A DNA stretch of 64,000 nucleotides from the IMG/VR virus record IMGVR_UViG_3300025401_000012, one strand, 5' to 3'. The notes under the pieces are model-generated. The model did not search any database and was not told the DNA's origin. It saw only the letters and a program-made list of their open reading frames with translations. Positions 1 to 64,000 of the stretch are shown here, one piece after another. The DNA is from a virus. Its lineage: Duplodnaviria; Caudoviricetes. The position numbers and the translations under genes were made by a program. Each line of letters starts with the position of its first letter. Positions within the stretch are counted from its first letter, which is position 1.

Positions 1-1008
1 GTCACTGTCGCCTTTCTTTTGAGTAAACAATTGGCCTTTGTATTTAGGATCACGCCATTTAGCAGATTCTTCCATGTCTTCATAATCTTTAGGATCATGC
101 TCTTCATAGTGGTAGTACTCTAATGCTTCTTGATGGCTCCAACCGTATTTTCGCATTAAGTGTCTGATTTTTTTCTCTTCGTCGTCCTCGTGATGAGCGT
201 TTTCTTTTACATCTTTTTTAGACATTTTTTCGCTTTCACGACGAGCTTTGTCACTTAGGTTAGTTACTTTACCGCGCCCATCTTTCTTTTCAGCTTTTTT
301 CCAATCGCTTTCTTCTTTCCAACGAACAACATTACCGTGTTCATCTTTTTCTTCTGTACGCTCTTCTTTAATAGCATTATACATAGATTGTAGTTTTTCT
401 ACTAGATCTTCATTAACATGATAGTGATGACGAATCAAACTATTTGTTCCTGGAGCACGGGCTAAAGGACTTTCTCCACCTTTTGAATTCATATCGTCGC
501 CCTTTGTTGTTACGGCATCGATTCCATCGGTATGCGCACCAACATCTCCGTGAGCACTATTTGCCCATTGCTCATCATCATTTTGAACTTCTTCCATCTC
601 TTCATCAGGAGAATGAGATAGTGGACTTAGATCTTCTTCCTCTTCGTGATGAGCAGCAGCTTGCATCATATCGCCGATTAGTGGTTCTTCCTCATCGTTG
701 TCATGGTGTGATGGCTCATCGTGTTGTGCTGGATCAATATCACCTAACCCACCTTGTTCAATATTTTTTAATACACTCATTAGATCACGTATACCGCCTG
801 CGCCACTACCGTTCATGGTAACATTCATTGTAACGCTATCTTGTTGTTTTGGAGGTTCGTTATGCATCATTGGGCCACCAAGCATACCGCCCATAGGTCC
901 AATGATTTCAATACCTTCTTGGCTTGCAGGGCTGTCAGTATGCACTGGAGCAACTGGTGCGCCTTCTTCAATTGCACGTATTTTTTTGTAAATTTCTTCA
1001 AAGTTCAT
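1..1008 (-). CDS. Acidic/His-rich putative internal head protein; 3' end lies outside the window and the ORF is absent from the supplied track
   Basis: Manual translation from ATG at 1008 (AAGGGG RBS just upstream) is open to position 1: MNFEEIYKKIRAIEEGAPVAP...KGQLFTQKKGDSD. It contains several I/L/V-x-E motifs like T4 gp21 cleavage sites. Confidence 0.8.
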   Translation of the reverse strand, partial: MNFEEIYKKIRAIEEGAPVAPVHTDSPASQEGIEIIGPMGGMLGGPMMHNEPPKQQDSVTMNVTMNGSGAGGIRDLMSVLKNIEQGGLGDIDPAQHDEPSHHDNDEEEPLIGDMMQAAAHHEEEEDLSPLSHSPDEEMEEVQNDDEQWANSAHGDVGAHTDGIDAVTTKGDDMNSKGGESPLARAPGTNSLIRHHYHVNEDLVEKLQSMYNAIKEERTEEKDEHGNVVRWKEESDWKKAEKKDGRGKVTNLSDKARRESEKMSKKDVKENAHHEDDEEKKIRHLMRKYGWSHQEALEYYHYEEHDPKDYEDMEESAKWRDPKYKGQLFTQKKGDSD

Positions 1009-1011
1009 GAT

Positions 1012-1638
1012 TTACCCCTTAATTGGACTAGGTATTTTGTTTTGTTTTGTGCCAATAGGGCTAGCATGTGCTTTCTCTACTGTAGTCTGTTTTTCTTTGC
1101 GATATTCTTTAGCAACACCTGGAACACTGTCTGCTAGTATTGCATCATTAACACCTTTATATTGTGTTCCTTGATGCTTTTCTTTTCCTAATTCTTGCAA
1201 AAATTTCATTTTGTATTCATCGTTGACCAAGTTGCCGTTATTGCTAGGATCTTGTTCGGTTCCAACAAGCGCCTTATGTGTGCGCTCATCATGTTCATGA
1301 TTAATTTCATCTTCACGCTCTTCTGCTAAATTTTTAACTTTAATAGCACTTGCCGGCATACCTAAACTTGCGGCCAATTTATCATGAATTTGTTTGTTTG
1401 TTGCTGGATAATCTGTGGTAACGTCAAATACAGTCATGTTAACATTCTTGTGTTCTGGAAATTCTGTGTGACGTTCTTGGATAGGTGTACGTTTACCTGA
1501 ACTAACAGAAGTTGGATGAAATTGTGCAATGGCGGCTTTAATCAATGCACTACAATCAGTAGGGCAATCGCCAGCAATTTTTACTTTGAATTCGTAAATT
1601 TTCTTGCTTTCTGTTAAGTATTCTTTAAATGATTTCAT
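1012..1638 (-). CDS. Putative internal head protein with a capsid-targeting-like N-terminus
   Basis: N-terminus MKSFKEYLTE resembles the T4 internal-protein targeting peptide MKTYQEFIAE; late-promoter-like AATAAATA at 1657-1664. Confidence 0.55.
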   Translation of the reverse strand: MKSFKEYLTESKKIYEFKVKIAGDCPTDCSALIKAAIAQFHPTSVSSGKRTPIQERHTEFPEHKNVNMTVFDVTTDYPATNKQIHDKLAASLGMPASAIKVKNLAEEREDEINHEHDERTHKALVGTEQDPSNNGNLVNDEYKMKFLQELGKEKHQGTQYKGVNDAILADSVPGVAKEYRKEKQTTVEKAHASPIGTKQNKIPSPIKG

Positions 1639-1659
1639 AGTGTAATCCCAGTATTGTAT

Positions 1660-2139
1660 TTATTTCAAATTCTTTAATTTTTCTAATAAGCTGTTACGAT
1701 CTGTAATGATAACGCCGTCTCCTGAGATGTTAATGCCTTCGTCTGCTGTATTAGCATCTTGATCTAACTTTTGTTTTTTCAATTGTAAATCGATCATTTT
1801 GAGTTTTTTGTCAAGTTTTGCACTTTTAGCATCGATAGCATTTTTTAACATAGTACCTGCAACTTCAAATAATCGAGCACTATATCGTGCTTCAACATTC
1901 ATACCTAAATCCATTAAGTCTTCGTATGCATCTTTAGCTTTTTGTGCTAGCTCATCTAATTCATTGTCAGCTAAATCGCCTAAGCCTTTTACTTGCGGCA
2001 ATGCTGCGCTGATTTTGTCAAACTCGCTGATGTCTCGCAACAAAGGCGCAACTTCGGTTTTGGTTTGTTTCTTTTCTTCCTGTTTTACAATTTTTTTGCT
2101 TTCAGGCAGATTTAAAATTTCTTCAAGTTTTTTAGTCAT
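1660..2139 (-). CDS. Terminase small subunit, T4 gp16-like
   Basis: 159 aa, helical. ARLFEVAGTMLK...KMIDLQ and C-terminal VIITDRNSLLEKLK resemble the RAYEVAGQLIK and FVGSTxELQK motifs of T4-like gp16. Confidence 0.6.
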   Translation of the reverse strand: MTKKLEEILNLPESKKIVKQEEKKQTKTEVAPLLRDISEFDKISAALPQVKGLGDLADNELDELAQKAKDAYEDLMDLGMNVEARYSARLFEVAGTMLKNAIDAKSAKLDKKLKMIDLQLKKQKLDQDANTADEGINISGDGVIITDRNSLLEKLKNLK

Positions 2140-2153
2140 ACATTTACTTATGC

Positions 2154-2582
2154 TTATGTTTGGCTGAATATATCATTTTCGTTAAGAATACGAAATTTTA
2201 TGCCCTGCTGTTTGCACCATAAATTGGCACTAGCCCATTTGGCTTGATTTTTAACATATTGTGCTTGATTGTATTTGTTCTTGCCTACACGTTCCAAAAT
2301 AGTTTGACTTGCTGGTTTTATTTCAATTAGCTCCGTGTGTATTTTACTATTTTTATCTACGTATTGTATAAAAAAATCAGGTACATATACCGTTTGACGG
2401 TTGGTTAATGGATCTCTATAAGGAATTTGTATAGCTTCGCTAGCCCATTTTTGTACACCTGGATTGTTGTCACAGAAATTCATAAAACTCCATTCCCAGC
2501 TGGATCGATATGTTGGAATTTTGGTACCAACATATTTTTCAGGATGTTTCATGATAAACTTACCACGTGCAAATTTAGCCAT
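2154..2582 (-). CDS. gp4: Head completion nuclease (TnsA-like PD-(D/E)xK fold)
   Basis: GKF..KHPEKYVG...YRSSWE..FM.FCD.N..V..WASE...IPY..P......YVPDF...EIKP is the typical T4 gp4 pattern. Confidence 0.9.
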   Translation of the reverse strand: MAKFARGKFIMKHPEKYVGTKIPTYRSSWEWSFMNFCDNNPGVQKWASEAIQIPYRDPLTNRQTVYVPDFFIQYVDKNSKIHTELIEIKPASQTILERVGKNKYNQAQYVKNQAKWASANLWCKQQGIKFRILNENDIFSQT

Positions 2583-2583
2583 A

Positions 2584-2952
2584 TTATACTAAAATATTAC
2601 GTGCTTCATACGTATTTGTTACAGGCTGTGTTCTATAACCTAAAAAACTAGTACTATCCCTCGTACTGTTTAATACTTGAGCAACTACTTGACTTAATTG
2701 TATATCTGTTAATGTTTTTAAAGTATCAAGTAATTTAAATACAGGTACATTCTCTGATCGTGCTTGACTTAACATTATGATTGCTATACTATTAGAACTA
2801 TTTGTGTCAAACCCACGTTTTAAAAAGAAACCAGTCGTAGCATCTATTTCGTTAGCTGTAAAGCTGTGGGACTTGGCTAAGTTAGTTCCAAAAAATGTCT
2901 TAACACTGGCTTGACCAGATTGAGTTTGTTGTGGTAAATTAGATGGTGTCAT
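2584..2952 (-). CDS. Hypothetical protein in the tail operon
   Basis: 122-aa ORF tightly packed between its neighbours (1-3 nt gaps); no motif recognised. Confidence 0.7.
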   Translation of the reverse strand: MTPSNLPQQTQSGQASVKTFFGTNLAKSHSFTANEIDATTGFFLKRGFDTNSSNSIAIIMLSQARSENVPVFKLLDTLKTLTDIQLSQVVAQVLNSTRDSTSFLGYRTQPVTNTYEARNILV

Positions 2953-2955
2953 ATT

Positions 2956-4188
2956 TTAAAAGTCCCAAGCATCTCCGCTGTCGCCGGCCGGTTCATCTTC
3001 GGTAAGAGTATCTTCAGGATTTGGATCAGCTGTTGTATCGGTTTCGTCATCGCTAGTTTCTTGCGAAGTATTATCTGAATTTTCTTCGTTGCTTGGATCA
3101 TCTCCTTCTGTTGAATTTTCATCTTGGCTTGATCCTAGTGGATCGCCTCCTTGATCTTCATTAGTTAATACACTGTCAGAACCTTTAAGGCTAGGAAAAC
3201 TAATTCCGGATAGTCCACTAGCTAGTGCGCTTAATGCTCCTGTTGCTCCTAATACTCCTGCAATTCCTGCGCCGATAGCCAGGCCCGATGCTACAGCATT
3301 TATTCCGCTAGACTGTTGACTATTTTGATATGTATTTACTTGTGCAAGTGCATGCGATAATGCACCAGCAGCTAGTCCGGTAGTATCTATGCTAGAAACA
3401 AAACTAGCTTCGGAAGTACCAGCCGGAATTGATCCAGTCAGTGGACTAGGCGTAGTATCATAATGTGTAACTCCAAAACCTTCTGGACTGTCTGCTTGAA
3501 CAGAACCTACATCATAACTTACACTTTCGTATTGTAATTTCATGTCAAAATCACGTAAGGTATTTTGACTATAATCTAATTTATTATGATTCCAGCTAGT
3601 AATTAATGGATTATATAAATGATAGCACACATACTCATGGCGTGCCATTTGATAAATTTTAATATAATTAAAAAATGGATCAGTACTTCCTGCATCGAAT
3701 CCATAGTTCGCTGGAATACTACTGTAAGATTTTGTAGCATTTCTTGAATATGCACCTGGAATTGTCGACGTATTACTGTCTGCATAATAGTATGCAAAAT
3801 ATTCTTGCCATAACTGATTGATTAATCCCATGTTGTCATCATGAAATTTAACACTAAGTTCACCATAACTTACTTTTTGTTGTACTACTTTTTTTCTATT
3901 ATACTGATTCAGTATTTCAGTTTGAATGGTAAAACTAGGTAAATCGATGCTTTTGACTAGCATATTAATTTCCTGACCGTACGTACTTACTAGTTGACTA
4001 TTAGAAAGTGCTCTGGTATTAATTCCAAATGATACATGAAATAAAAAAGAATGTTTAGGTGCTAATCTAAACTGATCTACATTAAACAGTTTAGCCGCGT
4101 GTTGATAATCTCGTAAATTTACAAGATTGCCAGCTACTAGTCCAGGGTCGCCTGTCCAAGTTAAATTTGATTGAGGAGTAAAGGCCAT
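2956..4188 (-). CDS. Tail-tube-fold baseplate protein (gp54/gp48-like tube initiator) with an acidic C-terminal tail
   Basis: LVKSIDLPSFTIQTEILNQYNRK..VQQKVSYGELSVKFHDD is a gp19-family signature; gene lies directly downstream of the tube gene. Confidence 0.6.
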   Translation of the reverse strand: MAFTPQSNLTWTGDPGLVAGNLVNLRDYQHAAKLFNVDQFRLAPKHSFLFHVSFGINTRALSNSQLVSTYGQEINMLVKSIDLPSFTIQTEILNQYNRKKVVQQKVSYGELSVKFHDDNMGLINQLWQEYFAYYYADSNTSTIPGAYSRNATKSYSSIPANYGFDAGSTDPFFNYIKIYQMARHEYVCYHLYNPLITSWNHNKLDYSQNTLRDFDMKLQYESVSYDVGSVQADSPEGFGVTHYDTTPSPLTGSIPAGTSEASFVSSIDTTGLAAGALSHALAQVNTYQNSQQSSGINAVASGLAIGAGIAGVLGATGALSALASGLSGISFPSLKGSDSVLTNEDQGGDPLGSSQDENSTEGDDPSNEENSDNTSQETSDDETDTTADPNPEDTLTEDEPAGDSGDAWDF

Positions 4189-4238
4189 AACAATATTTAT
4201 CGAAATAATAAAGTACGCATTTAATGAAACGTTAAATT

Positions 4239-4260
4239 AAAACCCACCGAAGTGGGTTTT
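4239..4260 (-). terminator. Intrinsic terminator with UUCG tetraloop after the tail tube gene
   Basis: Minus strand AAAACCCAC-TTCG-GTGGGTTTT, perfect stem plus U-tract. Confidence 0.85.
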
Positions 4261-4265
4261 AATAA

Positions 4266-4904
4266 TTAAGAACCTAAAGCGTTGCCGCCGTTGCCTGGAC
4301 TATCTGTGTACTTGTAAACTGCTGTAGGTGAACCTAAAGCATTAACTGGTGTTACTTGTACTGCATTATCAAACTGTATACTAAGATCAATCATTACAGG
4401 ACCTTGATCGCTGTATTTTAAATCTTGATAGTTTGTTGAAACTAAGTAGCAACCGTAACATTCCCATGTTTCTAGTGATTGTGGTTGAGTTGTACCATTC
4501 GCGCCGTCGAGAATTTCGATACGCATTGTAAACTTATAATCACCAGCTGCCGCTGCTGAACTTTGTTCAAAGAAATCAAATTGTCGTTGATTTTGTGCGC
4601 CAACTAGTGTAGTAACTACGTTAGATGCATCATCACGCAATTTAATTGCAATAGGATCCCATGCTGGTTTACCAGCATAGTGAATAACTGAGTTATAAAT
4701 CTCAATTTTCTGATCTGCGAATTTAACACTTGGACGAGCCGCTTCTGCAACTTGTTTTGTTAGTTCTGTTGCACCACCGACACCAAAGTTTTCAAAAGTA
4801 ATTCTAAAACGATACTTCAATTTTGGCATCAACATACCTTGCGAGCTTGCGCTCTGGTCTGATGCTAGTGGTACTGTAAAATTTGATAGAGCTGCGATTG
4901 CCAT
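4266..4904 (-). CDS. gp19: Tail tube protein
   Basis: PKLKYRFRITF...QV.EAARPSV.F....I..YNS....AGKP.W.PI.I.LRDD motif; follows the sheath gene. Confidence 0.85.
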   Translation of the reverse strand: MAIAALSNFTVPLASDQSASSQGMLMPKLKYRFRITFENFGVGGATELTKQVAEAARPSVKFADQKIEIYNSVIHYAGKPAWDPIAIKLRDDASNVVTTLVGAQNQRQFDFFEQSSAAAAGDYKFTMRIEILDGANGTTQPQSLETWECYGCYLVSTNYQDLKYSDQGPVMIDLSIQFDNAVQVTPVNALGSPTAVYKYTDSPGNGGNALGS

Positions 4905-4918
4905 TTATATTCTCCTAA

Positions 4919-7900
4919 TTATTTGCCAAGACCTTTAATTGCACCAGTGTTCTCTAATCGCAATGGAATGTAAATAAATTCCACAGCTTTTACTGGTTCA
5001 ATAGCTATATCGACGTGTAGTTCACTTGCATCGATTCTGGCCGGTGTGTTGTTTGATGAATCACAAACAACTAAGAAGTCGTACAACGCTCTCTTAGATG
5101 TCAAATCAAGCATCAATTTTTCAATTTGTTGTTTGATCTCATTACGTGTGATTGCATCATTTGGTTCAAATATAAATGGTTTAGCAATTACATTTAACTG
5201 ATAACGTAGATAAATTACCAAACGTGCAACGTTAATACGATCTAAACTACTTGCTGCCAATTGACGTGTGTATTGTCCATAAGCAACTAGTCCTGTACCA
5301 GCAATGTATGTAATTGGATTAACATGTATTGCTGCTAGTGTATCACGCTGACCTTGGTTCAATGCTACTGTATAATATTGACCAGTGTCGCCTACAACAT
5401 AACCAACACTACTTGCATTAGTTACGCCACCGCGACGTACACCAGCTGGTGCAAACCATGGATAACTTACATTGTCACTTAAGGCAATTGTACGTAACAT
5501 GATATGGCTTGGAGGAACAACAATGTTGTTACCATGCAAATCTTGTGTTTCAGCCCATGGATAGTAAACAGCACTATAAGAACTATTTTCAATTAGGCCA
5601 ACATCGCCGTCGATTGTAGCACCTGCTGCATTATTACCCCAGTTGCTTAATGTAGTAGCACTTGGATTCAAACGTGCTGGAGCATCTGCAATAATAAATG
5701 CGCTTGTTCCATTGTCTGTATTTAGACCAACTAACGAGCTAACTGTTTCTAAATATCCAGGGCAACTTAATAAGTTGAAAATTACTGTATCAGGTTGACG
5801 AATATTTTGATTGCTTTGAATTGTAGCTTCTAGTGCTTGCAATACTACAGCACGTTGAGCTTTACGTCCAAATTGTCCTACACCAAATGAATCATTTGGA
5901 GCTGCACTTACCCAACGATCTGGATAGTAGTATGCCATCGATGCATTACCTAATAAACTATTTTGTCCAGATGCTGTGTTTATATAACCCGACACATATT
6001 TTTTAACATTGAATGAGCTACGACGTGTATTAAACAATAATGTACCTTTTGGATACAATGCTGGGCTTGGGCAATCAAAGTCTACAAAGTTGCTGGTTAA
6101 TAAACTAGCAATTGTATCTGGAGCGCCTGCACCAACATATGGTAAACCTAGTGATCCGTTAGTACTATTATCACTCCAACGTGCATCAGCAAACACAATA
6201 CCGTTACTATCAGTATGGTCTTGATTATTAACTAATACCCATGCTTGAGTTGTAAAGTTCCACTTGTATACGATAGGATAATTTTCAATATCGCCTGTAT
6301 AAATCCATAAATCGCCGTTGGCTAATGCACCACCTGTACTTTGTGTAGTAGGTTGTGTAGCACTAATGATAGGACCATTAATATCTGTAGTACCTTGTGT
6401 ACCTAACGGATTATTAATTGATTTACCGCCTTTGATAATTGTGCTGCCAACAGTGACGTCTAAACTACGATATCCAACCCAGCTAGTTCCGTTGTTGACC
6501 ATAATATCAACATCGCCTAAGTAGTTATCATACCAATATGTACCATTTGCGGGAGTAGTTGTTAATGGAGTAGCACTTGGTGTGGCAAATGCAGAGTTAC
6601 CCATCATTGTTCCCCATAGTGTAGCAATTGTTCCTGTGCCAGTTGGGTTTGAATAATAGTTAGTAGTTGAACCAGCTGAAAATATTTTGCTTAGTGTAGC
6701 TGCTGTACTAGCGCCGTCAACAAACACAATATCACCACCTTGGTTATGTGTTATTGTGATAGTGTTATTGCTGTTTAATGATACAGACACAGCACTTTGT
6801 CCAACTAGAGCTGCTTGGATGGCTGCTGTTAAATTTTGAGCATCGTTTGTAGCAATACCTAAACCTGTAAATGATACAGTTACAGGAGTAGTCAAATAGT
6901 GATACCATCCATCTGCATCTGCTGCACCTTTACTTAATGTAGTTTCTGAAATTGTAAAATTATAAGATGTACTTGCTGTAAATGTACTTGATGTAATTGG
7001 ACTACTTGTAATAGTAGTTGTTCCAGCCGCTGTACGATAATAAATTTTAAAATCTGCTAGTGTGTTTGAAGTAACTTCGCTATCATTAAATTTAACATAA
7101 GTTGCGTTCATTGCAAGGTTAATGCCACCGCCAGTTGGGTCAAGTGTTGCTAATGCTGTACCATTGTTTGGTAACAATTGTGTAGGAACAAGCACCCAAG
7201 ATTGTGTAGATGCTTGCCAAACTTTAATAACAAAATTTGCACCTAAGTTTACATTAGTTGTTTTGCACCATACGCTACCTGTTGGATATCCGTTAGCATA
7301 GCTAGGTTGATCGCCGATAGGATACTGTGGCACATTGTAGTGCGGAGCTGCTGTGTATATTGGAGCAAGATATGGTAATGAACTAAATCCAAGAATTGTT
7401 GCTGCTGTACCTGATAATGTTACTGTAGCACCTGTTGAATAAATGTTCAATGTTGTACCGCTTGCACCTGCTGTTACACCTGATAAGCCAACTGAGTTAA
7501 TTGCTGTTGCTAATGCTGCAACTGTGCTTACGCCTGATACGTTTACAGTACTTGAACCATTATTGATAGTCAATACACTGCCACCTGTAGTCATTGCAGT
7601 AGTTGTTACTAATTGGCTTGTGCTGACTGTATAACTTGTACCTGTTGTAGGAGTACCTGTTGCTGATTGGTTCAAAGTCCAAGTTGTGCCGCTACCTGAA
7701 ACAATGTATGTTCCAGCTGTTACACTAGTTCCTGTAATTGCCATACCAACACTGATTGTTCCACTAGTTAATGAACTAATATTTAAAGTTGTTGTACTAA
7801 TAGTACCAGTAAATGTTGCTGTGTTAACTGCTGTAATTTCTGTACCAGCAGCAACTGTGCCACCCGTTAAAACTTCGCCTGCTTGTAAAGTTCCGCCAGT

Positions 7901-8731
7901 AACAGTACCAGTAACAGTTAATATAGTACCAGCTCCTGGGCTTGCTGTACCATCACCGATTCGAGCCGCAGAAATACTTGTTCCTGTTGCTGTTAATGTT
8001 GGATTTGTTGCTGTACTAATTGCAGTTGGACGACTTGCTGTCCAGTTTGCACCACCAACTTCAACCCAACCTGGTTGTACAACACCATCAGTTGTACCTT
8101 TCTTGTAATATAATTTATTTAAAGTTGTTGTTGCTACTAGAGCATAACTGCCTGTTGATCCAAAACTAGCTAACGGAGCATTGCCCGCCATTCCGCCTAC
8201 TAACAAACTTGTATTAGTAATCACAGTAATTGTTTGTGCTGTGAATGTCTGGCCACCAGTTACAGTGGCTTGATTTGCGTTCCATTCAAAAATACCAAAC
8301 GATGTATCAGTAGTATCAAACCAATATGTACCATCTGCTGGAGCACCTGTTGGTATTACTGATGTACCAACAAGTTGTTTAGTGTCGATATCTGCACGTA
8401 CTACATATGCACGATTGCTCACACCTAAAAAGCTATAGGCTGCTTGTAGACCGTATTCGTTCAGTTCACCAGCGTTAACTGGATTGTTTTCTGCATCAGT
8501 TTGGAAATAAGGAATACCAAATGTATTTCCTAAATCTGCCTGACTTGTTAAAAGGTATACTAGACCTGCATTTGCTGGAATTGTTCCTGCTGCAATGCCG
8601 GTTCCAGCTGAATTCTGTTTGTTTGCTTGAGAAGCAACGATAATCAAAGGTACTGTGCCAGGAGCGCCGGGAGTATAAAAACTCTCGTCGATTACTGTTA
8701 CGCTTACGCCTGGTGAACTTAGTTGGGCCAT
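4919..8731 (-). CDS. gp18: Contractile tail sheath protein, enlarged by inserted domains (1270 aa)
   Basis: N-terminal LSSPGVSVTVIDES; C-terminal YPWFAPAGVRRG, LNQGQRDTL..IHVNPI, SSLDRINVARLVIYLR, FIFEPNDAITR, IAIEPVKAVEFIYIP. Confidence 0.95.
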   Translation of the reverse strand: MAQLSSPGVSVTVIDESFYTPGAPGTVPLIIVASQANKQNSAGTGIAAGTIPANAGLVYLLTSQADLGNTFGIPYFQTDAENNPVNAGELNEYGLQAAYSFLGVSNRAYVVRADIDTKQLVGTSVIPTGAPADGTYWFDTTDTSFGIFEWNANQATVTGGQTFTAQTITVITNTSLLVGGMAGNAPLASFGSTGSYALVATTTLNKLYYKKGTTDGVVQPGWVEVGGANWTASRPTAISTATNPTLTATGTSISAARIGDGTASPGAGTILTVTGTVTGGTLQAGEVLTGGTVAAGTEITAVNTATFTGTISTTTLNISSLTSGTISVGMAITGTSVTAGTYIVSGSGTTWTLNQSATGTPTTGTSYTVSTSQLVTTTAMTTGGSVLTINNGSSTVNVSGVSTVAALATAINSVGLSGVTAGASGTTLNIYSTGATVTLSGTAATILGFSSLPYLAPIYTAAPHYNVPQYPIGDQPSYANGYPTGSVWCKTTNVNLGANFVIKVWQASTQSWVLVPTQLLPNNGTALATLDPTGGGINLAMNATYVKFNDSEVTSNTLADFKIYYRTAAGTTTITSSPITSSTFTASTSYNFTISETTLSKGAADADGWYHYLTTPVTVSFTGLGIATNDAQNLTAAIQAALVGQSAVSVSLNSNNTITITHNQGGDIVFVDGASTAATLSKIFSAGSTTNYYSNPTGTGTIATLWGTMMGNSAFATPSATPLTTTPANGTYWYDNYLGDVDIMVNNGTSWVGYRSLDVTVGSTIIKGGKSINNPLGTQGTTDINGPIISATQPTTQSTGGALANGDLWIYTGDIENYPIVYKWNFTTQAWVLVNNQDHTDSNGIVFADARWSDNSTNGSLGLPYVGAGAPDTIASLLTSNFVDFDCPSPALYPKGTLLFNTRRSSFNVKKYVSGYINTASGQNSLLGNASMAYYYPDRWVSAAPNDSFGVGQFGRKAQRAVVLQALEATIQSNQNIRQPDTVIFNLLSCPGYLETVSSLVGLNTDNGTSAFIIADAPARLNPSATTLSNWGNNAAGATIDGDVGLIENSSYSAVYYPWAETQDLHGNNIVVPPSHIMLRTIALSDNVSYPWFAPAGVRRGGVTNASSVGYVVGDTGQYYTVALNQGQRDTLAAIHVNPITYIAGTGLVAYGQYTRQLAASSLDRINVARLVIYLRYQLNVIAKPFIFEPNDAITRNEIKQQIEKLMLDLTSKRALYDFLVVCDSSNNTPARIDASELHVDIAIEPVKAVEFIYIPLRLENTGAIKGLGK

Positions 8732-8764
8732 ATTAGAATCTCCATGTGAACATGTTCTGTAATG

Positions 8765-8772
8765 TATTTATA
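8765..8772 (-). promoter_or_regulatory. T4-type late promoter TATAAATA for the sheath/tube operon
   Basis: Exact T4 late consensus about 34 nt upstream of the gp18 ATG, with a GGAGA RBS between. Confidence 0.8.
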
Positions 8773-8845
8773 GCATTTTGAGTAAATGCACTAGTTATAC
8801 CCCACAGAAAAGGTCTAGAAAAGGCCAGGTTTAATTAAATAAAAT

Positions 8846-9181
8846 ATGAGACCATTATGTGGATGCGGATTACGCCCAACCGCCGTTAATTATAAAAAAA
8901 ACGGTAAAACATTTTATAGAAGTATGTGTAATGTCTGTTCTAAACATGGAGCAGCTGCTGGAGTGCCACGTTGGTATCGTTCAGGATATCGCATGAAAAA
9001 CTCATGCGATAAATGCGGATTTAAAAGTCCGCATAAAGAAGTATTTGCTGTATTTCATGTAGACGGCGATTTAAACAACTGCCGTTCCACTAACTTAAAA
9101 ACTGTATGTTCTAACTGCGCTCGAGTCCTACATAAAGAGAATGTTCGGTGGCGTCAGGGAGATCTTGTTCCGGACTTATAA
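8846..9181 (+). CDS. Small Zn-binding HNH-like protein, possibly degenerate
   Basis: CxC, CxxC and CxxC motifs plus FHVDGDLNNCRSTNLKTVCSNC, a variant of the HHxDG..N..NL..LC.NCH pattern. Confidence 0.7.
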   Translation: MRPLCGCGLRPTAVNYKKNGKTFYRSMCNVCSKHGAAAGVPRWYRSGYRMKNSCDKCGFKSPHKEVFAVFHVDGDLNNCRSTNLKTVCSNCARVLHKENVRWRQGDLVPDL

Positions 9182-9800
9182 GAGTTTGTACTTGAGCATA
9201 TAAATCGTCTATACTAGAATCATTAGCAAACACATAATCAAATTTGGTGCCTACCCATGCGGTTTCACTAGCATGAATATTAAGTTTTGCCATACGACTT
9301 TTTGCCAAGGCGTAGTTCATACAGCGATCTCCGGCATTCATATCTGCAGCATCTTTATACCATTCGGGCTCAGGGCCGCGCTTTACACGAATAACAATTC
9401 CGCCAGCATCTTTAATTGATTTAATTTCATTCGGAAATCGACAATCTGAAATAACAATGTCATCCTTACTATTACGCAATTTATTTTCTAGACTTGCAAT
9501 CCATATATCGTCGTGAAATGCTTTACGACAAACTTCAGTTCCCCAGTATTGTAGTACCCAGCGTGGAGTAAGTTCGGGCATGTCTAATCGATGTGCCCAC
9601 CAATGATCTACTTGTTCACGCCACTCTCGGGCTTGTTTTGTACGGCCTTCTAGCATGGTTCTGTCCCAACCAAATACCATACTGACAGCATCTTTAAGGC
9701 TGTTAGCAAACGACTCTCGTCTAAAACCGTGGAAATTAGTAAGATAATCGGCAATAGTATCTTTGCCAGAACCAATAAAACCGCACACACCTATAATCAT
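9111..9800 (-). CDS. gp1: Deoxynucleoside monophosphate kinase
   Basis: MIIGVCGFIGSGKDT P-loop, SFANSLKDAVS, TPRWVLQYWGTEVCR, VISDCRFPNE, HASE. Confidence 0.92.
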   Translation of the reverse strand: MIIGVCGFIGSGKDTIADYLTNFHGFRRESFANSLKDAVSMVFGWDRTMLEGRTKQAREWREQVDHWWAHRLDMPELTPRWVLQYWGTEVCRKAFHDDIWIASLENKLRNSKDDIVISDCRFPNEIKSIKDAGGIVIRVKRGPEPEWYKDAADMNAGDRCMNYALAKSRMAKLNIHASETAWVGTKFDYVFANDSSIDDLYAQVQTLISPEQDLPDATEHSLYVGLERS

Positions 9801-9821
9801 AGAGCCCCCTAAGTTAGCTCT

Positions 9822-9850
9822 AGTATATAACAGTTTTATTACAAGGTCAA
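9822..9850 (-). promoter_or_regulatory. Sigma70-like promoter for the dNMP kinase gene
   Basis: Minus strand TTGACC-N17-TATACT (-35 at 9845-9850, -10 at 9822-9827), 21 nt upstream of the ATG. Confidence 0.7.
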
Positions 9851-9858
9851 GATTTTTC

Positions 9859-10650
9859 TTAACCAGTTATAAAGTAATAGGCGTTACTACCATTAACTTC
9901 GTTAGTGATAAGCTCTTTTTCCAAACTTTCAATCATTTCTTTCGATTCGGCTATCAAAGCTGTACCATTTAATGTGATCGGAGACCCTGGACCAGCAATA
10001 GAACCAAATTTACTACGGGCCTGACCTAACATTTGTTTGCAAGTTCCAAGTGTATAGTCTCTTAACCATTGTTTAGCATATGGATCTTGTAATAAAACCC
10101 AATCTGGACGATAATTATAACTTTGTATTAAAATTTGCTCGCCTTGCGCAAACGGACGTTGTAAAATATCTAAAATATGGCTAGTAGGTTTCCATAAAAA
10201 TTCAATGTAACTACCAAACATACGTCCGACTAATTTTTGATAGCCAGCAAATGCATCATAAGTTGCCAAACCGCCCATCATACTACCTGACATCAGATAT
10301 GTGTTAGTGTAAGCTAAGTTGAACGGCTCAAATAAAGTGCCGCCTGCGCCAATACCACTTCTTGAGCCAATAGCTCTACGAAATACTTGACGAACTGTAA
10401 TAACTTCATCTGGCAATCTGTATTCGTTTTGATCCTGTATTAGTTCTAAGAATAAGTAGCTTTCTTCCACAGCATTTGGGCTACGCTGACGATATTTTGT
10501 AAGTGCTTTATCTAGTGCCGTTTCGTAGTGTATCGGATCTAGCTCTACTTCAACCATGCCATCACCTAGCATAGTTTTTACATAAGAAAAAACTGCATTT
10601 CTTTCGTCAGTTGATGTACTTTGAGTGCTTGTTGGTAAGGTATCAGCCAT
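9859..10650 (-). CDS. gp13: Neck (head-tail adaptor) protein
   Basis: YVKTMLG...VEVELD...IDxAL-like start; W.RDYTLG..KQMLGQARSKF..I.GP...ITLNG C-terminal motif. Confidence 0.85.
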   Translation of the reverse strand: MADTLPTSTQSTSTDERNAVFSYVKTMLGDGMVEVELDPIHYETALDKALTKYRQRSPNAVEESYLFLELIQDQNEYRLPDEVITVRQVFRRAIGSRSGIGAGGTLFEPFNLAYTNTYLMSGSMMGGLATYDAFAGYQKLVGRMFGSYIEFLWKPTSHILDILQRPFAQGEQILIQSYNYRPDWVLLQDPYAKQWLRDYTLGTCKQMLGQARSKFGSIAGPGSPITLNGTALIAESKEMIESLEKELITNEVNGSNAYYFITG

Positions 10651-10669
10651 AATGTTTACTCTCTTAGTA

Positions 10670-10689
10670 TATTTAGCTAACGATAAATA
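10670..10689. promoter_or_regulatory. Back-to-back late-promoter-like motifs for gp13 (minus) and gp14 (plus)
   Basis: CTAAATA on minus at 10670-10676; GATAAATA on plus at 10682-10689. Confidence 0.6.
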
Positions 10690-10696
10690 TGTTACT

Positions 10697-12154
10697 ATGC
10701 CACGTTTATCACTTTACAAACCAGAAAAAGGTGCCGACTATAAATTTATAGATCGCAATGCTAGCGAGATGTTTCAAGCTGGCGGTACTGATGTTTATTT
10801 GCACAAATATTTAGGTACTAATAATACTGCTGAAAATGCCACTGCAGACAAACCAGTATACGCCAACACTAGTGTCACAAACATACAGGATTTACTATTC
10901 TTAGAAAATCGAGATAGCACATATGATAAAGAAATATACAGAATCCGAGGAATGTATAATGTACAAAATATTGACTTTAATTTAAGTCAATTTGGCTTGT
11001 TCATCGACAACGATACACTTTACATGACTGTGCATATTAACGATTTTATCAAATATATAGGTCGTAAACCGATCAGTGGTGATGTAATAGAGTTGCCGCA
11101 CTTGCGTGACGATTTTGCTCTTAATGATTTTGACGTAAGTTTGCCACGCTACTATGTTATTGAAGATGTAGGGCGTGCTAGTGAAGGATTTAGTGTCACA
11201 TGGTATCCACATTTATATCGATTAAAAATTAAAAAGATTGTTGACAGTCAGAAATATGCAAGTATCTTCAATGAACCAGCAAAGGATGCTAACGGTGACC
11301 CTACTAACCTGACACTAAGAGATTTATTGAGTACATATAACAAAGAGTTGTCTATTAATGATCAAGTAATTGCACAAGCGGAAGCAGATGCTCCTAAGAG
11401 CGGTTATGAAACTCGTCAATACTATACACTTGCTGTTGACCCAACGAATGGAAAACCTGTATTACAAACATCTTCAAGTTCAGAATTGCTGGCTAGTAAC
11501 AATAGTTTAAACACTGGAGCTGGTGTACAGGATGGTGTGCCAAAACGTAGTGGGTATGCTGGTTACTTGTTAGGTGACGGTTTTCCAGTTAACGGTTACG
11601 AATTTGGATTTGGAATACAATTTCCGGCAAATCCTGCTCCTGATGATTTTTTCCTTAGATCAGACATGATGCCTAACAGGTTGTATAGATTTGACGGGAA
11701 GCAAAGTGCATGGATTGCTGTAGAAGATGCTGTAAGAATGACTATGACTCAAACTGATACGAGAGCAACACAGAAAACTGGATTTATTAATAATGATTAT
11801 TATACGTATAATGATGCTGTAATTTCTGATTACGCAAATTTAGATGTAGGCACCACTTCTATTAATACATTGATACCTTTTAATACTAGCGCTGTTTACT
11901 TGGTGTTGAAATATCAAACCGATGTACAAGCATTAGAATATGTAATTTCAGATTATCCAAACTTATTTACAGTGTACCAATATACCAGTCCTACCGGAGT
12001 TCAAACTAATAATGTGCAAATTAATTTACCTGTAATTAACAATGTGCAACAAACCATTCCATATGCTGGGCAATGGACTATTACACTATATAATGCTAGA
12101 GAAACACAAAAACAAAGTCTTAGTAAGGCACTTAAACCAAGGGCAGATTTATAA
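10697..12154 (+). CDS. gp14: Neck protein with C-terminal extension; start moved from 10625 to ATG 10697
   Basis: IQDLLFLENRDSTY, FNLSQFGLFI.ND.LYMTVH, GRKP..GDVIELPH, YYVIEDV..ASEG. The 10625 start would overlap gp13 and precede the promoter motif. Confidence 0.75.
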   Translation: MPRLSLYKPEKGADYKFIDRNASEMFQAGGTDVYLHKYLGTNNTAENATADKPVYANTSVTNIQDLLFLENRDSTYDKEIYRIRGMYNVQNIDFNLSQFGLFIDNDTLYMTVHINDFIKYIGRKPISGDVIELPHLRDDFALNDFDVSLPRYYVIEDVGRASEGFSVTWYPHLYRLKIKKIVDSQKYASIFNEPAKDANGDPTNLTLRDLLSTYNKELSINDQVIAQAEADAPKSGYETRQYYTLAVDPTNGKPVLQTSSSSELLASNNSLNTGAGVQDGVPKRSGYAGYLLGDGFPVNGYEFGFGIQFPANPAPDDFFLRSDMMPNRLYRFDGKQSAWIAVEDAVRMTMTQTDTRATQKTGFINNDYYTYNDAVISDYANLDVGTTSINTLIPFNTSAVYLVLKYQTDVQALEYVISDYPNLFTVYQYTSPTGVQTNNVQINLPVINNVQQTIPYAGQWTITLYNARETQKQSLSKALKPRADL

Positions 12155-13599
12155 TGGAATTTTTCTACGACGGACAAATTAGACGATATATTACACAGGT
12201 AATTCGTGTGTTTAGCAATTTTGTAGTACAATATGGCGATGGTACCTTGGTTCGTATTCCAGTTATGTATGGAGATGCTGATCGTCAAGTAGCTAGTATT
12301 ATTAGAAATAATAGCGAAAACAAAGTCAGCAACGTTCCACGAATAGCTGTATATGTTACCCAGTTGGCGTTAGATAGAGACAGACTTGCTGATGCAACAT
12401 TTGTAAGCAAAGTTAATATTCGTGAAAGAGATGTAGCCGGTGGAGCTTACACACAAAGTCAGGGTAGAAACTATACGGTTGAAAGACTGATGCCTACACC
12501 TTTTAAACTAACCATGAAAGTTGATATTTGGTCAAGCAGTACAGAACAAAAGTTACAAATACTTGAACAAATTTTAGTGTTGTTTAATCCTAGTTTAGAA
12601 TTGCAAACTAATGACAATTATTTAGATTGGACTAGTCTTAGTGTGTTGAATCTTAATGACATTAATTGGTCAAGTAAAACTGTACCAGTCGGCAATGATA
12701 CACCAATTGAAATTGGAACTTTGACTGTAGATACACCTATTTGGATAAGTCCTCCAGTTAAAGTTAAACGTCTTGGCGTTATTACAAAAATTGTTACTAG
12801 TATGTACAATAGTTCTGCTACTAGCAATAGCACATATATCGAAGGATTAGGTGCAGATCCTATAAGTCCAACTACTTCTTTCAGTGATTTTTTAGATTTA
12901 TCAATTACTACTATAAACAATTATAAGATAGAAGTATATGGATCACAAGTAATTGCTTTACATCCAGCAGAAAGTTTATATCCAAATGAACCTACAATAG
13001 ATGCAACACCAGTACGTCAAGGTGCACCAATTAACTGGTTAGAAATATTTGCATCGGCTGGAGGAAAATATATTGCTGGAAGCAGTACAATTTATCTACA
13101 ACAACCTAACGGTTCATTTGTAGTAGGAACATTTGCAATTAATAGTTTAGATAACACTAAGTTACAAGTTAATTGGAATCCAGATACATTGACTACTAAT
13201 ACTGGTATTGATAGTCAAGGAAATCAAGAAGGCAGCGAACATTATAATGCATCAACTAGTCACAGACCCAATAGCCCTGGAACATTTGATGCTATCATAA
13301 ATCCGCAATCGTATACTCCTGCAAATTTATCTGTAGGCACACGTTATTTAATTATAGAAGATATTGGATCTGCTGGAAATACCACAGCAGTATGGGGAGC
13401 GTTAGTAGCGGTTGCTAATGACATTATAGAATGGGACGGTTCTCGATGGAATGTAATTTTTAATGCTAGCCAAGAAACTACTAGTATGATATGGCAAACT
13501 AATATATACACAGGAGTTCAGTACTTATGGAACGGAGTTTCTTGGGTCAAGAGCTACGAAGGTGAATATACGGCTAGCCAATGGAAAATAGTACTATAA
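12154..13599 (+). CDS. gp15: Tail terminator / sheath stabiliser with C-terminal extension
   Basis: MEFFYDGQIRRY..Q...VFSNF.V, RIPVMYG, VPRIAVYVT.L..D..R, QKLQILEQILVLFNPS match gp15. Confidence 0.85.
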   Translation: MEFFYDGQIRRYITQVIRVFSNFVVQYGDGTLVRIPVMYGDADRQVASIIRNNSENKVSNVPRIAVYVTQLALDRDRLADATFVSKVNIRERDVAGGAYTQSQGRNYTVERLMPTPFKLTMKVDIWSSSTEQKLQILEQILVLFNPSLELQTNDNYLDWTSLSVLNLNDINWSSKTVPVGNDTPIEIGTLTVDTPIWISPPVKVKRLGVITKIVTSMYNSSATSNSTYIEGLGADPISPTTSFSDFLDLSITTINNYKIEVYGSQVIALHPAESLYPNEPTIDATPVRQGAPINWLEIFASAGGKYIAGSSTIYLQQPNGSFVVGTFAINSLDNTKLQVNWNPDTLTTNTGIDSQGNQEGSEHYNASTSHRPNSPGTFDAIINPQSYTPANLSVGTRYLIIEDIGSAGNTTAVWGALVAVANDIIEWDGSRWNVIFNASQETTSMIWQTNIYTGVQYLWNGVSWVKSYEGEYTASQWKIVL

Positions 13600-14030
13600 A
13601 AGAACAAATTGTATGTAGTGGTGCATTATTTTATGCCAAGACTACTGGCAGATTTTTGCTACTACAAAAAGCTCACGGTAAACACGAAGGTACTTGGGGG
13701 TTAGTAGGCGGTACTACTATTGACGGAGAAACTCCATGGGAGGGTCTTCAAAGAGAAATAGTAGAAGAAATTGGAATCATTCCTGACATAATCAAAACTA
13801 TTCCATTAGAAACATTTGTTAGTAACGATCAGGTGTTTAATTTTCATACTTATTTGTGTGTAGTAGAAAAAGAATTTGTACCTATACTAAGCAACGAACA
13901 TCAAGGGTGGTCGTGGGCAACTATAGATCGCGCACCTAAACCGTTACATCAAGGTCTGCGCAATAGTTTTAGTAGTAAAATTATTAGAACTAAATTACAA
14001 ACAATATTTGATCTAGTTGAATTGATATAA
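13581..14030 (+). CDS. Nudix hydrolase
   Basis: Complete Nudix box G-TTIDG-E-TPWEGLQ-RE-IV-EE-IG. Confidence 0.9.
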   Translation: MENSTIKEQIVCSGALFYAKTTGRFLLLQKAHGKHEGTWGLVGGTTIDGETPWEGLQREIVEEIGIIPDIIKTIPLETFVSNDQVFNFHTYLCVVEKEFVPILSNEHQGWSWATIDRAPKPLHQGLRNSFSSKIIRTKLQTIFDLVELI

Positions 14031-14031
14031 T

Positions 14032-14058
14032 AAAAAAGCCGCATATAGCGGCTTTTTT
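14032..14058. terminator. Bidirectional intrinsic terminator between convergent genes
   Basis: AAAAAAGCCGC-ATATA-GCGGCTTTTTT. Confidence 0.85.
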
Positions 14059-14062
14059 GTTT

Positions 14063-17000
14063 TTACGCTTGCGCTTCACCCCAACGTAGAATTAAGTTCT
14101 GGTTAAGCGGAGAACCTTGTGTAATATATGCATTAATAAACAATGCATCACAACCATTTGGATATGTGCCACGACCACCAATTGGAGTATTAGTCAATTC
14201 TTTAAAAGGAGTTAAATCTAACGAATCCTTGTTAGCTGGAGAATTAACATATGAGAATACAGTTTCGCCTGGTAATGCATATGTACCTCGACTAAACTGA
14301 ATAATTGCACCGCTTGTTTGCGCAACTAATATTGTTTGATTAACAGTAATTGTTGAAGAACTAATTGACAAAACTTTAGTTAATCCTTGCAATGCTGCGG
14401 TACTATTTGGAAAGAATACGTCATCACCAACTTGAACACCTGCAACGCTAGCAACTGTAAATTGTGTTGCGCCAACACCTGGACTACTTGTAATAGTTGT
14501 TGAGTTTGTTACACTGTTATTGAATACCATGCTTGCACCTGGAGCAACTTGACTGAAACTTGGTTGTCCCGTTGGATTAACCGCACTACTTAAACTATTC
14601 CATTGTATATTAGTCAAAGCAGGATAGTTGCTAGGATTTAATACACCTTCAATAACAATGGCAGTATTAGCATTAGTTGTGTTACCCGCACATGATTCAA
14701 GTGTTTGTAACAAGAACGACGCACGATTAATAAGTTCACGTGCTCCTAGATCGCCTGGCAACGCATTACTTACACTAGGACTTAAACGTACAGCAAACGC
14801 TGTGGTCTTTTTAGTCGAAATGTTAACGTTGGGCTGACTATAGTTGAAAATATATGAACGGTCTGAATCAAATCCGCCGTCTTCAATAAATGCACTACCC
14901 CAGTGGCTAACAATTGGACTTGCACTTGGCAATATCAACACTACTCCAGTATTTGGAGTATGTGTTGCAACTGGTCCACCTAAAAATTGTCGATATCCAC
15001 CAGTTACCCAAGGCACAATTGGTTGTGTTCTTGCACAGCCAGTTAATGCATTGATGTTCATGTAATAACTAGTATTAGGCGGAGTAAAAATAGCCTGTAC
15101 CATTACAGTACCACTGCCGCCTGCTGTTGTTGGGTACGAAGTACTGAGTTGTAAAATATTTCCAGTAATGCTAAAAATATAATATGTTGTATTATTTGCA
15201 AGATTACCAAATGTGTACGCATTAGGATTTGTAAACACAATTGGCATACCAACATACATATTAGCTGTGCTAGTTACAGTAATTCCGTTGACTGTCGATA
15301 ATGTAGCTAGTGTATTTACTTTACCAGTATATGTAATTATTTCGTTATCAATGTAAACTGTAGCAGTATTTCCAGTAACTGGTGTTGGGAATGAACTAGC
15401 ATCGTTAATTGGAATAGTTGTATCGCTAACTGATACGTTTACTGTACCTACAATATAGCTTCTAGCACTAGAATTTTGAACTTCATAGCGTACTGGCATG
15501 TTACCAGTACGCATCCAACCTTCATTATTCAAGTTGTTATTACGCAATCTGTGTACAAAAGTATAGTTACCTTTTGGATCTCGCATCATCCAGTCAATAG
15601 AGCCAGCACCATACCATGTCCATTGCATACCAACCATCTGCATCTTGTATGGAATGCACTGGTATCCGCTGGCATTGTAAGGACCATTTGATCCATCAAA
15701 TCTATCTAAATTCCATTGACTTTGCGGAATGATACGATCAATAGTTTTAGTAATCTTAATGCCGCTTACGTTTGCATATCCACGATACTGAGGATTAACA
15801 TACATTAGTGTGTCGCTAACTACTTGTGTTACTACATGGCTCATGCCTCGAATAACAACGCGATCACCTACCCATAATTGGCTTGTAAAACGTGTGTTTA
15901 AACCAATGATTTGACCTGACCCGATAACAACTGATATAGTACCAGCTAGTTGGAATGTACTTGCACGTTTTACTACACTAATAGTTTGACCGTCGTATTG
16001 GAAAAATACGCCATTTTGTTCATCAAATGTACCACTGCGTACTACAGCACCGTACCAGCTTGTAATACTCACTAACGTTGGATCTGATATAGTTGCAGCT
16101 AAAGTAGCTAGACCTGAGTTTAAAACTCCATTGGCAACAACTTGTAGTGTACGTTCATCAAGAATACCTGCTACAACATAATTTCCGTTATATCCGTTAG
16201 TTGTAATTCCAGATAAATTAAGTCCAGCACCAATTTGGCATCCATGGTCCACGTCATCTGTTACAATAGTTATAACAGCAGCTGCCGTTACCACTGATCC
16301 ACTCACTGTTCCTGTACTTCCCAATGAGATTGGCACATTAGCCACTTGATTTGCTAAACTTGATGACAATGTAATAGTGGTTGAATTAGTTACTGTCATC
16401 ACAAAGTATGTGCCTGCAGTAAATCCTGTAGAAGTAACTAATGTACCCGAAACAATAATCGCCTGTCCTACTACATATGTACCACTAGTAATTGTGGCAA
16501 CGCCTGCTGTGGTAATATTAGTAATGGCCAAACCTGTAACATAAGTTGTATTAGTTGATGTTACTTGTCTGACAAAGTAGTTAGGAGCCATTAAAAAACC
16601 AGTGTTAAAGTTAATAGCTTTACCTGACTGATAACGCATATACTTTTTACTCATACGTATAGCTTGTGCATCGTATGTTGGTAATCCTGTTCCTAATTGT
16701 ACACCGCCATCAAATGGTCTATGTGTATAAAAACTATCTGGTCTTGGATACAATGTAGCAATAACACTTCCGCTTATTAATCCAACACCACGTGCTGTGT
16801 AGGTAAATGTGCTAGGTGTAAGTACTTGTTCTACAAAAAATGGTCCGGTTAATAATATGTTATTATTAAATCCGTTATCCGATGTGCATAATACATTAAT
16901 AGTATGTCCTGGTACAAGTCCGTGTGGGCTATATGTATTAACTGTAATAGTAGCTTGAGTAGATACTCCTGTAATAGTCGCACCACTAGCAGTACCTGTA

Positions 17001-18775
17001 CTAGTACTGATAGTATAGCCGCCAGTACCGCCAGTACCGCCACTAAATGCTGTAATTACTGTACCACTAGGTACACCAGTACCGCTTAGTCCCATTCCAA
17101 CTGTTAATTGTCCTGATGTTACACCGCTAACAGACAAACTGTTACCTGAAATAGTTCCTGTTACTACAGCTGTCGTAGGTGGTGTACTGTAGGTAAATGT
17201 TGGAAGTCCTGCTGAAACACCCCATAAGTAGCCGCTAGCTCCTGTTACTGAAATATTAACACCAACTTGAGCACTCATGCTACCAGTTGCCGTCGATTGT
17301 ACAAATGGTGTTCCACCGGGCGTTGCACTAACAACACAACTGAAAGCATCTAAAATTTGACTTACATAATAAGTTGTAGCTGTTAAATTACCAAATGGTG
17401 TTCCGCTCAGCGTAATTGGTTCGCCAACTATTAAGTTGTATGTACCGTTTACTTGTTGCCCTTGGAAAGTATATGGAGATAACCTAATGCTGTTAGTTAA
17501 CGCATTAGTAGAAAGTACAGTAGTTGTATATGTGTTGTTAGTGCTGACTGTAATCTGTGTGCCAGACACAATGCTGGTGACATAATATGTAGTACCACTA
17601 GTAATGCCGCCGAAACTGGCGCCACCTGTTACATTCATATTACCGTTGACTGCTGTAGCAGATGGTACAAATACTGTTGCTAACCCGCTATCGATTGTAA
17701 GAACAACATTTCTTGTATCAACTACAGTCTTAATATAATACGTATTACCGCTAACAATTCCTCCAAAACCCGTGCCGCTAAAATATAAAGGCATACCTGA
17801 AATCATACCAACAGTAGTACCAAGTGTAATTGTTGATGTTTGTCCATTTACCGTAGTAGCAACAGCATTGGTAATGATTGAACTGAATGTTATAGCTGTT
17901 CCTACAACAAGTCCTGTGGTACTACTAACAACAACACTACCATTACCCACGTTAGTACCAGTAGCTGTTATTGATAATACAGCATTAATTGCTGCACCTG
18001 TGTAAAATCCGCCTTGACGTAGTTGAATAAATGCTGTAAAAATACTATCACCGTTATTAAATCCTACTTTACCTTTGGCAATATAGATAAATTGTGTAGC
18101 ATTTAATACGTTATAAACAAGAAAACTGCCTTCAGCTCGATCGTACCCAGTAATAGCACTGTTAAATCCACGAATAGTGATTGGTTGTCCTACTGTATAA
18201 TTATGCGCCGCACTTGTAGTAATTGTAATTTGACTTTCAGCTGTAGTTAGTCCGCCTGTTGATGAACTTGCATCTGTTGTTGCAGCTGTAACAGCCAAAT
18301 CAGTTCCTGGAATTTCATAAATTGCAGGATAACCTCGCATTTGACTAATAGTCAACCACTTTGTAGGTTGCATACCGTATTCAAAGTCAGCGTCAAGTAA
18401 CGATTGCGGAGCAGCAACACGAGTACGTTCAAACGCATCTGTACCCATTGGCCAAGGGCGAGTGGTTGTTTCTGCATTTTCTACAAAAATCTGGATAGCA
18501 TCTGTGGACAACATACCAGTTAATACTAGCGAAGTAGCCAGTGTTATCGTAGTCGTACCGTCAAAATTATCTAATACTGTTGGATAGTTGAGGTCGTTAT
18601 TTCTAGAAAAAGCAACAGTAGTTCCGGTATAAGTAACATCTGCAAAATTATAAAGAATCGTGTTTTTTGTGGTATTTGTAATGACCAACAATTGTTGCAA
18701 ATCCCATTTTCCAGGAACTTCAATGGTACCCAATGCTGGGTTAAAAACGTATTGTCTAAGTTGGGCTTTTGCCAT
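14063..18775 (-). CDS. Large virion structural/appendage protein (1570 aa) with repeated beta-modules and a split lectin-like core
   Basis: N-terminal YVFNP...[14 protein letters not shown] domain; TDAFERTRV...[10 protein letters not shown] motif; several ITxTTxxxHxxxxGQxI and VGMPIxF...GxxxxxTYYV modules; Thr/Ser/Gly-rich; CTAAATA at 18804-18810. Confidence 0.7.
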
Positions 18776-18833
18776 TTAATAATTCTCCGAATCTTTCTAT
18801 GTGTATTTAGCTTAGGTTATCTGCCTACCTATT

Positions 18834-19604
18834 TTACTGTCCCATACTGAAAAAAGACATTGCAATTGCAATTTTTTCAGTATAACGTTTAGTTGAACCG
18901 TAACTTCTTTGAAAACCGTTCCAAGTTTCATCAGGTGCAGTATGCGTCACTTGAGTGAAAAAACTTGCAACAGGAGTTTTAGATCCTATAATCATATTAT
19001 CAATAGTTCCAACAGCTTGTGGATTTATAGTGACTATACCGGTATTTGGTGATATTACACCGTTTACAGTTACTGCTGTAGGACTGATAGTTATATTTTG
19101 TTGAGAAGTAACAGTTATGTTACCCACCATGTTGGTTTGGACACTGCTAGTACCTAGCGTTAATACACCTAATGGTGCAATAGTAGCTAATCCGCTAGGT
19201 GAAATACTTGCAGTGCTATTTGTACCAGATACCGTTAAATTGGAAAATGTTCCAGCTGCTGGTGTATTTAAACCAATGGTCATATTATCAATTGAACCTT
19301 GCAAGGCAGGTTTAATTGTTGATATCAGTGTACCGCCTGTTAAGTTCAAATTTCCAGTAACAGCTAATGTGCCGCCTACTGATAATCCAGTAAGAACTCC
19401 CGGGATTGAAGTAACAGACGATCCTAATGAAGTTTGAGTCAATAAAGGAACACCACTATAGCTAATATAAGATCCGGCTGTAAGTTCTATGCGACTGCCA
19501 GTAACTGTAACTGTTTGAGTTATTAGATTTCCAGCATTATCGACAATAAAATACGGACTTTCAAATCCATAACTAGATCTTAATTGTTTGACTACGTTAC
19601 CCAT
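18834..19604 (-). CDS. Short tail-fibre-like protein
   Basis: Two G.IDNM.IG..TP.A..F repeats; C-terminal TKRYTEKIAIAMS. Confidence 0.6.
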   Translation of the reverse strand: MGNVVKQLRSSYGFESPYFIVDNAGNLITQTVTVTGSRIELTAGSYISYSGVPLLTQTSLGSSVTSIPGVLTGLSVGGTLAVTGNLNLTGGTLISTIKPALQGSIDNMTIGLNTPAAGTFSNLTVSGTNSTASISPSGLATIAPLGVLTLGTSSVQTNMVGNITVTSQQNITISPTAVTVNGVISPNTGIVTINPQAVGTIDNMIIGSKTPVASFFTQVTHTAPDETWNGFQRSYGSTKRYTEKIAIAMSFFSMGQ

Positions 19605-19616
19605 ATATGTTCTCTA

Positions 19617-20144
19617 TTATGATAATGCTACACCATAGGCTGCACTTAATGCGGCAACATAGCCTTTTGTTACTACAGAACTACTGCTAGTAGGTTGAGT
19701 GGTAGTTAATGTAATAGCTGTAAAGTTTGCGGTTGACGGAGTGTTTACTCCAATGTTTACATTGTCAACTGTACCTGTAACCGCTGGATTAATAATCACT
19801 GTACCAGATCCCGATGGACTAATTGTAACGTTGCCGCCAGCAGGAGTTAAATTTACAGCACCTGTAGCAGTTAATGTTGTAAATGTGCCTGCAGCAGGAG
19901 TAGTCGCACCAATAATGATATTGTCTAAATTTCCAGTTGTTGTCGGAGCCAGTGTTAACGTTCCAGATACGGTAAAATTTGTGACAGAAAAATTAGTACT
20001 ATTAAGATTAAATGTTAAAGTATTTGTAAGTGGATTAGTAGTAACTACTAATGCTCCTGTCCCCGTTACATTTAGTGTGTTATTCGTAGGAGTTAAACTT
20101 ATAGGGTTTTGTCCCGGTACTGCTATATATGTATATCCATTCAT
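19617..20144 (-). CDS. Short tail-fibre-like protein
   Basis: Two G..DN..IG..TP....F repeats; C-terminal VVTKGYVAALSAAYGVALS. Confidence 0.6.
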   Translation of the reverse strand: MNGYTYIAVPGQNPISLTPTNNTLNVTGTGALVVTTNPLTNTLTFNLNSTNFSVTNFTVSGTLTLAPTTTGNLDNIIIGATTPAAGTFTTLTATGAVNLTPAGGNVTISPSGSGTVIINPAVTGTVDNVNIGVNTPSTANFTAITLTTTQPTSSSSVVTKGYVAALSAAYGVALS

Positions 20145-21181
20145 TAAATTGCTCCCATTAGTAGTCGTCCTTGTATACTACCTAACGATACTAGTTGTGT
20201 GTTAAGGTTTGGCGCTGCGCTCAAAGTTAATTTATTGAAACGGCCAGTACCTGGTGTGATTGATCCAACTTTCATATTATCCATACCACCTACTACAGAT
20301 GCAGGTGCAATTTTTAAAATTCCAGCTCCTGATGGACTAATCCTTACAGCTGAATTATTTGAATTTAAATTAGCTTGTACGGTGGTTACTAGTGTGTTAA
20401 AACTGCCAGCAACTGCTGTATACTGTCCTATAACTACATTATCCGATGCCCCTGAACTGATAGTAGATGTTATGGATCCTGTAACAGATAGTCCTGGCAA
20501 GTTTGCTAGATTAAATGTAATAGTATTGTTTACTGGTGCTGAAACAATGCTTATAGTTTTATCAGTATTTGCAAAATTTACTGAATCTAAAATAAATTTA
20601 GCTGATAATGTTGTATTAACAGGAACAGCAATATTACCAATGTTGCTTAAAGTAACACCCCCAGAATCGCTAACTTGCATAAAACCATTGGTAAGATTAG
20701 AGTTGTTCCAATTAGCCAATACTCCATTTTCTCCGCCAGTATTGTTAGACTCGCCTGTTATTTTTGGGGGTGCTAGTTGAGTCAATCTTTCTGAATACGT
20801 AGCTTTCCATGTTAGATATACACCAGTCAACGGTGTTATATTATCTGTAGAATATAAAGGACTTACTAGTAAACTTACACTTGAAGTATTTACAGTAGTA
20901 CTAAATTGCACTAAATCTCTACCAGTATTTGTACGACCATAAACTGTTAAACTAGCTTGGTTAACTTTGGCCGTCACAATTACTGTTAATTTTTCAATAT
21001 CGTCGGGGCCGTACTCTACAGATATATCATATTCTGCTGTGGTAAAATCTCCCATGTACCATGTGTCCAATACTGTGTTGGGGTACACCGGCACCGTTTC
21101 TCCTCTAAAGGAAAAATTGGCTCTATTTTTAAACTTAATAGTATTGCGCAAGCCCTGGGTAAAATAATCGAAAAAATTCAT
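20144..21181 (-). CDS. Tail-fibre-like structural protein
   Basis: Same DN..(I/V)G..T...G.F repeats; CATAAATA at 21202-21209 upstream. Confidence 0.6.
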   Translation of the reverse strand: MNFFDYFTQGLRNTIKFKNRANFSFRGETVPVYPNTVLDTWYMGDFTTAEYDISVEYGPDDIEKLTVIVTAKVNQASLTVYGRTNTGRDLVQFSTTVNTSSVSLLVSPLYSTDNITPLTGVYLTWKATYSERLTQLAPPKITGESNNTGGENGVLANWNNSNLTNGFMQVSDSGGVTLSNIGNIAVPVNTTLSAKFILDSVNFANTDKTISIVSAPVNNTITFNLANLPGLSVTGSITSTISSGASDNVVIGQYTAVAGSFNTLVTTVQANLNSNNSAVRISPSGAGILKIAPASVVGGMDNMKVGSITPGTGRFNKLTLSAAPNLNTQLVSLGSIQGRLLMGAI

Positions 21182-21285
21182 GTAGACACCATAGTATCAT
21201 ATATTTATGGCTTTGTTACCAATTCCGTTGCAACCAACCGCTAAAATATGCTAAATTATAGCATACTATAATTATAGGAAGATTT

Positions 21286-22239
21286 ATGACCCAAAGAAAC
21301 AAAGCCTTTTTTATCAACGGTGGCGCAGGAAGAACAATTTGTGCTATCCCGGCTTTAGAAAAATATGCCGAAGAAGTAACTAAAGATTTTTTAATTGTAT
21401 GCGAAGGCGGAACCGATATGTTTAAAGGCCATCCGTTGCTATACAGCAAAGTATACGATCATTGGCACAAAAATTTGTTTGAGGAAAAGTTAATTCATAT
21501 GGACTTGGTCAGTCCTGAACCTTATAGAGCATGGGAATATTTTAATCAAAAATGTTCAATTGCACAGGCATTTGATATCATTATTAACAACAAAGGTATC
21601 AGAGATTTGCCAAGGCCCACATTACGTCTATCTAATGAGGAAATGTTAGTAGGACATCAAATTACATCTGAAGTTAGAGAAAAAACCAAAAAAGAAAAAG
21701 TTGTAGTTTTTCAACCGTTTGGTCGGGGAGTAATTTCGCAGAATAATGTAATCATGGATCCAGGCGGTCGTAGTTTTGAAGGGTCAAATACAATCAGCAT
21801 AGTTAAAAAACTACAGAAAAAAGGGTTTGCTGTAGTTCTCATGAGCGAAATTGGTATTGATTTTCAAAAACATGGTTGCAAAGATCCGGTTGCTATGCCA
21901 CAAAATGTTGATTTAAGAAAATGGGGCGGTATTATTGCCAATGCTGATTACTTTTTAGGGTGCGATAGTGTAGGACAGCATTTAGCCTATGCTGTTGATA
22001 AACCTGGGTCAGTAGTATTTGGTTCTACGTTTCCTACTAATGTATCATACCCAGACAATGAGAAATTTGATTTATTAGATATGGGCGATACTATTAGACA
22101 ATATAGCCCTATTAGAATTACTATGGATGATGTAGCAGATCGAGGTAATGATGGTATCATGCGTATGAATGAATTGCAAGAAGACGCTATTGTAGAATCT
22201 GTAATCAATGGTGTTAAAAAATGGGCCGATACTGAATAA
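21286..22239 (+). CDS. Glycosyltransferase, GT9 (heptosyltransferase-like GT-B fold)
   Basis: GGAGRTIC.IP, VVFQPFG, LRKWGGIIANADYFLGCDSVGQHLAYAVDKP.SVVFGST is the GT9 C-terminal signature (L..ADxFIGxDSGxxHLAxA...P.V.LFG). Confidence 0.8.
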   Translation: MTQRNKAFFINGGAGRTICAIPALEKYAEEVTKDFLIVCEGGTDMFKGHPLLYSKVYDHWHKNLFEEKLIHMDLVSPEPYRAWEYFNQKCSIAQAFDIIINNKGIRDLPRPTLRLSNEEMLVGHQITSEVREKTKKEKVVVFQPFGRGVISQNNVIMDPGGRSFEGSNTISIVKKLQKKGFAVVLMSEIGIDFQKHGCKDPVAMPQNVDLRKWGGIIANADYFLGCDSVGQHLAYAVDKPGSVVFGSTFPTNVSYPDNEKFDLLDMGDTIRQYSPIRITMDDVADRGNDGIMRMNELQEDAIVESVINGVKKWADTE

Positions 22240-22242
22240 ACT

Positions 22243-23163
22243 ATGGCAAGACTTTTTACATTTGGATGCAGTTATTCTAGTTATTGTTGGCCAAGCTATG
22301 CTAACTTGTTATCCTTAGAATATGATAATAAGTTAAATGGCAATTGGGCTATGTCAGGATTAGGTAATCGCGCCATAGTGGAACGACTAGCTGAAGCACA
22401 TTGTAAACATCAATTTACCAAAGATGACACAATCATAGTGCAATGGAGTTCACATATTAGGCACGATTGGTGGCATCAAACATCCTTACCTGATCGAACA
22501 ATAGGCTGGAAAACCTATGGTAGTATTTTCAATTATCACAATGTAAAATTGTTTGATAAAAACTGGGTAGATACTTTCTTTTTTGAACCTGCATATATGA
22601 TGCATACATTTAACAGTATCATGCTAGCACAGTCAATGCTTGACAGTATTGGATGCCAGTGGTTTATGACTAGCATCGGCGACATTAGAAATATGGGTAA
22701 CGATATTCGTCAGCATAATGACAAATACGGAGAACTTACAAATCTAGTTAAAAATGTCAATAAACCAGGATATGCTGTATATGCTATAACGCCAGAATTG
22801 GAAGTTTATAATAAACCTATATGGGAAGATCGAGCAGATAAATGGATTATGCCGCTAGAATTATTTGCACAAACTTGTTCTGAACTTACGTACAGTTTTA
22901 GAGATTCGAGAGGTACTCCATGGTTTGATTTACATCCTACCACTCGACAACACACTATGTGGATTGAACAAGAATTAAGTAAAAAGTTGCCAGTTTCTCA
23001 ACGTGTAATTGATAGCGGATACGAACTAGCCAACTATATAGATTTAATACATAGAAAATACATAACTAACTTTGATGCTTTTCAGTTCGCACTTACGAAA
23101 AAAGAAAAATTTCCAAAAATTGTAGAAGAAATGATTTGGCCAGGAATAACACAAGGATTTTAA
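22243..23163 (+). CDS. SGNH-hydrolase-like protein (putative acyl-esterase or transferase)
   Basis: LFTFGCSYS (block I), N.AMSGLGN (block II), IIVQWS, and a late D-L-H-P motif (FDLHPT). Confidence 0.55.
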   Translation: MARLFTFGCSYSSYCWPSYANLLSLEYDNKLNGNWAMSGLGNRAIVERLAEAHCKHQFTKDDTIIVQWSSHIRHDWWHQTSLPDRTIGWKTYGSIFNYHNVKLFDKNWVDTFFFEPAYMMHTFNSIMLAQSMLDSIGCQWFMTSIGDIRNMGNDIRQHNDKYGELTNLVKNVNKPGYAVYAITPELEVYNKPIWEDRADKWIMPLELFAQTCSELTYSFRDSRGTPWFDLHPTTRQHTMWIEQELSKKLPVSQRVIDSGYELANYIDLIHRKYITNFDAFQFALTKKEKFPKIVEEMIWPGITQGF

Positions 23164-23164
23164 T

Positions 23165-24979
23165 ATGAAAAATTTAAGAAAAGACATCTGGATTGCAGGT
23201 GTTGCAAGAGGACACAATAGCAGTGTATGTTTACTTAAAAACGGAGAAATTGTTTTTAGTATCGAAGAAGAAAGGCTAAGTCGAAGCAAATACGATGGCG
23301 GTCCATTTGCGGCTATGTTAAAGATTTTAGATTATACAGATAGACTAGATTATCTAGTAATTGCACATACACAAACACTAAGAGAAACTGCAGGTAGGGT
23401 AGATTTTAGTGGAGACGATATCTATACAGGTCTTGCTAGAAAGTTAGGGCTTATTAGTCGCAATGAAAATCCATATAATCATCCCCAAGTGTTAGATTAT
23501 AGTATACACCATCATAAATTGCATGCTGCATGTGCGTTTTATCGTTCAGGATTTGACGAAGCTGCAGCACTAATTGTCGACGGTGCTGGAACATTTATTC
23601 CACTTAATGTTTCGGGAGAAACTATTACAGGTTGGGAAACTGAAAGTATTTTTGATTGTTCGTATCCTGCATGGTTTGATACAGTATATAAACATATTGG
23701 TGTCCGAGGACCGATGCCTGGTGCGTATGTCAAAGAATTTGACAGCGCACAGTACGACGAAGTGGGCAGGACACATGAAGCATTTGTTACTGACAGAGCC
23801 GGTATTACTAAAGTGTACGAAGCTGTAACACAATATTGCGGATGGCAGTCGATTGAAGCAGGAAAAACTATGGGATTATTTCCGTATGGAAAACCTAATG
23901 ATGCTATTCCGACATTATTTGATAAAACCAGTATCGCTCCTGTTGCTAATAGAAACATAATAGTTCCTACATATCCTAACGGTGCATCAGTTAACTATAA
24001 TTTGTTTGAGTACTTACAAGATAAAGTAACAGACATGCCAGACGACGACGTAACTCTTAGAGATAATCGTAGAGATTTAGCCTATGCTTGTCAAACACAA
24101 ACACAAGAACAAGTGCTACGGTTAATTAGACTAGCTGTAGAAAAAACAGGTCATAAAAAAGTGGTTATTTCAGGCGGGTATGGATTAAATTGTGTTGCTA
24201 ATTATTACTATTTAGAACAATTAAAAGACGACGGTATTGAAATTTATGTAGAACCAATTAGCAATGATGCTGGAACTGCCATTGGTGCTGCTATATTGGC
24301 ATTTAAACGATATGGATATCCACACATGCCAATTGATTATACCAAGGATGGATTATATTTAGGATTTAAATATGATGTGGATTTTGATAGTCTGAACAGT
24401 ATAGTTCAACAGTACAATGCTGAAATTACAGATGCTACTGATAGCGATATTGTTGATTTATTAATGAATAAAAACATTGTATCCTTATATCAAGGACGTA
24501 GTGAAAACGGTCCTAGAGCGTTGGGAAATCGTAGTATTTTATTTAATCCGACATATGAAGATGGAAAAGACTATGTTAATAATATAAAACATAGAGAATA
24601 TTTCCGTCCATTTGCTGGTAGCATCTTACAAGAACATGTACATGAATGGTTTGATTTACGTGGTATGCAAGATAGTCCTTATATGATGTATGCTGTAAAT
24701 TGCCAACTAGGTATTGAAGAAAAAATTCCTGCTATTATTCACGTAGATGGTACATGTCGTATTCAAACAGTTACTGAAGAACAAAATAAACACTACTATA
24801 GTTTAATTAAAGCATTTTATGATAAAACAGGTATTCCTATTTTGTTCAATACTAGTTTTAACCTAGGTGGTGAACCATTAGTTGAAACTATTAAAGATGC
24901 TATACACACATTATCTAATAGTGAAATTGAATATCTGTATTTGCCAGAATATGGCAAATTGGTCAAAGTAGCTAATTAA
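23165..24979 (+). CDS. Carbamoyltransferase, NodU/CmcH family
   Basis: GHNSSVCL..NG.I...IEEERLSR.K, HH.LHAA.AFY.SGF, VDGAG, GKTMGL.PYG, SGG..LNCVAN, NDAGTAIGAA, GPRALGNRSIL, K.REYFRPFA, HVDGTCR.QTV, NTSFN..GEPLVET. Confidence 0.95.
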   Translation: MKNLRKDIWIAGVARGHNSSVCLLKNGEIVFSIEEERLSRSKYDGGPFAAMLKILDYTDRLDYLVIAHTQTLRETAGRVDFSGDDIYTGLARKLGLISRNENPYNHPQVLDYSIHHHKLHAACAFYRSGFDEAAALIVDGAGTFIPLNVSGETITGWETESIFDCSYPAWFDTVYKHIGVRGPMPGAYVKEFDSAQYDEVGRTHEAFVTDRAGITKVYEAVTQYCGWQSIEAGKTMGLFPYGKPNDAIPTLFDKTSIAPVANRNIIVPTYPNGASVNYNLFEYLQDKVTDMPDDDVTLRDNRRDLAYACQTQTQEQVLRLIRLAVEKTGHKKVVISGGYGLNCVANYYYLEQLKDDGIEIYVEPISNDAGTAIGAAILAFKRYGYPHMPIDYTKDGLYLGFKYDVDFDSLNSIVQQYNAEITDATDSDIVDLLMNKNIVSLYQGRSENGPRALGNRSILFNPTYEDGKDYVNNIKHREYFRPFAGSILQEHVHEWFDLRGMQDSPYMMYAVNCQLGIEEKIPAIIHVDGTCRIQTVTEEQNKHYYSLIKAFYDKTGIPILFNTSFNLGGEPLVETIKDAIHTLSNSEIEYLYLPEYGKLVKVAN

Positions 24980-25005
24980 AAAAAGGAGCGTTAAGCTCCT
25001 TTTTT
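24978..25005. terminator. Bidirectional intrinsic terminator
   Basis: AAAAAAAGGAGC-GTTAA-GCTCCTTTTTT between convergent operons. Confidence 0.85.
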
Positions 25006-25006
25006 A

Positions 25007-26293
25007 TTAATGCCCTTCTGGCTGTACCATACCAGAATTTGGATTTCTATCTGGTTCTGGTCTGTCATGACCTATTTTTGGTTCATCAGGTCTATCTGGA
25101 TGTATTGGTCCACTAATTTTATGTGATCCAGTAGTAGGCATACTTAAAAACTTAATTCCTTTATTGCCTTCTGTTGGTGTATTTTGTAATGGATCATCTA
25201 ATACTATTTGTTTTTTAGCTGAATCTATTGAAACAACTTCAGTTTTGTGATCGAACAAATCTGTTACTAAATGATCTTGCATATCTAAGCCCATGCCAAC
25301 TTCGATACCAGTTACATTGGTGACTTGAATAACTCTGTGTCCCTCAGTGTTGATAGGAGCAGGTGCTGTTAGATCTAAATCTACCCAAACATTTGATGTT
25401 GCTCCATGTAGTTGCGGCAATAATTTTAAATCTCGTTGATATAATACCCACTGATCCAAAATATCTGCTGGCATACTACTATCATGGTAATATACTTTGG
25501 CAAAATCTCCAATTGATCCGGTTGTAATAGCTACAGCTGGACCTCCTCTGCTAGTGGCCAGTTGGCATGCTGTTGTTGTTGGATTTCCAACAACATAAAA
25601 ATTAACTAGATTTAACGCTTCACCAGTAAGCCCATTAATTGAAATTGTAGTTGTACTATCTGCACCGTCGATCACTACAATAGCATCATCGGGAATTGGA
25701 TCCGGTTCTGCATCAAAATTAAGTGTTGTTGGACTACCATAAACTACATTTACTAGTCTAACAGGATTAGTTCTATGATTAGCATGATCTAGTACACTAT
25801 TTCTCCAGTGTCTTAAATCGTGCCAATCGCTGTGTGGTTGTTGCCATGGGAATGGTTCTACCCAAGTTTGTGTTGTAGGGTTATATTCTACAGCCATTCT
25901 ATTGTAAGCATGGTCTGGAGGCATATTATCATCGTGTGGGCGAGTGTATGTTGTACCGTCTGGTAATGTTTCTGTATGCTGAACTAGTGTTGCATAATCT
26001 ACTTTACCGATCGGGTCAACTAATAATTGTGCAACCAATGGATTAGCTGCGCAATCTAATTTTACTAGATACTCGTCTGGATGTACCGGAAAATCCTCTG
26101 GATCCCATTCGGCAATCATATAATCACCATGGTATGTATTGGTTGCTTTTTTCATACGCAACCATACAAAATCTGGACCATTATATGTCCATGTAGCTGT
26201 TTTACCTAAAACTCCAGTTTGTGCTAGATATTCATCTGGAATTGGGTAAGTAAATGTTACTGAAATTTGTTGTGTTATTCCTGTTTTTGGCAT
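25007..26293 (-). CDS. Tail-fibre assembly chaperone-like protein with inserted domains; paralog of 27843-28535
   Basis: Shares VTFTY..PD.YL.QT..L.KTATWTY.G, LPD.T.Y..P....PDH.Y, PW..PH..W.DL..WR.S.L with 27843; the second chaperone helix WVLYQRDLKLLP is displaced by an insertion. Confidence 0.6.
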   Translation of the reverse strand: MPKTGITQQISVTFTYPIPDEYLAQTGVLGKTATWTYNGPDFVWLRMKKATNTYHGDYMIAEWDPEDFPVHPDEYLVKLDCAANPLVAQLLVDPIGKVDYATLVQHTETLPDGTTYTRPHDDNMPPDHAYNRMAVEYNPTTQTWVEPFPWQQPHSDWHDLRHWRNSVLDHANHRTNPVRLVNVVYGSPTTLNFDAEPDPIPDDAIVVIDGADSTTTISINGLTGEALNLVNFYVVGNPTTTACQLATSRGGPAVAITTGSIGDFAKVYYHDSSMPADILDQWVLYQRDLKLLPQLHGATSNVWVDLDLTAPAPINTEGHRVIQVTNVTGIEVGMGLDMQDHLVTDLFDHKTEVVSIDSAKKQIVLDDPLQNTPTEGNKGIKFLSMPTTGSHKISGPIHPDRPDEPKIGHDRPEPDRNPNSGMVQPEGH

Positions 26294-26299
26294 TTTATT

Positions 26300-27058
26300 T
26301 TATCCGTAAGTTACCGAGACTAAGCCGCCACCGCCGTATTCACCACAGCAACAGTTATTAGCTGATCCAATTCCTGGTCTGCCACCGCCGCCTGGAAAGT
26401 ATGGTCCTGTGCCCCAACTTGTACATCCGCCCCATTGACATCCATGTGGTCCTGTCCATGGTCCTGATACTGTAGCTGGTGCTACTGCTGCAAATCCTTG
26501 AGCTTTTGCTCCACAGAATTGTGTTTGGAGTTCACCGCCACTATAACCTGGCATTGTGATATCGCCTCCGCATGCAGAACTTTGACAACAAATTACATTA
26601 CATCCTGTATAGCATGAAAAATATTGCCAACAAGTACTAATACTTTGGCAACCGCCTTGTGCGCAAAAATTACTTAATCCGTATCCGTTTACAAACGACA
26701 CATATCCTGGACAACCTGTACAATAAGGTGTTGAAAATGTTGTACTACCTGCACAAATTGTATAGCCTTGACCTGCTAATCCACCAGCTGTACCGGCACA
26801 CACTGATTTAACTGAATATGCTCCTGCGCCACCACCACTTCCAGACTGACAGCAACAACTTCCACCGCCGCCGCCGCCTCCACCCCAGATTTCAAATGTA
26901 ACCCATGTTGTACCTGCAGGTGCTGTCCAATAACAGCACTGACCGCCATTTTGACCGCTACAATAACTTCCGTTATAAACTAAAAATTCTGTAGGATAGT
27001 TGGTAGAATATACAGGTTGATTAACTGTAAATGCTATATTTGCTAAACTTGTTGCCAT
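26300..27058 (-). CDS. Cys/Gly-rich adhesin-like protein (paralog 3)
   Basis: WTAPAGTTWVTFEIWGGGGGG glycine-rich-domain motif; ends FPGGGG...GGGLVSVTYG; 24 Cys in 252 aa by manual count. Confidence 0.65.
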   Translation of the reverse strand: MATSLANIAFTVNQPVYSTNYPTEFLVYNGSYCSGQNGGQCCYWTAPAGTTWVTFEIWGGGGGGGGSCCCQSGSGGGAGAYSVKSVCAGTAGGLAGQGYTICAGSTTFSTPYCTGCPGYVSFVNGYGLSNFCAQGGCQSISTCWQYFSCYTGCNVICCQSSACGGDITMPGYSGGELQTQFCGAKAQGFAAVAPATVSGPWTGPHGCQWGGCTSWGTGPYFPGGGGRPGIGSANNCCCGEYGGGGLVSVTYG

Positions 27059-27073
27059 ATTATTCTATTCCGT

Positions 27074-27835
27074 TTATTTGTAAGTTATAATTACTAGGCC
27101 GCCAGCACCAAATGCACCACAATAACAGTTTCCACCGTTTGCAATAGCACTTGCGCCGCCACCGCCTGGGAATGTTGCGTAAGTATTATTCAAACTATTA
27201 TATCCGCTGTTGTTACTACAGCTATCTGTTTGCATACGTAACCCTGTTCCGATATAAGTTGGTTCAGCAACATAACCGTAACCATCCCATGCACAACCTG
27301 CGCCATTATGCATACCACCGTTGACTCCGCACAATGCAAAATCAACGTTACACACACCTGCTTGACAAACAAAACTTAAACAGTTACACCAGTTACCATA
27401 TGTTCCGCAACCAGTACATCCACCACCGCCGCCGCCTGCGCAGATATTTATTGCGTATGTTGAACCGCCTTGTACAAACGAAGTGTATCCACCAGCGCCG
27501 TTATTACAACATCCCCAACAACCAGAACTGGCTGCACACACTGTATACGATTCGCCTGGAACTACACGAGTTGTTTTTCTTCCGTAGGATCCGCTGGCGC
27601 CACTTTGCATTGGGCTCATGCAACAACAAGATGCGGCACCAGTGCCGCCACCGCCCCACATTTCAAATCTTACCCAACTCGCGTTAGCTGGAACTGTCCA
27701 CAAACAACATTGGCCGCCGTTGCTTACACTATTGATGCTTGTATTATAAACATAAATTGTATTTAAATAGTTGGTAGTACTGGCGTTAATAGTCCAACGA
27801 CTATCAGGAAAAAGCGACGATAATGAAGTTGCCAT
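27074..27835 (-). CDS. Cys/Gly-rich adhesin-like protein (paralog 2)
   Basis: WTVPANASWVRFEMWGGGG; ends FPGGGG...GAGGLVIITYK; 21 Cys in 253 aa. Confidence 0.65.
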   Translation of the reverse strand: MATSLSSLFPDSRWTINASTTNYLNTIYVYNTSINSVSNGGQCCLWTVPANASWVRFEMWGGGGTGAASCCCMSPMQSGASGSYGRKTTRVVPGESYTVCAASSGCWGCCNNGAGGYTSFVQGGSTYAINICAGGGGGGCTGCGTYGNWCNCLSFVCQAGVCNVDFALCGVNGGMHNGAGCAWDGYGYVAEPTYIGTGLRMQTDSCSNNSGYNSLNNTYATFPGGGGASAIANGGNCYCGAFGAGGLVIITYK

Positions 27836-27842
27836 TTAAATA

Positions 27843-28535
27843 TTACCCTTCTCTTGAATGGATTTTTGGATCTTGACCTAATGTCCACTTTCTTGGAGGC
27901 GATCCAGGCATTACTGGAAAACTAACTTTCCAAGGATCAACACCTTTAAATGTTTCTGGAAGATCACGTAATTTTTGACGATATTCTTCCCATGCCGCAC
28001 GATCTTGTGGCGCACATGTTCTAACGTTCATGTCTGAACTTGCTAGAGTACTATCACGCCATTTTTTCAAATCATCCCAAGTAACATGCGGTTTTTTCCA
28101 TGGAAGTGGTTTGACAAAATCTTGTGCAACTGGATCCCATGTAATTTCTGTTAATTCATATGTATGATCTGGAGGAGTTGGATCTGGATGACCATACCAA
28201 GTATTATCTGGTAATGCTTCTTCAGTATGTGGTAATTCACCATATACATAATCACTGTGTACCATGCTAGCTATCAACGGATTAACATTGGCATCGATGA
28301 ATATCTTGTACATATTTTCAGGAGTAGGTACATCTTCACCGTTATCACCTTCGTGGTGATGAAATTTACTTATGATCTTTCCTGTTGCCTTATCAGCATA
28401 TATCCATAATTTATCGTAACCACGATAAGTCCATGTAGCTGTTTTTTTCAAATTATTTGTTTGATACAAATACGCATCAGGAAGATCGTATGTAAACGTA
28501 ACTTCTATCATATTTAACTCTGGTGGATTTTCCAT
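27843..28535 (-). CDS. Tail-fibre assembly chaperone-like protein
   Basis: C-terminal KKWRDSTLASSD...AAWEEYRQKLRDLP...PW.V.FP fits the phage tail assembly chaperone pattern. Confidence 0.7.
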   Translation of the reverse strand: MENPPELNMIEVTFTYDLPDAYLYQTNNLKKTATWTYRGYDKLWIYADKATGKIISKFHHHEGDNGEDVPTPENMYKIFIDANVNPLIASMVHSDYVYGELPHTEEALPDNTWYGHPDPTPPDHTYELTEITWDPVAQDFVKPLPWKKPHVTWDDLKKWRDSTLASSDMNVRTCAPQDRAAWEEYRQKLRDLPETFKGVDPWKVSFPVMPGSPPRKWTLGQDPKIHSREG

Positions 28536-28547
28536 TTTTAACCTCTT

Positions 28548-29318
28548 TTAACCGTATGTAATAACTATTAGACCTGCACCGCCCCATTGACCCCAACAGC
28601 AGCCGCCAGCACATGCTTGACCTGAACTACCAGGACCGCCTGGAAATCCAATTTGTTGTTGTGCGTAATAGTAGCAACCTGCTACAGTCATTGGTTGAGC
28701 GCAACTACTACTTCCAAACATCGAGTTTGGTTGATATTTTAAACTTCCACTTTTCCATGGATAGTGTTCTTGCGTACAGAAATTGTTTTCATGATCGCCG
28801 TTGTTTTGAATATAACCCATGCATAAGTCGCCGCATAAATTACAGCAACACATAATTCCGCCACAACAGTTTCCGTAACAACTTTGGCCGCCCATGTGTC
28901 CACAATAAGTACAGCCGCCTGCGCCGCCTGCGCCGCAAGCCACAACTGTACCAGCACTATTGGTTACAAAACTAGGGAATCCGCAACCTGCATTGAAACA
29001 TTGACTACAACAACCGCTACCTGCAGCACAAATATTGTAGTAAGGACATATATTAGTAGAAACTGTTTTTTTAACGTATTGTCCTGAACCTGGAGCTTGT
29101 ACAGGGCCTTCACAACAACACGACCCAGCACCATCTCCGCCAGCACCCCACACTTCAAACTGAACATATTGTGTACCAGTTGGGCAAATCCAGCAACAAC
29201 AGCATCCGCCAGACTGAGTACCGACTCCAAAATACCCACCACAGACCATCTGTTGTCTAATTTTGTAGTAGGTTTTTGCGCCAGATATTAAATTTAAATT
29301 TACGAGTGATGTTGCCAT
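28548..29318 (-). CDS. Cys/Gly-rich adhesin-like protein (paralog 1)
   Basis: WICPTGTQYVQFEVWGAGG; ends FPGGPG...GGAGLIVITYG; 32 Cys in 256 aa. Confidence 0.65.
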   Translation of the reverse strand: MATSLVNLNLISGAKTYYKIRQQMVCGGYFGVGTQSGGCCCCWICPTGTQYVQFEVWGAGGDGAGSCCCEGPVQAPGSGQYVKKTVSTNICPYYNICAAGSGCCSQCFNAGCGFPSFVTNSAGTVVACGAGGAGGCTYCGHMGGQSCYGNCCGGIMCCCNLCGDLCMGYIQNNGDHENNFCTQEHYPWKSGSLKYQPNSMFGSSSCAQPMTVAGCYYYAQQQIGFPGGPGSSGQACAGGCCWGQWGGAGLIVITYG

Positions 29319-29327
29319 ATTTTACTC

Positions 29328-29657
29328 TTAGTGTCCGCCTAATAACCAACCGTATGCTGAGCTATAAATTAGTGTTACAGCACAATAGTTAATGTTTAAT
29401 GTTAAACTGGTATTAGCATTAGCAATGTTAGCTGCACCGTTCTGTGCTATTGTAACGTTAGATGCAGCAAATGCACCTGTAGCATCAATAATTTGCACAG
29501 TATCTCCGTCTAATGCTGCTGCTGTAGGAGGTAAAGTTAAAGTCATACCGCCTGCAGTACAAATTACACGATCATTTGTTAGCATAGTGTAGTTAGTACC
29601 AGCGTTATAACGTATTACCGATTGTGCTGTTCCTGTTGTTGTGATATATCGTCCCAT
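29328..29657 (-). CDS. Small fibre connector-like structural protein
   Basis: TLTLPP.....GDTVQIIDA.G.F...NVTI..NG......L.LN.....VTLIY.....GW motif typical of T4-like fibre/baseplate linker domains; GATAAATA at 29678-29685. Confidence 0.6.
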   Translation of the reverse strand: MGRYITTTGTAQSVIRYNAGTNYTMLTNDRVICTAGGMTLTLPPTAAALDGDTVQIIDATGAFAASNVTIAQNGAANIANANTSLTLNINYCAVTLIYSSAYGWLLGGH

Positions 29658-29692
29658 GTTGAATTCCTCTAGTAATTTATTTATCTTAATAG

Positions 29693-30019
29693 TTACGTTG
29701 TTGAAGTCTCAATTCCGTAGGCTACAAAACTAACTCCAACTGCACTAGATCTAACTAGGATGGAATTACCTGGATTTATAACCAATCCTGTACGTTCTAA
29801 TACCCCGTGTGATAGAATTTCTGTTTCATATTCGATAAATTCGTTATTTCCAATCGTTGTGGTAGAAGTACTAATTCCTATACGAACTGATATTGCATTG
29901 TTACTTCTGTTGCACACTGATACTGTAGCCATTGTAAAAAACCCAGCTGGTGCTGTATACAATAATGTATCTGTTGCAGCTGCTGGAATGTCTAATACTC
30001 CAAATCGTCCTGTTGCCAT
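29693..30019 (-). CDS. Small beta-sandwich fibre-associated protein, tandem paralog of 30038
   Basis: MATGR.G..DI.....DTLLYT.P.G.F....V...NR....VR.G...EFIEYE..ILS.HGVLERTG.V...G.S...RSS..GV..VAYGIET.T. Confidence 0.65.
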   Translation of the reverse strand: MATGRFGVLDIPAAATDTLLYTAPAGFFTMATVSVCNRSNNAISVRIGISTSTTTIGNNEFIEYETEILSHGVLERTGLVINPGNSILVRSSAVGVSFVAYGIETSTT

Positions 30020-30037
30020 GTTTAAATCTCCGTTATT

Positions 30038-30364
30038 TTATGATGTTGCTGTTTCTATGCCATATGCCACAGCATTAACACCAAGTAGGCTACTTCTAAA
30101 TAGCACAGATTGGCCAGCTTGTAGGACAATACCAGTTCTTTCTAGCACACCATGCGCTGACAATATAACTTCATATTCAATAAATTCGGCTGCAGCAATT
30201 GAACTAGTTGCGGCACATGCTCCTAGACGTACTGTACACTCTGTATTTGTTCTGTTAACTAATGTTACAGATACTACTGCAAAATTGCCTGGCGGGCAAG
30301 TATACAATAACGTATCTACGTTGATTGTTCCAATATCTACCGCCCCTAATCGTCCTGTTGCCAT
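30038..30364 (-). CDS. Small beta-sandwich fibre-associated protein, tandem paralog of 29693
   Basis: Same 108-aa length and motif pattern as 29693-30019. Confidence 0.65.
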   Translation of the reverse strand: MATGRLGAVDIGTINVDTLLYTCPPGNFAVVSVTLVNRTNTECTVRLGACAATSSIAAAEFIEYEVILSAHGVLERTGIVLQAGQSVLFRSSLLGVNAVAYGIETATS

Positions 30365-30376
30365 TTTAAATCCTCG

Positions 30377-33300
30377 TTAATTTAGTAAGAAGTTTACAGC
30401 TAATGGGCTTCCATCTACCCCTGCTATAAAATACATCTTGTTTGCCACTTTAATCTGCACTTGGGTAGTAGTACTAATACTATTTCCTGCTATGTAAATT
30501 GAGCCAGCCGTTAGTGTATTTACATTCAATGAACTACCACCGCCACCAATTTGGCTACTAATATAAGATTTAATAGCTTTTTGTGTTGGTAAAATATTGT
30601 CACTATTTGCTGTAAAATACGGATCTGTTGAAAAACTAGTAATTGTAGCACTGTTATTGCCTAAACTTACTGATCCAATAGTTAAACTATTCAAACCAGC
30701 TACGTTGAACGCACTAGCATTTAGAGTAGCAGTACCAGTTGCTTGCTGTACGCTGAATAAATTACCAACGTTAAAATTGCCGTCTTGGTCTGTACTTGTA
30801 AAGAATACACGACCACCATTATTGCTAACTGTTTGATAGTTACCGTTAGCCACTAATAACGGAGTTCCTGGATAGTTGGTATTAGTAAAATTACCAGTAC
30901 CAATACTTAAAAAGTCATGTCCTGTCAAACGCACTTGACTATACTTAATTCTTAATGTAATTGCTGTGCCATTGGCTGGTGCATTAGTTGTAGTTAAACT
31001 TGGATTAATTTGGAATTGTGCGGTATACGGATATAATCCGCCACCAGTTCCAATTAAGTTAGTTACTTGCACCAGTTTGTAAATAGTACTATTTCCATTA
31101 AAAATTATATTTGATCCTGCTACCGGTGTTGTATATATTCCAGCTACGTTAATGTAAGTACCTGGTTGATATATATCTGCAATTCCGTTAGTTACTACAG
31201 TTGCACTGGCTGTAGCGTATGCTAAACCTCTATTAGTAAATGTTGGATTTGCAATAGCGCCTGTTCCAGTTCTAACACTCCAGGTTGCACTAGTTGTTTG
31301 ATTTGGATCAATAATTGTTACAGCAGGTGTGCTTGCATATCCACTACCTGGTTCAATCATCTTAAATGATGTCACTGCTCCACCGGCAACTGTCACACGA
31401 GCTTGTGCTGTACAACCTGTTGTAATTAAATTATATCCTGTTGTACCGTATGTCAGTACTACCCAATATGGAACACTGTTTGGATTTCCAAATGCTACAA
31501 CGCCTGCAGATGCTGTAGTACTTAATGTTCTTGAAGTCCAGTAAATACCGTCTTCACTAGTAGCACAAGTAGTTGAGCCAGCATCGGTATTGGTTGCCAT
31601 GAACAATCCTTGCGCATATCTTACCTTATTCCATGTTTGGGTGCTCGGTAATCCAAGACCGGCATACCATGTAATACCATCAAAACTATAAGCTGTAGCA
31701 CTTGTATTAGCCGCAATTGCAACAAATTTATTCTTACCAAATGCTACACTAGTCCAGTTTTGACTGCTTGGCAATCCGTTGCTAGCTAACCAACCAACTG
31801 TTGGATTTGTACTGTAAGCAGATGTAGTTCCGCCTGATGCTATAGCTACCCAGGTAGCACCACCAAATGCAATACTTGTCCAGTTGGCTGTTTGTGGCAA
31901 TGCTGCTCCAGTTGTCCAGCTAGATCCGCCATTTGTACTAATAATTACGCTAGATCCGCCGTATTGAATAGCTATAAACTGGCTAGATCCGCCATATGCT
32001 ATGGCACTCCAGTTAGTAGTTAAGCCTAACGTGCCCGATGCGGTCCAAGTAACACCGCCATTTGTACTAATAGCTCCTGTGTTTGAACCGTTAGCAACTG
32101 CAACCCATGTACCAACTGATCCATTTGCACCGTATGCAACAGCTGACCAAGTTGAACTTGCTGGCAATGCGCCACCTGCGTTCCATCCAGAACCAGTGGT
32201 GCTATACATTGTTGATGTTCCAGCATTAGCAATAGCAACAAAGTTACCGCCTGCACCTTGTCCACTGTAGGTAAAGTTATTGATGATTCCACCAACAGTA
32301 TTAGTTACTGTGATTGTAATATTATTAGTCGGTGTGGTTCCGCCTAAATTTGCACCTGCAATAGTTAAAGTATTACCAATTGCGTAACCAATACCGCCGG
32401 TTGCTAATGTTACTGAATATGCAATACCAGTTCTAGTGATATTAAATTGTGCACCGGTTCCTGAGCCGCCTGTAACACCAATACTTGAATATGTTCCGTT
32501 AATATCTCCGTATGCGCAATCTATCCATGTTCCAGATGTCTGAGTACCCAATACACTAGTGAATCCTGGACTTGTAAATGTAACTCTTGGCTCGATAATA
32601 TAATTTGTAGTAACATCCAAATTAGCCAACAATGGCCATCCTGTAACTACATGATCCCATCCTGCTGGATACCATGTAATCGATTGACTTGTTGTAGTTG
32701 TTACAGCTAGTCCAGCTGTAGCATTCGAAGATGAAGCTGCACTAAACACGGAATTAGTAAACGTAGTCATACCAACTGCTGTTGTTGCAGTTGTTGTAAC
32801 ACCAACAGCATAGTATAGTGTGGCTGTATTTAAATTAGTTCCTGTAGTAGCACTTAGATAAAATGGCATACCATTATACATGCCTGCTGTGCTAGAAACT
32901 GTTATAGTATTTTGTGTACCCGTAATAGTAGCACTCGCTCTTGTTTGATTTGCGCTTACAATATAGTTTGCTGTAGCTGTAGGTGTTCCTGTAGCAGCTT
33001 GATTCAAACTATAAGTTCCTAATCCGCCTGGAATATAAAAACTAGTTGTACCAGATACGGCACCAACTAATGGCTGACTTAGTGTAACTGTTAATGCATT
33101 AAAATTAATAGCTGTTACAAATGTGTTAGCTGGAAGTCCAGATATTGGAGTAATAAACATTGCAGGAGCAATTGTTCCAATAGATCCAACAGTAAATGAA
33201 CTCAATGTAAGTGTACTTTGCCCACTTGTGCCTGTTATTGTACAAGTTGCTTGCGCGGTAGATCCTGTAGCATTAATTTGTCCAGTAATATAAGTGTAAT

Positions 33301-36300
33301 TAGTTACGCTACCACCACTTAGTAATCCACCTGTCATAAGATTACTTGCACTTACTGTTGCTGACAACAATGTGCTTGAAATATTAGTTACAGTACCTGC
33401 TGTAGGTGTTGTACCGCCTGTTACAGTATATGTAATACTAGTTTGGCTAACAATGCTTGTAACAACTACACTAGTTGGGCTACCACCATAAAGAGTACCT
33501 GTACCAGATGTTGCTGTTAAAGGCATACCAACAACGCAACTGCTAGTTGAGCTCATACCTGTAATAGTTGCTGTCCAAGGACCTGCACCAGTAATAGAAC
33601 CGATTGTACCTGTTGTACTTACTACGCTACTTGCCAAACTTGATGTGCCAATTGCACCAGTTGAAGTTGCAGAAATGTATGTACCAGCTGTAATTGTACC
33701 TGAGCTAGTTAAGAACATGCCAGGAGCAAATGCAGAACCAGTAACTGCGCTAATTGGAACAAACACAGCAGGTATATTTGTAATTCCAACAGCTATAATT
33801 ACACCAGTTGCACTAGATGTTGCTGTAGTTGTTGCTGAAATAGGCAATGTAGGAATAGTTTCTTTTGCAATTTGAGCAATTTTACTACCGTTATTATAGT
33901 TAGTGATATAACCAGTTTGTCCGCCGCCGGTACCGCCGATTAATACAATTCTTTCACCTACATATACTCCACTAATGTTTGTGTCAGTTGCAGCAATCGT
34001 AATTTGATATAATGTACCAGCTTGGCCTACGTTACTGATAATAACATAGTTTGCACCGCCAGTTAGATAACGTGTTTCAAATACCGCATTATCACGGAAT
34101 TCATTACCAACTGTTGCCACATTATAACCGCCACTACTTGCAATATTAAATGTTGCTGTATTTGCTGTCTGTCCAGCATTAGTAAATTCTAATCTCCAAA
34201 CTCTATTTACTGCATCGGTTAATACGTTTGCAATAATTGGATATGTATAACGATTGTTAACGGTTGCTGTTACAGGGGTTTCTGTTAGATCGTATCCTTC
34301 TGCAACAACTCCATAACTACCATATGAGCTGTTACCGTTAGTAGCACGAATTTTTGCACCAGCTTCTGCAAGATAACCAATTTGGTTATAGTACGAGAAC
34401 ACAGACACACACTCTGTTAACGCATTAGTTCCATATGCCCACACTCCGATACCGTCACTTAGAACTTGGGTAAAATCATTACAAACTATACTTCTATTAC
34501 CGCCATTGTGTAATGTTCCATCAATTTTTAATCCAACACACCCGGTTCCGAATGTTGTCACGTTTTGTACGTAAGGAGATTTTCTAAAAATCCAAACGCT
34601 TGTATCTTGGGGGCCAACTCCTGGATCTAAACTAGTATAAGCGCCGGCTGTTGGTCGACTTGTACCATAGTTGCTACTATAAGTTGTTCCGCTTAAACTA
34701 GCACCAGTAAATGCAATATAAGTACCAGCTATAGCATTATTATAAGTTGTAGATAACGTTAATGTTGTTGTAGTTAATACACTACCAATATAATAAGTTC
34801 CAGCTGTAAGTCCGCCACCGCCTGTTCCTGCTACAATAAATTGATTTCCGGTTGCCATACCTGTAGTACTTCCTACAGTTATAGTTCCGCCTGTATTTGT
34901 TGTACCATATGTGGCCACTGTAGTAGCAGTAATTGATCCAGTACTAATTGCTACTGGAGTACCAACACTTCCAGTCAATCCGTATAACGTCATATTTCTA
35001 ACACCAGAACCATTTCTGCAATAGAACATGTTTCCAGTTAAATATCCTGCTGTTAAACTTGTACTTGAAATACTCAAAGAACTAGCAGCACTTAATAATG
35101 CATCTGATCCAGTATTATAAATTGTATAAGTTCCAGCTTTACCTGCATAAAAGAAATATGCAGTAGTAGTATTTCCAGTGAAACTTGTAGTTAGTTCGTT
35201 ACTTAATGTAACAGTAGTACCATTGACAGCTGTAACAAATGTATTAGTAGGTATTCCTGAAATAGTTGCACCATTACCAGATACAAACATACCAACTACA
35301 ACAGATGCATTAGCTGAACTTAATGTAATATTGTACGATCCGCTAGTACCATTGAATGTTTGGCTTGTTGCTGATGATCCTGATGCTCCTGTTAATTGAG
35401 CTGTAATTTGTACAGGGCTTAATATAGCAGAGTTTCCAGTCAAATACATTCCTACAATGATGTTACCAGTTGCTGTAAATGTAGTACTTGTGGGATTACT
35501 ACTTGTTAATGTTATATATGTACCAGCTAGCGCATTTGTATAACTAGTTGCTAGTGTTAATGTTGTAGCCGATAATACTTGTCCAACAAAATATGTTCCT
35601 GCACTAATACCGCCACCGCCTGCGCCAGTAATAACAAATTGATGTCCAGTTAATAGCCCAGTGGTATTTGCTACTGTAAGATAACCGCCTGTTCCTGTTG
35701 ATCCATAAGTGCTAATACTAGTACTTGTAATACTAATATTAGATAAAATATTGGTCATAGCCGACACTGTTAATGTTCCAGCGGAAGTCGAACCAGTAAA
35801 TGGTGCTGTAGTTGAAAGTGGTTGAACAATTACGCCACGCAATTCGTCTCCAACTAATGCTACGTTTTCTGGAACACTAATTGGTAGTACTTCATTGTAA
35901 GTTCCGTTCTTAATAAAGATAGTACTAGTAACTCCGGCATTTGCAGAAGGAATGCTTGCTGTACTTACATTAGTTAGTGCTGTTGTTATAATACTGATTA
36001 AACTAGTAATATTTGCACTTGCTCCAGCTTCTGCAACGTAATTAGTATCAATAGTTTGATTAATTACAGAACCTGCAATAGATCCACCGCTTGAATATGT
36101 TGCTGTAGTTAAACTTGCAACAGTCACACTAGAAGTTGACAAACTAATAACTTTGAATGATCCGTTGAAACCGCTTGGAGATACTCCGCTAATTGTAATA
36201 GTTTCGCCGATTACAAATGGACTATTAGTTTGAGTTGCAAATGTAAATGTAACTAATCCGTTCAATCCAGATGCACCTGTGATAGTCAAAGATGTAACAG

Positions 36301-39058
36301 CTCCGCTACCTCCAGTTGTGTTTTGATAGATAGTACCAGGTGCTGTATTTGCAATAACATTAGTAGTTAACAAGTTTGATAATTTGTTTAGAGCAGCAAT
36401 ATAAAATGCTGCTTGTGAAGCTACGTTAGTTGTAATAAATGTCGACGTAGATCCTTGTTGAAAAAATGCCAATGCAGCTGCTACAGTTTGACTGTTGCCG
36501 CCTCTTACTAAATCGTAGATTACAGCGTCAACAATATATCCTGCATCTCGTTGTGTTTTATACTGATCATAACTTGATGAAGGGCTGAATGGAGATATGC
36601 TGTTTGTTTTTTCATAAATCATCCAGTTATACATTTCGGCTATAGCCCAATTTTTATTTTGAGTTAACAAATAGCTAGTGTTAGGATAGTAAGTTCCATT
36701 TAACACTTGTTGACACGCATATTTTATAGTTTTCCAAGGACGATCTAATGTTTGACCGTAATTAGGTGCAGGGCTATCTACACCATTAGTGTTACTAACA
36801 TAGTACACATCACTAATTAAACCAAAATATCCCCAAGATGGAAGACCTCCGGCGCTTACTTTTAAGACTTGCCCAACTGAACCAATTCCTAAACGGGTAG
36901 CACCTGTTGGACCATAGTATGCAATATCTCCCGAAGTAGTTAAAATACTTGTACTTGCACCCGCGGCAATTAAATTCCAATAAGTTCCTGTTAAATCATT
37001 TGGTGGACTGTTTAAAGAAGATGCAGTATGTGCTAAAATACAAACATAACTATTTGGTCCATAAACTGTAATATCACCTGCAACATATGCTGTACTAGTT
37101 ATCCAAGTAGATGAGTATCCAATGAATGAATATGTTGTAATTGCACCGCCAGTAACCGTACCAACTGTAATTGTAATATCATTAAATGGTGATATACCTC
37201 CTACAGATGTTCCTAATATTTTAATAATATCGCCTGCGGTATAGTTAGTACCGTTAGCTGTTTTGTTTAAACTGTATACAGTTCCAGTTGATGTTACTGT
37301 AAACTGTGCGCCTGCTGCTGATCCGTTTGTTACTGTAACATTAGTTGTACTAAGACCTGTATAAGTTGCACCTGGAGCATTGAATCTAACCCCAGTATTT
37401 AAACGACTCCAATATGTTGTATTAGGCGGTTGATTGCCCGAGCTTGGAGTGTGATCTAAAATACATACATATGTATATGCACCGTTACGGACAACATTAC
37501 CTACTCGATATCCAGTCTGGCCTGTTTGTAATCCTGTTGGACTAGTGGTCCAATCGCCTAACAATGTCCAACCGGTAGTGTACAAGAACCAATTATTTGC
37601 TGCCACAGTTCCAAACCCGGTAGCTGCAGACAGCGGGCCATTAGGAATAGTATAAGATACTTGTGTTGTAGTAGGAGTACCAGTTACAACCCATGTTCCG
37701 TTATAGCTAGATGGAACCACGTTAGCTACTGTAATTGTTTGGTTAGCCGTAAACGGAACTGAACCTTGTGTGGCATAAGTTAAAGTTACTGTGTTACCAA
37801 CTGTGCTTGCAGCCGTGATAGTAATTGTATTAGGTGAACTTACATCAGTAGTTGGAACTACTCCTGAATTTTGACTTGCTGCAATATAACTAAAACCGCC
37901 GTAGGTAACCAAATCGCCATTTTGGTATGTTGTGCTACTATTCCAGGTATTGAAATAAGTTAATCCTTCTACAAATTTACTCCAATTAGTTTCGACAAAT
38001 GTGCTATAACTAGTATGTGGAGTTGTACAAATATAAGTATCCGCACCATAAAGTACTATATCGTTAGCTTTATATCTAACACTACTTGAGCTCCATAAAC
38101 CTAAGTAGTTAAAACCTTTGTGTAAATAATCCCAATAACTTTGATTTGCTTCTAGACCGCTAGTGGCTGAGCTAGCACTAGTATGTGCGGTGTTACATAC
38201 GTATAAATATCCGCCGTATCTTACTACATCATTGACTCGATATGCAGTCGAAGTTAACCAATCTACAGTCCAAGTAAACCCATCAGCAAAAACAGTCCAC
38301 TTACTTTGATCGTTTTCTAAACCTTTAGTACCGTTTGCTGATATTGTTCCTGTTGTTCCTGTATAACTTCCACCCAAAGCATACGTTACGTAAGTAGTTG
38401 TACAAGCTAGTACAGTAAATGTTCCATTAAATTGAGTTGTTGAAAAATTACTAACTGTAAGAGTAGTTCCTGCTGAATACGGCGCAATAGATTGTGTTGA
38501 TGCAAATGTTAATGTAGCAGTCCCGCCTGTTGCTGTTGCAGACGATACAGAAAGTGTCGTAGTTGACGCACTACTTTGATGTCCTGTATTACATATATAA
38601 GTTTCGCCGCCATATTTTACTACATCGTTTGCTTTATATCTATAAAGACTTGCCCAATTACCTAACCAGTTGAAACTAGTAGCATATACGGTCCAGTTAG
38701 ATAAATTTGCTTCGAGACCGGCACTAGTATCTGGACTTTGTCCAGAATTCGCAGAATTGCTACTTGTATGTGCAGTGTTACAAATATATACAATTCCACC
38801 ATATTTTACAATATCGTTTACATTGTAGTATGTATTAATAGTCCAGTTACCAGTCCAAGTTGAACCATCTGAAACCTGATTCCACTTAGTAGGTATTGCT
38901 GATAAATCAGTAACAAAATTAGCCGATGCCGTATGAGCAATAGTGCAAACATAGGTTTTACCACTATTTCTTACTATGTCGTCTTTTACATAAGATGTTC
39001 CTGTAGTCCATGTGCCTTGCCATACGAAGCGCAATCTACCAAGTTTAAATTCTGCCAT
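30377..39058 (-). CDS. Giant tail-fibre/appendage protein (2893 aa): CBM5/12-like repeats, beta-helix-like core, propeller-like repeats
   Basis: 8 W-x6-Y-x3-D-x-V-x-Y-x-G-x2-Y-x-C-x3-H repeats; VPENVALVGDELRG and KSPYVQNVTTFG core; W.A(V/I)A(Y/F)G...(F/W)VA repeats; SQVRLTGHDFLSIGTG C-terminal domain; CATAAATA at 39079-39086. Confidence 0.75.
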   Translation of the reverse strand: MAEFKLGRLRFVWQGTWTTGTSYVKDDIVRNSGKTYVCTIAHTASANFVTDLSAIPTKWNQVSDGSTWTGNWTINTYYNVNDIVKYGGIVYICNTAHTSSNSANSGQSPDTSAGLEANLSNWTVYATSFNWLGNWASLYRYKANDVVKYGGETYICNTGHQSSASTTTLSVSSATATGGTATLTFASTQSIAPYSAGTTLTVSNFSTTQFNGTFTVLACTTTYVTYALGGSYTGTTGTISANGTKGLENDQSKWTVFADGFTWTVDWLTSTAYRVNDVVRYGGYLYVCNTAHTSASSATSGLEANQSYWDYLHKGFNYLGLWSSSSVRYKANDIVLYGADTYICTTPHTSYSTFVETNWSKFVEGLTYFNTWNSSTTYQNGDLVTYGGFSYIAASQNSGVVPTTDVSSPNTITITAASTVGNTVTLTYATQGSVPFTANQTITVANVVPSSYNGTWVVTGTPTTTQVSYTIPNGPLSAATGFGTVAANNWFLYTTGWTLLGDWTTSPTGLQTGQTGYRVGNVVRNGAYTYVCILDHTPSSGNQPPNTTYWSRLNTGVRFNAPGATYTGLSTTNVTVTNGSAAGAQFTVTSTGTVYSLNKTANGTNYTAGDIIKILGTSVGGISPFNDITITVGTVTGGAITTYSFIGYSSTWITSTAYVAGDITVYGPNSYVCILAHTASSLNSPPNDLTGTYWNLIAAGASTSILTTSGDIAYYGPTGATRLGIGSVGQVLKVSAGGLPSWGYFGLISDVYYVSNTNGVDSPAPNYGQTLDRPWKTIKYACQQVLNGTYYPNTSYLLTQNKNWAIAEMYNWMIYEKTNSISPFSPSSSYDQYKTQRDAGYIVDAVIYDLVRGGNSQTVAAALAFFQQGSTSTFITTNVASQAAFYIAALNKLSNLLTTNVIANTAPGTIYQNTTGGSGAVTSLTITGASGLNGLVTFTFATQTNSPFVIGETITISGVSPSGFNGSFKVISLSTSSVTVASLTTATYSSGGSIAGSVINQTIDTNYVAEAGASANITSLISIITTALTNVSTASIPSANAGVTSTIFIKNGTYNEVLPISVPENVALVGDELRGVIVQPLSTTAPFTGSTSAGTLTVSAMTNILSNISITSTSISTYGSTGTGGYLTVANTTGLLTGHQFVITGAGGGGISAGTYFVGQVLSATTLTLATSYTNALAGTYITLTSSNPTSTTFTATGNIIVGMYLTGNSAILSPVQITAQLTGASGSSATSQTFNGTSGSYNITLSSANASVVVGMFVSGNGATISGIPTNTFVTAVNGTTVTLSNELTTSFTGNTTTAYFFYAGKAGTYTIYNTGSDALLSAASSLSISSTSLTAGYLTGNMFYCRNGSGVRNMTLYGLTGSVGTPVAISTGSITATTVATYGTTNTGGTITVGSTTGMATGNQFIVAGTGGGGLTAGTYYIGSVLTTTTLTLSTTYNNAIAGTYIAFTGASLSGTTYSSNYGTSRPTAGAYTSLDPGVGPQDTSVWIFRKSPYVQNVTTFGTGCVGLKIDGTLHNGGNRSIVCNDFTQVLSDGIGVWAYGTNALTECVSVFSYYNQIGYLAEAGAKIRATNGNSSYGSYGVVAEGYDLTETPVTATVNNRYTYPIIANVLTDAVNRVWRLEFTNAGQTANTATFNIASSGGYNVATVGNEFRDNAVFETRYLTGGANYVIISNVGQAGTLYQITIAATDTNISGVYVGERIVLIGGTGGGQTGYITNYNNGSKIAQIAKETIPTLPISATTTATSSATGVIIAVGITNIPAVFVPISAVTGSAFAPGMFLTSSGTITAGTYISATSTGAIGTSSLASSVVSTTGTIGSITGAGPWTATITGMSSTSSCVVGMPLTATSGTGTLYGGSPTSVVVTSIVSQTSITYTVTGGTTPTAGTVTNISSTLLSATVSASNLMTGGLLSGGSVTNYTYITGQINATGSTAQATCTITGTSGQSTLTLSSFTVGSIGTIAPAMFITPISGLPANTFVTAINFNALTVTLSQPLVGAVSGTTSFYIPGGLGTYSLNQAATGTPTATANYIVSANQTRASATITGTQNTITVSSTAGMYNGMPFYLSATTGTNLNTATLYYAVGVTTTATTAVGMTTFTNSVFSAASSSNATAGLAVTTTTSQSITWYPAGWDHVVTGWPLLANLDVTTNYIIEPRVTFTSPGFTSVLGTQTSGTWIDCAYGDINGTYSSIGVTGGSGTGAQFNITRTGIAYSVTLATGGIGYAIGNTLTIAGANLGGTTPTNNITITVTNTVGGIINNFTYSGQGAGGNFVAIANAGTSTMYSTTGSGWNAGGALPASSTWSAVAYGANGSVGTWVAVANGSNTGAISTNGGVTWTASGTLGLTTNWSAIAYGGSSQFIAIQYGGSSVIISTNGGSSWTTGAALPQTANWTSIAFGGATWVAIASGGTTSAYSTNPTVGWLASNGLPSSQNWTSVAFGKNKFVAIAANTSATAYSFDGITWYAGLGLPSTQTWNKVRYAQGLFMATNTDAGSTTCATSEDGIYWTSRTLSTTASAGVVAFGNPNSVPYWVVLTYGTTGYNLITTGCTAQARVTVAGGAVTSFKMIEPGSGYASTPAVTIIDPNQTTSATWSVRTGTGAIANPTFTNRGLAYATASATVVTNGIADIYQPGTYINVAGIYTTPVAGSNIIFNGNSTIYKLVQVTNLIGTGGGLYPYTAQFQINPSLTTTNAPANGTAITLRIKYSQVRLTGHDFLSIGTGNFTNTNYPGTPLLVANGNYQTVSNNGGRVFFTSTDQDGNFNVGNLFSVQQATGTATLNASAFNVAGLNSLTIGSVSLGNNSATITSFSTDPYFTANSDNILPTQKAIKSYISSQIGGGGSSLNVNTLTAGSIYIAGNSISTTTQVQIKVANKMYFIAGVDGSPLAVNFLLN

Positions 39059-39105
39059 TTTATTTCATTCCTCTGATGTATTTATGTGAAATGTAAATCA
39101 TGTTT

Positions 39106-42100
39106 TTACAATAATCCACTGTTACTGTTATTAAAGAAAATTTGAGCTATCATACTTCCATCAACGCCCTGACTTCCTGCACCTGCTTGTGGAAAATATG
39201 CTTTATTTGATATTTTCACTGCGGCGCCTGTTGTCGAAAAGATTTCATTTTGTCCGTTTGAAAGACCAACTGCAACTGTACCTGCAGTTAATAGTGATGT
39301 AAATGCATTAGAACCTCCAGCAGCAATGGCTCGTGACATATAAGATTTAATAGCTTTTTGTGTTGGAATAATAGTATCACTGTTTGCTGTAAAGTAACTA
39401 TCTGTTGAAAATTGATTAATAATTACAGCGTTAGTTCCAACACTGAATCCACCAATTGCCAAACTGGTAATACCATTTAAATTAAACAAACTTGCACTAA
39501 TTGTAACTGTACCAGTTGCTTGTTGAACTCCAAACAAATTACCTACTTTAAAATTACCGTCCTGATCAGTACTAACCACAAACACACGCCCGCCACCGTT
39601 GTATTGTATTTGCTGATTTTGTAAAGCAGTACTGATATCAACGTTTGGATAATTTGTTGTTCCAAAATTACCAGTACCAATATATAAAAAGTCATGTCCT
39701 GTCAAACGCACCTGACTGTATTTTACACGAATAGTAACAGATGTGCCATGCGCAGGTTGTAAACTATTATCAAGATTTATACTCAATTGGAATTGATATA
39801 TGTTTGTTGACAATTGTGTAATTAATACTATATTATATTGTACAGCACTTCCTGCAATAACTAAGTTAGCTCCTGGAGTTGGTGCTACAGTTATACCTGA
39901 ACAAATAAGATTTTGGGGTCCTTGTAAAATATCTGCAAACCCATTACCAGATACTGTTACAGTTGTTGTACTAGTTTGATATCCAGTACCTCTGTTTACA
40001 AAGCTAGGATTAGCTAATACACCAGTACCAGTTCTGCATAGAGTTGTTGCAAATGTACCTTGAGTGCCAGTCGCTGTACCAACTACTAGGATTAAATTAT
40101 TTCCGCCACCACCACCTAGACTTGTTCCTGGAATTGTAATAGTATCACCAACAGCATAATTTGAACCAGCTGTAGTTATACTAACAGTTGTGTTAAGACT
40201 AGTATACGTTGTACCTGATCCAGTTTTATTGATAGTGAAAACAGCACCAGAACCAACTCCGCTTGTAGTTAATTGTGTAACATTACTGTATGATCCCGCG
40301 CTTGCAATACTTGTACCACTAACTGTAAATGTTGTAGTACCTTGTGCCAATGTTCCTGATACTACATTAGGGTCGTAAATAGTTAGTGTAGGAGTTGCAA
40401 GATAGCCGCTTCCTGGCTCTTGCATTTTAATAACACCAATTCCGCCAGAACTTATAGTTGCTCGAGCAAATGCTGTTGCTCCTGTTGCTATTGACACAGC
40501 AACACCGACATTGTTACCTGCTACAGTAACCCATGTTGGTGTAATATTTCCAGTAACTGTTGGATTACCAAATACAACGGCATTGTATGCTTGAGTGCTG
40601 CCTGGTAAAGTGCGGACAGTCCAGTTTAGACCGTCTTGGCTTGTCAAACATACTGAACTACTTAATCCTGTTGCTATGAATAATCCTTGACCGTACGATA
40701 CACTAACCCAGTTACCTGCTTGTGGTAATGTGCTTGCATACCATGTAATACCATCTAAACTATATGCGGCTTTCGTTGTTGTAGCAGTTCCTACATTACC
40801 AGCATCAACTGATACAAATCTTCCATTGCCATATGCTACTGAACTCCAATAGGCACTGCTTGGCATGGTAGTACCAACCCAAGTAGCTCCGTTAGTACTG
40901 TATGCTGATATATTTGATGCTAAAATAGAACCGGTTCCTACAGAATAACCTGAAACAGCTACATATACTCCTGGTCCACTACCCCAAGCTACTCCGCTCC
41001 AAGCAGCAGGTCCCACCAAAGAGCCTGCAGGGCTCCAACTACTACCATTTGATGATGTAGCTGTTGTCAACCCATAAGTTGCTATTGCTAAAAATTGTCC
41101 TGCTATTGAATTATATGTAACTGCTGACCAGCTTGCACTTGTTGGCATAGATGAAGAACCATAAGTTCCACTTGAATAATATGCTGCAGATGTAGTTGTT
41201 CCAACAAATACAAATATATTATTACCGTATGCACATGCTGTCCATGTTCCAGCAGATAATGCTGTACTTGATGTCCAAGAAGTACCATTAGTAGATGTAG
41301 CTGTTAGTCCGGCATTATCTAATGCAAAATATAAATTATTACCGTATGCTACACTTATCCAATTATTAACTGCAATAGTCCTTGCAGTAGCTGTGAATCC
41401 TGGACTACTAAATGTTAAACGAGGTTCAATTTGATACTGTGTAGTAGTATCTAAAGTAGATACAATTGGAGTACCGGCTATAATATGATCCCATCCGTTT
41501 TGATTTGTGCTTTCTGTATAGATAGTTGCTAGTTTAGTTGATGCATTGTAGGCTTGGATATATCCATATTGACCAACACCTGTACCACTTATAATTACTA
41601 GACGCAATCCTACATAGTTAAGCGCAGTATTAGTATCACTGGTTGCAAGATAGATACTAGTAGTATTACCACCACTTGATTGATTACCTGCTGTAAGATA
41701 ACCACTTCCTCCAAGTCCAAGACTTGATCCAGTTAAGTGTGTTTCAAAAATACCATAGTCTCTAAATTCATCGGCAATTACACTTGCATATAAACCTGCG
41801 CCAGCAAATGTATAAGTTGCAGAACTATAATTTTGTCCGCAGTTACTAAATTCTAATTTTAAAATTTTATTTTGTGCTTGCCCAGCAAATGCAGAATATA
41901 CCTGAGCTTGGAAGAATCGATTATTAACAGAAGCCGAAATTGGAACTTCTGTAATATCAAATGTTTCAGCAACTACTCCGTATTTTCCATAAGAACTATT
42001 TCCGTTAGTAGCACGAATTTTCCCGCCAAGTTCTGCAAGATAACCTGCATGACAATAGTAAGAGAACACTGATACTAATTCAGTTAATGATCCTGGGCCA

Positions 42101-45100
42101 GTACACCAACAACCAATACCATCGCTTAATACTTGTGTAAAGTCGTTAGCAACAATAGATTTATTTCCGCCAGCATGTAGCGAACCGTCAATTTTTAATC
42201 CAACACATCCAGATCCAAATGTTGTTACATTTTGTATGTAAGGAGATTTTCTAAAAATCCAAGCACTAGTATCATAAGGTCCTTTACCAGGATCTAAACT
42301 AACATATGCACCAGCTGTTGGACGTTGTGTTAGATATGTATTAAGCGGGCCGAGCCCACCTGCTAGTCCATACAATGTCATATTTCTAATACCAGATCCA
42401 TTTCTGCAATAGAACATATTGGCTGTTGTATATCCGCCGACCATAGTACTAGTAGCAACAGTTTGTGAATAACTAACAGTGTATACTCCAAGTCCTCCTG
42501 GTGTTCCAGACACTTGTGCAGAAATTTGAGTTGGGTATAACACAGCTGCTGCCGATATCCACATCCCTATAGCAATGCCGCCAGTTGATACACCCAATGT
42601 CGAAACAGTATATGTACCTAAAAGTGCAAATGTTAGTTGCGTCTGGGTACATGTTAGTACGGTAAATGTTGCATTAACATTTGCAGATGTACTAGTTACT
42701 AATGGTACAAATCCTGATAATGTAATAGAAGACCCGACAACGTAAGGTGCGGACGTTTGACTAGCGTAAGTTGCTGTAGCAATACCATTATTGACAGTAA
42801 ATCCAGTAATATTAATCGATGATACACCGGATACTGTTAATTGTGATCCTGCAATAGTTCCTGTAAATGAAGTATTAATAGGGGAAGGTTGTACAATAGT
42901 ATTACGTAATTCATCTCCTACAATGGCTGTATTTTCAGGAACAGTAATTGGTAGTATTTCGTTGTATGTACCATCTTTGATAAAGATAGTGCTAGTAACT
43001 CCGGTGTTAGTTGGAGGAATAACAGCAGTACTTTGATTAGTTAATGCTGATGTTATAATTCCAATAAGCGAACTAACAAGTGTATTTGATCCGGATTCGG
43101 CGGCAATTTGTCCGCTGTATGTTTGTGTTATGGCTGAACCTGCAATAGTTCCGCCGTTGATATAAGTTGCTGTCGTAGTTGATACATAACTTACACTAGT
43201 AGAACTTACCGCTGTTACTATAAATGTTCCATTATATGATACAGGGTTAACATTAGCAACTGTGATTGTTTCTCCAGCAACAAATGGAACTCGAGATTGT
43301 TGTGCAAATGTTAATGTTATCAAACTACCAGTCGCACTGCCGCCTGTTATAGATACAACAGCCGATGATGCTCCGGTTAATGCTTGATAATTTTGCGAAG
43401 GTGCAGATTGTGCTATTGCATTTTGCATTAAAGATAATAACTGATTTATTGCTGCAATAAAATATGTTATTTCTCCAGCAACATTAGAATTATAAAAATT
43501 ATTTGTTCCTGGTTGGAAGAATGAATATGCAGACGCAACCGATTGGCTATTGCCTCCCCTAGTCATATCATATATCACACCGTCAATGATATATTCTGCA
43601 TCACGTTGTGTTTTATTAGGATCATAAACAGCACCTGGACTAAATGGAGAGTTTGAATTTGTCGACTGATAAGTCATCCAATTATACATTTCGGCAATAA
43701 TCCATTGCTTATTAATTGTTATCAATGTAGCTGCGTTTTGATAATATGCACCAGATTGCACCACTTTACAAGCATAAGCAATGGTTGCAAATGGTGCATT
43801 TAATGAAGTACCATAATTAGGTGCGTCAATTCCGTTAGTGTTACTAACATAATAGACATTATTAATATATCCAAAAGTACTCCATTGAATCTGTGTGCCT
43901 GTTGATTTTAATACTTGACCTACTGTGCCAATTGGCAGTGCAGTAGGTGCATTTGCTACATAAGTTGTAATGTCACCTTGATTAGTCATAACTTCAAGGT
44001 GATCACCTTGAATATAAACAGCCCAATAAGTATTAGATACATCTAACTGTGGATTATTAAAACTATTTGCAGTATGTCCTTGTATACATCTATAAGATGT
44101 TGCATAGTATGTTACAGTATCACCGATAACATAGACTGTACCTAATATCCATTTGTTTAACCAATAACTGCCTGATACAATCAATTGCCAATAACTTGCA
44201 GATGTATTTGGATCATTTCCAATGTTATCTGCAAGACATACATACACTTGCCCGTCTCTTCTGACTACATTGCCAACATAATATTGTGTCGTTAACGAAA
44301 AATCGCCATTAATAGTGTAACCAAACGTAACCAAAGTCCAATCAGTTGCATCGGTACTAGGAACTTGTGCTGTGTTATTTGTATTACTATAATAACTGTA
44401 TCCGCCGTATTTGACGATATCGCCTGGCGCATATCGTGTATTTACATCCCATGGATTTCTATATTCGAGACCTGGAGCATATATAGACCATTTGCTAGCA
44501 TCAAACAATATCCCAGATGTGTGATATGTTGTGCAAACATAAGCATTTGCTCCATATTTTACTACATCTTGAATTTTATATCTAAAACTACCACTCCATG
44601 ATGATTTATAATCAACACCTTGCGCTACAACTTGCCATGAATTAATATCATTTTCTAAACCTAGAGCAATAGTACTTGCACTAAGATGTGCTGCAATACA
44701 ACGGTATACAATACCACCATATCTTACAATGTCATCTAATTTATAGTGTGTACTAACTGTCCAATCGGTAGTCCATTTATCAGTATAAACAAGTGTAACC
44801 CATGAACTTTGATTTGCCTCTAGTGCCAACTGACTTGTGCCTGTAATAGTGCCGCCGTTTGCTGCGCCAGTTGTTGAATTAACATATGTGACACTTGAAG
44901 TTGTACATGCTGTAACTACATAAGAACCGTTATATCCGCTCACAGATACACCGGCAACTGTAATTGTACTACCAACTATAAATGGTGCAATAGCTTGAGA
45001 TTGAAAAGATAACGTAACTGATCCACTAAATGTCGATACCGTTGTTACATTAATATATGCAATAGCCGGAGCACTTACGTGTGCTACAGTGCATCTATAC

Positions 45101-46095
45101 TCAGTACCGCCATATTTTACAATATCGTTTAATCTATAAGTTGTGTTGTTGGTCCAATTGCCGCCAGTCCAATTATCTGTACTAGCATATACAGTCCAAT
45201 AAGGTTGATTATATTCTAGACCAACTTGGCTTGTACCAGTAATAGTTCCAATAGTCGTTAATGCTGAAACTGAAGAATTGGCAAAAGTTACAGATGATGA
45301 ACTGCAATTTAAAACAGTATATGTTCCATTATAACTATTAGGAGCCATACCAGCTATAGTAATAGTTGATCCTACAAGATAAGGTTGCAATATTTGATTA
45401 GCAAACGTCATAGTTACGTTTGTGCCATTTCCTGATACACCTGTAGGTACAATTGGGTTTGATAAATTAACGCTAGTATGCGGATAATTGCAAATATAAA
45501 TTAAACTATTATATCTAACAATCATTCCTAAACTATAGGCTGTATTTGGTTGCCAATTTCCTTGCCATGAATAACCGTCAAACCATAATTGCCAATAAGG
45601 ATTTGGTACGTTAGGTAGTACTTGTGTATTAATAGTATTTAAATCTGCATAGAATCCAGAGTAACTGACTCCGTTCCAAACTGTAGCAACAGCTGGTCCA
45701 GTTACTGATCCCGAAGCACCAGTGTATGTTCCTGCTAAATTGTAACTAACTGTGGTTGTACTAACATTATTGATAGTTGTAATTGCACATGTTGTTACTA
45801 TAAATGTTCCGTTAAATGCTGTTTGCGTAAACCCACTTACTGTAATTGTTTGCCCAACTAAAAATGGTGCTGTTGGAATTGTTTGTGTTGCTGTGAAAGT
45901 TAATACCGCAGTACCACCTGATGCAGTCGCACTAGATACTGTAAGAGTTTGTGTAGGACTAGTACTTGTATGTCCCACTAAGCACACATAACTTTTTCCA
46001 TCGTATCGAACAATATCATCTTTGGTATATGTGGTACTGCCAGCCCAAGTACCTTTCCATGTAAATCTTATTCTGTCTAATCTAAATTGAGCCAT
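39106..46095 (-). CDS. Giant tail-fibre/appendage protein (2329 aa), paralog of 30377-39058
   Basis: Same domain order and shared motifs (FYCRNGSG.RNMTLYGL.G, KIRATNGNSSYG, SQVRLTGHDFL, STDQDGNF.VG). Confidence 0.75.
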   Translation of the reverse strand: MAQFRLDRIRFTWKGTWAGSTTYTKDDIVRYDGKSYVCLVGHTSTSPTQTLTVSSATASGGTAVLTFTATQTIPTAPFLVGQTITVSGFTQTAFNGTFIVTTCAITTINNVSTTTVSYNLAGTYTGASGSVTGPAVATVWNGVSYSGFYADLNTINTQVLPNVPNPYWQLWFDGYSWQGNWQPNTAYSLGMIVRYNSLIYICNYPHTSVNLSNPIVPTGVSGNGTNVTMTFANQILQPYLVGSTITIAGMAPNSYNGTYTVLNCSSSSVTFANSSVSALTTIGTITGTSQVGLEYNQPYWTVYASTDNWTGGNWTNNTTYRLNDIVKYGGTEYRCTVAHVSAPAIAYINVTTVSTFSGSVTLSFQSQAIAPFIVGSTITVAGVSVSGYNGSYVVTACTTSSVTYVNSTTGAANGGTITGTSQLALEANQSSWVTLVYTDKWTTDWTVSTHYKLDDIVRYGGIVYRCIAAHLSASTIALGLENDINSWQVVAQGVDYKSSWSGSFRYKIQDVVKYGANAYVCTTYHTSGILFDASKWSIYAPGLEYRNPWDVNTRYAPGDIVKYGGYSYYSNTNNTAQVPSTDATDWTLVTFGYTINGDFSLTTQYYVGNVVRRDGQVYVCLADNIGNDPNTSASYWQLIVSGSYWLNKWILGTVYVIGDTVTYYATSYRCIQGHTANSFNNPQLDVSNTYWAVYIQGDHLEVMTNQGDITTYVANAPTALPIGTVGQVLKSTGTQIQWSTFGYINNVYYVSNTNGIDAPNYGTSLNAPFATIAYACKVVQSGAYYQNAATLITINKQWIIAEMYNWMTYQSTNSNSPFSPGAVYDPNKTQRDAEYIIDGVIYDMTRGGNSQSVASAYSFFQPGTNNFYNSNVAGEITYFIAAINQLLSLMQNAIAQSAPSQNYQALTGASSAVVSITGGSATGSLITLTFAQQSRVPFVAGETITVANVNPVSYNGTFIVTAVSSTSVSYVSTTTATYINGGTIAGSAITQTYSGQIAAESGSNTLVSSLIGIITSALTNQSTAVIPPTNTGVTSTIFIKDGTYNEILPITVPENTAIVGDELRNTIVQPSPINTSFTGTIAGSQLTVSGVSSINITGFTVNNGIATATYASQTSAPYVVGSSITLSGFVPLVTSTSANVNATFTVLTCTQTQLTFALLGTYTVSTLGVSTGGIAIGMWISAAAVLYPTQISAQVSGTPGGLGVYTVSYSQTVATSTMVGGYTTANMFYCRNGSGIRNMTLYGLAGGLGPLNTYLTQRPTAGAYVSLDPGKGPYDTSAWIFRKSPYIQNVTTFGSGCVGLKIDGSLHAGGNKSIVANDFTQVLSDGIGCWCTGPGSLTELVSVFSYYCHAGYLAELGGKIRATNGNSSYGKYGVVAETFDITEVPISASVNNRFFQAQVYSAFAGQAQNKILKLEFSNCGQNYSSATYTFAGAGLYASVIADEFRDYGIFETHLTGSSLGLGGSGYLTAGNQSSGGNTTSIYLATSDTNTALNYVGLRLVIISGTGVGQYGYIQAYNASTKLATIYTESTNQNGWDHIIAGTPIVSTLDTTTQYQIEPRLTFSSPGFTATARTIAVNNWISVAYGNNLYFALDNAGLTATSTNGTSWTSSTALSAGTWTACAYGNNIFVFVGTTTSAAYYSSGTYGSSSMPTSASWSAVTYNSIAGQFLAIATYGLTTATSSNGSSWSPAGSLVGPAAWSGVAWGSGPGVYVAVSGYSVGTGSILASNISAYSTNGATWVGTTMPSSAYWSSVAYGNGRFVSVDAGNVGTATTTKAAYSLDGITWYASTLPQAGNWVSVSYGQGLFIATGLSSSVCLTSQDGLNWTVRTLPGSTQAYNAVVFGNPTVTGNITPTWVTVAGNNVGVAVSIATGATAFARATISSGGIGVIKMQEPGSGYLATPTLTIYDPNVVSGTLAQGTTTFTVSGTSIASAGSYSNVTQLTTSGVGSGAVFTINKTGSGTTYTSLNTTVSITTAGSNYAVGDTITIPGTSLGGGGGNNLILVVGTATGTQGTFATTLCRTGTGVLANPSFVNRGTGYQTSTTTVTVSGNGFADILQGPQNLICSGITVAPTPGANLVIAGSAVQYNIVLITQLSTNIYQFQLSINLDNSLQPAHGTSVTIRVKYSQVRLTGHDFLYIGTGNFGTTNYPNVDISTALQNQQIQYNGGGRVFVVSTDQDGNFKVGNLFGVQQATGTVTISASLFNLNGITSLAIGGFSVGTNAVIINQFSTDSYFTANSDTIIPTQKAIKSYMSRAIAAGGSNAFTSLLTAGTVAVGLSNGQNEIFSTTGAAVKISNKAYFPQAGAGSQGVDGSMIAQIFFNNSNSGLL

Positions 46096-46113
46096 TACTA
46101 TTAACCTTTAATT

Positions 46114-46473
46114 TTATGGGTTTGTTGAGTATGTATATGTTTGATTTACTCGTGCAACAAATTCTCCGCTAGTAGGATCTAGATAATAGTTAATACTAAT
46201 GTCGTCCCATCTAAACTGTTCGTAATTTAAATTTGCATTTATCAAATTATGATAAACATCTCTACCTTCAAAAAAATCAACACCTTCATCAAATGATAAT
46301 AAATTACCGTTTTGATCGCCAGGGTTATTTATAAACACGCTATCTGTTCCAGTTAATTGATCAACTTTTGTCAAATATAAATCACCTTGATCTGTTCTAC
46401 GAAGGGCGTAAAAAAATCTAGGTCTGCCGCCTAAAATATCAGTTGATGGTGTGTTTGATCCTACATATGACAT
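46114..46473 (-). CDS. Hypothetical protein in the fibre operon
   Basis: 119-aa ORF with AAGG RBS, tightly packed; no motif recognised. Confidence 0.7.
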   Translation of the reverse strand: MSYVGSNTPSTDILGGRPRFFYALRRTDQGDLYLTKVDQLTGTDSVFINNPGDQNGNLLSFDEGVDFFEGRDVYHNLINANLNYEQFRWDDISINYYLDPTSGEFVARVNQTYTYSTNP

Positions 46474-46483
46474 AATTTTATCC

Positions 46484-47044
46484 TTAACTAATTTCTACCC
46501 AGCTCATTACCAAATCTAATGTATTAGAAATATTAGATGTTACAAATACATTATTGGCATTACCTAATACTAATTTTTCTCCGTTAGATACTACTCTTAA
46601 ACTTTGATAAGCAGGTACTGGAATATTTCTAATATAATATGCTGTTGTTCCTGCTAGAGTGTCTTGTAGTTGAATAGTTGCTAGCGTTGTCTCTGAACTT
46701 GTGTTAGTTAAACTAAGCCCAATAACTGTTGTAGTTGCCGAAGAATTAGAAGTTAATATAGTATTCACAATAGTACCGCCGGTAGCTGCACCAGTAGTTG
46801 AATTTGAATAAGTTACACTGCTAGTTGTTGCATCAGTCACAATATAACCACCATTATAATTTAATACACTAATTCCTGAAATATAAATGTAACTACCAAT
46901 TGGATACGGAATTGTTGCTTGAGTTGAAAATCTCAATGTTACTGATCCAGCAGAAGGGCTACTAGCAGTAATCGATGTTATTGATAAGGTAGTAGTAGTT
47001 CCACTTACACTAGTTACTAATCTGTTTTTAAATACTGTTGTCAT
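46484..47044 (-). CDS. Small beta-sandwich fibre-associated protein carrying an inserted module
   Basis: MTTVFKN...TTVIGLSLTN...IRNIPVPAYQSL....EKLVL....V..TS..S..LD.VMS.VEIS frame, with a ~75-aa Ser/Thr insert. Confidence 0.65.
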   Translation of the reverse strand: MTTVFKNRLVTSVSGTTTTLSITSITASSPSAGSVTLRFSTQATIPYPIGSYIYISGISVLNYNGGYIVTDATTSSVTYSNSTTGAATGGTIVNTILTSNSSATTTVIGLSLTNTSSETTLATIQLQDTLAGTTAYYIRNIPVPAYQSLRVVSNGEKLVLGNANNVFVTSNISNTLDLVMSWVEIS

Positions 47045-47047
47045 CGT

Positions 47048-48556
47048 TTATCCAAGTGTTAATACTATTGCTATACTTATATCAGTAGCTTGTGAACTAT
47101 TAATACCACCAGCATTACCTACAATACTTCCCCATGCCGCTCCATTATATACTTCAACTGCTTGCTGATCAGTATTAAATCGAACCATACCTGTTTGGCT
47201 GTATAGAGTCGGCGGTCTATCTGTGGTGCCGTTACCTACTGGAATAACAACACCATATGTTCCAGCAAATTGATAGTAGCCATTGCCAGTAGATGAAAAT
47301 TGTGTAACAGCATTAGTTGTTGTGTTTGTGATGCTATTGCTGTTAAATGATATCGGTCCTAACACAACATTACCAGTACCGTTAGGTGTTAAATTTAAAT
47401 CAGTATTAGTAGTATATGTGCTAATTGTACTTCCGCTAATGTCAATATTTGATGTTTTAAAATCTGTTGAATATAGTTTTGAGCTATCAATATAAGCGGT
47501 GTTTACTCCGCCTGCAACAAAACTAATAACATTGTTACCTGCTCCTGGACTACTTTCTGGAGTAATATAAGTATTTCCGTTAACACTTTGTACTCCACCT
47601 AAATTAGTCCAATATCCGTTAGCATAACCTTCATAACGATTTGTTGAAGTATTATAACGAACCATACCATTTGAACCAGTTGGACGTTGTATTGTAGTGC
47701 CTACTGGAACTATAAAACTTTGAGTACTGTTAATTGTAACACTACCTGTACCTTGAGGAGTTAGTACAATATTTGCGTTGGCACCAACACTACTAATTGT
47801 ATTGTTGTACACACTTAAATTTTCTATTTGGACGCTACCGGTACCATTTGCTGTAAGATTTAAATTACCATTAGTGTTAGTTGTTGTAACTGTATTTCCA
47901 CTAATCTGTACATTACCGCCATTTATAGTTGTTGAATTTACAGTTCCAACATACAAATTATTCCATTGTAAACTGTTTGAACCTAAATTATAAGTAATGT
48001 TTGCACTAGGAATAATATCACTGTTAACTTCGCCGTCAAATGTAACAGTATCTCCAGCATTTGCTCCAAGTGTGATATTGCCGTCTGCTGTAATATTTCC
48101 AGTTGCATGCAGATTACCATTAACTGTTACTTGAACGTTGCCAGCACCATTTCCTAAATTAATCCCGCCAGTGCCGTTGGCTGTAATATTGATTGAACCG
48201 TTAGTATTAGTAGCACTAATGGTATTAGTTGTAAGTTGTAAATTTCCAACTGAAACTACACCTGAAAATACTGTAGGATTAGTACCTGTTGGTAAAAAAT
48301 TAATTGTATTACTAGAACTGCTAACAGTATTACCATTAAAGGTAAATGTAGCTATATTAGCATTAGTAGTTGCTGTTAAATTGGTAGTACGAGTTGTGCC
48401 GTTGACATCTAGATCGTATTGAGGTGTTGTTGTATTAATGCCTACGCGGCTGTTAACAACATCTAAGTAAAGAAGGCTCGTCTCGAAGGCTAAATTGACC
48501 CCGTTACGAAGCAAATTATCCTTTAAGAGCGGACCTGAAATTCGACCAACAGCCAT
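47048..48556 (-). CDS. Tail-fibre-like protein
   Basis: GRISGPLL.DNL.RNG.NLAFET N-terminus; repeated NG.(I/L).L.(A/P)NGTG.V shaft motif; P.G.T..RP...GMVR(Y/F)NT knuckles. Confidence 0.7.
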   Translation of the reverse strand: MAVGRISGPLLKDNLLRNGVNLAFETSLLYLDVVNSRVGINTTTPQYDLDVNGTTRTTNLTATTNANIATFTFNGNTVSSSSNTINFLPTGTNPTVFSGVVSVGNLQLTTNTISATNTNGSINITANGTGGINLGNGAGNVQVTVNGNLHATGNITADGNITLGANAGDTVTFDGEVNSDIIPSANITYNLGSNSLQWNNLYVGTVNSTTINGGNVQISGNTVTTTNTNGNLNLTANGTGSVQIENLSVYNNTISSVGANANIVLTPQGTGSVTINSTQSFIVPVGTTIQRPTGSNGMVRYNTSTNRYEGYANGYWTNLGGVQSVNGNTYITPESSPGAGNNVISFVAGGVNTAYIDSSKLYSTDFKTSNIDISGSTISTYTTNTDLNLTPNGTGNVVLGPISFNSNSITNTTTNAVTQFSSTGNGYYQFAGTYGVVIPVGNGTTDRPPTLYSQTGMVRFNTDQQAVEVYNGAAWGSIVGNAGGINSSQATDISIAIVLTLG

Positions 48557-48665
48557 TTACGCTCCCGTATACCCCGTGTTTCACGGTTAACCACCTTACA
48601 TTGCGGGTTTACCACAGTTTAACCATACAGAAAATTGGTCTTTTCTGTAATCAAAAGTATTTATC
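48557..48665 (-). promoter_or_regulatory. Late promoter plus structured 5' leader
   Basis: GATAAATA at 48658-48665, then hairpins TACAGAAAA/TTTTCTGTA, GGTTAA/TTAACC and CCGTG/CACGG before the GGGAG RBS. Confidence 0.55.
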
Positions 48666-48674
48666 GATTTTTGA

Positions 48675-50189
48675 TTAGTACCCTAGCATAAGGGTATAAA
48701 TGACTGATAGATCTTGACCATCGGATGCTTGAATTGTACTATTTGTTGCACCTACCCATGGCATCCATCCATAGATATTAGAGTAAACCTCACCAGTAGA
48801 ATTAGTGGGATTGTATCTAATATCACCTTGAACTGGTGTTGTATTTGCCGAAGCCACAGGCATAACTAATCCGTTAGTTCCAGTAAATGTGTAATGTCCA
48901 AAACCAGAAGATATGAATTGAAATGCAGATCCTGTTGTATTGTTAACAACAGCAGAATTACTAAGTGTTAGTGAATTGTCTAAATTAATAAGACCAGTGC
49001 CGTTTGCTGTAAATGTTAAGCTACCGTTTGTGTTATTATTTTGTATAGAATTAGTAGTAATAGCAACATTGCCGCCCAGTAGTTTAACTGTGGTCAACGC
49101 ATTATTTGTAATAGTAGTAGTTACAGTACCTCCTACTCCAAATCTTAGTGTGTTATCTGCAGCGCCAGGTGTTAATTCTCCGGTAATATATGTTAGCTGA
49201 TTTTGACTATACAAGTTGTAAAAATCAACATAGCCTGTATTGCTATAGCCTTCTATATTATTAGTTAAATCGTTATATCTTATCTCCCCATTTGCAGATA
49301 ATACTCTTGTTGTATCGTCACCTATGGGCAATATTACACTAGTTGTAGAATTTACTTGTACATTACCAGTGCCATTGGGTGTAAAAATAATACTTTTTTG
49401 TGCGTTTGTAGTGGCAGCTGGCCAAATATTAGTAATATTATTATTAGCAAAATTTAAATATTCAACATTAACTGTTCCAATACCGTTAGCTGTATAATTT
49501 ACAGTCCCATTGGTAACCGTTCCTGCAATTGTATTTCCAGAAATAGTAAAGTCAGGAAGTACAAAATTACTAGTCGCATTCTTAACATAGATATTTTTCC
49601 AATTTAATAATGCACTACCTAAATTATCTGTCAATGTAGCACTGGGCAAAATGTCACTATTGACTTCAGCATCGAATGTAATAGTATCTGTGGGAGCATT
49701 ACCTAATGTTATATTCCCATCCCATGTGATGTTTCCAGTAGCATGTAAATTGCCAGATATAGTAGTATTATTGTTTAAATTAATAGCACCAGTGCCATTG
49801 GCTGTGATATAAATGCTATCGTTAGTAACTGTATCGCTAATAGTGTTTGTGTACAGATATAAATTTGCTGTACTTAAACCTGGAGTTATTATTGTAGGAT
49901 TGTTACTTTGATTAGGTTGTATTGTAATACTGCTAATCGGATTTTGTATCTGATTAGTTGACACTGATATATTCGAGCCAAGATTAGCCAGTGTGGTTAC
50001 ATTTAAATTAATAGTATTTGTTGTACTATTAACAAACAAATCATTATTTGGACTACTAGAGTTAATACCAATTCGGTTATTAACTACATCAAAATACAAT
50101 AATTGAGTTTCAAAGGCAAGATTATTACCGTTACGTAGGAGATTATCTGACAGTAACGGGCCACTTATTCTACCAAGTTCTCGCCCCAT
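48675..50189 (-). CDS. Tail-fibre-like protein, paralog of 47048-48556
   Basis: Same N-terminus, same ITLG....DTITFD.EVNSDI.PS block and same shaft repeats. Confidence 0.7.
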   Translation of the reverse strand: MGRELGRISGPLLSDNLLRNGNNLAFETQLLYFDVVNNRIGINSSSPNNDLFVNSTTNTINLNVTTLANLGSNISVSTNQIQNPISSITIQPNQSNNPTIITPGLSTANLYLYTNTISDTVTNDSIYITANGTGAINLNNNTTISGNLHATGNITWDGNITLGNAPTDTITFDAEVNSDILPSATLTDNLGSALLNWKNIYVKNATSNFVLPDFTISGNTIAGTVTNGTVNYTANGIGTVNVEYLNFANNNITNIWPAATTNAQKSIIFTPNGTGNVQVNSTTSVILPIGDDTTRVLSANGEIRYNDLTNNIEGYSNTGYVDFYNLYSQNQLTYITGELTPGAADNTLRFGVGGTVTTTITNNALTTVKLLGGNVAITTNSIQNNNTNGSLTFTANGTGLINLDNSLTLSNSAVVNNTTGSAFQFISSGFGHYTFTGTNGLVMPVASANTTPVQGDIRYNPTNSTGEVYSNIYGWMPWVGATNSTIQASDGQDLSVIYTLMLGY

Positions 50190-50205
50190 ATGTGTCTCCT
50201 AATAA

Positions 50206-51285
50206 TTACTGATCAAAACCAATTAGTGCTACTACAACTTTTCCGTAAGGTACTGGAGTACTAAATTTCAAATAATAACCAGATCCTGATTGAGAACCTT
50301 CAGCGATAGTGATAGCTGTATTCACAGGTATAGAACCAGTAGGAGCATGATTCTGAGAAATACTAACCAATGCTCCAGTATTGGGATCAGTTATTGCAAC
50401 ACCAGTAAGAAGTGCTCCACTATAGATATTAGATCCGCTAACAGTTGCGCCAGTAAGAGGTACAGCTGGAAATACAGCCGGAGTGCTACCGCTTGCAGTA
50501 ACTGATCCTCCGTTTTGATAAGTTCCTGGATTAGTTGTTAATGCGTAAGTAACTGTAGTTGCTGTTGATCCAGTAACTGTAAATACTCCGTTAAACGCAC
50601 TAGGAGTTTGTCCAGACGAAGCAATACCTGCAACTGTTATTGTTGCGCCAATTGCAAATCCAGGTTGTGTAGAAACAGTATTTGATACTGTAACCGTAGC
50701 AACATTACTAGTCCAACTTGCTGAGGTCACATTTAAACTTGTATTAAAATACAATATTGATGATCCTGTGCCAGCAGCTACACTAAGAGATCCAATATAT
50801 GTTTCGCCGGCAATACTAGGATTTTGAACAACTGTGTAGTTGATATTGTTTAATTGTAAAACATTTTCAACTACTACTAAAATATTCTGGCCGCCCCAAG
50901 CTGCATTGGTACTGTATTGTCCGACTGAACTTCCTGTACCTGTTTGTACAACGCTAGGAGGTCCTGGATTCAACGGCCCAAAGTATAAATTTAATCCGTC
51001 ACCTGCTCCTAAATTTTGTTGTGTAATACCTGTAGACTCTTTATAGCGCAATGCTCTCCACGTTGGACTTGCACCTTGATATACTTCTACTTCGTTGTTT
51101 GAAGTATTATAACGCATCATTCCAACAACTGGACTACTTGGAACAGTTCCAGTTGTTCCGTTTGGTAAAATAACACTACCAGTGTTAACTGGGGCTAATA
51201 CTACATTCGTGTCTGTATAATCCACATACACACTTGTGTGATTAGCTGTTCTACGATTAATAGTTTGACGTTTTAAATATCTCAT
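50206..51285 (-). CDS. Baseplate/fibre-associated structural protein with an inserted module
   Basis: LPNGTT...P..GMMRYNT knuckle; NILVVVENVLQL..NYTV; YLKFSTPVPYGK.V C-terminus; Ser/Thr insert at about 50490-50740. Confidence 0.6.
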   Translation of the reverse strand: MRYLKRQTINRRTANHTSVYVDYTDTNVVLAPVNTGSVILPNGTTGTVPSSPVVGMMRYNTSNNEVEVYQGASPTWRALRYKESTGITQQNLGAGDGLNLYFGPLNPGPPSVVQTGTGSSVGQYSTNAAWGGQNILVVVENVLQLNNINYTVVQNPSIAGETYIGSLSVAAGTGSSILYFNTSLNVTSASWTSNVATVTVSNTVSTQPGFAIGATITVAGIASSGQTPSAFNGVFTVTGSTATTVTYALTTNPGTYQNGGSVTASGSTPAVFPAVPLTGATVSGSNIYSGALLTGVAITDPNTGALVSISQNHAPTGSIPVNTAITIAEGSQSGSGYYLKFSTPVPYGKVVVALIGFDQ

Positions 51286-51638
51286 TATACTGCCAATGTG
51301 CTAATAACAATCGATACTGTTGACCCAGTACTAGCTACTGCTACCAATGTATCGTTATTACTCAATACTAATTTTTCTTGATCTAAACTTACAGTTTCGC
51401 CAGGTGGAATACTAAGTGCATTAACAATCATATTAGTTGCACTAGCAGATCCAACTGATCCTGCACTATTAGGAACAGCATACAATGTAACTGTTACTGT
51501 TGTGCTACCACTAGTATTACAAAGAATTATGCTGGTAATAGCATTACCTAATACAGGACTAGATGCTGTGCTTGTATAAACTGTATTATTTGATATTGGA
51601 CTTTGAAGTGTTTGTATTAGTGCCGCGGTTAATGCCAT
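51285..51638 (-). CDS. Small beta-sandwich fibre-associated protein
   Basis: TVYTS...AITSIILCNTS...VTVTLYAVP...IVNALSIPPGETVSLD.EKLVL.NND.L; ATG overlaps the next gene's start/stop junction. Confidence 0.65.
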   Translation of the reverse strand: MALTAALIQTLQSPISNNTVYTSTASSPVLGNAITSIILCNTSGSTTVTVTLYAVPNSAGSVGSASATNMIVNALSIPPGETVSLDQEKLVLSNNDTLVAVASTGSTVSIVISTLAV

Positions 51639-51647
51639 GATCTTTCC

Positions 51648-52688
51648 TTATAATAAAATACTTAGCGCAACTGCTCGACTTCTACTGACTAATTCGTCCG
51701 GTATTTGTGCGGCGCCAGCATTTGTAAAATACAATCCTGTTTTTCCTGGACCAATTGTAGATTTGCTATACAATGCGGTTGCAGAACTTGGGTAACTAGG
51801 ATTGCTTGTTTGATTGTCTAAATTTAAAACAGCATTAACTTCTACATTATTATTACTTGCTGTTAAAATTAAATTATTTGCACTTACATTAGAAATTGTG
51901 TCTTGATATAAATTTATATCATTTACAGTGACTCCTGCGGCACTGATAACAGCTTTAGTAACTTGACTAATTTGAAATACAATACTGCTGGCAAACGCTT
52001 CAATACTGCTAGTTGATGTAGAAATTGTACCAGTTGTTGGAAAATAAATTCTATCTACCGTTGCAACTCCACCTGTCGCTGCAACATATTTTGTTACAAA
52101 TCGTCTGTTAGGAATATAATTATTGTGGGTCGTTATAGTTTGGCCAGCCAATGGATCCATAGAATCTGCATAAGCTTCGCCTAATTGGCCACCAGTGGTG
52201 CCCGAATCGTTTCCAGTATTTACTAATGACAATGCATATCCTGTGTTTTGTAAATCAAACACAAAGTTAGTCGTACCTGAATTTGCTAAAGACGCTAGTT
52301 GTAATCCGCTTAACGTACCATCTGCTGTACGCATTACAAAAGTTCCAGCTACTGTACTAGAAGTTACTGGATTATAGTGATTAACTGTTTCATTAAATAA
52401 TAATTGAGCAGCACTATAATTTCCACGTTCAATTTCTATTCCCGAAACATAATTATTGGTACTACTGATACCATTACCAGTTTGTCCGTAATTAAGTTGA
52501 AGTATATTATCTTTGATTTCTGTATTAGTACTTTCTACATATGTAGTTGTACCCTTTACATCAAGATTACCGTATATAGTTACATTACCAATAGGTCCGA
52601 CACCAGCATTACTAGAATCTAGTATGATGTTTCCACCTGCGGTTACTTGTATTCTGTAGTCCCCGTTGACTTGAGTAATTCTTGACAT
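51648..52688 (-). CDS. Fibre-like structural protein
   Basis: GNLDVKGTTTYVES.N.EIKDNI..LN...G.EIERG motif common in T4-like fibres; C-terminal RSRAVALSILL. Confidence 0.6.
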   Translation of the reverse strand: MSRITQVNGDYRIQVTAGGNIILDSSNAGVGPIGNVTIYGNLDVKGTTTYVESTNTEIKDNILQLNYGQTGNGISSTNNYVSGIEIERGNYSAAQLLFNETVNHYNPVTSSTVAGTFVMRTADGTLSGLQLASLANSGTTNFVFDLQNTGYALSLVNTGNDSGTTGGQLGEAYADSMDPLAGQTITTHNNYIPNRRFVTKYVAATGGVATVDRIYFPTTGTISTSTSSIEAFASSIVFQISQVTKAVISAAGVTVNDINLYQDTISNVSANNLILTASNNNVEVNAVLNLDNQTSNPSYPSSATALYSKSTIGPGKTGLYFTNAGAAQIPDELVSRSRAVALSILL

Positions 52689-52709
52689 TTAAAATCCTAT
52701 AAGGTTAAT

Positions 52710-52727
52710 GGAGCCCCGAAGGGCTCC
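52710..52727 (-). terminator. C(UUCG)G hairpin after gene 52738; stabiliser or weak terminator
   Basis: Minus strand GGAGCCC-TTCG-GGGCTCC, with no U-tract following. Confidence 0.65.
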
Positions 52728-52737
52728 TACTTAACTA

Positions 52738-53724
52738 TTAGATGTTATCTAACTGTACTTGTGTTGCTACACCACCTGTGAAGTTCCAAACAACTTGAGT
52801 TTGTGTTGGGAATGTCCAAGGACCTGCACCAGAACGGATCAATGTTGCTTTACGATTAGTAAGTTTTTGAACCCAATATGTTCCTCCGCTAGTATCTGTA
52901 GCATTAATAGCCATTTGTCCAGCAGATGCAGGAGTTGTTGTTACTAATTTGCAGAATGTGCCAGGGTGTACATTAGAGTCTTGATTGATAACTCTAAAAC
53001 TACGTGAACCTTCTTGTTTAGCAATATCACTATATTGTCGAACTGTTGAACCAGTTGTAATAGCATAACATACAATACTTGGATAATCTGCATTTGTACT
53101 GTAACCACTTGTTACTTCAGCATCTAATGTAATTGTAGCTGCAGCAGTACCGCTTGATACTGTAATTGTTAATGGACTTTGAGCTGGAGCATAACCAGCG
53201 CCTGAATCAGTAAGTGTAACACCCAACATACCATATGTAACTGTTAATAATACTCCAGCACCTGTTGATCCTTGAGTTGTAGTTAATGTAGTAGCTTGTC
53301 CGCCAGTTGACCCGCCTGTAAATGATCCAGCACTTGCGCCTGTGCCTGTAAAATTAACTGTAGCAACATTGTTACCAGATAATGTAGCAACATAAGCTGT
53401 AGCTGTACCATAAGCAGTTGTAAATGTTAACAAGTCTCCTACGTGGTAAGTGCCAGTTTGAGTTCCGCTAACTGTAGCGGAAATTGCTTTACCTACAAAT
53501 GTACCAGTTGCAGTTGCAGCTGTAATACCTTCACTACCTGTCGGTGTTGGAAATGTTAAACCTGGAAATGCTGTTGTGTATGATCCAACATTACTAACTG
53601 TTACACCCAATTGATTAACACCTGTACCAGCTAGTTTAGCTGTTGGATCTACTGATCGACGAAATGAGCCAGTAACTCCGGCATTTCTGCCACCAAAATA
53701 TTTCTTATTTAAAGGACGTCCCAT
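52738..53724 (-). CDS. Putative high-copy virion (decoration/fibre) protein
   Basis: MGRPLNKKYFG start; Thr/Gly-rich beta content; own late promoter, strong AAGGAG RBS and 3' UUCG hairpin. Confidence 0.55.
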   Translation of the reverse strand: MGRPLNKKYFGGRNAGVTGSFRRSVDPTAKLAGTGVNQLGVTVSNVGSYTTAFPGLTFPTPTGSEGITAATATGTFVGKAISATVSGTQTGTYHVGDLLTFTTAYGTATAYVATLSGNNVATVNFTGTGASAGSFTGGSTGGQATTLTTTQGSTGAGVLLTVTYGMLGVTLTDSGAGYAPAQSPLTITVSSGTAAATITLDAEVTSGYSTNADYPSIVCYAITTGSTVRQYSDIAKQEGSRSFRVINQDSNVHPGTFCKLVTTTPASAGQMAINATDTSGGTYWVQKLTNRKATLIRSGAGPWTFPTQTQVVWNFTGGVATQVQLDNI

Positions 53725-53726
53725 TT

Positions 53727-53820
53727 TATTTTCTCCTTATGAAAACACGGCGTTCTAGGCCGTACGCGGTTGGATTTCCGCATAAAATCCACCCCATGTG
53801 GATCGTACTATGTATTTATG
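53727..53820 (-). promoter_or_regulatory. Late promoter plus structured, possibly switchable 5' leader
   Basis: CATAAATA at 53813-53820; stems GTACG/CGTAC, ATCCAC/GTGGAT, GCGG/CCGC; competing stems TGGATTT/AAATCCA and TACGGC/GCCGTG. Confidence 0.55.
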
Positions 53821-54403
53821 CGTAGGTAATTCTTAAGCTGGCTTGGTCAAGATAACAAATATCTCTATGCGGATATATTGGATTACTACTAAAACTTACT
53901 GCAACACCAAATGTAGGATTTGCTATATCAGCACTAGTAAGTCCTGTTGTTCCCCATAGGTCTGTAGAACTACCGTACACATTAAGATCCCCTACAGGGT
54001 GCAATGGTATAGTGAAATCTCCAGTATACATATCACTTTGTACTACGTTAACTCCGCTTGCATAATTATCGCCAATAAGTTGACCATTAAGTGTTAATTG
54101 TATTAATAAATCTTGTATTCTAGCTGAACGTTGTATATTGAGTTGAAGTTCTATGCCTGTTACAGGTTTACCTGTATTAGGAAATTTATATCCTGTACAC
54201 CACAATTGGCTTGTATTACTTAAAAACTTTTCCATCCATATTCCGCTGATTGTGTAAAGAGGTTTACTGCTAGTAGCGTACGATCCTGGAGCAATTGCTG
54301 TAGGATCAAATATCCAATCGATACTAGAATTTTGTGGAACTATAGTGTTAGGAACTGATACATTAGCAATAGTAGTTGGAAATAAAAATTGTGTAGTAGT
54401 CAT
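53816..54403 (-). CDS. Putative jelly-roll capsid-associated protein; start probably ATG 54403 rather than TTG 54418
   Basis: YGSSTDLWG.TG.T.ADI.NPTFGVAV motif; directly downstream of gp23; GTAAATA at 54408-54414. Confidence 0.5.
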   Translation of the reverse strand: MTTTQFLFPTTIANVSVPNTIVPQNSSIDWIFDPTAIAPGSYATSSKPLYTISGIWMEKFLSNTSQLWCTGYKFPNTGKPVTGIELQLNIQRSARIQDLLIQLTLNGQLIGDNYASGVNVVQSDMYTGDFTIPLHPVGDLNVYGSSTDLWGTTGLTSADIANPTFGVAVSFSSNPIYPHRDICYLDQASLRITYA

Positions 54404-54421
54404 ATTATATTTACCCAAACA

Positions 54422-54445
54422 AAAAGGACTCCGAAGAGTCCTTTT
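54422..54445 (-). terminator. Intrinsic terminator with UUCG tetraloop after the major capsid gene
   Basis: Minus strand AAAAGGACTC-TTCG-GAGTCCTTTTT. Confidence 0.9.
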
Positions 54446-54476
54446 GTTTTACTAATATTTCTATTAGGTTATCAAA

Positions 54477-55652
54477 TTAACTAAACTTAACGTTAGCTGA
54501 AGTGATTCCAACTAGACCTAAGTAGTCAGCTGCATTACCTAAAGAACTTGCTGTGTTTGACAACTCAACATAACCATAACGTGTCATGAATGAAACGACT
54601 GGTTCGAATGTTGATGGATCAAGAACAACACCACTGCTCATCAATGGAATGTATGGGCAATAGAAAGCAGGAGCATCAGATTCTGAAGCACCTTTGTATC
54701 CAATTAGGATACTTGCTGTATCTTGAGCGTAGCTGTTAACATAAATCTTCATAGCACCGTTCAATGTACCAACAAATTTAGTATTTGTTGGGGCTTCGAA
54801 TGTACCTTCTGTTGTACGAGCAAATGCGCTAGTAGTAGCAGATTGTAGAATTGTTAAAGCAAATGGTGATACAACAGCGTAGTTACCAGCACCACGACGT
54901 GTACGTTGAGCGATCAAGTTGCTTACGCGATTGATCTGAACTGCAAGAGCAGCATGCTCGTCACCGACGAATGTAGCTGTACCAGAAACTTGTGATTGAT
55001 CATAAGTTTGTGTAGCTGTACCAGCTAATGTTGTTAGAGATGCAATGATCTCTTGGTCAATTTCAGCTGTGATTTCTTGAGCCAATGCAGCCATAACTTC
55101 AGCTTCAACGTCAATACCTTGTTGGGCTTGTGCGTCTTGTGCTGACTCAAATGTCCAGCGAGCAGACAATTTACGAGTTTTAGCTTCAACTGTTTGTTTC
55201 AAAATTTGGATACTCATTCTGTTACCAGCTTGGCCTTCTAAAGTAGCTGTTGAAGCTGCTTTAGCTGCTGCATCACTAGTGTTACCAGAATAAGAAGCCG
55301 CAATCTTGAATGGGCTTAATGCCTCTTCACCGGCTAGCACGTTAGCACCAGCAGATGTATCAGCATAACGCACACGCAAAGTGTGAATTTGACCGACTGG
55401 ACCAGTCATAGGTTGTACACCAACTAGTTCATTAGCAATGACTGTAGGCATAACGCGGCGGATTACTGGAAGAATCACGCGATTTAATGTTGCAACGTTA
55501 CCAGCAGAAGTAGCACCAGCAGTTGGACTTTCCATCAAATACTTGCGAGTATTCTCAAGGGTTACACCCATTACTGATTTTTTAGTGCCTTGTAAGCCTT
55601 CTAATAGGGCTTCCTTAGTTTCTGCCCAACGTCCGTTTAATAGTTCTGACAT
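54477..55652 (-). CDS. gp23: Major capsid protein
   Basis: LPVIRRVMPT.IANELVGVQPMTGP.GQI..LR..Y, KQTVEAKTRKL.A.WT.E.AQD.....G.D.EAE....L..EI..EID.EII, AFYCPY.PL, FMTRYG. Confidence 0.97.
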   Translation of the reverse strand: MSELLNGRWAETKEALLEGLQGTKKSVMGVTLENTRKYLMESPTAGATSAGNVATLNRVILPVIRRVMPTVIANELVGVQPMTGPVGQIHTLRVRYADTSAGANVLAGEEALSPFKIAASYSGNTSDAAAKAASTATLEGQAGNRMSIQILKQTVEAKTRKLSARWTFESAQDAQAQQGIDVEAEVMAALAQEITAEIDQEIIASLTTLAGTATQTYDQSQVSGTATFVGDEHAALAVQINRVSNLIAQRTRRGAGNYAVVSPFALTILQSATTSAFARTTEGTFEAPTNTKFVGTLNGAMKIYVNSYAQDTASILIGYKGASESDAPAFYCPYIPLMSSGVVLDPSTFEPVVSFMTRYGYVELSNTASSLGNAADYLGLVGITSANVKFS

Positions 55653-55663
55653 TTAAATTCTCC

Positions 55664-56755
55664 TTAAATTTTTAGTCCAGCAAGTTTACGGATATCATAG
55701 ATATCAGCTGACCCGCTGCTATTTGTGGTGTTGGAAATCTTATTTCCGGTTATTTCTTTAGCCTCTACTAGTGCCTGTTTCTTCTGCGGAGCCTTACCAT
55801 TAATTACTGATGGCAAGTACTTTTCAAAACTTTCGTTTAGACGTTCTGTTTTCACAGTCTCCATTAACTCTTTCATGATTTCACGTTGCTCACTGTTAAG
55901 TGGAGCAAGTAACTCACTCATGATTTCTTTTCTTGTTTGACTCTCTTTAAGAGTACGGATTTGAGCTTCTTTACTTTCTAAAATTTGTTCTGCTTTGATA
56001 ACAGCCTGAGCTGCTTCTTGCATTGCTTGATCTTTCAAGTCTATGACTTTGAGTAATTTTGCTGTTTCCGATTTTTCATTTAGGTAAGACGCTTGGTATT
56101 CTGTAGCAAAAGCTTCGAATAATTTGCGACCAAAATCTGCACGGCGAGCTGCTTCGATATCTTCTTTCAATGCGTGAATTTCAGAATTTAAATTCTGAGT
56201 CACTACTGATTCGACCATCTGAGCTGCACGTTGTACAAACTGTTGTTTTACCTTCTTGATTTCTTCACGACCTTCGCGAACTAAGCGTACCTTAGTTTCA
56301 GCTAGATCCTTTTTATCTTGTGTAAATTCTGTGATTTCTTGAGCTAGAGCCTCAACTACAAATTGTTCTAATTTGCCAAATTTACTTGCCATTGCTACTT
56401 GATCTTCGTGTAATTCACGAACTTCTGAAGCTAGTTGACGAGTAACAAATTCCTTCATTACTCCAGCCATCTTCTTACGTTCTTGTACTAGCTTAACTTT
56501 CATTTCAGCTAATTGTTTACGATCATCTGCAAATTCGACAATCTCAGCAGCTAGTTGTTCTGAGATCATGCGATCTACAGCTTCAACCATTGTGTTCTTA
56601 TCGTGTTCGTATTTTTGTGCGAATTCTTCGCGTAGTTGTTGAGCAGCAACTTCTTTAGCTTCGTTAATCTTAGCTGCAAATGCTGACTCAATTGACTCTT
56701 TGATCTCTTCAGAAATCACATTATTTTCAAATAAACTTTTTAGTGCATCCAACAT
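55664..56755 (-). CDS. gp22: Prohead core scaffolding protein
   Basis: Charged coiled-coil protein between gp21 and gp23; many (I/L/V)-x-E sites; GRK.FEAF..E motif. Confidence 0.85.
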   Translation of the reverse strand: MLDALKSLFENNVISEEIKESIESAFAAKINEAKEVAAQQLREEFAQKYEHDKNTMVEAVDRMISEQLAAEIVEFADDRKQLAEMKVKLVQERKKMAGVMKEFVTRQLASEVRELHEDQVAMASKFGKLEQFVVEALAQEITEFTQDKKDLAETKVRLVREGREEIKKVKQQFVQRAAQMVESVVTQNLNSEIHALKEDIEAARRADFGRKLFEAFATEYQASYLNEKSETAKLLKVIDLKDQAMQEAAQAVIKAEQILESKEAQIRTLKESQTRKEIMSELLAPLNSEQREIMKELMETVKTERLNESFEKYLPSVINGKAPQKKQALVEAKEITGNKISNTTNSSGSADIYDIRKLAGLKI

Positions 56756-56768
56756 GTGATTCTCCTTA

Positions 56769-57404
56769 TTATTGGAGTTTGTTTATTATTGCTAATAAAC
56801 TCTCTTTGAGATATTTCTGTGCTTTAGGATCGCCTTTCACCTCTTGCGCTATACGTAAGGCATTTAATCCGCCCTTATTATTCATAAGATGTTCATAAAT
56901 TGGTGTAGGATATGCTCCAGGAGCACTAGGTTGAGCTACCATATCTACTGTGATAATCTCAAAATCTGATACTTCACCGGATCCGTCATCTCTGACGTTT
57001 CCGGATCCGCGACTTGAAACACCTAACTTTACTCCGCTTTCTAGCATTGTACGAATTAGTTGTCCCATTGGTGTTGGAAGTATTTTCAACTTCCCGTAAC
57101 CGTTTGGACCGTCCATCCACATATTAACTATCATATGGCTGACACGGTCCAGGTTAATTTTTAGATCATCTGGATGATCCACTTCTCCGAGAACTGAATA
57201 ACCGTTTTGAATCTGATCGTTAAGGGTCTTAACAGCCTTGCCAATTTCATTAACAGGATAAACACGCTGGTTAGCGTTACGTATACCGCCTTGGATACAA
57301 ATCCCAGACATGTATAAGTTTTTTCCTTCTTTGTCATCAGATTCAACGATCATTTTTGCTTCGTTGAAACTGAGATTCTCTCGGAGGTATAACATATTTT
57401 TCAA
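56769..57404 (-). CDS. gp21: Prohead protease
   Basis: GI.IQG...NAN.RVYP, GEVDHP, INLDRVSH.I, GKLKIL.TPMG......L..GVKLGVSSRGSG, D.VA.PSAP.AY. Confidence 0.95.
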   Translation of the reverse strand: MKNMLYLRENLSFNEAKMIVESDDKEGKNLYMSGICIQGGIRNANQRVYPVNEIGKAVKTLNDQIQNGYSVLGEVDHPDDLKINLDRVSHMIVNMWMDGPNGYGKLKILPTPMGQLIRTMLESGVKLGVSSRGSGNVRDDGSGEVSDFEIITVDMVAQPSAPGAYPTPIYEHLMNNKGGLNALRIAQEVKGDPKAQKYLKESLLAIINKLQ

Positions 57405-57411
57405 TTAGTTA

Positions 57412-58287
57412 TTAACGAACTTTGGTACTAATCAAAGATTTAGCGCTAACTGATTTCTCACCAGCACCTTTCTTTTCTGGACCATGTCCAGGTTCTTTCT
57501 TAGTAAAACCTTTTTTGCCAGCATTGCCACCTGGAACATTTAAGTTACCAGCAGCATCTGGATTTGGTGTTACTTTAGGACTAGCTAACCCGCCTTGTGT
57601 ACCACCGCTTGTTGTACTAAAACTTTGTGCAATGTTCTTTGCAGAACCGCCCATATCATTTTTCATATTGTCAATAGTTGACTTTGTATTAACGCCGTTA
57701 TCACCGTGTTTTGGTAGTGGTACTTTGTTAACATACTCGTTCATGTGGTGGTGAACATGGTGCATTACACCTTCTTCTTCCTCTTCCTCATGCTCGCCAG
57801 CACCCATTAAATCAGCTTCTATGTCAGCTGCATGCACGTCACCGTGATGTCCTGGGTCCATTTCTTCTTCGTGTTCTTCGCCTTGTAGCAATTGTTCAAA
57901 TTCTGCTTTTAGGTCTTCTAATGCGTCTTCTAGGTCCATAACGCGATCTTCAATATCGCCTTCACCCTCGCCGTCTTCTTCGCCTTCTTCGTCACCGAAT
58001 GCTGGCTCTTCACCATCTTCTTCACCGTCGTCTTCTGCATCATCTTCTGCATCATCTTCTGGCTCTTCTTCGCCTTCTTCATCACCTACTGATTCTTCTT
58101 CCTCTTCTTCCTCTTCATGTTTCTTGTAAGGATTTCCAGAGTCTTGATTGAAATCAGATTCTAATAATTCTTCGTAGATTTCACGGCTTTTGCCTACTAC
58201 GATATTATGGAAAATTTCTTTTGCTGTTTCTTGATCTTCATTGATCAAAGCTTCTAGCATTGCTTCAAATTGAGCGCGGTCAGTCAT
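57412..58287 (-). CDS. Highly acidic prohead core/internal protein (gp67/68-like position)
   Basis: Glu/Asp-rich low-complexity body with an IYEELLE motif; located between portal and protease; GTAAATA at 58324-58330. Confidence 0.6.
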   Translation of the reverse strand: MTDRAQFEAMLEALINEDQETAKEIFHNIVVGKSREIYEELLESDFNQDSGNPYKKHEEEEEEEESVGDEEGEEEPEDDAEDDAEDDGEEDGEEPAFGDEEGEEDGEGEGDIEDRVMDLEDALEDLKAEFEQLLQGEEHEEEMDPGHHGDVHAADIEADLMGAGEHEEEEEEGVMHHVHHHMNEYVNKVPLPKHGDNGVNTKSTIDNMKNDMGGSAKNIAQSFSTTSGGTQGGLASPKVTPNPDAAGNLNVPGGNAGKKGFTKKEPGHGPEKKGAGEKSVSAKSLISTKVR

Positions 58288-58390
58288 GTTTAATCTCCTG
58301 TGATATGGTTCAAGGCTGTCTATTATTTACACTTTTATTAAAAAAGAGTATGGATATAGGCAAAAAACGACCTTTTTTAGCCTTTTTTTG

Positions 58391-58633
58391 TTATTGTGCA
58401 GGTGCTGCCGGTGGAGCAGCGTACATCGAATGAATAAATTCTAATTCGCTTTCTTGTTCTAGTATATGTGCTTCTGTACTTTTACGTAGTTCGTTAATTT
58501 GTCTTAATGTTAATCTAGTCTTACGTGTATCGTCTCGATGTAAAACGCTCGAGTCACGGGTTGGCTCGTATCGCAAATCATTTGCTACATGCCTTGTATC
58601 TGGATCAATATAAAACAATTCTCTTAAAATCAT
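58391..58633 (-). CDS. Small hypothetical head-module protein; true start probably ATG 58633, not 58774
   Basis: MILRELFY...RKTRLTLRQINELRK...; the longer call overlaps the portal gene; CATAAATA at 58638-58645. Confidence 0.7.
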   Translation of the reverse strand: MILRELFYIDPDTRHVANDLRYEPTRDSSVLHRDDTRKTRLTLRQINELRKSTEAHILEQESELEFIHSMYAAPPAAPAQ

Positions 58634-58640
58634 ATTATAT

Positions 58641-60383
58641 TTATGCTCCTGGTGCAGGAGCGGCACCACCGGGACCAGGAGCAGGAGCGGCACCTGGTGC
58701 TGCACCTTCTTCACCTGTTTCTGCTTGCATATCATCTGGTGCAGATAAATCTCCAGCAGCATCCATATCGCCACCTATACCGCTTGCACTAATACCTGCA
58801 CTACGCAATTCACCAGCGGCATCAGTAGTTGTAGGTTGTCCTTTGCCGTTTTCTTCTGCCCACAAGCGTTCGTTTTCTGCTACTTCTTCATCTGTTAAAC
58901 TTAAGAATCGTTTAAGAGCAAAACGTTTACTCATAAATGGAACAGCTTGTATTGTATTAAATGTATTAATACGTTCTGCATCGATGGCAGCTTGACGACT
59001 ACTAGCAAAATTCATTGGAGGATTAAAATTTAATTCAAACAAACTTGAATCAATGTTAAGTCCTTTTCCATGTAAAAACATCTTGAATTCTTCATCAAAT
59101 ACACTAGTCATTAGACTTTGTAAACGTTCACAGTATTTGTTAAAACGTAATTCTTGAATATATGCTGTACCTACTCGACCGTCATTGAAATTACTTTGAC
59201 TGTCGTCTTGTCCAGTAGGCAAATAACTACTTGGAATACGTAAACCACGGAATAATTTGTTGGTAAAGTATTTCAAGTCATCAATTTCGCCAATATTCTT
59301 ACCGCCTTCTAGCATTGTTACGTCGGAACCTTTGCCGTCTGCTGTTTTAGGAAAGAAATAATCTTCATTAATGCTTAGAGGGTTGTATGCAGAGTCTATG
59401 ACGTTCTGTCCGCCACCTGTTTGTGACGGAATACGGCGTTGATGTATTTCATTTTTAACACGTTCTACAAATGCCATAGCCAAGTGACTAGGCATATTAC
59501 CTACGTCAATGTGAAAAACACGACGTTCTGGAGCACGTTGTATACGATAAATTAGAATAGCGTCTTCTAATAATTCTTTTTGTTTGTAAACTTTGTAAAT
59601 ATTTTCTAACAAACTGTTGCCAAATGGATAGTTATTATCTAATCCTTCAGACAAACTTAAATGTACAATATGTTCTGCATTAATAGCATTTTCAGTTTGT
59701 TGTAAACCAAAACGATTACTTGAGCTAGCTCCGCCTCCACCGCCCGAACCTGATCCAGTATATGCCTGTGGACCAGTGCCGCCTCCGCCTGCAGCGCCGC
59801 CATGATTTCTTGGATTTACGTTGGGTGTAATTTGAGTCGCAATCAAATTCATAAAGTTAGGAGCAATGTCTTTAATTACAAATTGTTCAGGTTTTTTACC
59901 TTCGCTTTCATTAACAATCACTTTAATAACTTTACTAGCGTCGATGTAACTCCATTTTTGATTTTCAGGATCTCTGATAAAGAATGCATCGCCAAATTTA
60001 AATGTATTACGAACAATACGAAATATTCTTGTGTCAAATTTTTGTAAGGTATTCCATTGTTGCAAATATTCGCTTAAAATTTTAACTTCGCTGTTAGTGG
60101 CTTTTTGTCGCCATTTAATAGCAAACGGATTCTTACTGTCTTTAAGTTTCTGAGTACAAAATTCTGCTAAAATATCTAAAGCTGCATTGACTTCTGGATC
60201 GCTATCCATTACTTCGTATTGTTGATAGCGTTCAATACGATTTGGACTTCCAGAGTACACATCGGGCAAATAACTGGAATAATTGCTCCTAGCAGGTCCT
60301 GGACGGTTTCCGCTATTTTGTCCGCTAATAGTGCTCACTTGGCCATTAATAGCTACTGGAGAGAAATATTTTTTCCAACTCAT
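58641..60383 (-). CDS. gp20: Portal vertex protein
   Basis: Y..MD.DPEVNAALD, K.L.LLEDA.LIYRI.RAPERRVF.IDVGNMP...A..FV, EDYFFP...GKGSDVT.L.GG.N.GEIDD.KYF..KL.RGL.IP.S.L, ELRF.KY..RLQ. Confidence 0.97.
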   Translation of the reverse strand: MSWKKYFSPVAINGQVSTISGQNSGNRPGPARSNYSSYLPDVYSGSPNRIERYQQYEVMDSDPEVNAALDILAEFCTQKLKDSKNPFAIKWRQKATNSEVKILSEYLQQWNTLQKFDTRIFRIVRNTFKFGDAFFIRDPENQKWSYIDASKVIKVIVNESEGKKPEQFVIKDIAPNFMNLIATQITPNVNPRNHGGAAGGGGTGPQAYTGSGSGGGGGASSSNRFGLQQTENAINAEHIVHLSLSEGLDNNYPFGNSLLENIYKVYKQKELLEDAILIYRIQRAPERRVFHIDVGNMPSHLAMAFVERVKNEIHQRRIPSQTGGGQNVIDSAYNPLSINEDYFFPKTADGKGSDVTMLEGGKNIGEIDDLKYFTNKLFRGLRIPSSYLPTGQDDSQSNFNDGRVGTAYIQELRFNKYCERLQSLMTSVFDEEFKMFLHGKGLNIDSSLFELNFNPPMNFASSRQAAIDAERINTFNTIQAVPFMSKRFALKRFLSLTDEEVAENERLWAEENGKGQPTTTDAAGELRSAGISASGIGGDMDAAGDLSAPDDMQAETGEEGAAPGAAPAPGPGGAAPAPGA

Positions 60384-60395
60384 TTGATATCCTTA

Positions 60396-63284
60396 TTAGA
60401 ATCTATTACCACTTATAGATTTTGTTGCCTTAACTTGTGCTTGAGCATGCGACGCTGTTTCTTTAGTAGCTGCTAACAAGTGTGTCATAGTTGTATTTAA
60501 GTGTTCTAGACTCTTGTGAACTTCTTTTAGAGTAATTTCTCCAGTGGCTTTTTCAGCAGGATGATCTTTAGCTTTTTTGGCTTCTTCTGCTTTTTTGGCT
60601 TCTTCTGCTTTTTTGGCTTCTTCTGCTTCTTTCTTTTTAACTTCTTCGTCTGTGGGTTTTAATTTAGTTGCACTTGCGCTAATACTTTTAACATCTGGAG
60701 CTTTGATATTAGCAAACATATCGCCCCACATGTCCATACTACCGACATCTTTGACTTTGGCTGTTGAATTTTGCGCATTTTCCATGTCACGTTTGATCAA
60801 CTCATCCGTAGTCATGTCTTTTACATCTTTAATTTTAGCTGTTGAATTTTGCGCATTTTCCATGTCACGTTTGATCAACTCATCCGTAGTCATGTCTTTT
60901 ACATCTTTGACTTTGGCAATTTCTTCTTTAGCAGAATCTTCATACAGTGCTAATGATAATGTTGTTAAATCTTTGGCGGCTTGTTCTTTGGCGGCTTGTT
61001 CTTCTTCTGAAGATGCTGCTTGAATTTCCGCATATCTAGCCTGAGCTGTTTGGAATTCTTCAGCCATTTTAGCTTGATTGTTAAGTCCGTTTTTATCAAT
61101 ATCATTTAATACATCGAGTCGAGCTTGATCGCTAGCTAAATGTTGTTCAGCGCGAGCTTTTCTTTTTTCAGCTTTAGTAAGTTCTTTTTGCTCTTCGTCA
61201 GTTAATTCTCTTGTAGCTTGTATGTCTTTTAAATCTTTAATTATTTGTGATTTATTAGCAATAGTCTGTTGATCGAACGCAATATCTTCTTTAGCTTGTC
61301 TTTTTTCTTCGCCAATCTTTATAACACTTTGTTCAGCGTAGTTTTTCTTCCATTGCTCTGTATATTGTTTGCTATCATCTTCAGTTACCGACGATTTACC
61401 TGGGCTTGTTGCAGAACTGACAGTAGTATTAACCATATTACTTAATGCACCAATATTTGCACTACCGCTTTCATTTCCTTTGCTCAATGCTTCTGTTGCT
61501 TTAGATAATCCATCTAGTTTAACATTTTGCATTAATGTTTGCATCTTATCATCAGGAATTACATGCTCTTTACCAGCTTCACCTATAATAGCTAATTCGG
61601 CACCTTTAGTTGTAGTTCCTTCTGCATGTTTCTGTATTTTGTTAACTATTCCGTCTGCCATATCAGATATTACACCAGCGCCAGCACCAGCAAGTTCGCC
61701 ACCGCCTTTAGCAATACCACCTAATGCATATCCGGTATCGTTGTCTTTAGTTTTGATTGCTTCATCTTTAGATTTAGGAGATCCACTCTTTGCTCCTGAT
61801 TCAAATCCAATGCGTGTATCTTTTTCTAAAGCTGATCCACTACCAACTGTTTCTTTACCGCCGCCTTCGGCTTCTGATTTATTTCTAGTTACTGAACCTG
61901 GAACAACTACATTGGCAATTTTATTAAGTGCAGGTCCTACTTTTTCATTTAACGGTTTTACAACTTGATTCATGAAAGCGTTATTGACATCACCTGCTGC
62001 TCGGCCTACTTTCAATAATGCATCCGTACTTTCGCTTCCTGCTTTTTTACTACCGTCTGCATTTTTATTTGTTTGTTCTAATTCAACTTGTTTAATTGTT
62101 TCGTCATGAACAGCTCTGGCTTTTTGTTCTTTAGTAAGACCATCTAACTTGCCTTCTCGCTCCATTTTAAGAGTTACTGCTTGTTCAGCTTTATAGTAAG
62201 CTAAATTAGCTGTCATACTATCCATTTGTGACTTACCGGCTGCTGTAGAATCACCTATGGCAGCTAGTTGCAATTTATTTGCATCACGTTGATTTAAACT
62301 ATTTTGTATTCTAGCTTCTTCTAATGCTTTAGTAGTTGCAGCCGCATCGCCACGCTGACTAGCTCTGGCAGCTGCCATAGTAGCTTGTGCTTCTTTACCA
62401 CTCATTGCAACTTGTGTTGCAGCTGCTTCACTTTGTATAGTTCCTGTAGCAAACACTTCTTTAAACATTTGGCCTTGGCCACGAAGTTCTGCTTCTTTTT
62501 GTGCTTTATAATAATTTTCACGAATAGCAGCAGCTTCTTCTTCACTCTTACCCATGGTCAGCAAACGAAGTTTAGCTTCAGCTTGCATGTCAGCCTGTGC
62601 GGCTTTCATTTTTTCTTCTTGTTCTTTACGACTTATACCAGTTAACTTGGCCATGCTGTCCATTTCGGTAGCAAGAGCTGTTGCACTAGCTATGGCTTTT
62701 TTACGCTGTACTTCGTTATCCATGTTGACCGTTTGTTGCATGCCTATTTGCAATGCAAGAACGTCATTCATGTCTTTACTAGTATAACCTAACCGACGAA
62801 GATTATCTGATACTTCGCCATTGTTTTGCATTTCTTGACTTAGTTTAGCAAACTGTTCAGCACCCTTGGCTGCGTTACCGCCCATGCCACTAAAATTACC
62901 TGCATTCTTTTTCATGACATCAGCAAATTCTTCTAATGTCAATCGTGAGCCAGCAGCCGCGGCACTCATACCAACTATGTCATTACTAAAACTAGCACCA
63001 CTATCGCTTAATTTTCGCCAAGTACCAAGCCCGTCAGTGATTGTTCCTTCTACTTTACTATATGCGGTTTTAAGTGCTGATGCAGCTGCACTACCTGCTG
63101 TTAGTGCTTCGCTTAGTGGATTAAAATTCTTGGCTGTTTTTTCTAATGCGCTATCCATTGCTGCAGTGCCACCGCCACCACTGCTACTACCAGAACTGTT
63201 GCCACCGCCTGCGCCTTTTAGTCGTGCGGCTAATCTGTCTAACGACTCGTCACTAAGGTTAACGGTATTATCTTTATCAGCCAT
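60396..63284 (-). CDS. Tape-measure-like protein (962 aa)
   Basis: Ala/Lys/Gln-rich helical sequence; HAEGT...AIIGEAGKEHVIP resembles the GEAGPE.V.P motif of tape measures; TATAAATA at 63308-63315. Confidence 0.65.
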   Translation of the reverse strand: MADKDNTVNLSDESLDRLAARLKGAGGGNSSGSSSGGGGTAAMDSALEKTAKNFNPLSEALTAGSAAASALKTAYSKVEGTITDGLGTWRKLSDSGASFSNDIVGMSAAAAGSRLTLEEFADVMKKNAGNFSGMGGNAAKGAEQFAKLSQEMQNNGEVSDNLRRLGYTSKDMNDVLALQIGMQQTVNMDNEVQRKKAIASATALATEMDSMAKLTGISRKEQEEKMKAAQADMQAEAKLRLLTMGKSEEEAAAIRENYYKAQKEAELRGQGQMFKEVFATGTIQSEAAATQVAMSGKEAQATMAAARASQRGDAAATTKALEEARIQNSLNQRDANKLQLAAIGDSTAAGKSQMDSMTANLAYYKAEQAVTLKMEREGKLDGLTKEQKARAVHDETIKQVELEQTNKNADGSKKAGSESTDALLKVGRAAGDVNNAFMNQVVKPLNEKVGPALNKIANVVVPGSVTRNKSEAEGGGKETVGSGSALEKDTRIGFESGAKSGSPKSKDEAIKTKDNDTGYALGGIAKGGGELAGAGAGVISDMADGIVNKIQKHAEGTTTKGAELAIIGEAGKEHVIPDDKMQTLMQNVKLDGLSKATEALSKGNESGSANIGALSNMVNTTVSSATSPGKSSVTEDDSKQYTEQWKKNYAEQSVIKIGEEKRQAKEDIAFDQQTIANKSQIIKDLKDIQATRELTDEEQKELTKAEKRKARAEQHLASDQARLDVLNDIDKNGLNNQAKMAEEFQTAQARYAEIQAASSEEEQAAKEQAAKDLTTLSLALYEDSAKEEIAKVKDVKDMTTDELIKRDMENAQNSTAKIKDVKDMTTDELIKRDMENAQNSTAKVKDVGSMDMWGDMFANIKAPDVKSISASATKLKPTDEEVKKKEAEEAKKAEEAKKAEEAKKAKDHPAEKATGEITLKEVHKSLEHLNTTMTHLLAATKETASHAQAQVKATKSISGNRF
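60571..60626. repeat. In-frame 18-bp tandem repeat x3 (EEAKKA)
   Basis: gcttttttggcttcttct starts at 60571, 60589 and 60607. Confidence 0.9.
60745..60917. repeat. In-frame 78-bp tandem duplication (26 aa, KDVKDMTTDELIKRDMENAQNSTAK-I/V)
   Basis: Identical 70-nt blocks start at 60761 and 60839; flanking acatctttgactttggc recurs at 60745 and 60901. Confidence 0.9.
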
Positions 63285-63341
63285 AAAAAAATCCTAGAAA
63301 TATACTATATTTATAGGATTTAAAAAGTATGTACTTTATGT

Positions 63342-64000
63342 TTAATAGATGCTATTAGGACCTCTTGGTATGCTAGCAATCTTTTTAACATTTGGATCGT
63401 TTGGATGTTGTTTAATATAAATTTGTACATCGGGTTTCATCATCATTCGATCATCTAATTTGCCATCTGCTCCTACTATGTTATTGCCGTCTATGAATAC
63501 AGCATTAGGATTATCTTCAGGCCTGTTTATTTTACCGAAATCTGTAACTTTTTCATCATCTTCGGCGGCTTTAGGATTTTTTTCTTTCTTAGTAGCTGCC
63601 ATAGCATCAGCATAACCCATACCAGGATGGCCACCGCTGTCTATATATTTGCCTAAAATAGGTATTTCACTTAATAACTGTCTTAGCAAACTCCAAGACT
63701 GATAAGGAATTTCTCCAGCCATAATCAGATAATTTAAACAATGATTAAACATCCAATTTTCAAATGCTTGGCTACGCAAAAATGTTTCAAGTGCTGTGAA
63801 TATAGCTGTTTCTATAGCTAGACCCATGATTGCTGTAAATCCGCCTGTGAAAAAACCTACTCCTAGGGTAACAGCACCCCAAATAACCCGAGCTAAAATC
63901 ATAACTAACTTGGTGTTGGCCAATAGATCTACTAACCAAGGAGTAAAAAATTGTATTTCTGCAAGACCTAAAAAGGCTTTTTCATAGTCAGCAAACTGTT
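63342..64000 (-). CDS. Hypothetical protein with a hydrophobic (possible membrane) segment; 5' end outside the window
   Basis: Frame stays open from 63923 to the window edge (QFADYEKAFLGLAEIQFFTPWLVDLLANTK...); hydrophobic run ILARVIWGAVTLGVGFFTGGFTAIMGLAI. Confidence 0.7.
   Translation of the reverse strand, partial: QFADYEKAFLGLAEIQFFTPWLVDLLANTKLVMILARVIWGAVTLGVGFFTGGFTAIMGLAIETAIFTALETFLRSQAFENWMFNHCLNYLIMAGEIPYQSWSLLRQLLSEIPILGKYIDSGGHPGMGYADAMAATKKEKNPKAAEDDEKVTDFGKINRPEDNPNAVFIDGNNIVGADGKLDDRMMMKPDVQIYIKQHPNDPNVKKIASIPRGPNSIY

Follow-up and report, generated by a model that had tools for sequence, protein, structure and literature searches.

The tail fiber protein gp24 of the cyanophage Pam3 (PDB 7YPX and 7YFW), combines a TNF-like β-sandwich with a glycine-rich lattice, carries GGGGxGG in its first and last loops, and is followed directly by the gene for a Tfa-type chaperone, gp25 (PMC9608196), in a fiber apparatus that is disulfide-linked (PMC9942802). 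The same two-part fold is found in the TG ligand-binding domain of ALK and LTK (PDB 7LIR, 7NX1, and 7N00), although this is a larger, functionally unrelated animal receptor domain for cytokine ligands, with other loops. The gp38 adhesin on the gp37 tip of T-even and S16-type phages is a small, separately encoded protein whose polyglycine lattice has hypervariable loops at the distal end, and its gene directly follows the distal fiber module, but its middle domain is a β-helix and not TNF-like (PMC9608196), and it is not Cys-rich. XD1 domains, such as those of CBA120 TSP4, T4 gp10, and T4 gp9 (PDB 7RFO, 5IV5, and 1QEX; PMC8825819), pack as trimers within branched receptor-binding assemblies, where those of TSP4 and gp10 are regarded as spacers, the partners being bound by XD2 and XD3.

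Here, we describe an operon of three Cys-packed, glycine-rich paralogs with an adaptor and two chaperones in a stretch of viral DNA of 64,000 nucleotides (the window). The three paralogs are probably host-recognition tips, and we favor, as a reasonably probable account, that the module represents the distal host-recognition part of the long tail fiber of a T4-like, cyanophage-type phage, with its tips, adaptor, chaperones, and disulfides acting as proposed below. The tip fold itself is already known, and the Cys-rich three-paralog form is a variant of it. Compared with Pam3 gp24, with which they have about 21% sequence identity, the tips lack the 67-residue N-terminal helical anchor, contain 8–12% Cys within the domain (Cys28 is the only Cys of gp24 discussed in the Pam3 papers), and are encoded by three paralogous genes instead of one. 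They would also dock onto a separate XD1 adaptor in a large T4-like phage, in contrast to the docking of gp24 to the baseplate wedge, and disulfides in the tips are putative.

Gene order and composition of the locus

The six genes lie on the minus strand, tightly packed with gaps of 6–15 nt, 3' of a T4-type late-promoter-like motif, GATAAATA (29678..29685, minus strand), which is located 20 nt 5' of the start codon of the first gene. They encode, in the order of transcription, the adaptor of 109 aa (29328..29657), tip paralog 1 of 256 aa (28548..29318), chaperone 1 of 230 aa (27843..28535), tip paralog 2 of 253 aa (27074..27835), tip paralog 3 of 252 aa (26300..27058), and chaperone 2 of 428 aa (25007..26293). 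The ORFs and the single operon with a late motif that had been proposed from the sequence alone were thus confirmed, with coordinates, gaps, and motif all in agreement. The heptamer ATAAATA is rarer than chance within the window (14 observed versus 34.5 expected), and its copies are mostly located directly 5' of minus-strand genes, which is the pattern expected of T4-type late promoters.

Directly 5' of the adaptor gene, two tandem paralogs of 108 aa each (29693..30364, minus strand) match phrog_11338 and phrog_693, both tail fiber families, and resemble the C-terminal parts of tail fiber proteins. The pair is kept at this position in relatives, as indicated by synteny at about 60 loci, and no sequence relationship was detected between the 108-aa proteins and the adaptor. 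The gene directly upstream of this pair encodes a fiber protein of 2893 aa (30377..39058, minus strand; phrog_9851, tail fiber protein, E 1.6e-135), which is a candidate for the shaft that bears the adaptor and the tips.

The tip paralogs contain 32, 21, and 24 Cys residues, respectively, corresponding to 12.5, 8.3, and 9.5% of their sequences, and Gly accounts for 19–23%. The window median is 0.4% Cys, and the next richest of the ORFs with 150 aa or more reaches 1.7%, so that the claimed excess of Cys over the other genes was borne out, with the three counts being exact. Adjacent Cys pairs are also more frequent than in shuffled sequences for paralog 1 (10 versus 3.9, p 0.002) and paralog 3 (6 versus 2.2, p 0.01), with 4 versus 1.7 for paralog 2 (p 0.07). 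All three start with MATSL and are 35–40% identical to one another (36% for paralogs 1 and 2), and their alignment shows common blocks around GG.CC.W, V.FE.WG.GG.G..SCCC, and FPGG.G, with divergent stretches between them. The shared motifs and divergent loops described in the sequence-only reading therefore stand, except that the conserved P and V are separated by five residues and not four.

With regard to family membership, paralogs 1 and 2 match phrog_4205 (at 6.9e-16 and 7e-26, respectively), and paralog 2 matches Pfam PF21722 (Gly_rich_2) with 33.0 bits, above the curated cut-off of 24.3, as do 44 of 80 aligned relatives. Paralog 3 reached 15.8 bits for Gly_rich_2, below that cut-off, and paralog 1 was absent among the matches listed. 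A tblastn search of the phage collection gave only weak, partial matches for paralog 3 and no match for paralog 2, for which the low-complexity filter is the probable reason. In sequence searches of the PDB, the profile of the three paralogs gave no match, and that of 80 sequences matched only RemZ (E 2e-4) and not gp24. Every sampled member of the tip family is unnamed or labeled hypothetical.

Predicted folds of tips, adaptor, and chaperones

For paralog 3, an AlphaFold2 model (pLDDT 86.3, pTM 0.85) was compared with known structures. It matched the Pam3 fiber protein gp24 with a Z of 19.7 (rmsd 2.7 Å over 197 residues), a chain of the Bxb1 tail tip with a Z of 13.7, and the ALK/LTK TG domain with a Z of 8–9.7 over about 145 residues, whereas unrelated rows in the same comparison had a Z of 3.6 or less, and Foldseek matched it to a TNF-like plus glycine-rich fold (E 7e-6). 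The tip fold is thus predicted to be a TNF-like β-sandwich continuous with a polyglycine-II lattice, and the GGGGxGG of the first and last loops is shared with gp24. The model from residue 15 onward aligns with residues 68–275 of gp24, and only a five-residue helix (residues 5–9) precedes the sandwich, with no long N-terminal helical domain of the gp24 type. Structure prediction hence agrees with the proposal of polyglycine receptor-binding tips, a polyglycine-II-type fold being seen in the paralog 3 model, with Pam3 gp24 and the ALK TG domain as the nearest solved structures in place of T-even gp38. None of the three paralogs matched the Pfam family GP38 at E up to 1, and S16 gp38 was absent among the Foldseek and fold matches listed, which does not amount to an exclusion.

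The model of the adaptor (pLDDT 83.9) has an XD1 β-sandwich fold, matching residues 59–177 of CBA120 TSP4 (Z 14.6), T4 gp10 (Z 11.4), and T4 gp9 (Z 11.0), with matches spanning 91–106 residues, and its predicted nine-strand sandwich is the one known from these proteins. Unlike the known XD1 domains, the adaptor is free-standing here or located at a fiber C-terminus, which leaves one face open. Residues 20–105 align to the extreme C-terminus of fiber proteins of 1262–1475 aa in other phages, and such fused adaptor–fiber genes are located directly 5' of a tip gene at five other loci. The connector role previously assigned to the 109-aa gene is thus plausible, and the modeled adaptor is likely a trimeric distal fiber module carrying the tips; its arrangement as a trimer around the fiber axis is suggested by the adaptor-like C-termini of long fiber proteins. 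A complex prediction with three adaptor copies and paralog 3 gave a score of 0.01, which counts neither for nor against binding.

The first 5–7 residues of the tips are common to all three paralogs within a genome and switch jointly between genomes, being MATSL here and MxxLRxLL in most relatives, with N-terminal identity of 0.53 within a genome versus 0.37 for non-orthologous pairs between genomes. The motif classes (LR, TSL, LT, and YK) follow the clades of the adaptor, which are located on long stems. In the TSL class, the adaptor lacks the R and E of VARNG..AEDL and the tips lack their Arg, although this covariation amounts to no more than two or three independent events, and the Glu is also missing from some adaptors of the LR class. 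The concerted change of the tip motif and its tracking of adaptor clades indirectly support docking through the N-terminus. Of the claim that the tips dock through MATSL, the concerted behavior of the motif across the paralogs was supported in this indirect manner, and docking itself is suggested by it.

Chaperone 1 is, by its sequence, a Tfa-type tail fiber assembly chaperone, as had been claimed: its residues 156–210 match Pfam PF16778 (Phage_tail_APC) with 34.1 bits, above the cut-off of 26.6, and it also matches tail fiber assembly phrogs. The Tfa motif occupies its C-terminal 55 residues as in the chaperones of the Mu/lambda type, but its long N-terminal domain (phrog_9740) is particular to this phage group. 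Chaperone 2 (phrog_9740 at 1e-17) gave no Pfam match, but its first 160 aa are 42% identical to chaperone 1 (E 3e-34), which verifies the two as paralogs. Relative to chaperone 1, it contains an additional internal module and is extended at the C-terminus, and it differs from the Mu/lambda type by that extra C-terminal region and by its Tfa motif, which appears from the sequence to be split by the insert.

Conserved cysteines and a fixed three-copy set in relatives

About 70 viral contigs contain the operon, and almost all of them have three tip copies; of 83 loci, 71 have three copies and most others have one, with two in P-SSM2. Isolates having the module are S-CAM1, S-SSM7, S-CAM3, and P-SSM2. 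A virion-detected receptor-binding protein with homologs in S-SSM7 has been reported (2025; PMC12801897) and may or may not belong to the tip family. In the tree, the three tip positions form old, separate orthologous clades, paralog 1 belonging to that of position 1, and the clades are retained jointly in nearly every relative. Paralogs in such fixed orthologous positions are not swappable cassettes, and the interchangeability suggested by the sequence-only reading is thus not supported. The triplets arose or were homogenized separately in three lineages, namely, a group with the order F-Ch-F-F-Ch (F, tip; Ch, chaperone), a group with the order F-F-F-Ch, and S-CAM1. All three tips have one chaperone in common in the F-F-F-Ch group, as do paralogs 2 and 3 in the present operon.

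Across 80 relatives, six positions are Cys in at least 90% of the sequences, and invariant Cys residues are located within otherwise hypervariable loops among the 46–48 orthologues of each paralog, so that the Cys positions are conserved among the homologs of the paralogs. The parity of the Cys count is random, being even in 79 of 166 representatives (p 0.59), which is a weak test if a few Cys are free. Regarding the co-occurrence of Cys pairs, one pair was strong (r 0.67) and the others were at 0.38 or below, and positions 68/69, 143, and 236 showed a loose three-way correlation. A set of strictly paired disulfides would not be expected to show such random parity and weak pairwise co-loss. 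The tip proteins have no signal peptide, which indicates folding in the reducing cytoplasm. Erv1/ALR, DsbA, and VKOR were not found in S-CAM1, S-SSM7 (both complete), and three large contigs, a result weakened by the Erv1 control, which matched nowhere. The only genes of this kind detected were those of ordinary thioredoxins and glutaredoxins. The paralogs matched no Pfam metal-binding family and have no conserved His, each containing 1–3 His residues. In RemZ, a relative without these Cys, the conserved Cys columns are occupied by hydrophobic residues, as expected of buried packing positions.

Arrangement and chemistry of the tips

The three paralogs may, as a tentative alternative to three kinds of tip, constitute one heterotrimeric knob, to which each would contribute one chain at the three-fold adaptor. 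The trimeric state of Pam3 gp24 (PMC9608196), the copy number of three or mostly one, the separate emergence or homogenization of triplets in three lineages, the N-terminal motif changing in concert in all three paralogs, and the sharing of chaperones are in line with this arrangement, but two chaperones for three tips would equally fit a homotrimer plus a mixed pair, P-SSM2 has two copies, and the N-terminal helices, which mainly hold the gp24 trimer together, are missing here. It is rather unlikely that the paralogs are monomers that each cap a trimeric fiber end, as with gp38 of the S16/T2 type on gp37 (an arrangement cited in PMC9608196), with caps differing between the fibers of a virion. 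The small size, the short docking N-terminus, the lack of a trimerization helix, and the gene position directly after the fiber-end module would suit such caps; however, the closest structural kin are gp24 and the Bxb1 tip chain and not gp38, Pfam GP38 gave no match, and the constant number of three would be left unexplained.

Regarding the Cys residues, binding of metal (Zn, Cu, Cd, or Fe-S) as thiolate clusters, with no disulfides, is likewise rather unlikely. Iron-bearing phage tail proteins provide a precedent, the T4 gp37 tip having His-coordinated iron and lambda gpL a 4Fe-4S cluster. The enriched CC, CCC, and CCCC runs, the co-loss and parity patterns with the three-way correlation, and folding in a reducing cytoplasm with no oxidase found encoded in relatives are also consistent with metal binding. 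On the other hand, no metal-binding family was matched, His is not conserved, the hydrophobic residues of RemZ suit buried packing, and the isolated invariant Cys in variable loops resemble disulfide pillars. That the host-recognition tips of abundant aquatic T4-like cyanophages would be metalloproteins, with many metal ions per fiber, is improbable. Soluble Cys-rich proteins acting outside the virion, for example, in metal or redox buffering during infection, are suggested by the odd composition only and are very unlikely in view of the tip fold, the late-promoter operon, the fiber chaperones, the upstream fiber genes, and the conservation across about 70 loci.

Returning to the distal host-recognition module of the long tail fiber, the tips would be located in the virion, where contact with the host receptor would be made by their variable distal loops, and the short N-terminal peptide would dock them onto the XD1 adaptor in place of a gp24-type helical anchor. 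The Tfa-type chaperones may fold and assemble the tips, one acting on paralog 1 and the other on paralogs 2 and 3. The dense Cys would serve as a conserved framework, in which putative disulfides most likely pin the hypervariable loops and crosslink the glycine lattice, arising without a dedicated phage oxidase, probably upon contact with oxygenated water.

To our knowledge, most receptor-binding proteins of T4-like cyanophages from marine and fresh waters are unassigned. The present module offers a widely conserved, concrete fiber-tip candidate, for which a fold is predicted and an adaptor, chaperones, and a short peptide for docking are proposed. Proteins with a TG fold do not usually contain 8–12% Cys, and such a content in a cytoplasmic product poses the question of whether it represents a disulfide net, a metal cluster, or free thiols, and the near-constant presence of three copies poses that of whether there are three types of tip or a single three-part knob. 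If the tips were metalloproteins, this would have a bearing on trace-metal cycling and on the possibility that fibers mimic the metal-loaded ligands of host uptake receptors.

Gene organization and genomic setting

Six minus-strand ORFs, packed with intergenic gaps of just 6-15 nt, encode the adaptor (109 aa; 29328-29657), tip paralog 1 (256 aa; 28548-29318), chaperone 1 (230 aa; 27843-28535), tip paralog 2 (253 aa; 27074-27835), tip paralog 3 (252 aa; 26300-27058), and chaperone 2 (428 aa; 25007-26293). Paralogs 1, 2, and 3 contain 32, 21, and 24 Cys residues (12.5, 8.3, and 9.5%) and 19-23% Gly; among window ORFs of at least 150 aa, the median Cys content was 0.4%, and the richest after the tips reached 1.7%. 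The three tips all begin with MATSL, share a mutual identity of 35-36%, and exhibited CC adjacency above that in shuffled sequences. Thus, the sequence-only reading of a trio of Cys-packed, Gly-rich paralogs in one operon was borne out by the ORFs, gaps, Cys counts, MATSL, and common blocks. All of the shared motif blocks were present in the three tips, although the spacing of one motif had been miscounted by one residue.

The reading of the interleaved proteins as chaperones was also supported. The C-terminal 55 residues of chaperone 1 matched Pfam Phage_tail_APC at 34.1 bits versus a cut-off of 26.6, and chaperone 2 was homologous to chaperone 1 (42% identity across the first 160 residues, E 3e-34). 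A Tfa-type motif near the C-terminus of chaperone 2 is interrupted by an insert of ~95 aa, and the protein terminates in an added Pro/Asp/Glu-rich tail. Because its length differs so much from relative to relative (~215-495 aa), chaperone 2 may have a role beyond that of a chaperone.

GATAAATA was found at 29678-29685, 20 nt 5' of the adaptor start codon. ATAAATA was strongly depleted in the window (14 copies found versus 34.5 expected), and most copies were directly 5' of minus-strand gene starts (e.g., at 1657, 4194, 8765, 21202, 39079, 48658, 53813, and 63308). This placement would suit T4-type late promoters, and, together with the depletion, would suit selection against stray ones. A late-promoter-like ATAAATA core was also present at 27445-27451 on the minus strand, within tip paralog 2 and ~370 nt 5' of paralog 3; it could have arisen by chance or be an internal promoter driving the last two genes.

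Upstream of the module are genes for 2893-aa and 2329-aa proteins, both of a tail-fibre phrog, and for two tandem 108-aa paralogs (29693-30019 and 30038-30364, minus strand), which resemble the C-terminal parts of tail-fibre proteins and are represented by a single copy in most relatives versus two in the window. The 108-aa proteins begin with MATGR, another short conserved N-terminus, and no sequence relation was found between them and the adaptor. On the 3' side, the operon adjoins genes for a GT9-like protein, a protein of unknown function, and a carbamoyltransferase (21286-24979, plus strand). S-CAM1, P-SSM2, and S-SSM7 likewise have a carbamoyltransferase gene after the module, accompanied in S-CAM1 and P-SSM2 by heptose-pathway genes and a cupin with a cysteine dioxygenase annotation. 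Matches in the phage collection, by nucleotide or protein, were only to the Synechococcus/Prochlorococcus myoviruses S-CAM1, S-CAM3, S-SSM7, and P-SSM2, all distant.

Predicted fold and cysteine framework of the candidate fibre tips

All three tips matched phrog_4205, which has no assigned function, and paralog 2 matched Pfam Gly_rich_2 at 33.0 bits versus a cut-off of 24.3, as did 44 of 80 relatives. Searching 1.8 billion representatives with a profile yielded 407 matches, the best 150 of which were all Cys-rich, with 6-12% Cys in the full-length ones; the database members sampled from the family are all unnamed or "hypothetical". Paralog 3, modelled with AlphaFold2 on the basis of 80 relatives (pLDDT 86.3, pTM 0.85), was closest to residues 68-275 of the cyanophage fibre protein Pam3 gp24 (Foldseek E 7e-6, Z 19.7, rmsd 2.7 Å over 197 residues), followed by a mycobacteriophage Bxb1 tail-tip chain (Z 13.7) and the ALK/LTK TNF-like and glycine-rich domain (Z 8-9.7), with unrelated structures starting at Z 3.6. 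In addition, 219 predicted viral structures (BFVD) matched at E ≤0.001, among them proteins of S-CAM3 and P-SSM2 and numerous "glycine-rich domain-containing" proteins. Because of these matches, the predicted tip fold is one already known and widespread among viral adhesins, and the tips are members of Pfam Gly_rich_2 and, as modelled, of the TG fold. The proposal of polyglycine adhesins held as to a glycine-rich fibre-tip fold, as predicted, although the closest solved relative is Pam3 gp24. The tips had no match to Pfam GP38 at E up to 1 and so are not, by sequence, members of the gp38 family.

Structure predictions also place this fold at the ends of giant-virus collagen-like proteins of Edafosvirus, megaviruses, pithoviruses, and Pandoravirus (BFVD). 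The N-terminal 200 residues of RemZ (PDB 8GL8 chain D) also match the family profile (E 2e-4) without the cysteines and, therefore, cellular surface proteins would use the tip fold too.

Cys positions proved to be conserved between paralogs and homologs: among the 80 relatives, six positions were at least 90% Cys (70, 102, 132, 153, 182, and 207 in paralog 3 numbering) and several more were 75-86% Cys. Scaffold blocks were conserved within every group of orthologues (46-48 distinct sequences apiece), and residues ~137-221 were hypervariable, yet with invariant Cys at 181/182 and 206/207. In these alignments, the Cys residues form a framework, with the variable loops set between them. In the first and last loops, CCC triplets separate the two stretches of glycine, would be central in the glycine lattice by analogy with gp24 (PMC9608196), and form short bridges with other Cys-bearing segments in the predicted paralog 3 structure.

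As to the chemistry of these residues, we give about an even chance to most of them forming disulfides after release; disulfide-linked fibres are documented in Pam3 (PMC9942802). A simple disulfide set is countered by the Cys parity, which was random (even in 79 of 166 representatives, p 0.59), and by the weak co-occurrence of variable Cys (one pair at r 0.67, others ≤0.38). Binding of metal in metal-thiolate clusters, which the sequence-only reading had offered beside disulfides, is unlikely, and the rest of the probability falls to free thiols or mixed states. In RemZ, the Cys columns are occupied by hydrophobic residues. No signal peptide was found in the tips. The thiol oxidase that might have accompanied disulfide stapling did not turn up: Erv1, DsbA, and VKOR were not found in S-CAM1, S-SSM7, and three large contigs, a search that is weak for Erv1, whose control matched nowhere, and the redox genes of the relatives were only thioredoxin and glutaredoxin.

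Conservation of the trio, adaptor, and putative docking peptide

A scan of viral contigs gave 79 loci, ~55 of which are arranged as 108-aa gene, adaptor, tip, chaperone, tip, tip, chaperone. In a second group, to which S-SSM7 belongs, the adaptor is fused to the fibre and a single chaperone comes after three tips, and a few loci have just one tip plus one chaperone. With the window and three isolate loci added, the tip copy number was three in 71 of 83 loci and one in 8. A phylogeny of 66 tip proteins placed each of positions 1 and 2 of the main group in a clade of its own and divided position 3 between two well-supported clades, with positions 2 and 3 together making up a single clade (support 98/86); the second-group and S-CAM1 triplets fell in clades apart. 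The tip genes are thus a fixed set of long standing, and the earlier notion of interchangeable, swappable tips was rejected. The three-copy state would reflect either multiple origins or homogenisation within lineages.

The adaptor model (pLDDT 83.9) has the XD1 fold of CBA120 TSP4 residues 59-177 (Z 14.6), T4 gp10 (Z 11.4), and T4 gp9 (Z 11.0), in which XD1 is a trimer packed on the fibre axis within branched receptor-binding complexes (PMC8825819). Since adaptor residues 20-105 align with the C-terminal ~85 residues of fibre proteins of 1262-1475 aa in five other loci, where the fibre genes sit directly 5' of the tip gene, the adaptor is likely the distal end of a fibre, encoded separately in the window. 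The connector role suggested earlier is thus plausible from the predicted fold and this alignment, and the adaptor-then-tip gene order parallels gp37 then gp38. The adaptor N-terminus, MGRYITTTGT, is nearly unchanged across 26 relatives, which suggests that a short N-terminal peptide may also dock the adaptor onto the preceding fibre part.

The first 5-7 tip residues are common to all three paralogs of a genome and switch jointly between genomes. Most genomes have MxxLRxL, the window and four relatives have MATSL, MTTSL, or MATVNL, five genomes have MxxL(T/K), and the second group has MxxYxSYKK. N-terminal identity was 0.53 within a genome versus 0.37 for non-orthologous pairs between genomes. 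In the tree of the otherwise slow-evolving adaptor, the motif classes sorted into long-stemmed clades (0.31, 0.65, and 0.20 changes per site), and in the MATSL-type class the adaptor lacks the Arg and Glu of VARNG..AEDL and the tips lack their Arg. This joint switching indirectly supports the proposed N-terminal docking, probably onto the adaptor, although it represents two to three independent events and has exceptions.

Pam3 gp24 is a trimeric fibre, the glycine-rich end of which is the proposed receptor binder; gp25, the chaperone encoded downstream, assembles this fibre (PMC9608196). Unlike gp24, which has a 67-residue N-terminal helical anchor, the tips have only a five-residue helix before the sandwich, and full equivalence to gp24 is ruled out. 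By analogy, the tips, served by a Tfa chaperone, would act in the manner of gp38-type or gp24-type fibre tips. The fold itself is already known in viruses; the additions, new relative to the searchable literature, are the framework of 8-12% Cys, the fixed set of three tips, the putative docking motif that changes in concert among them, and the XD1 adaptor.
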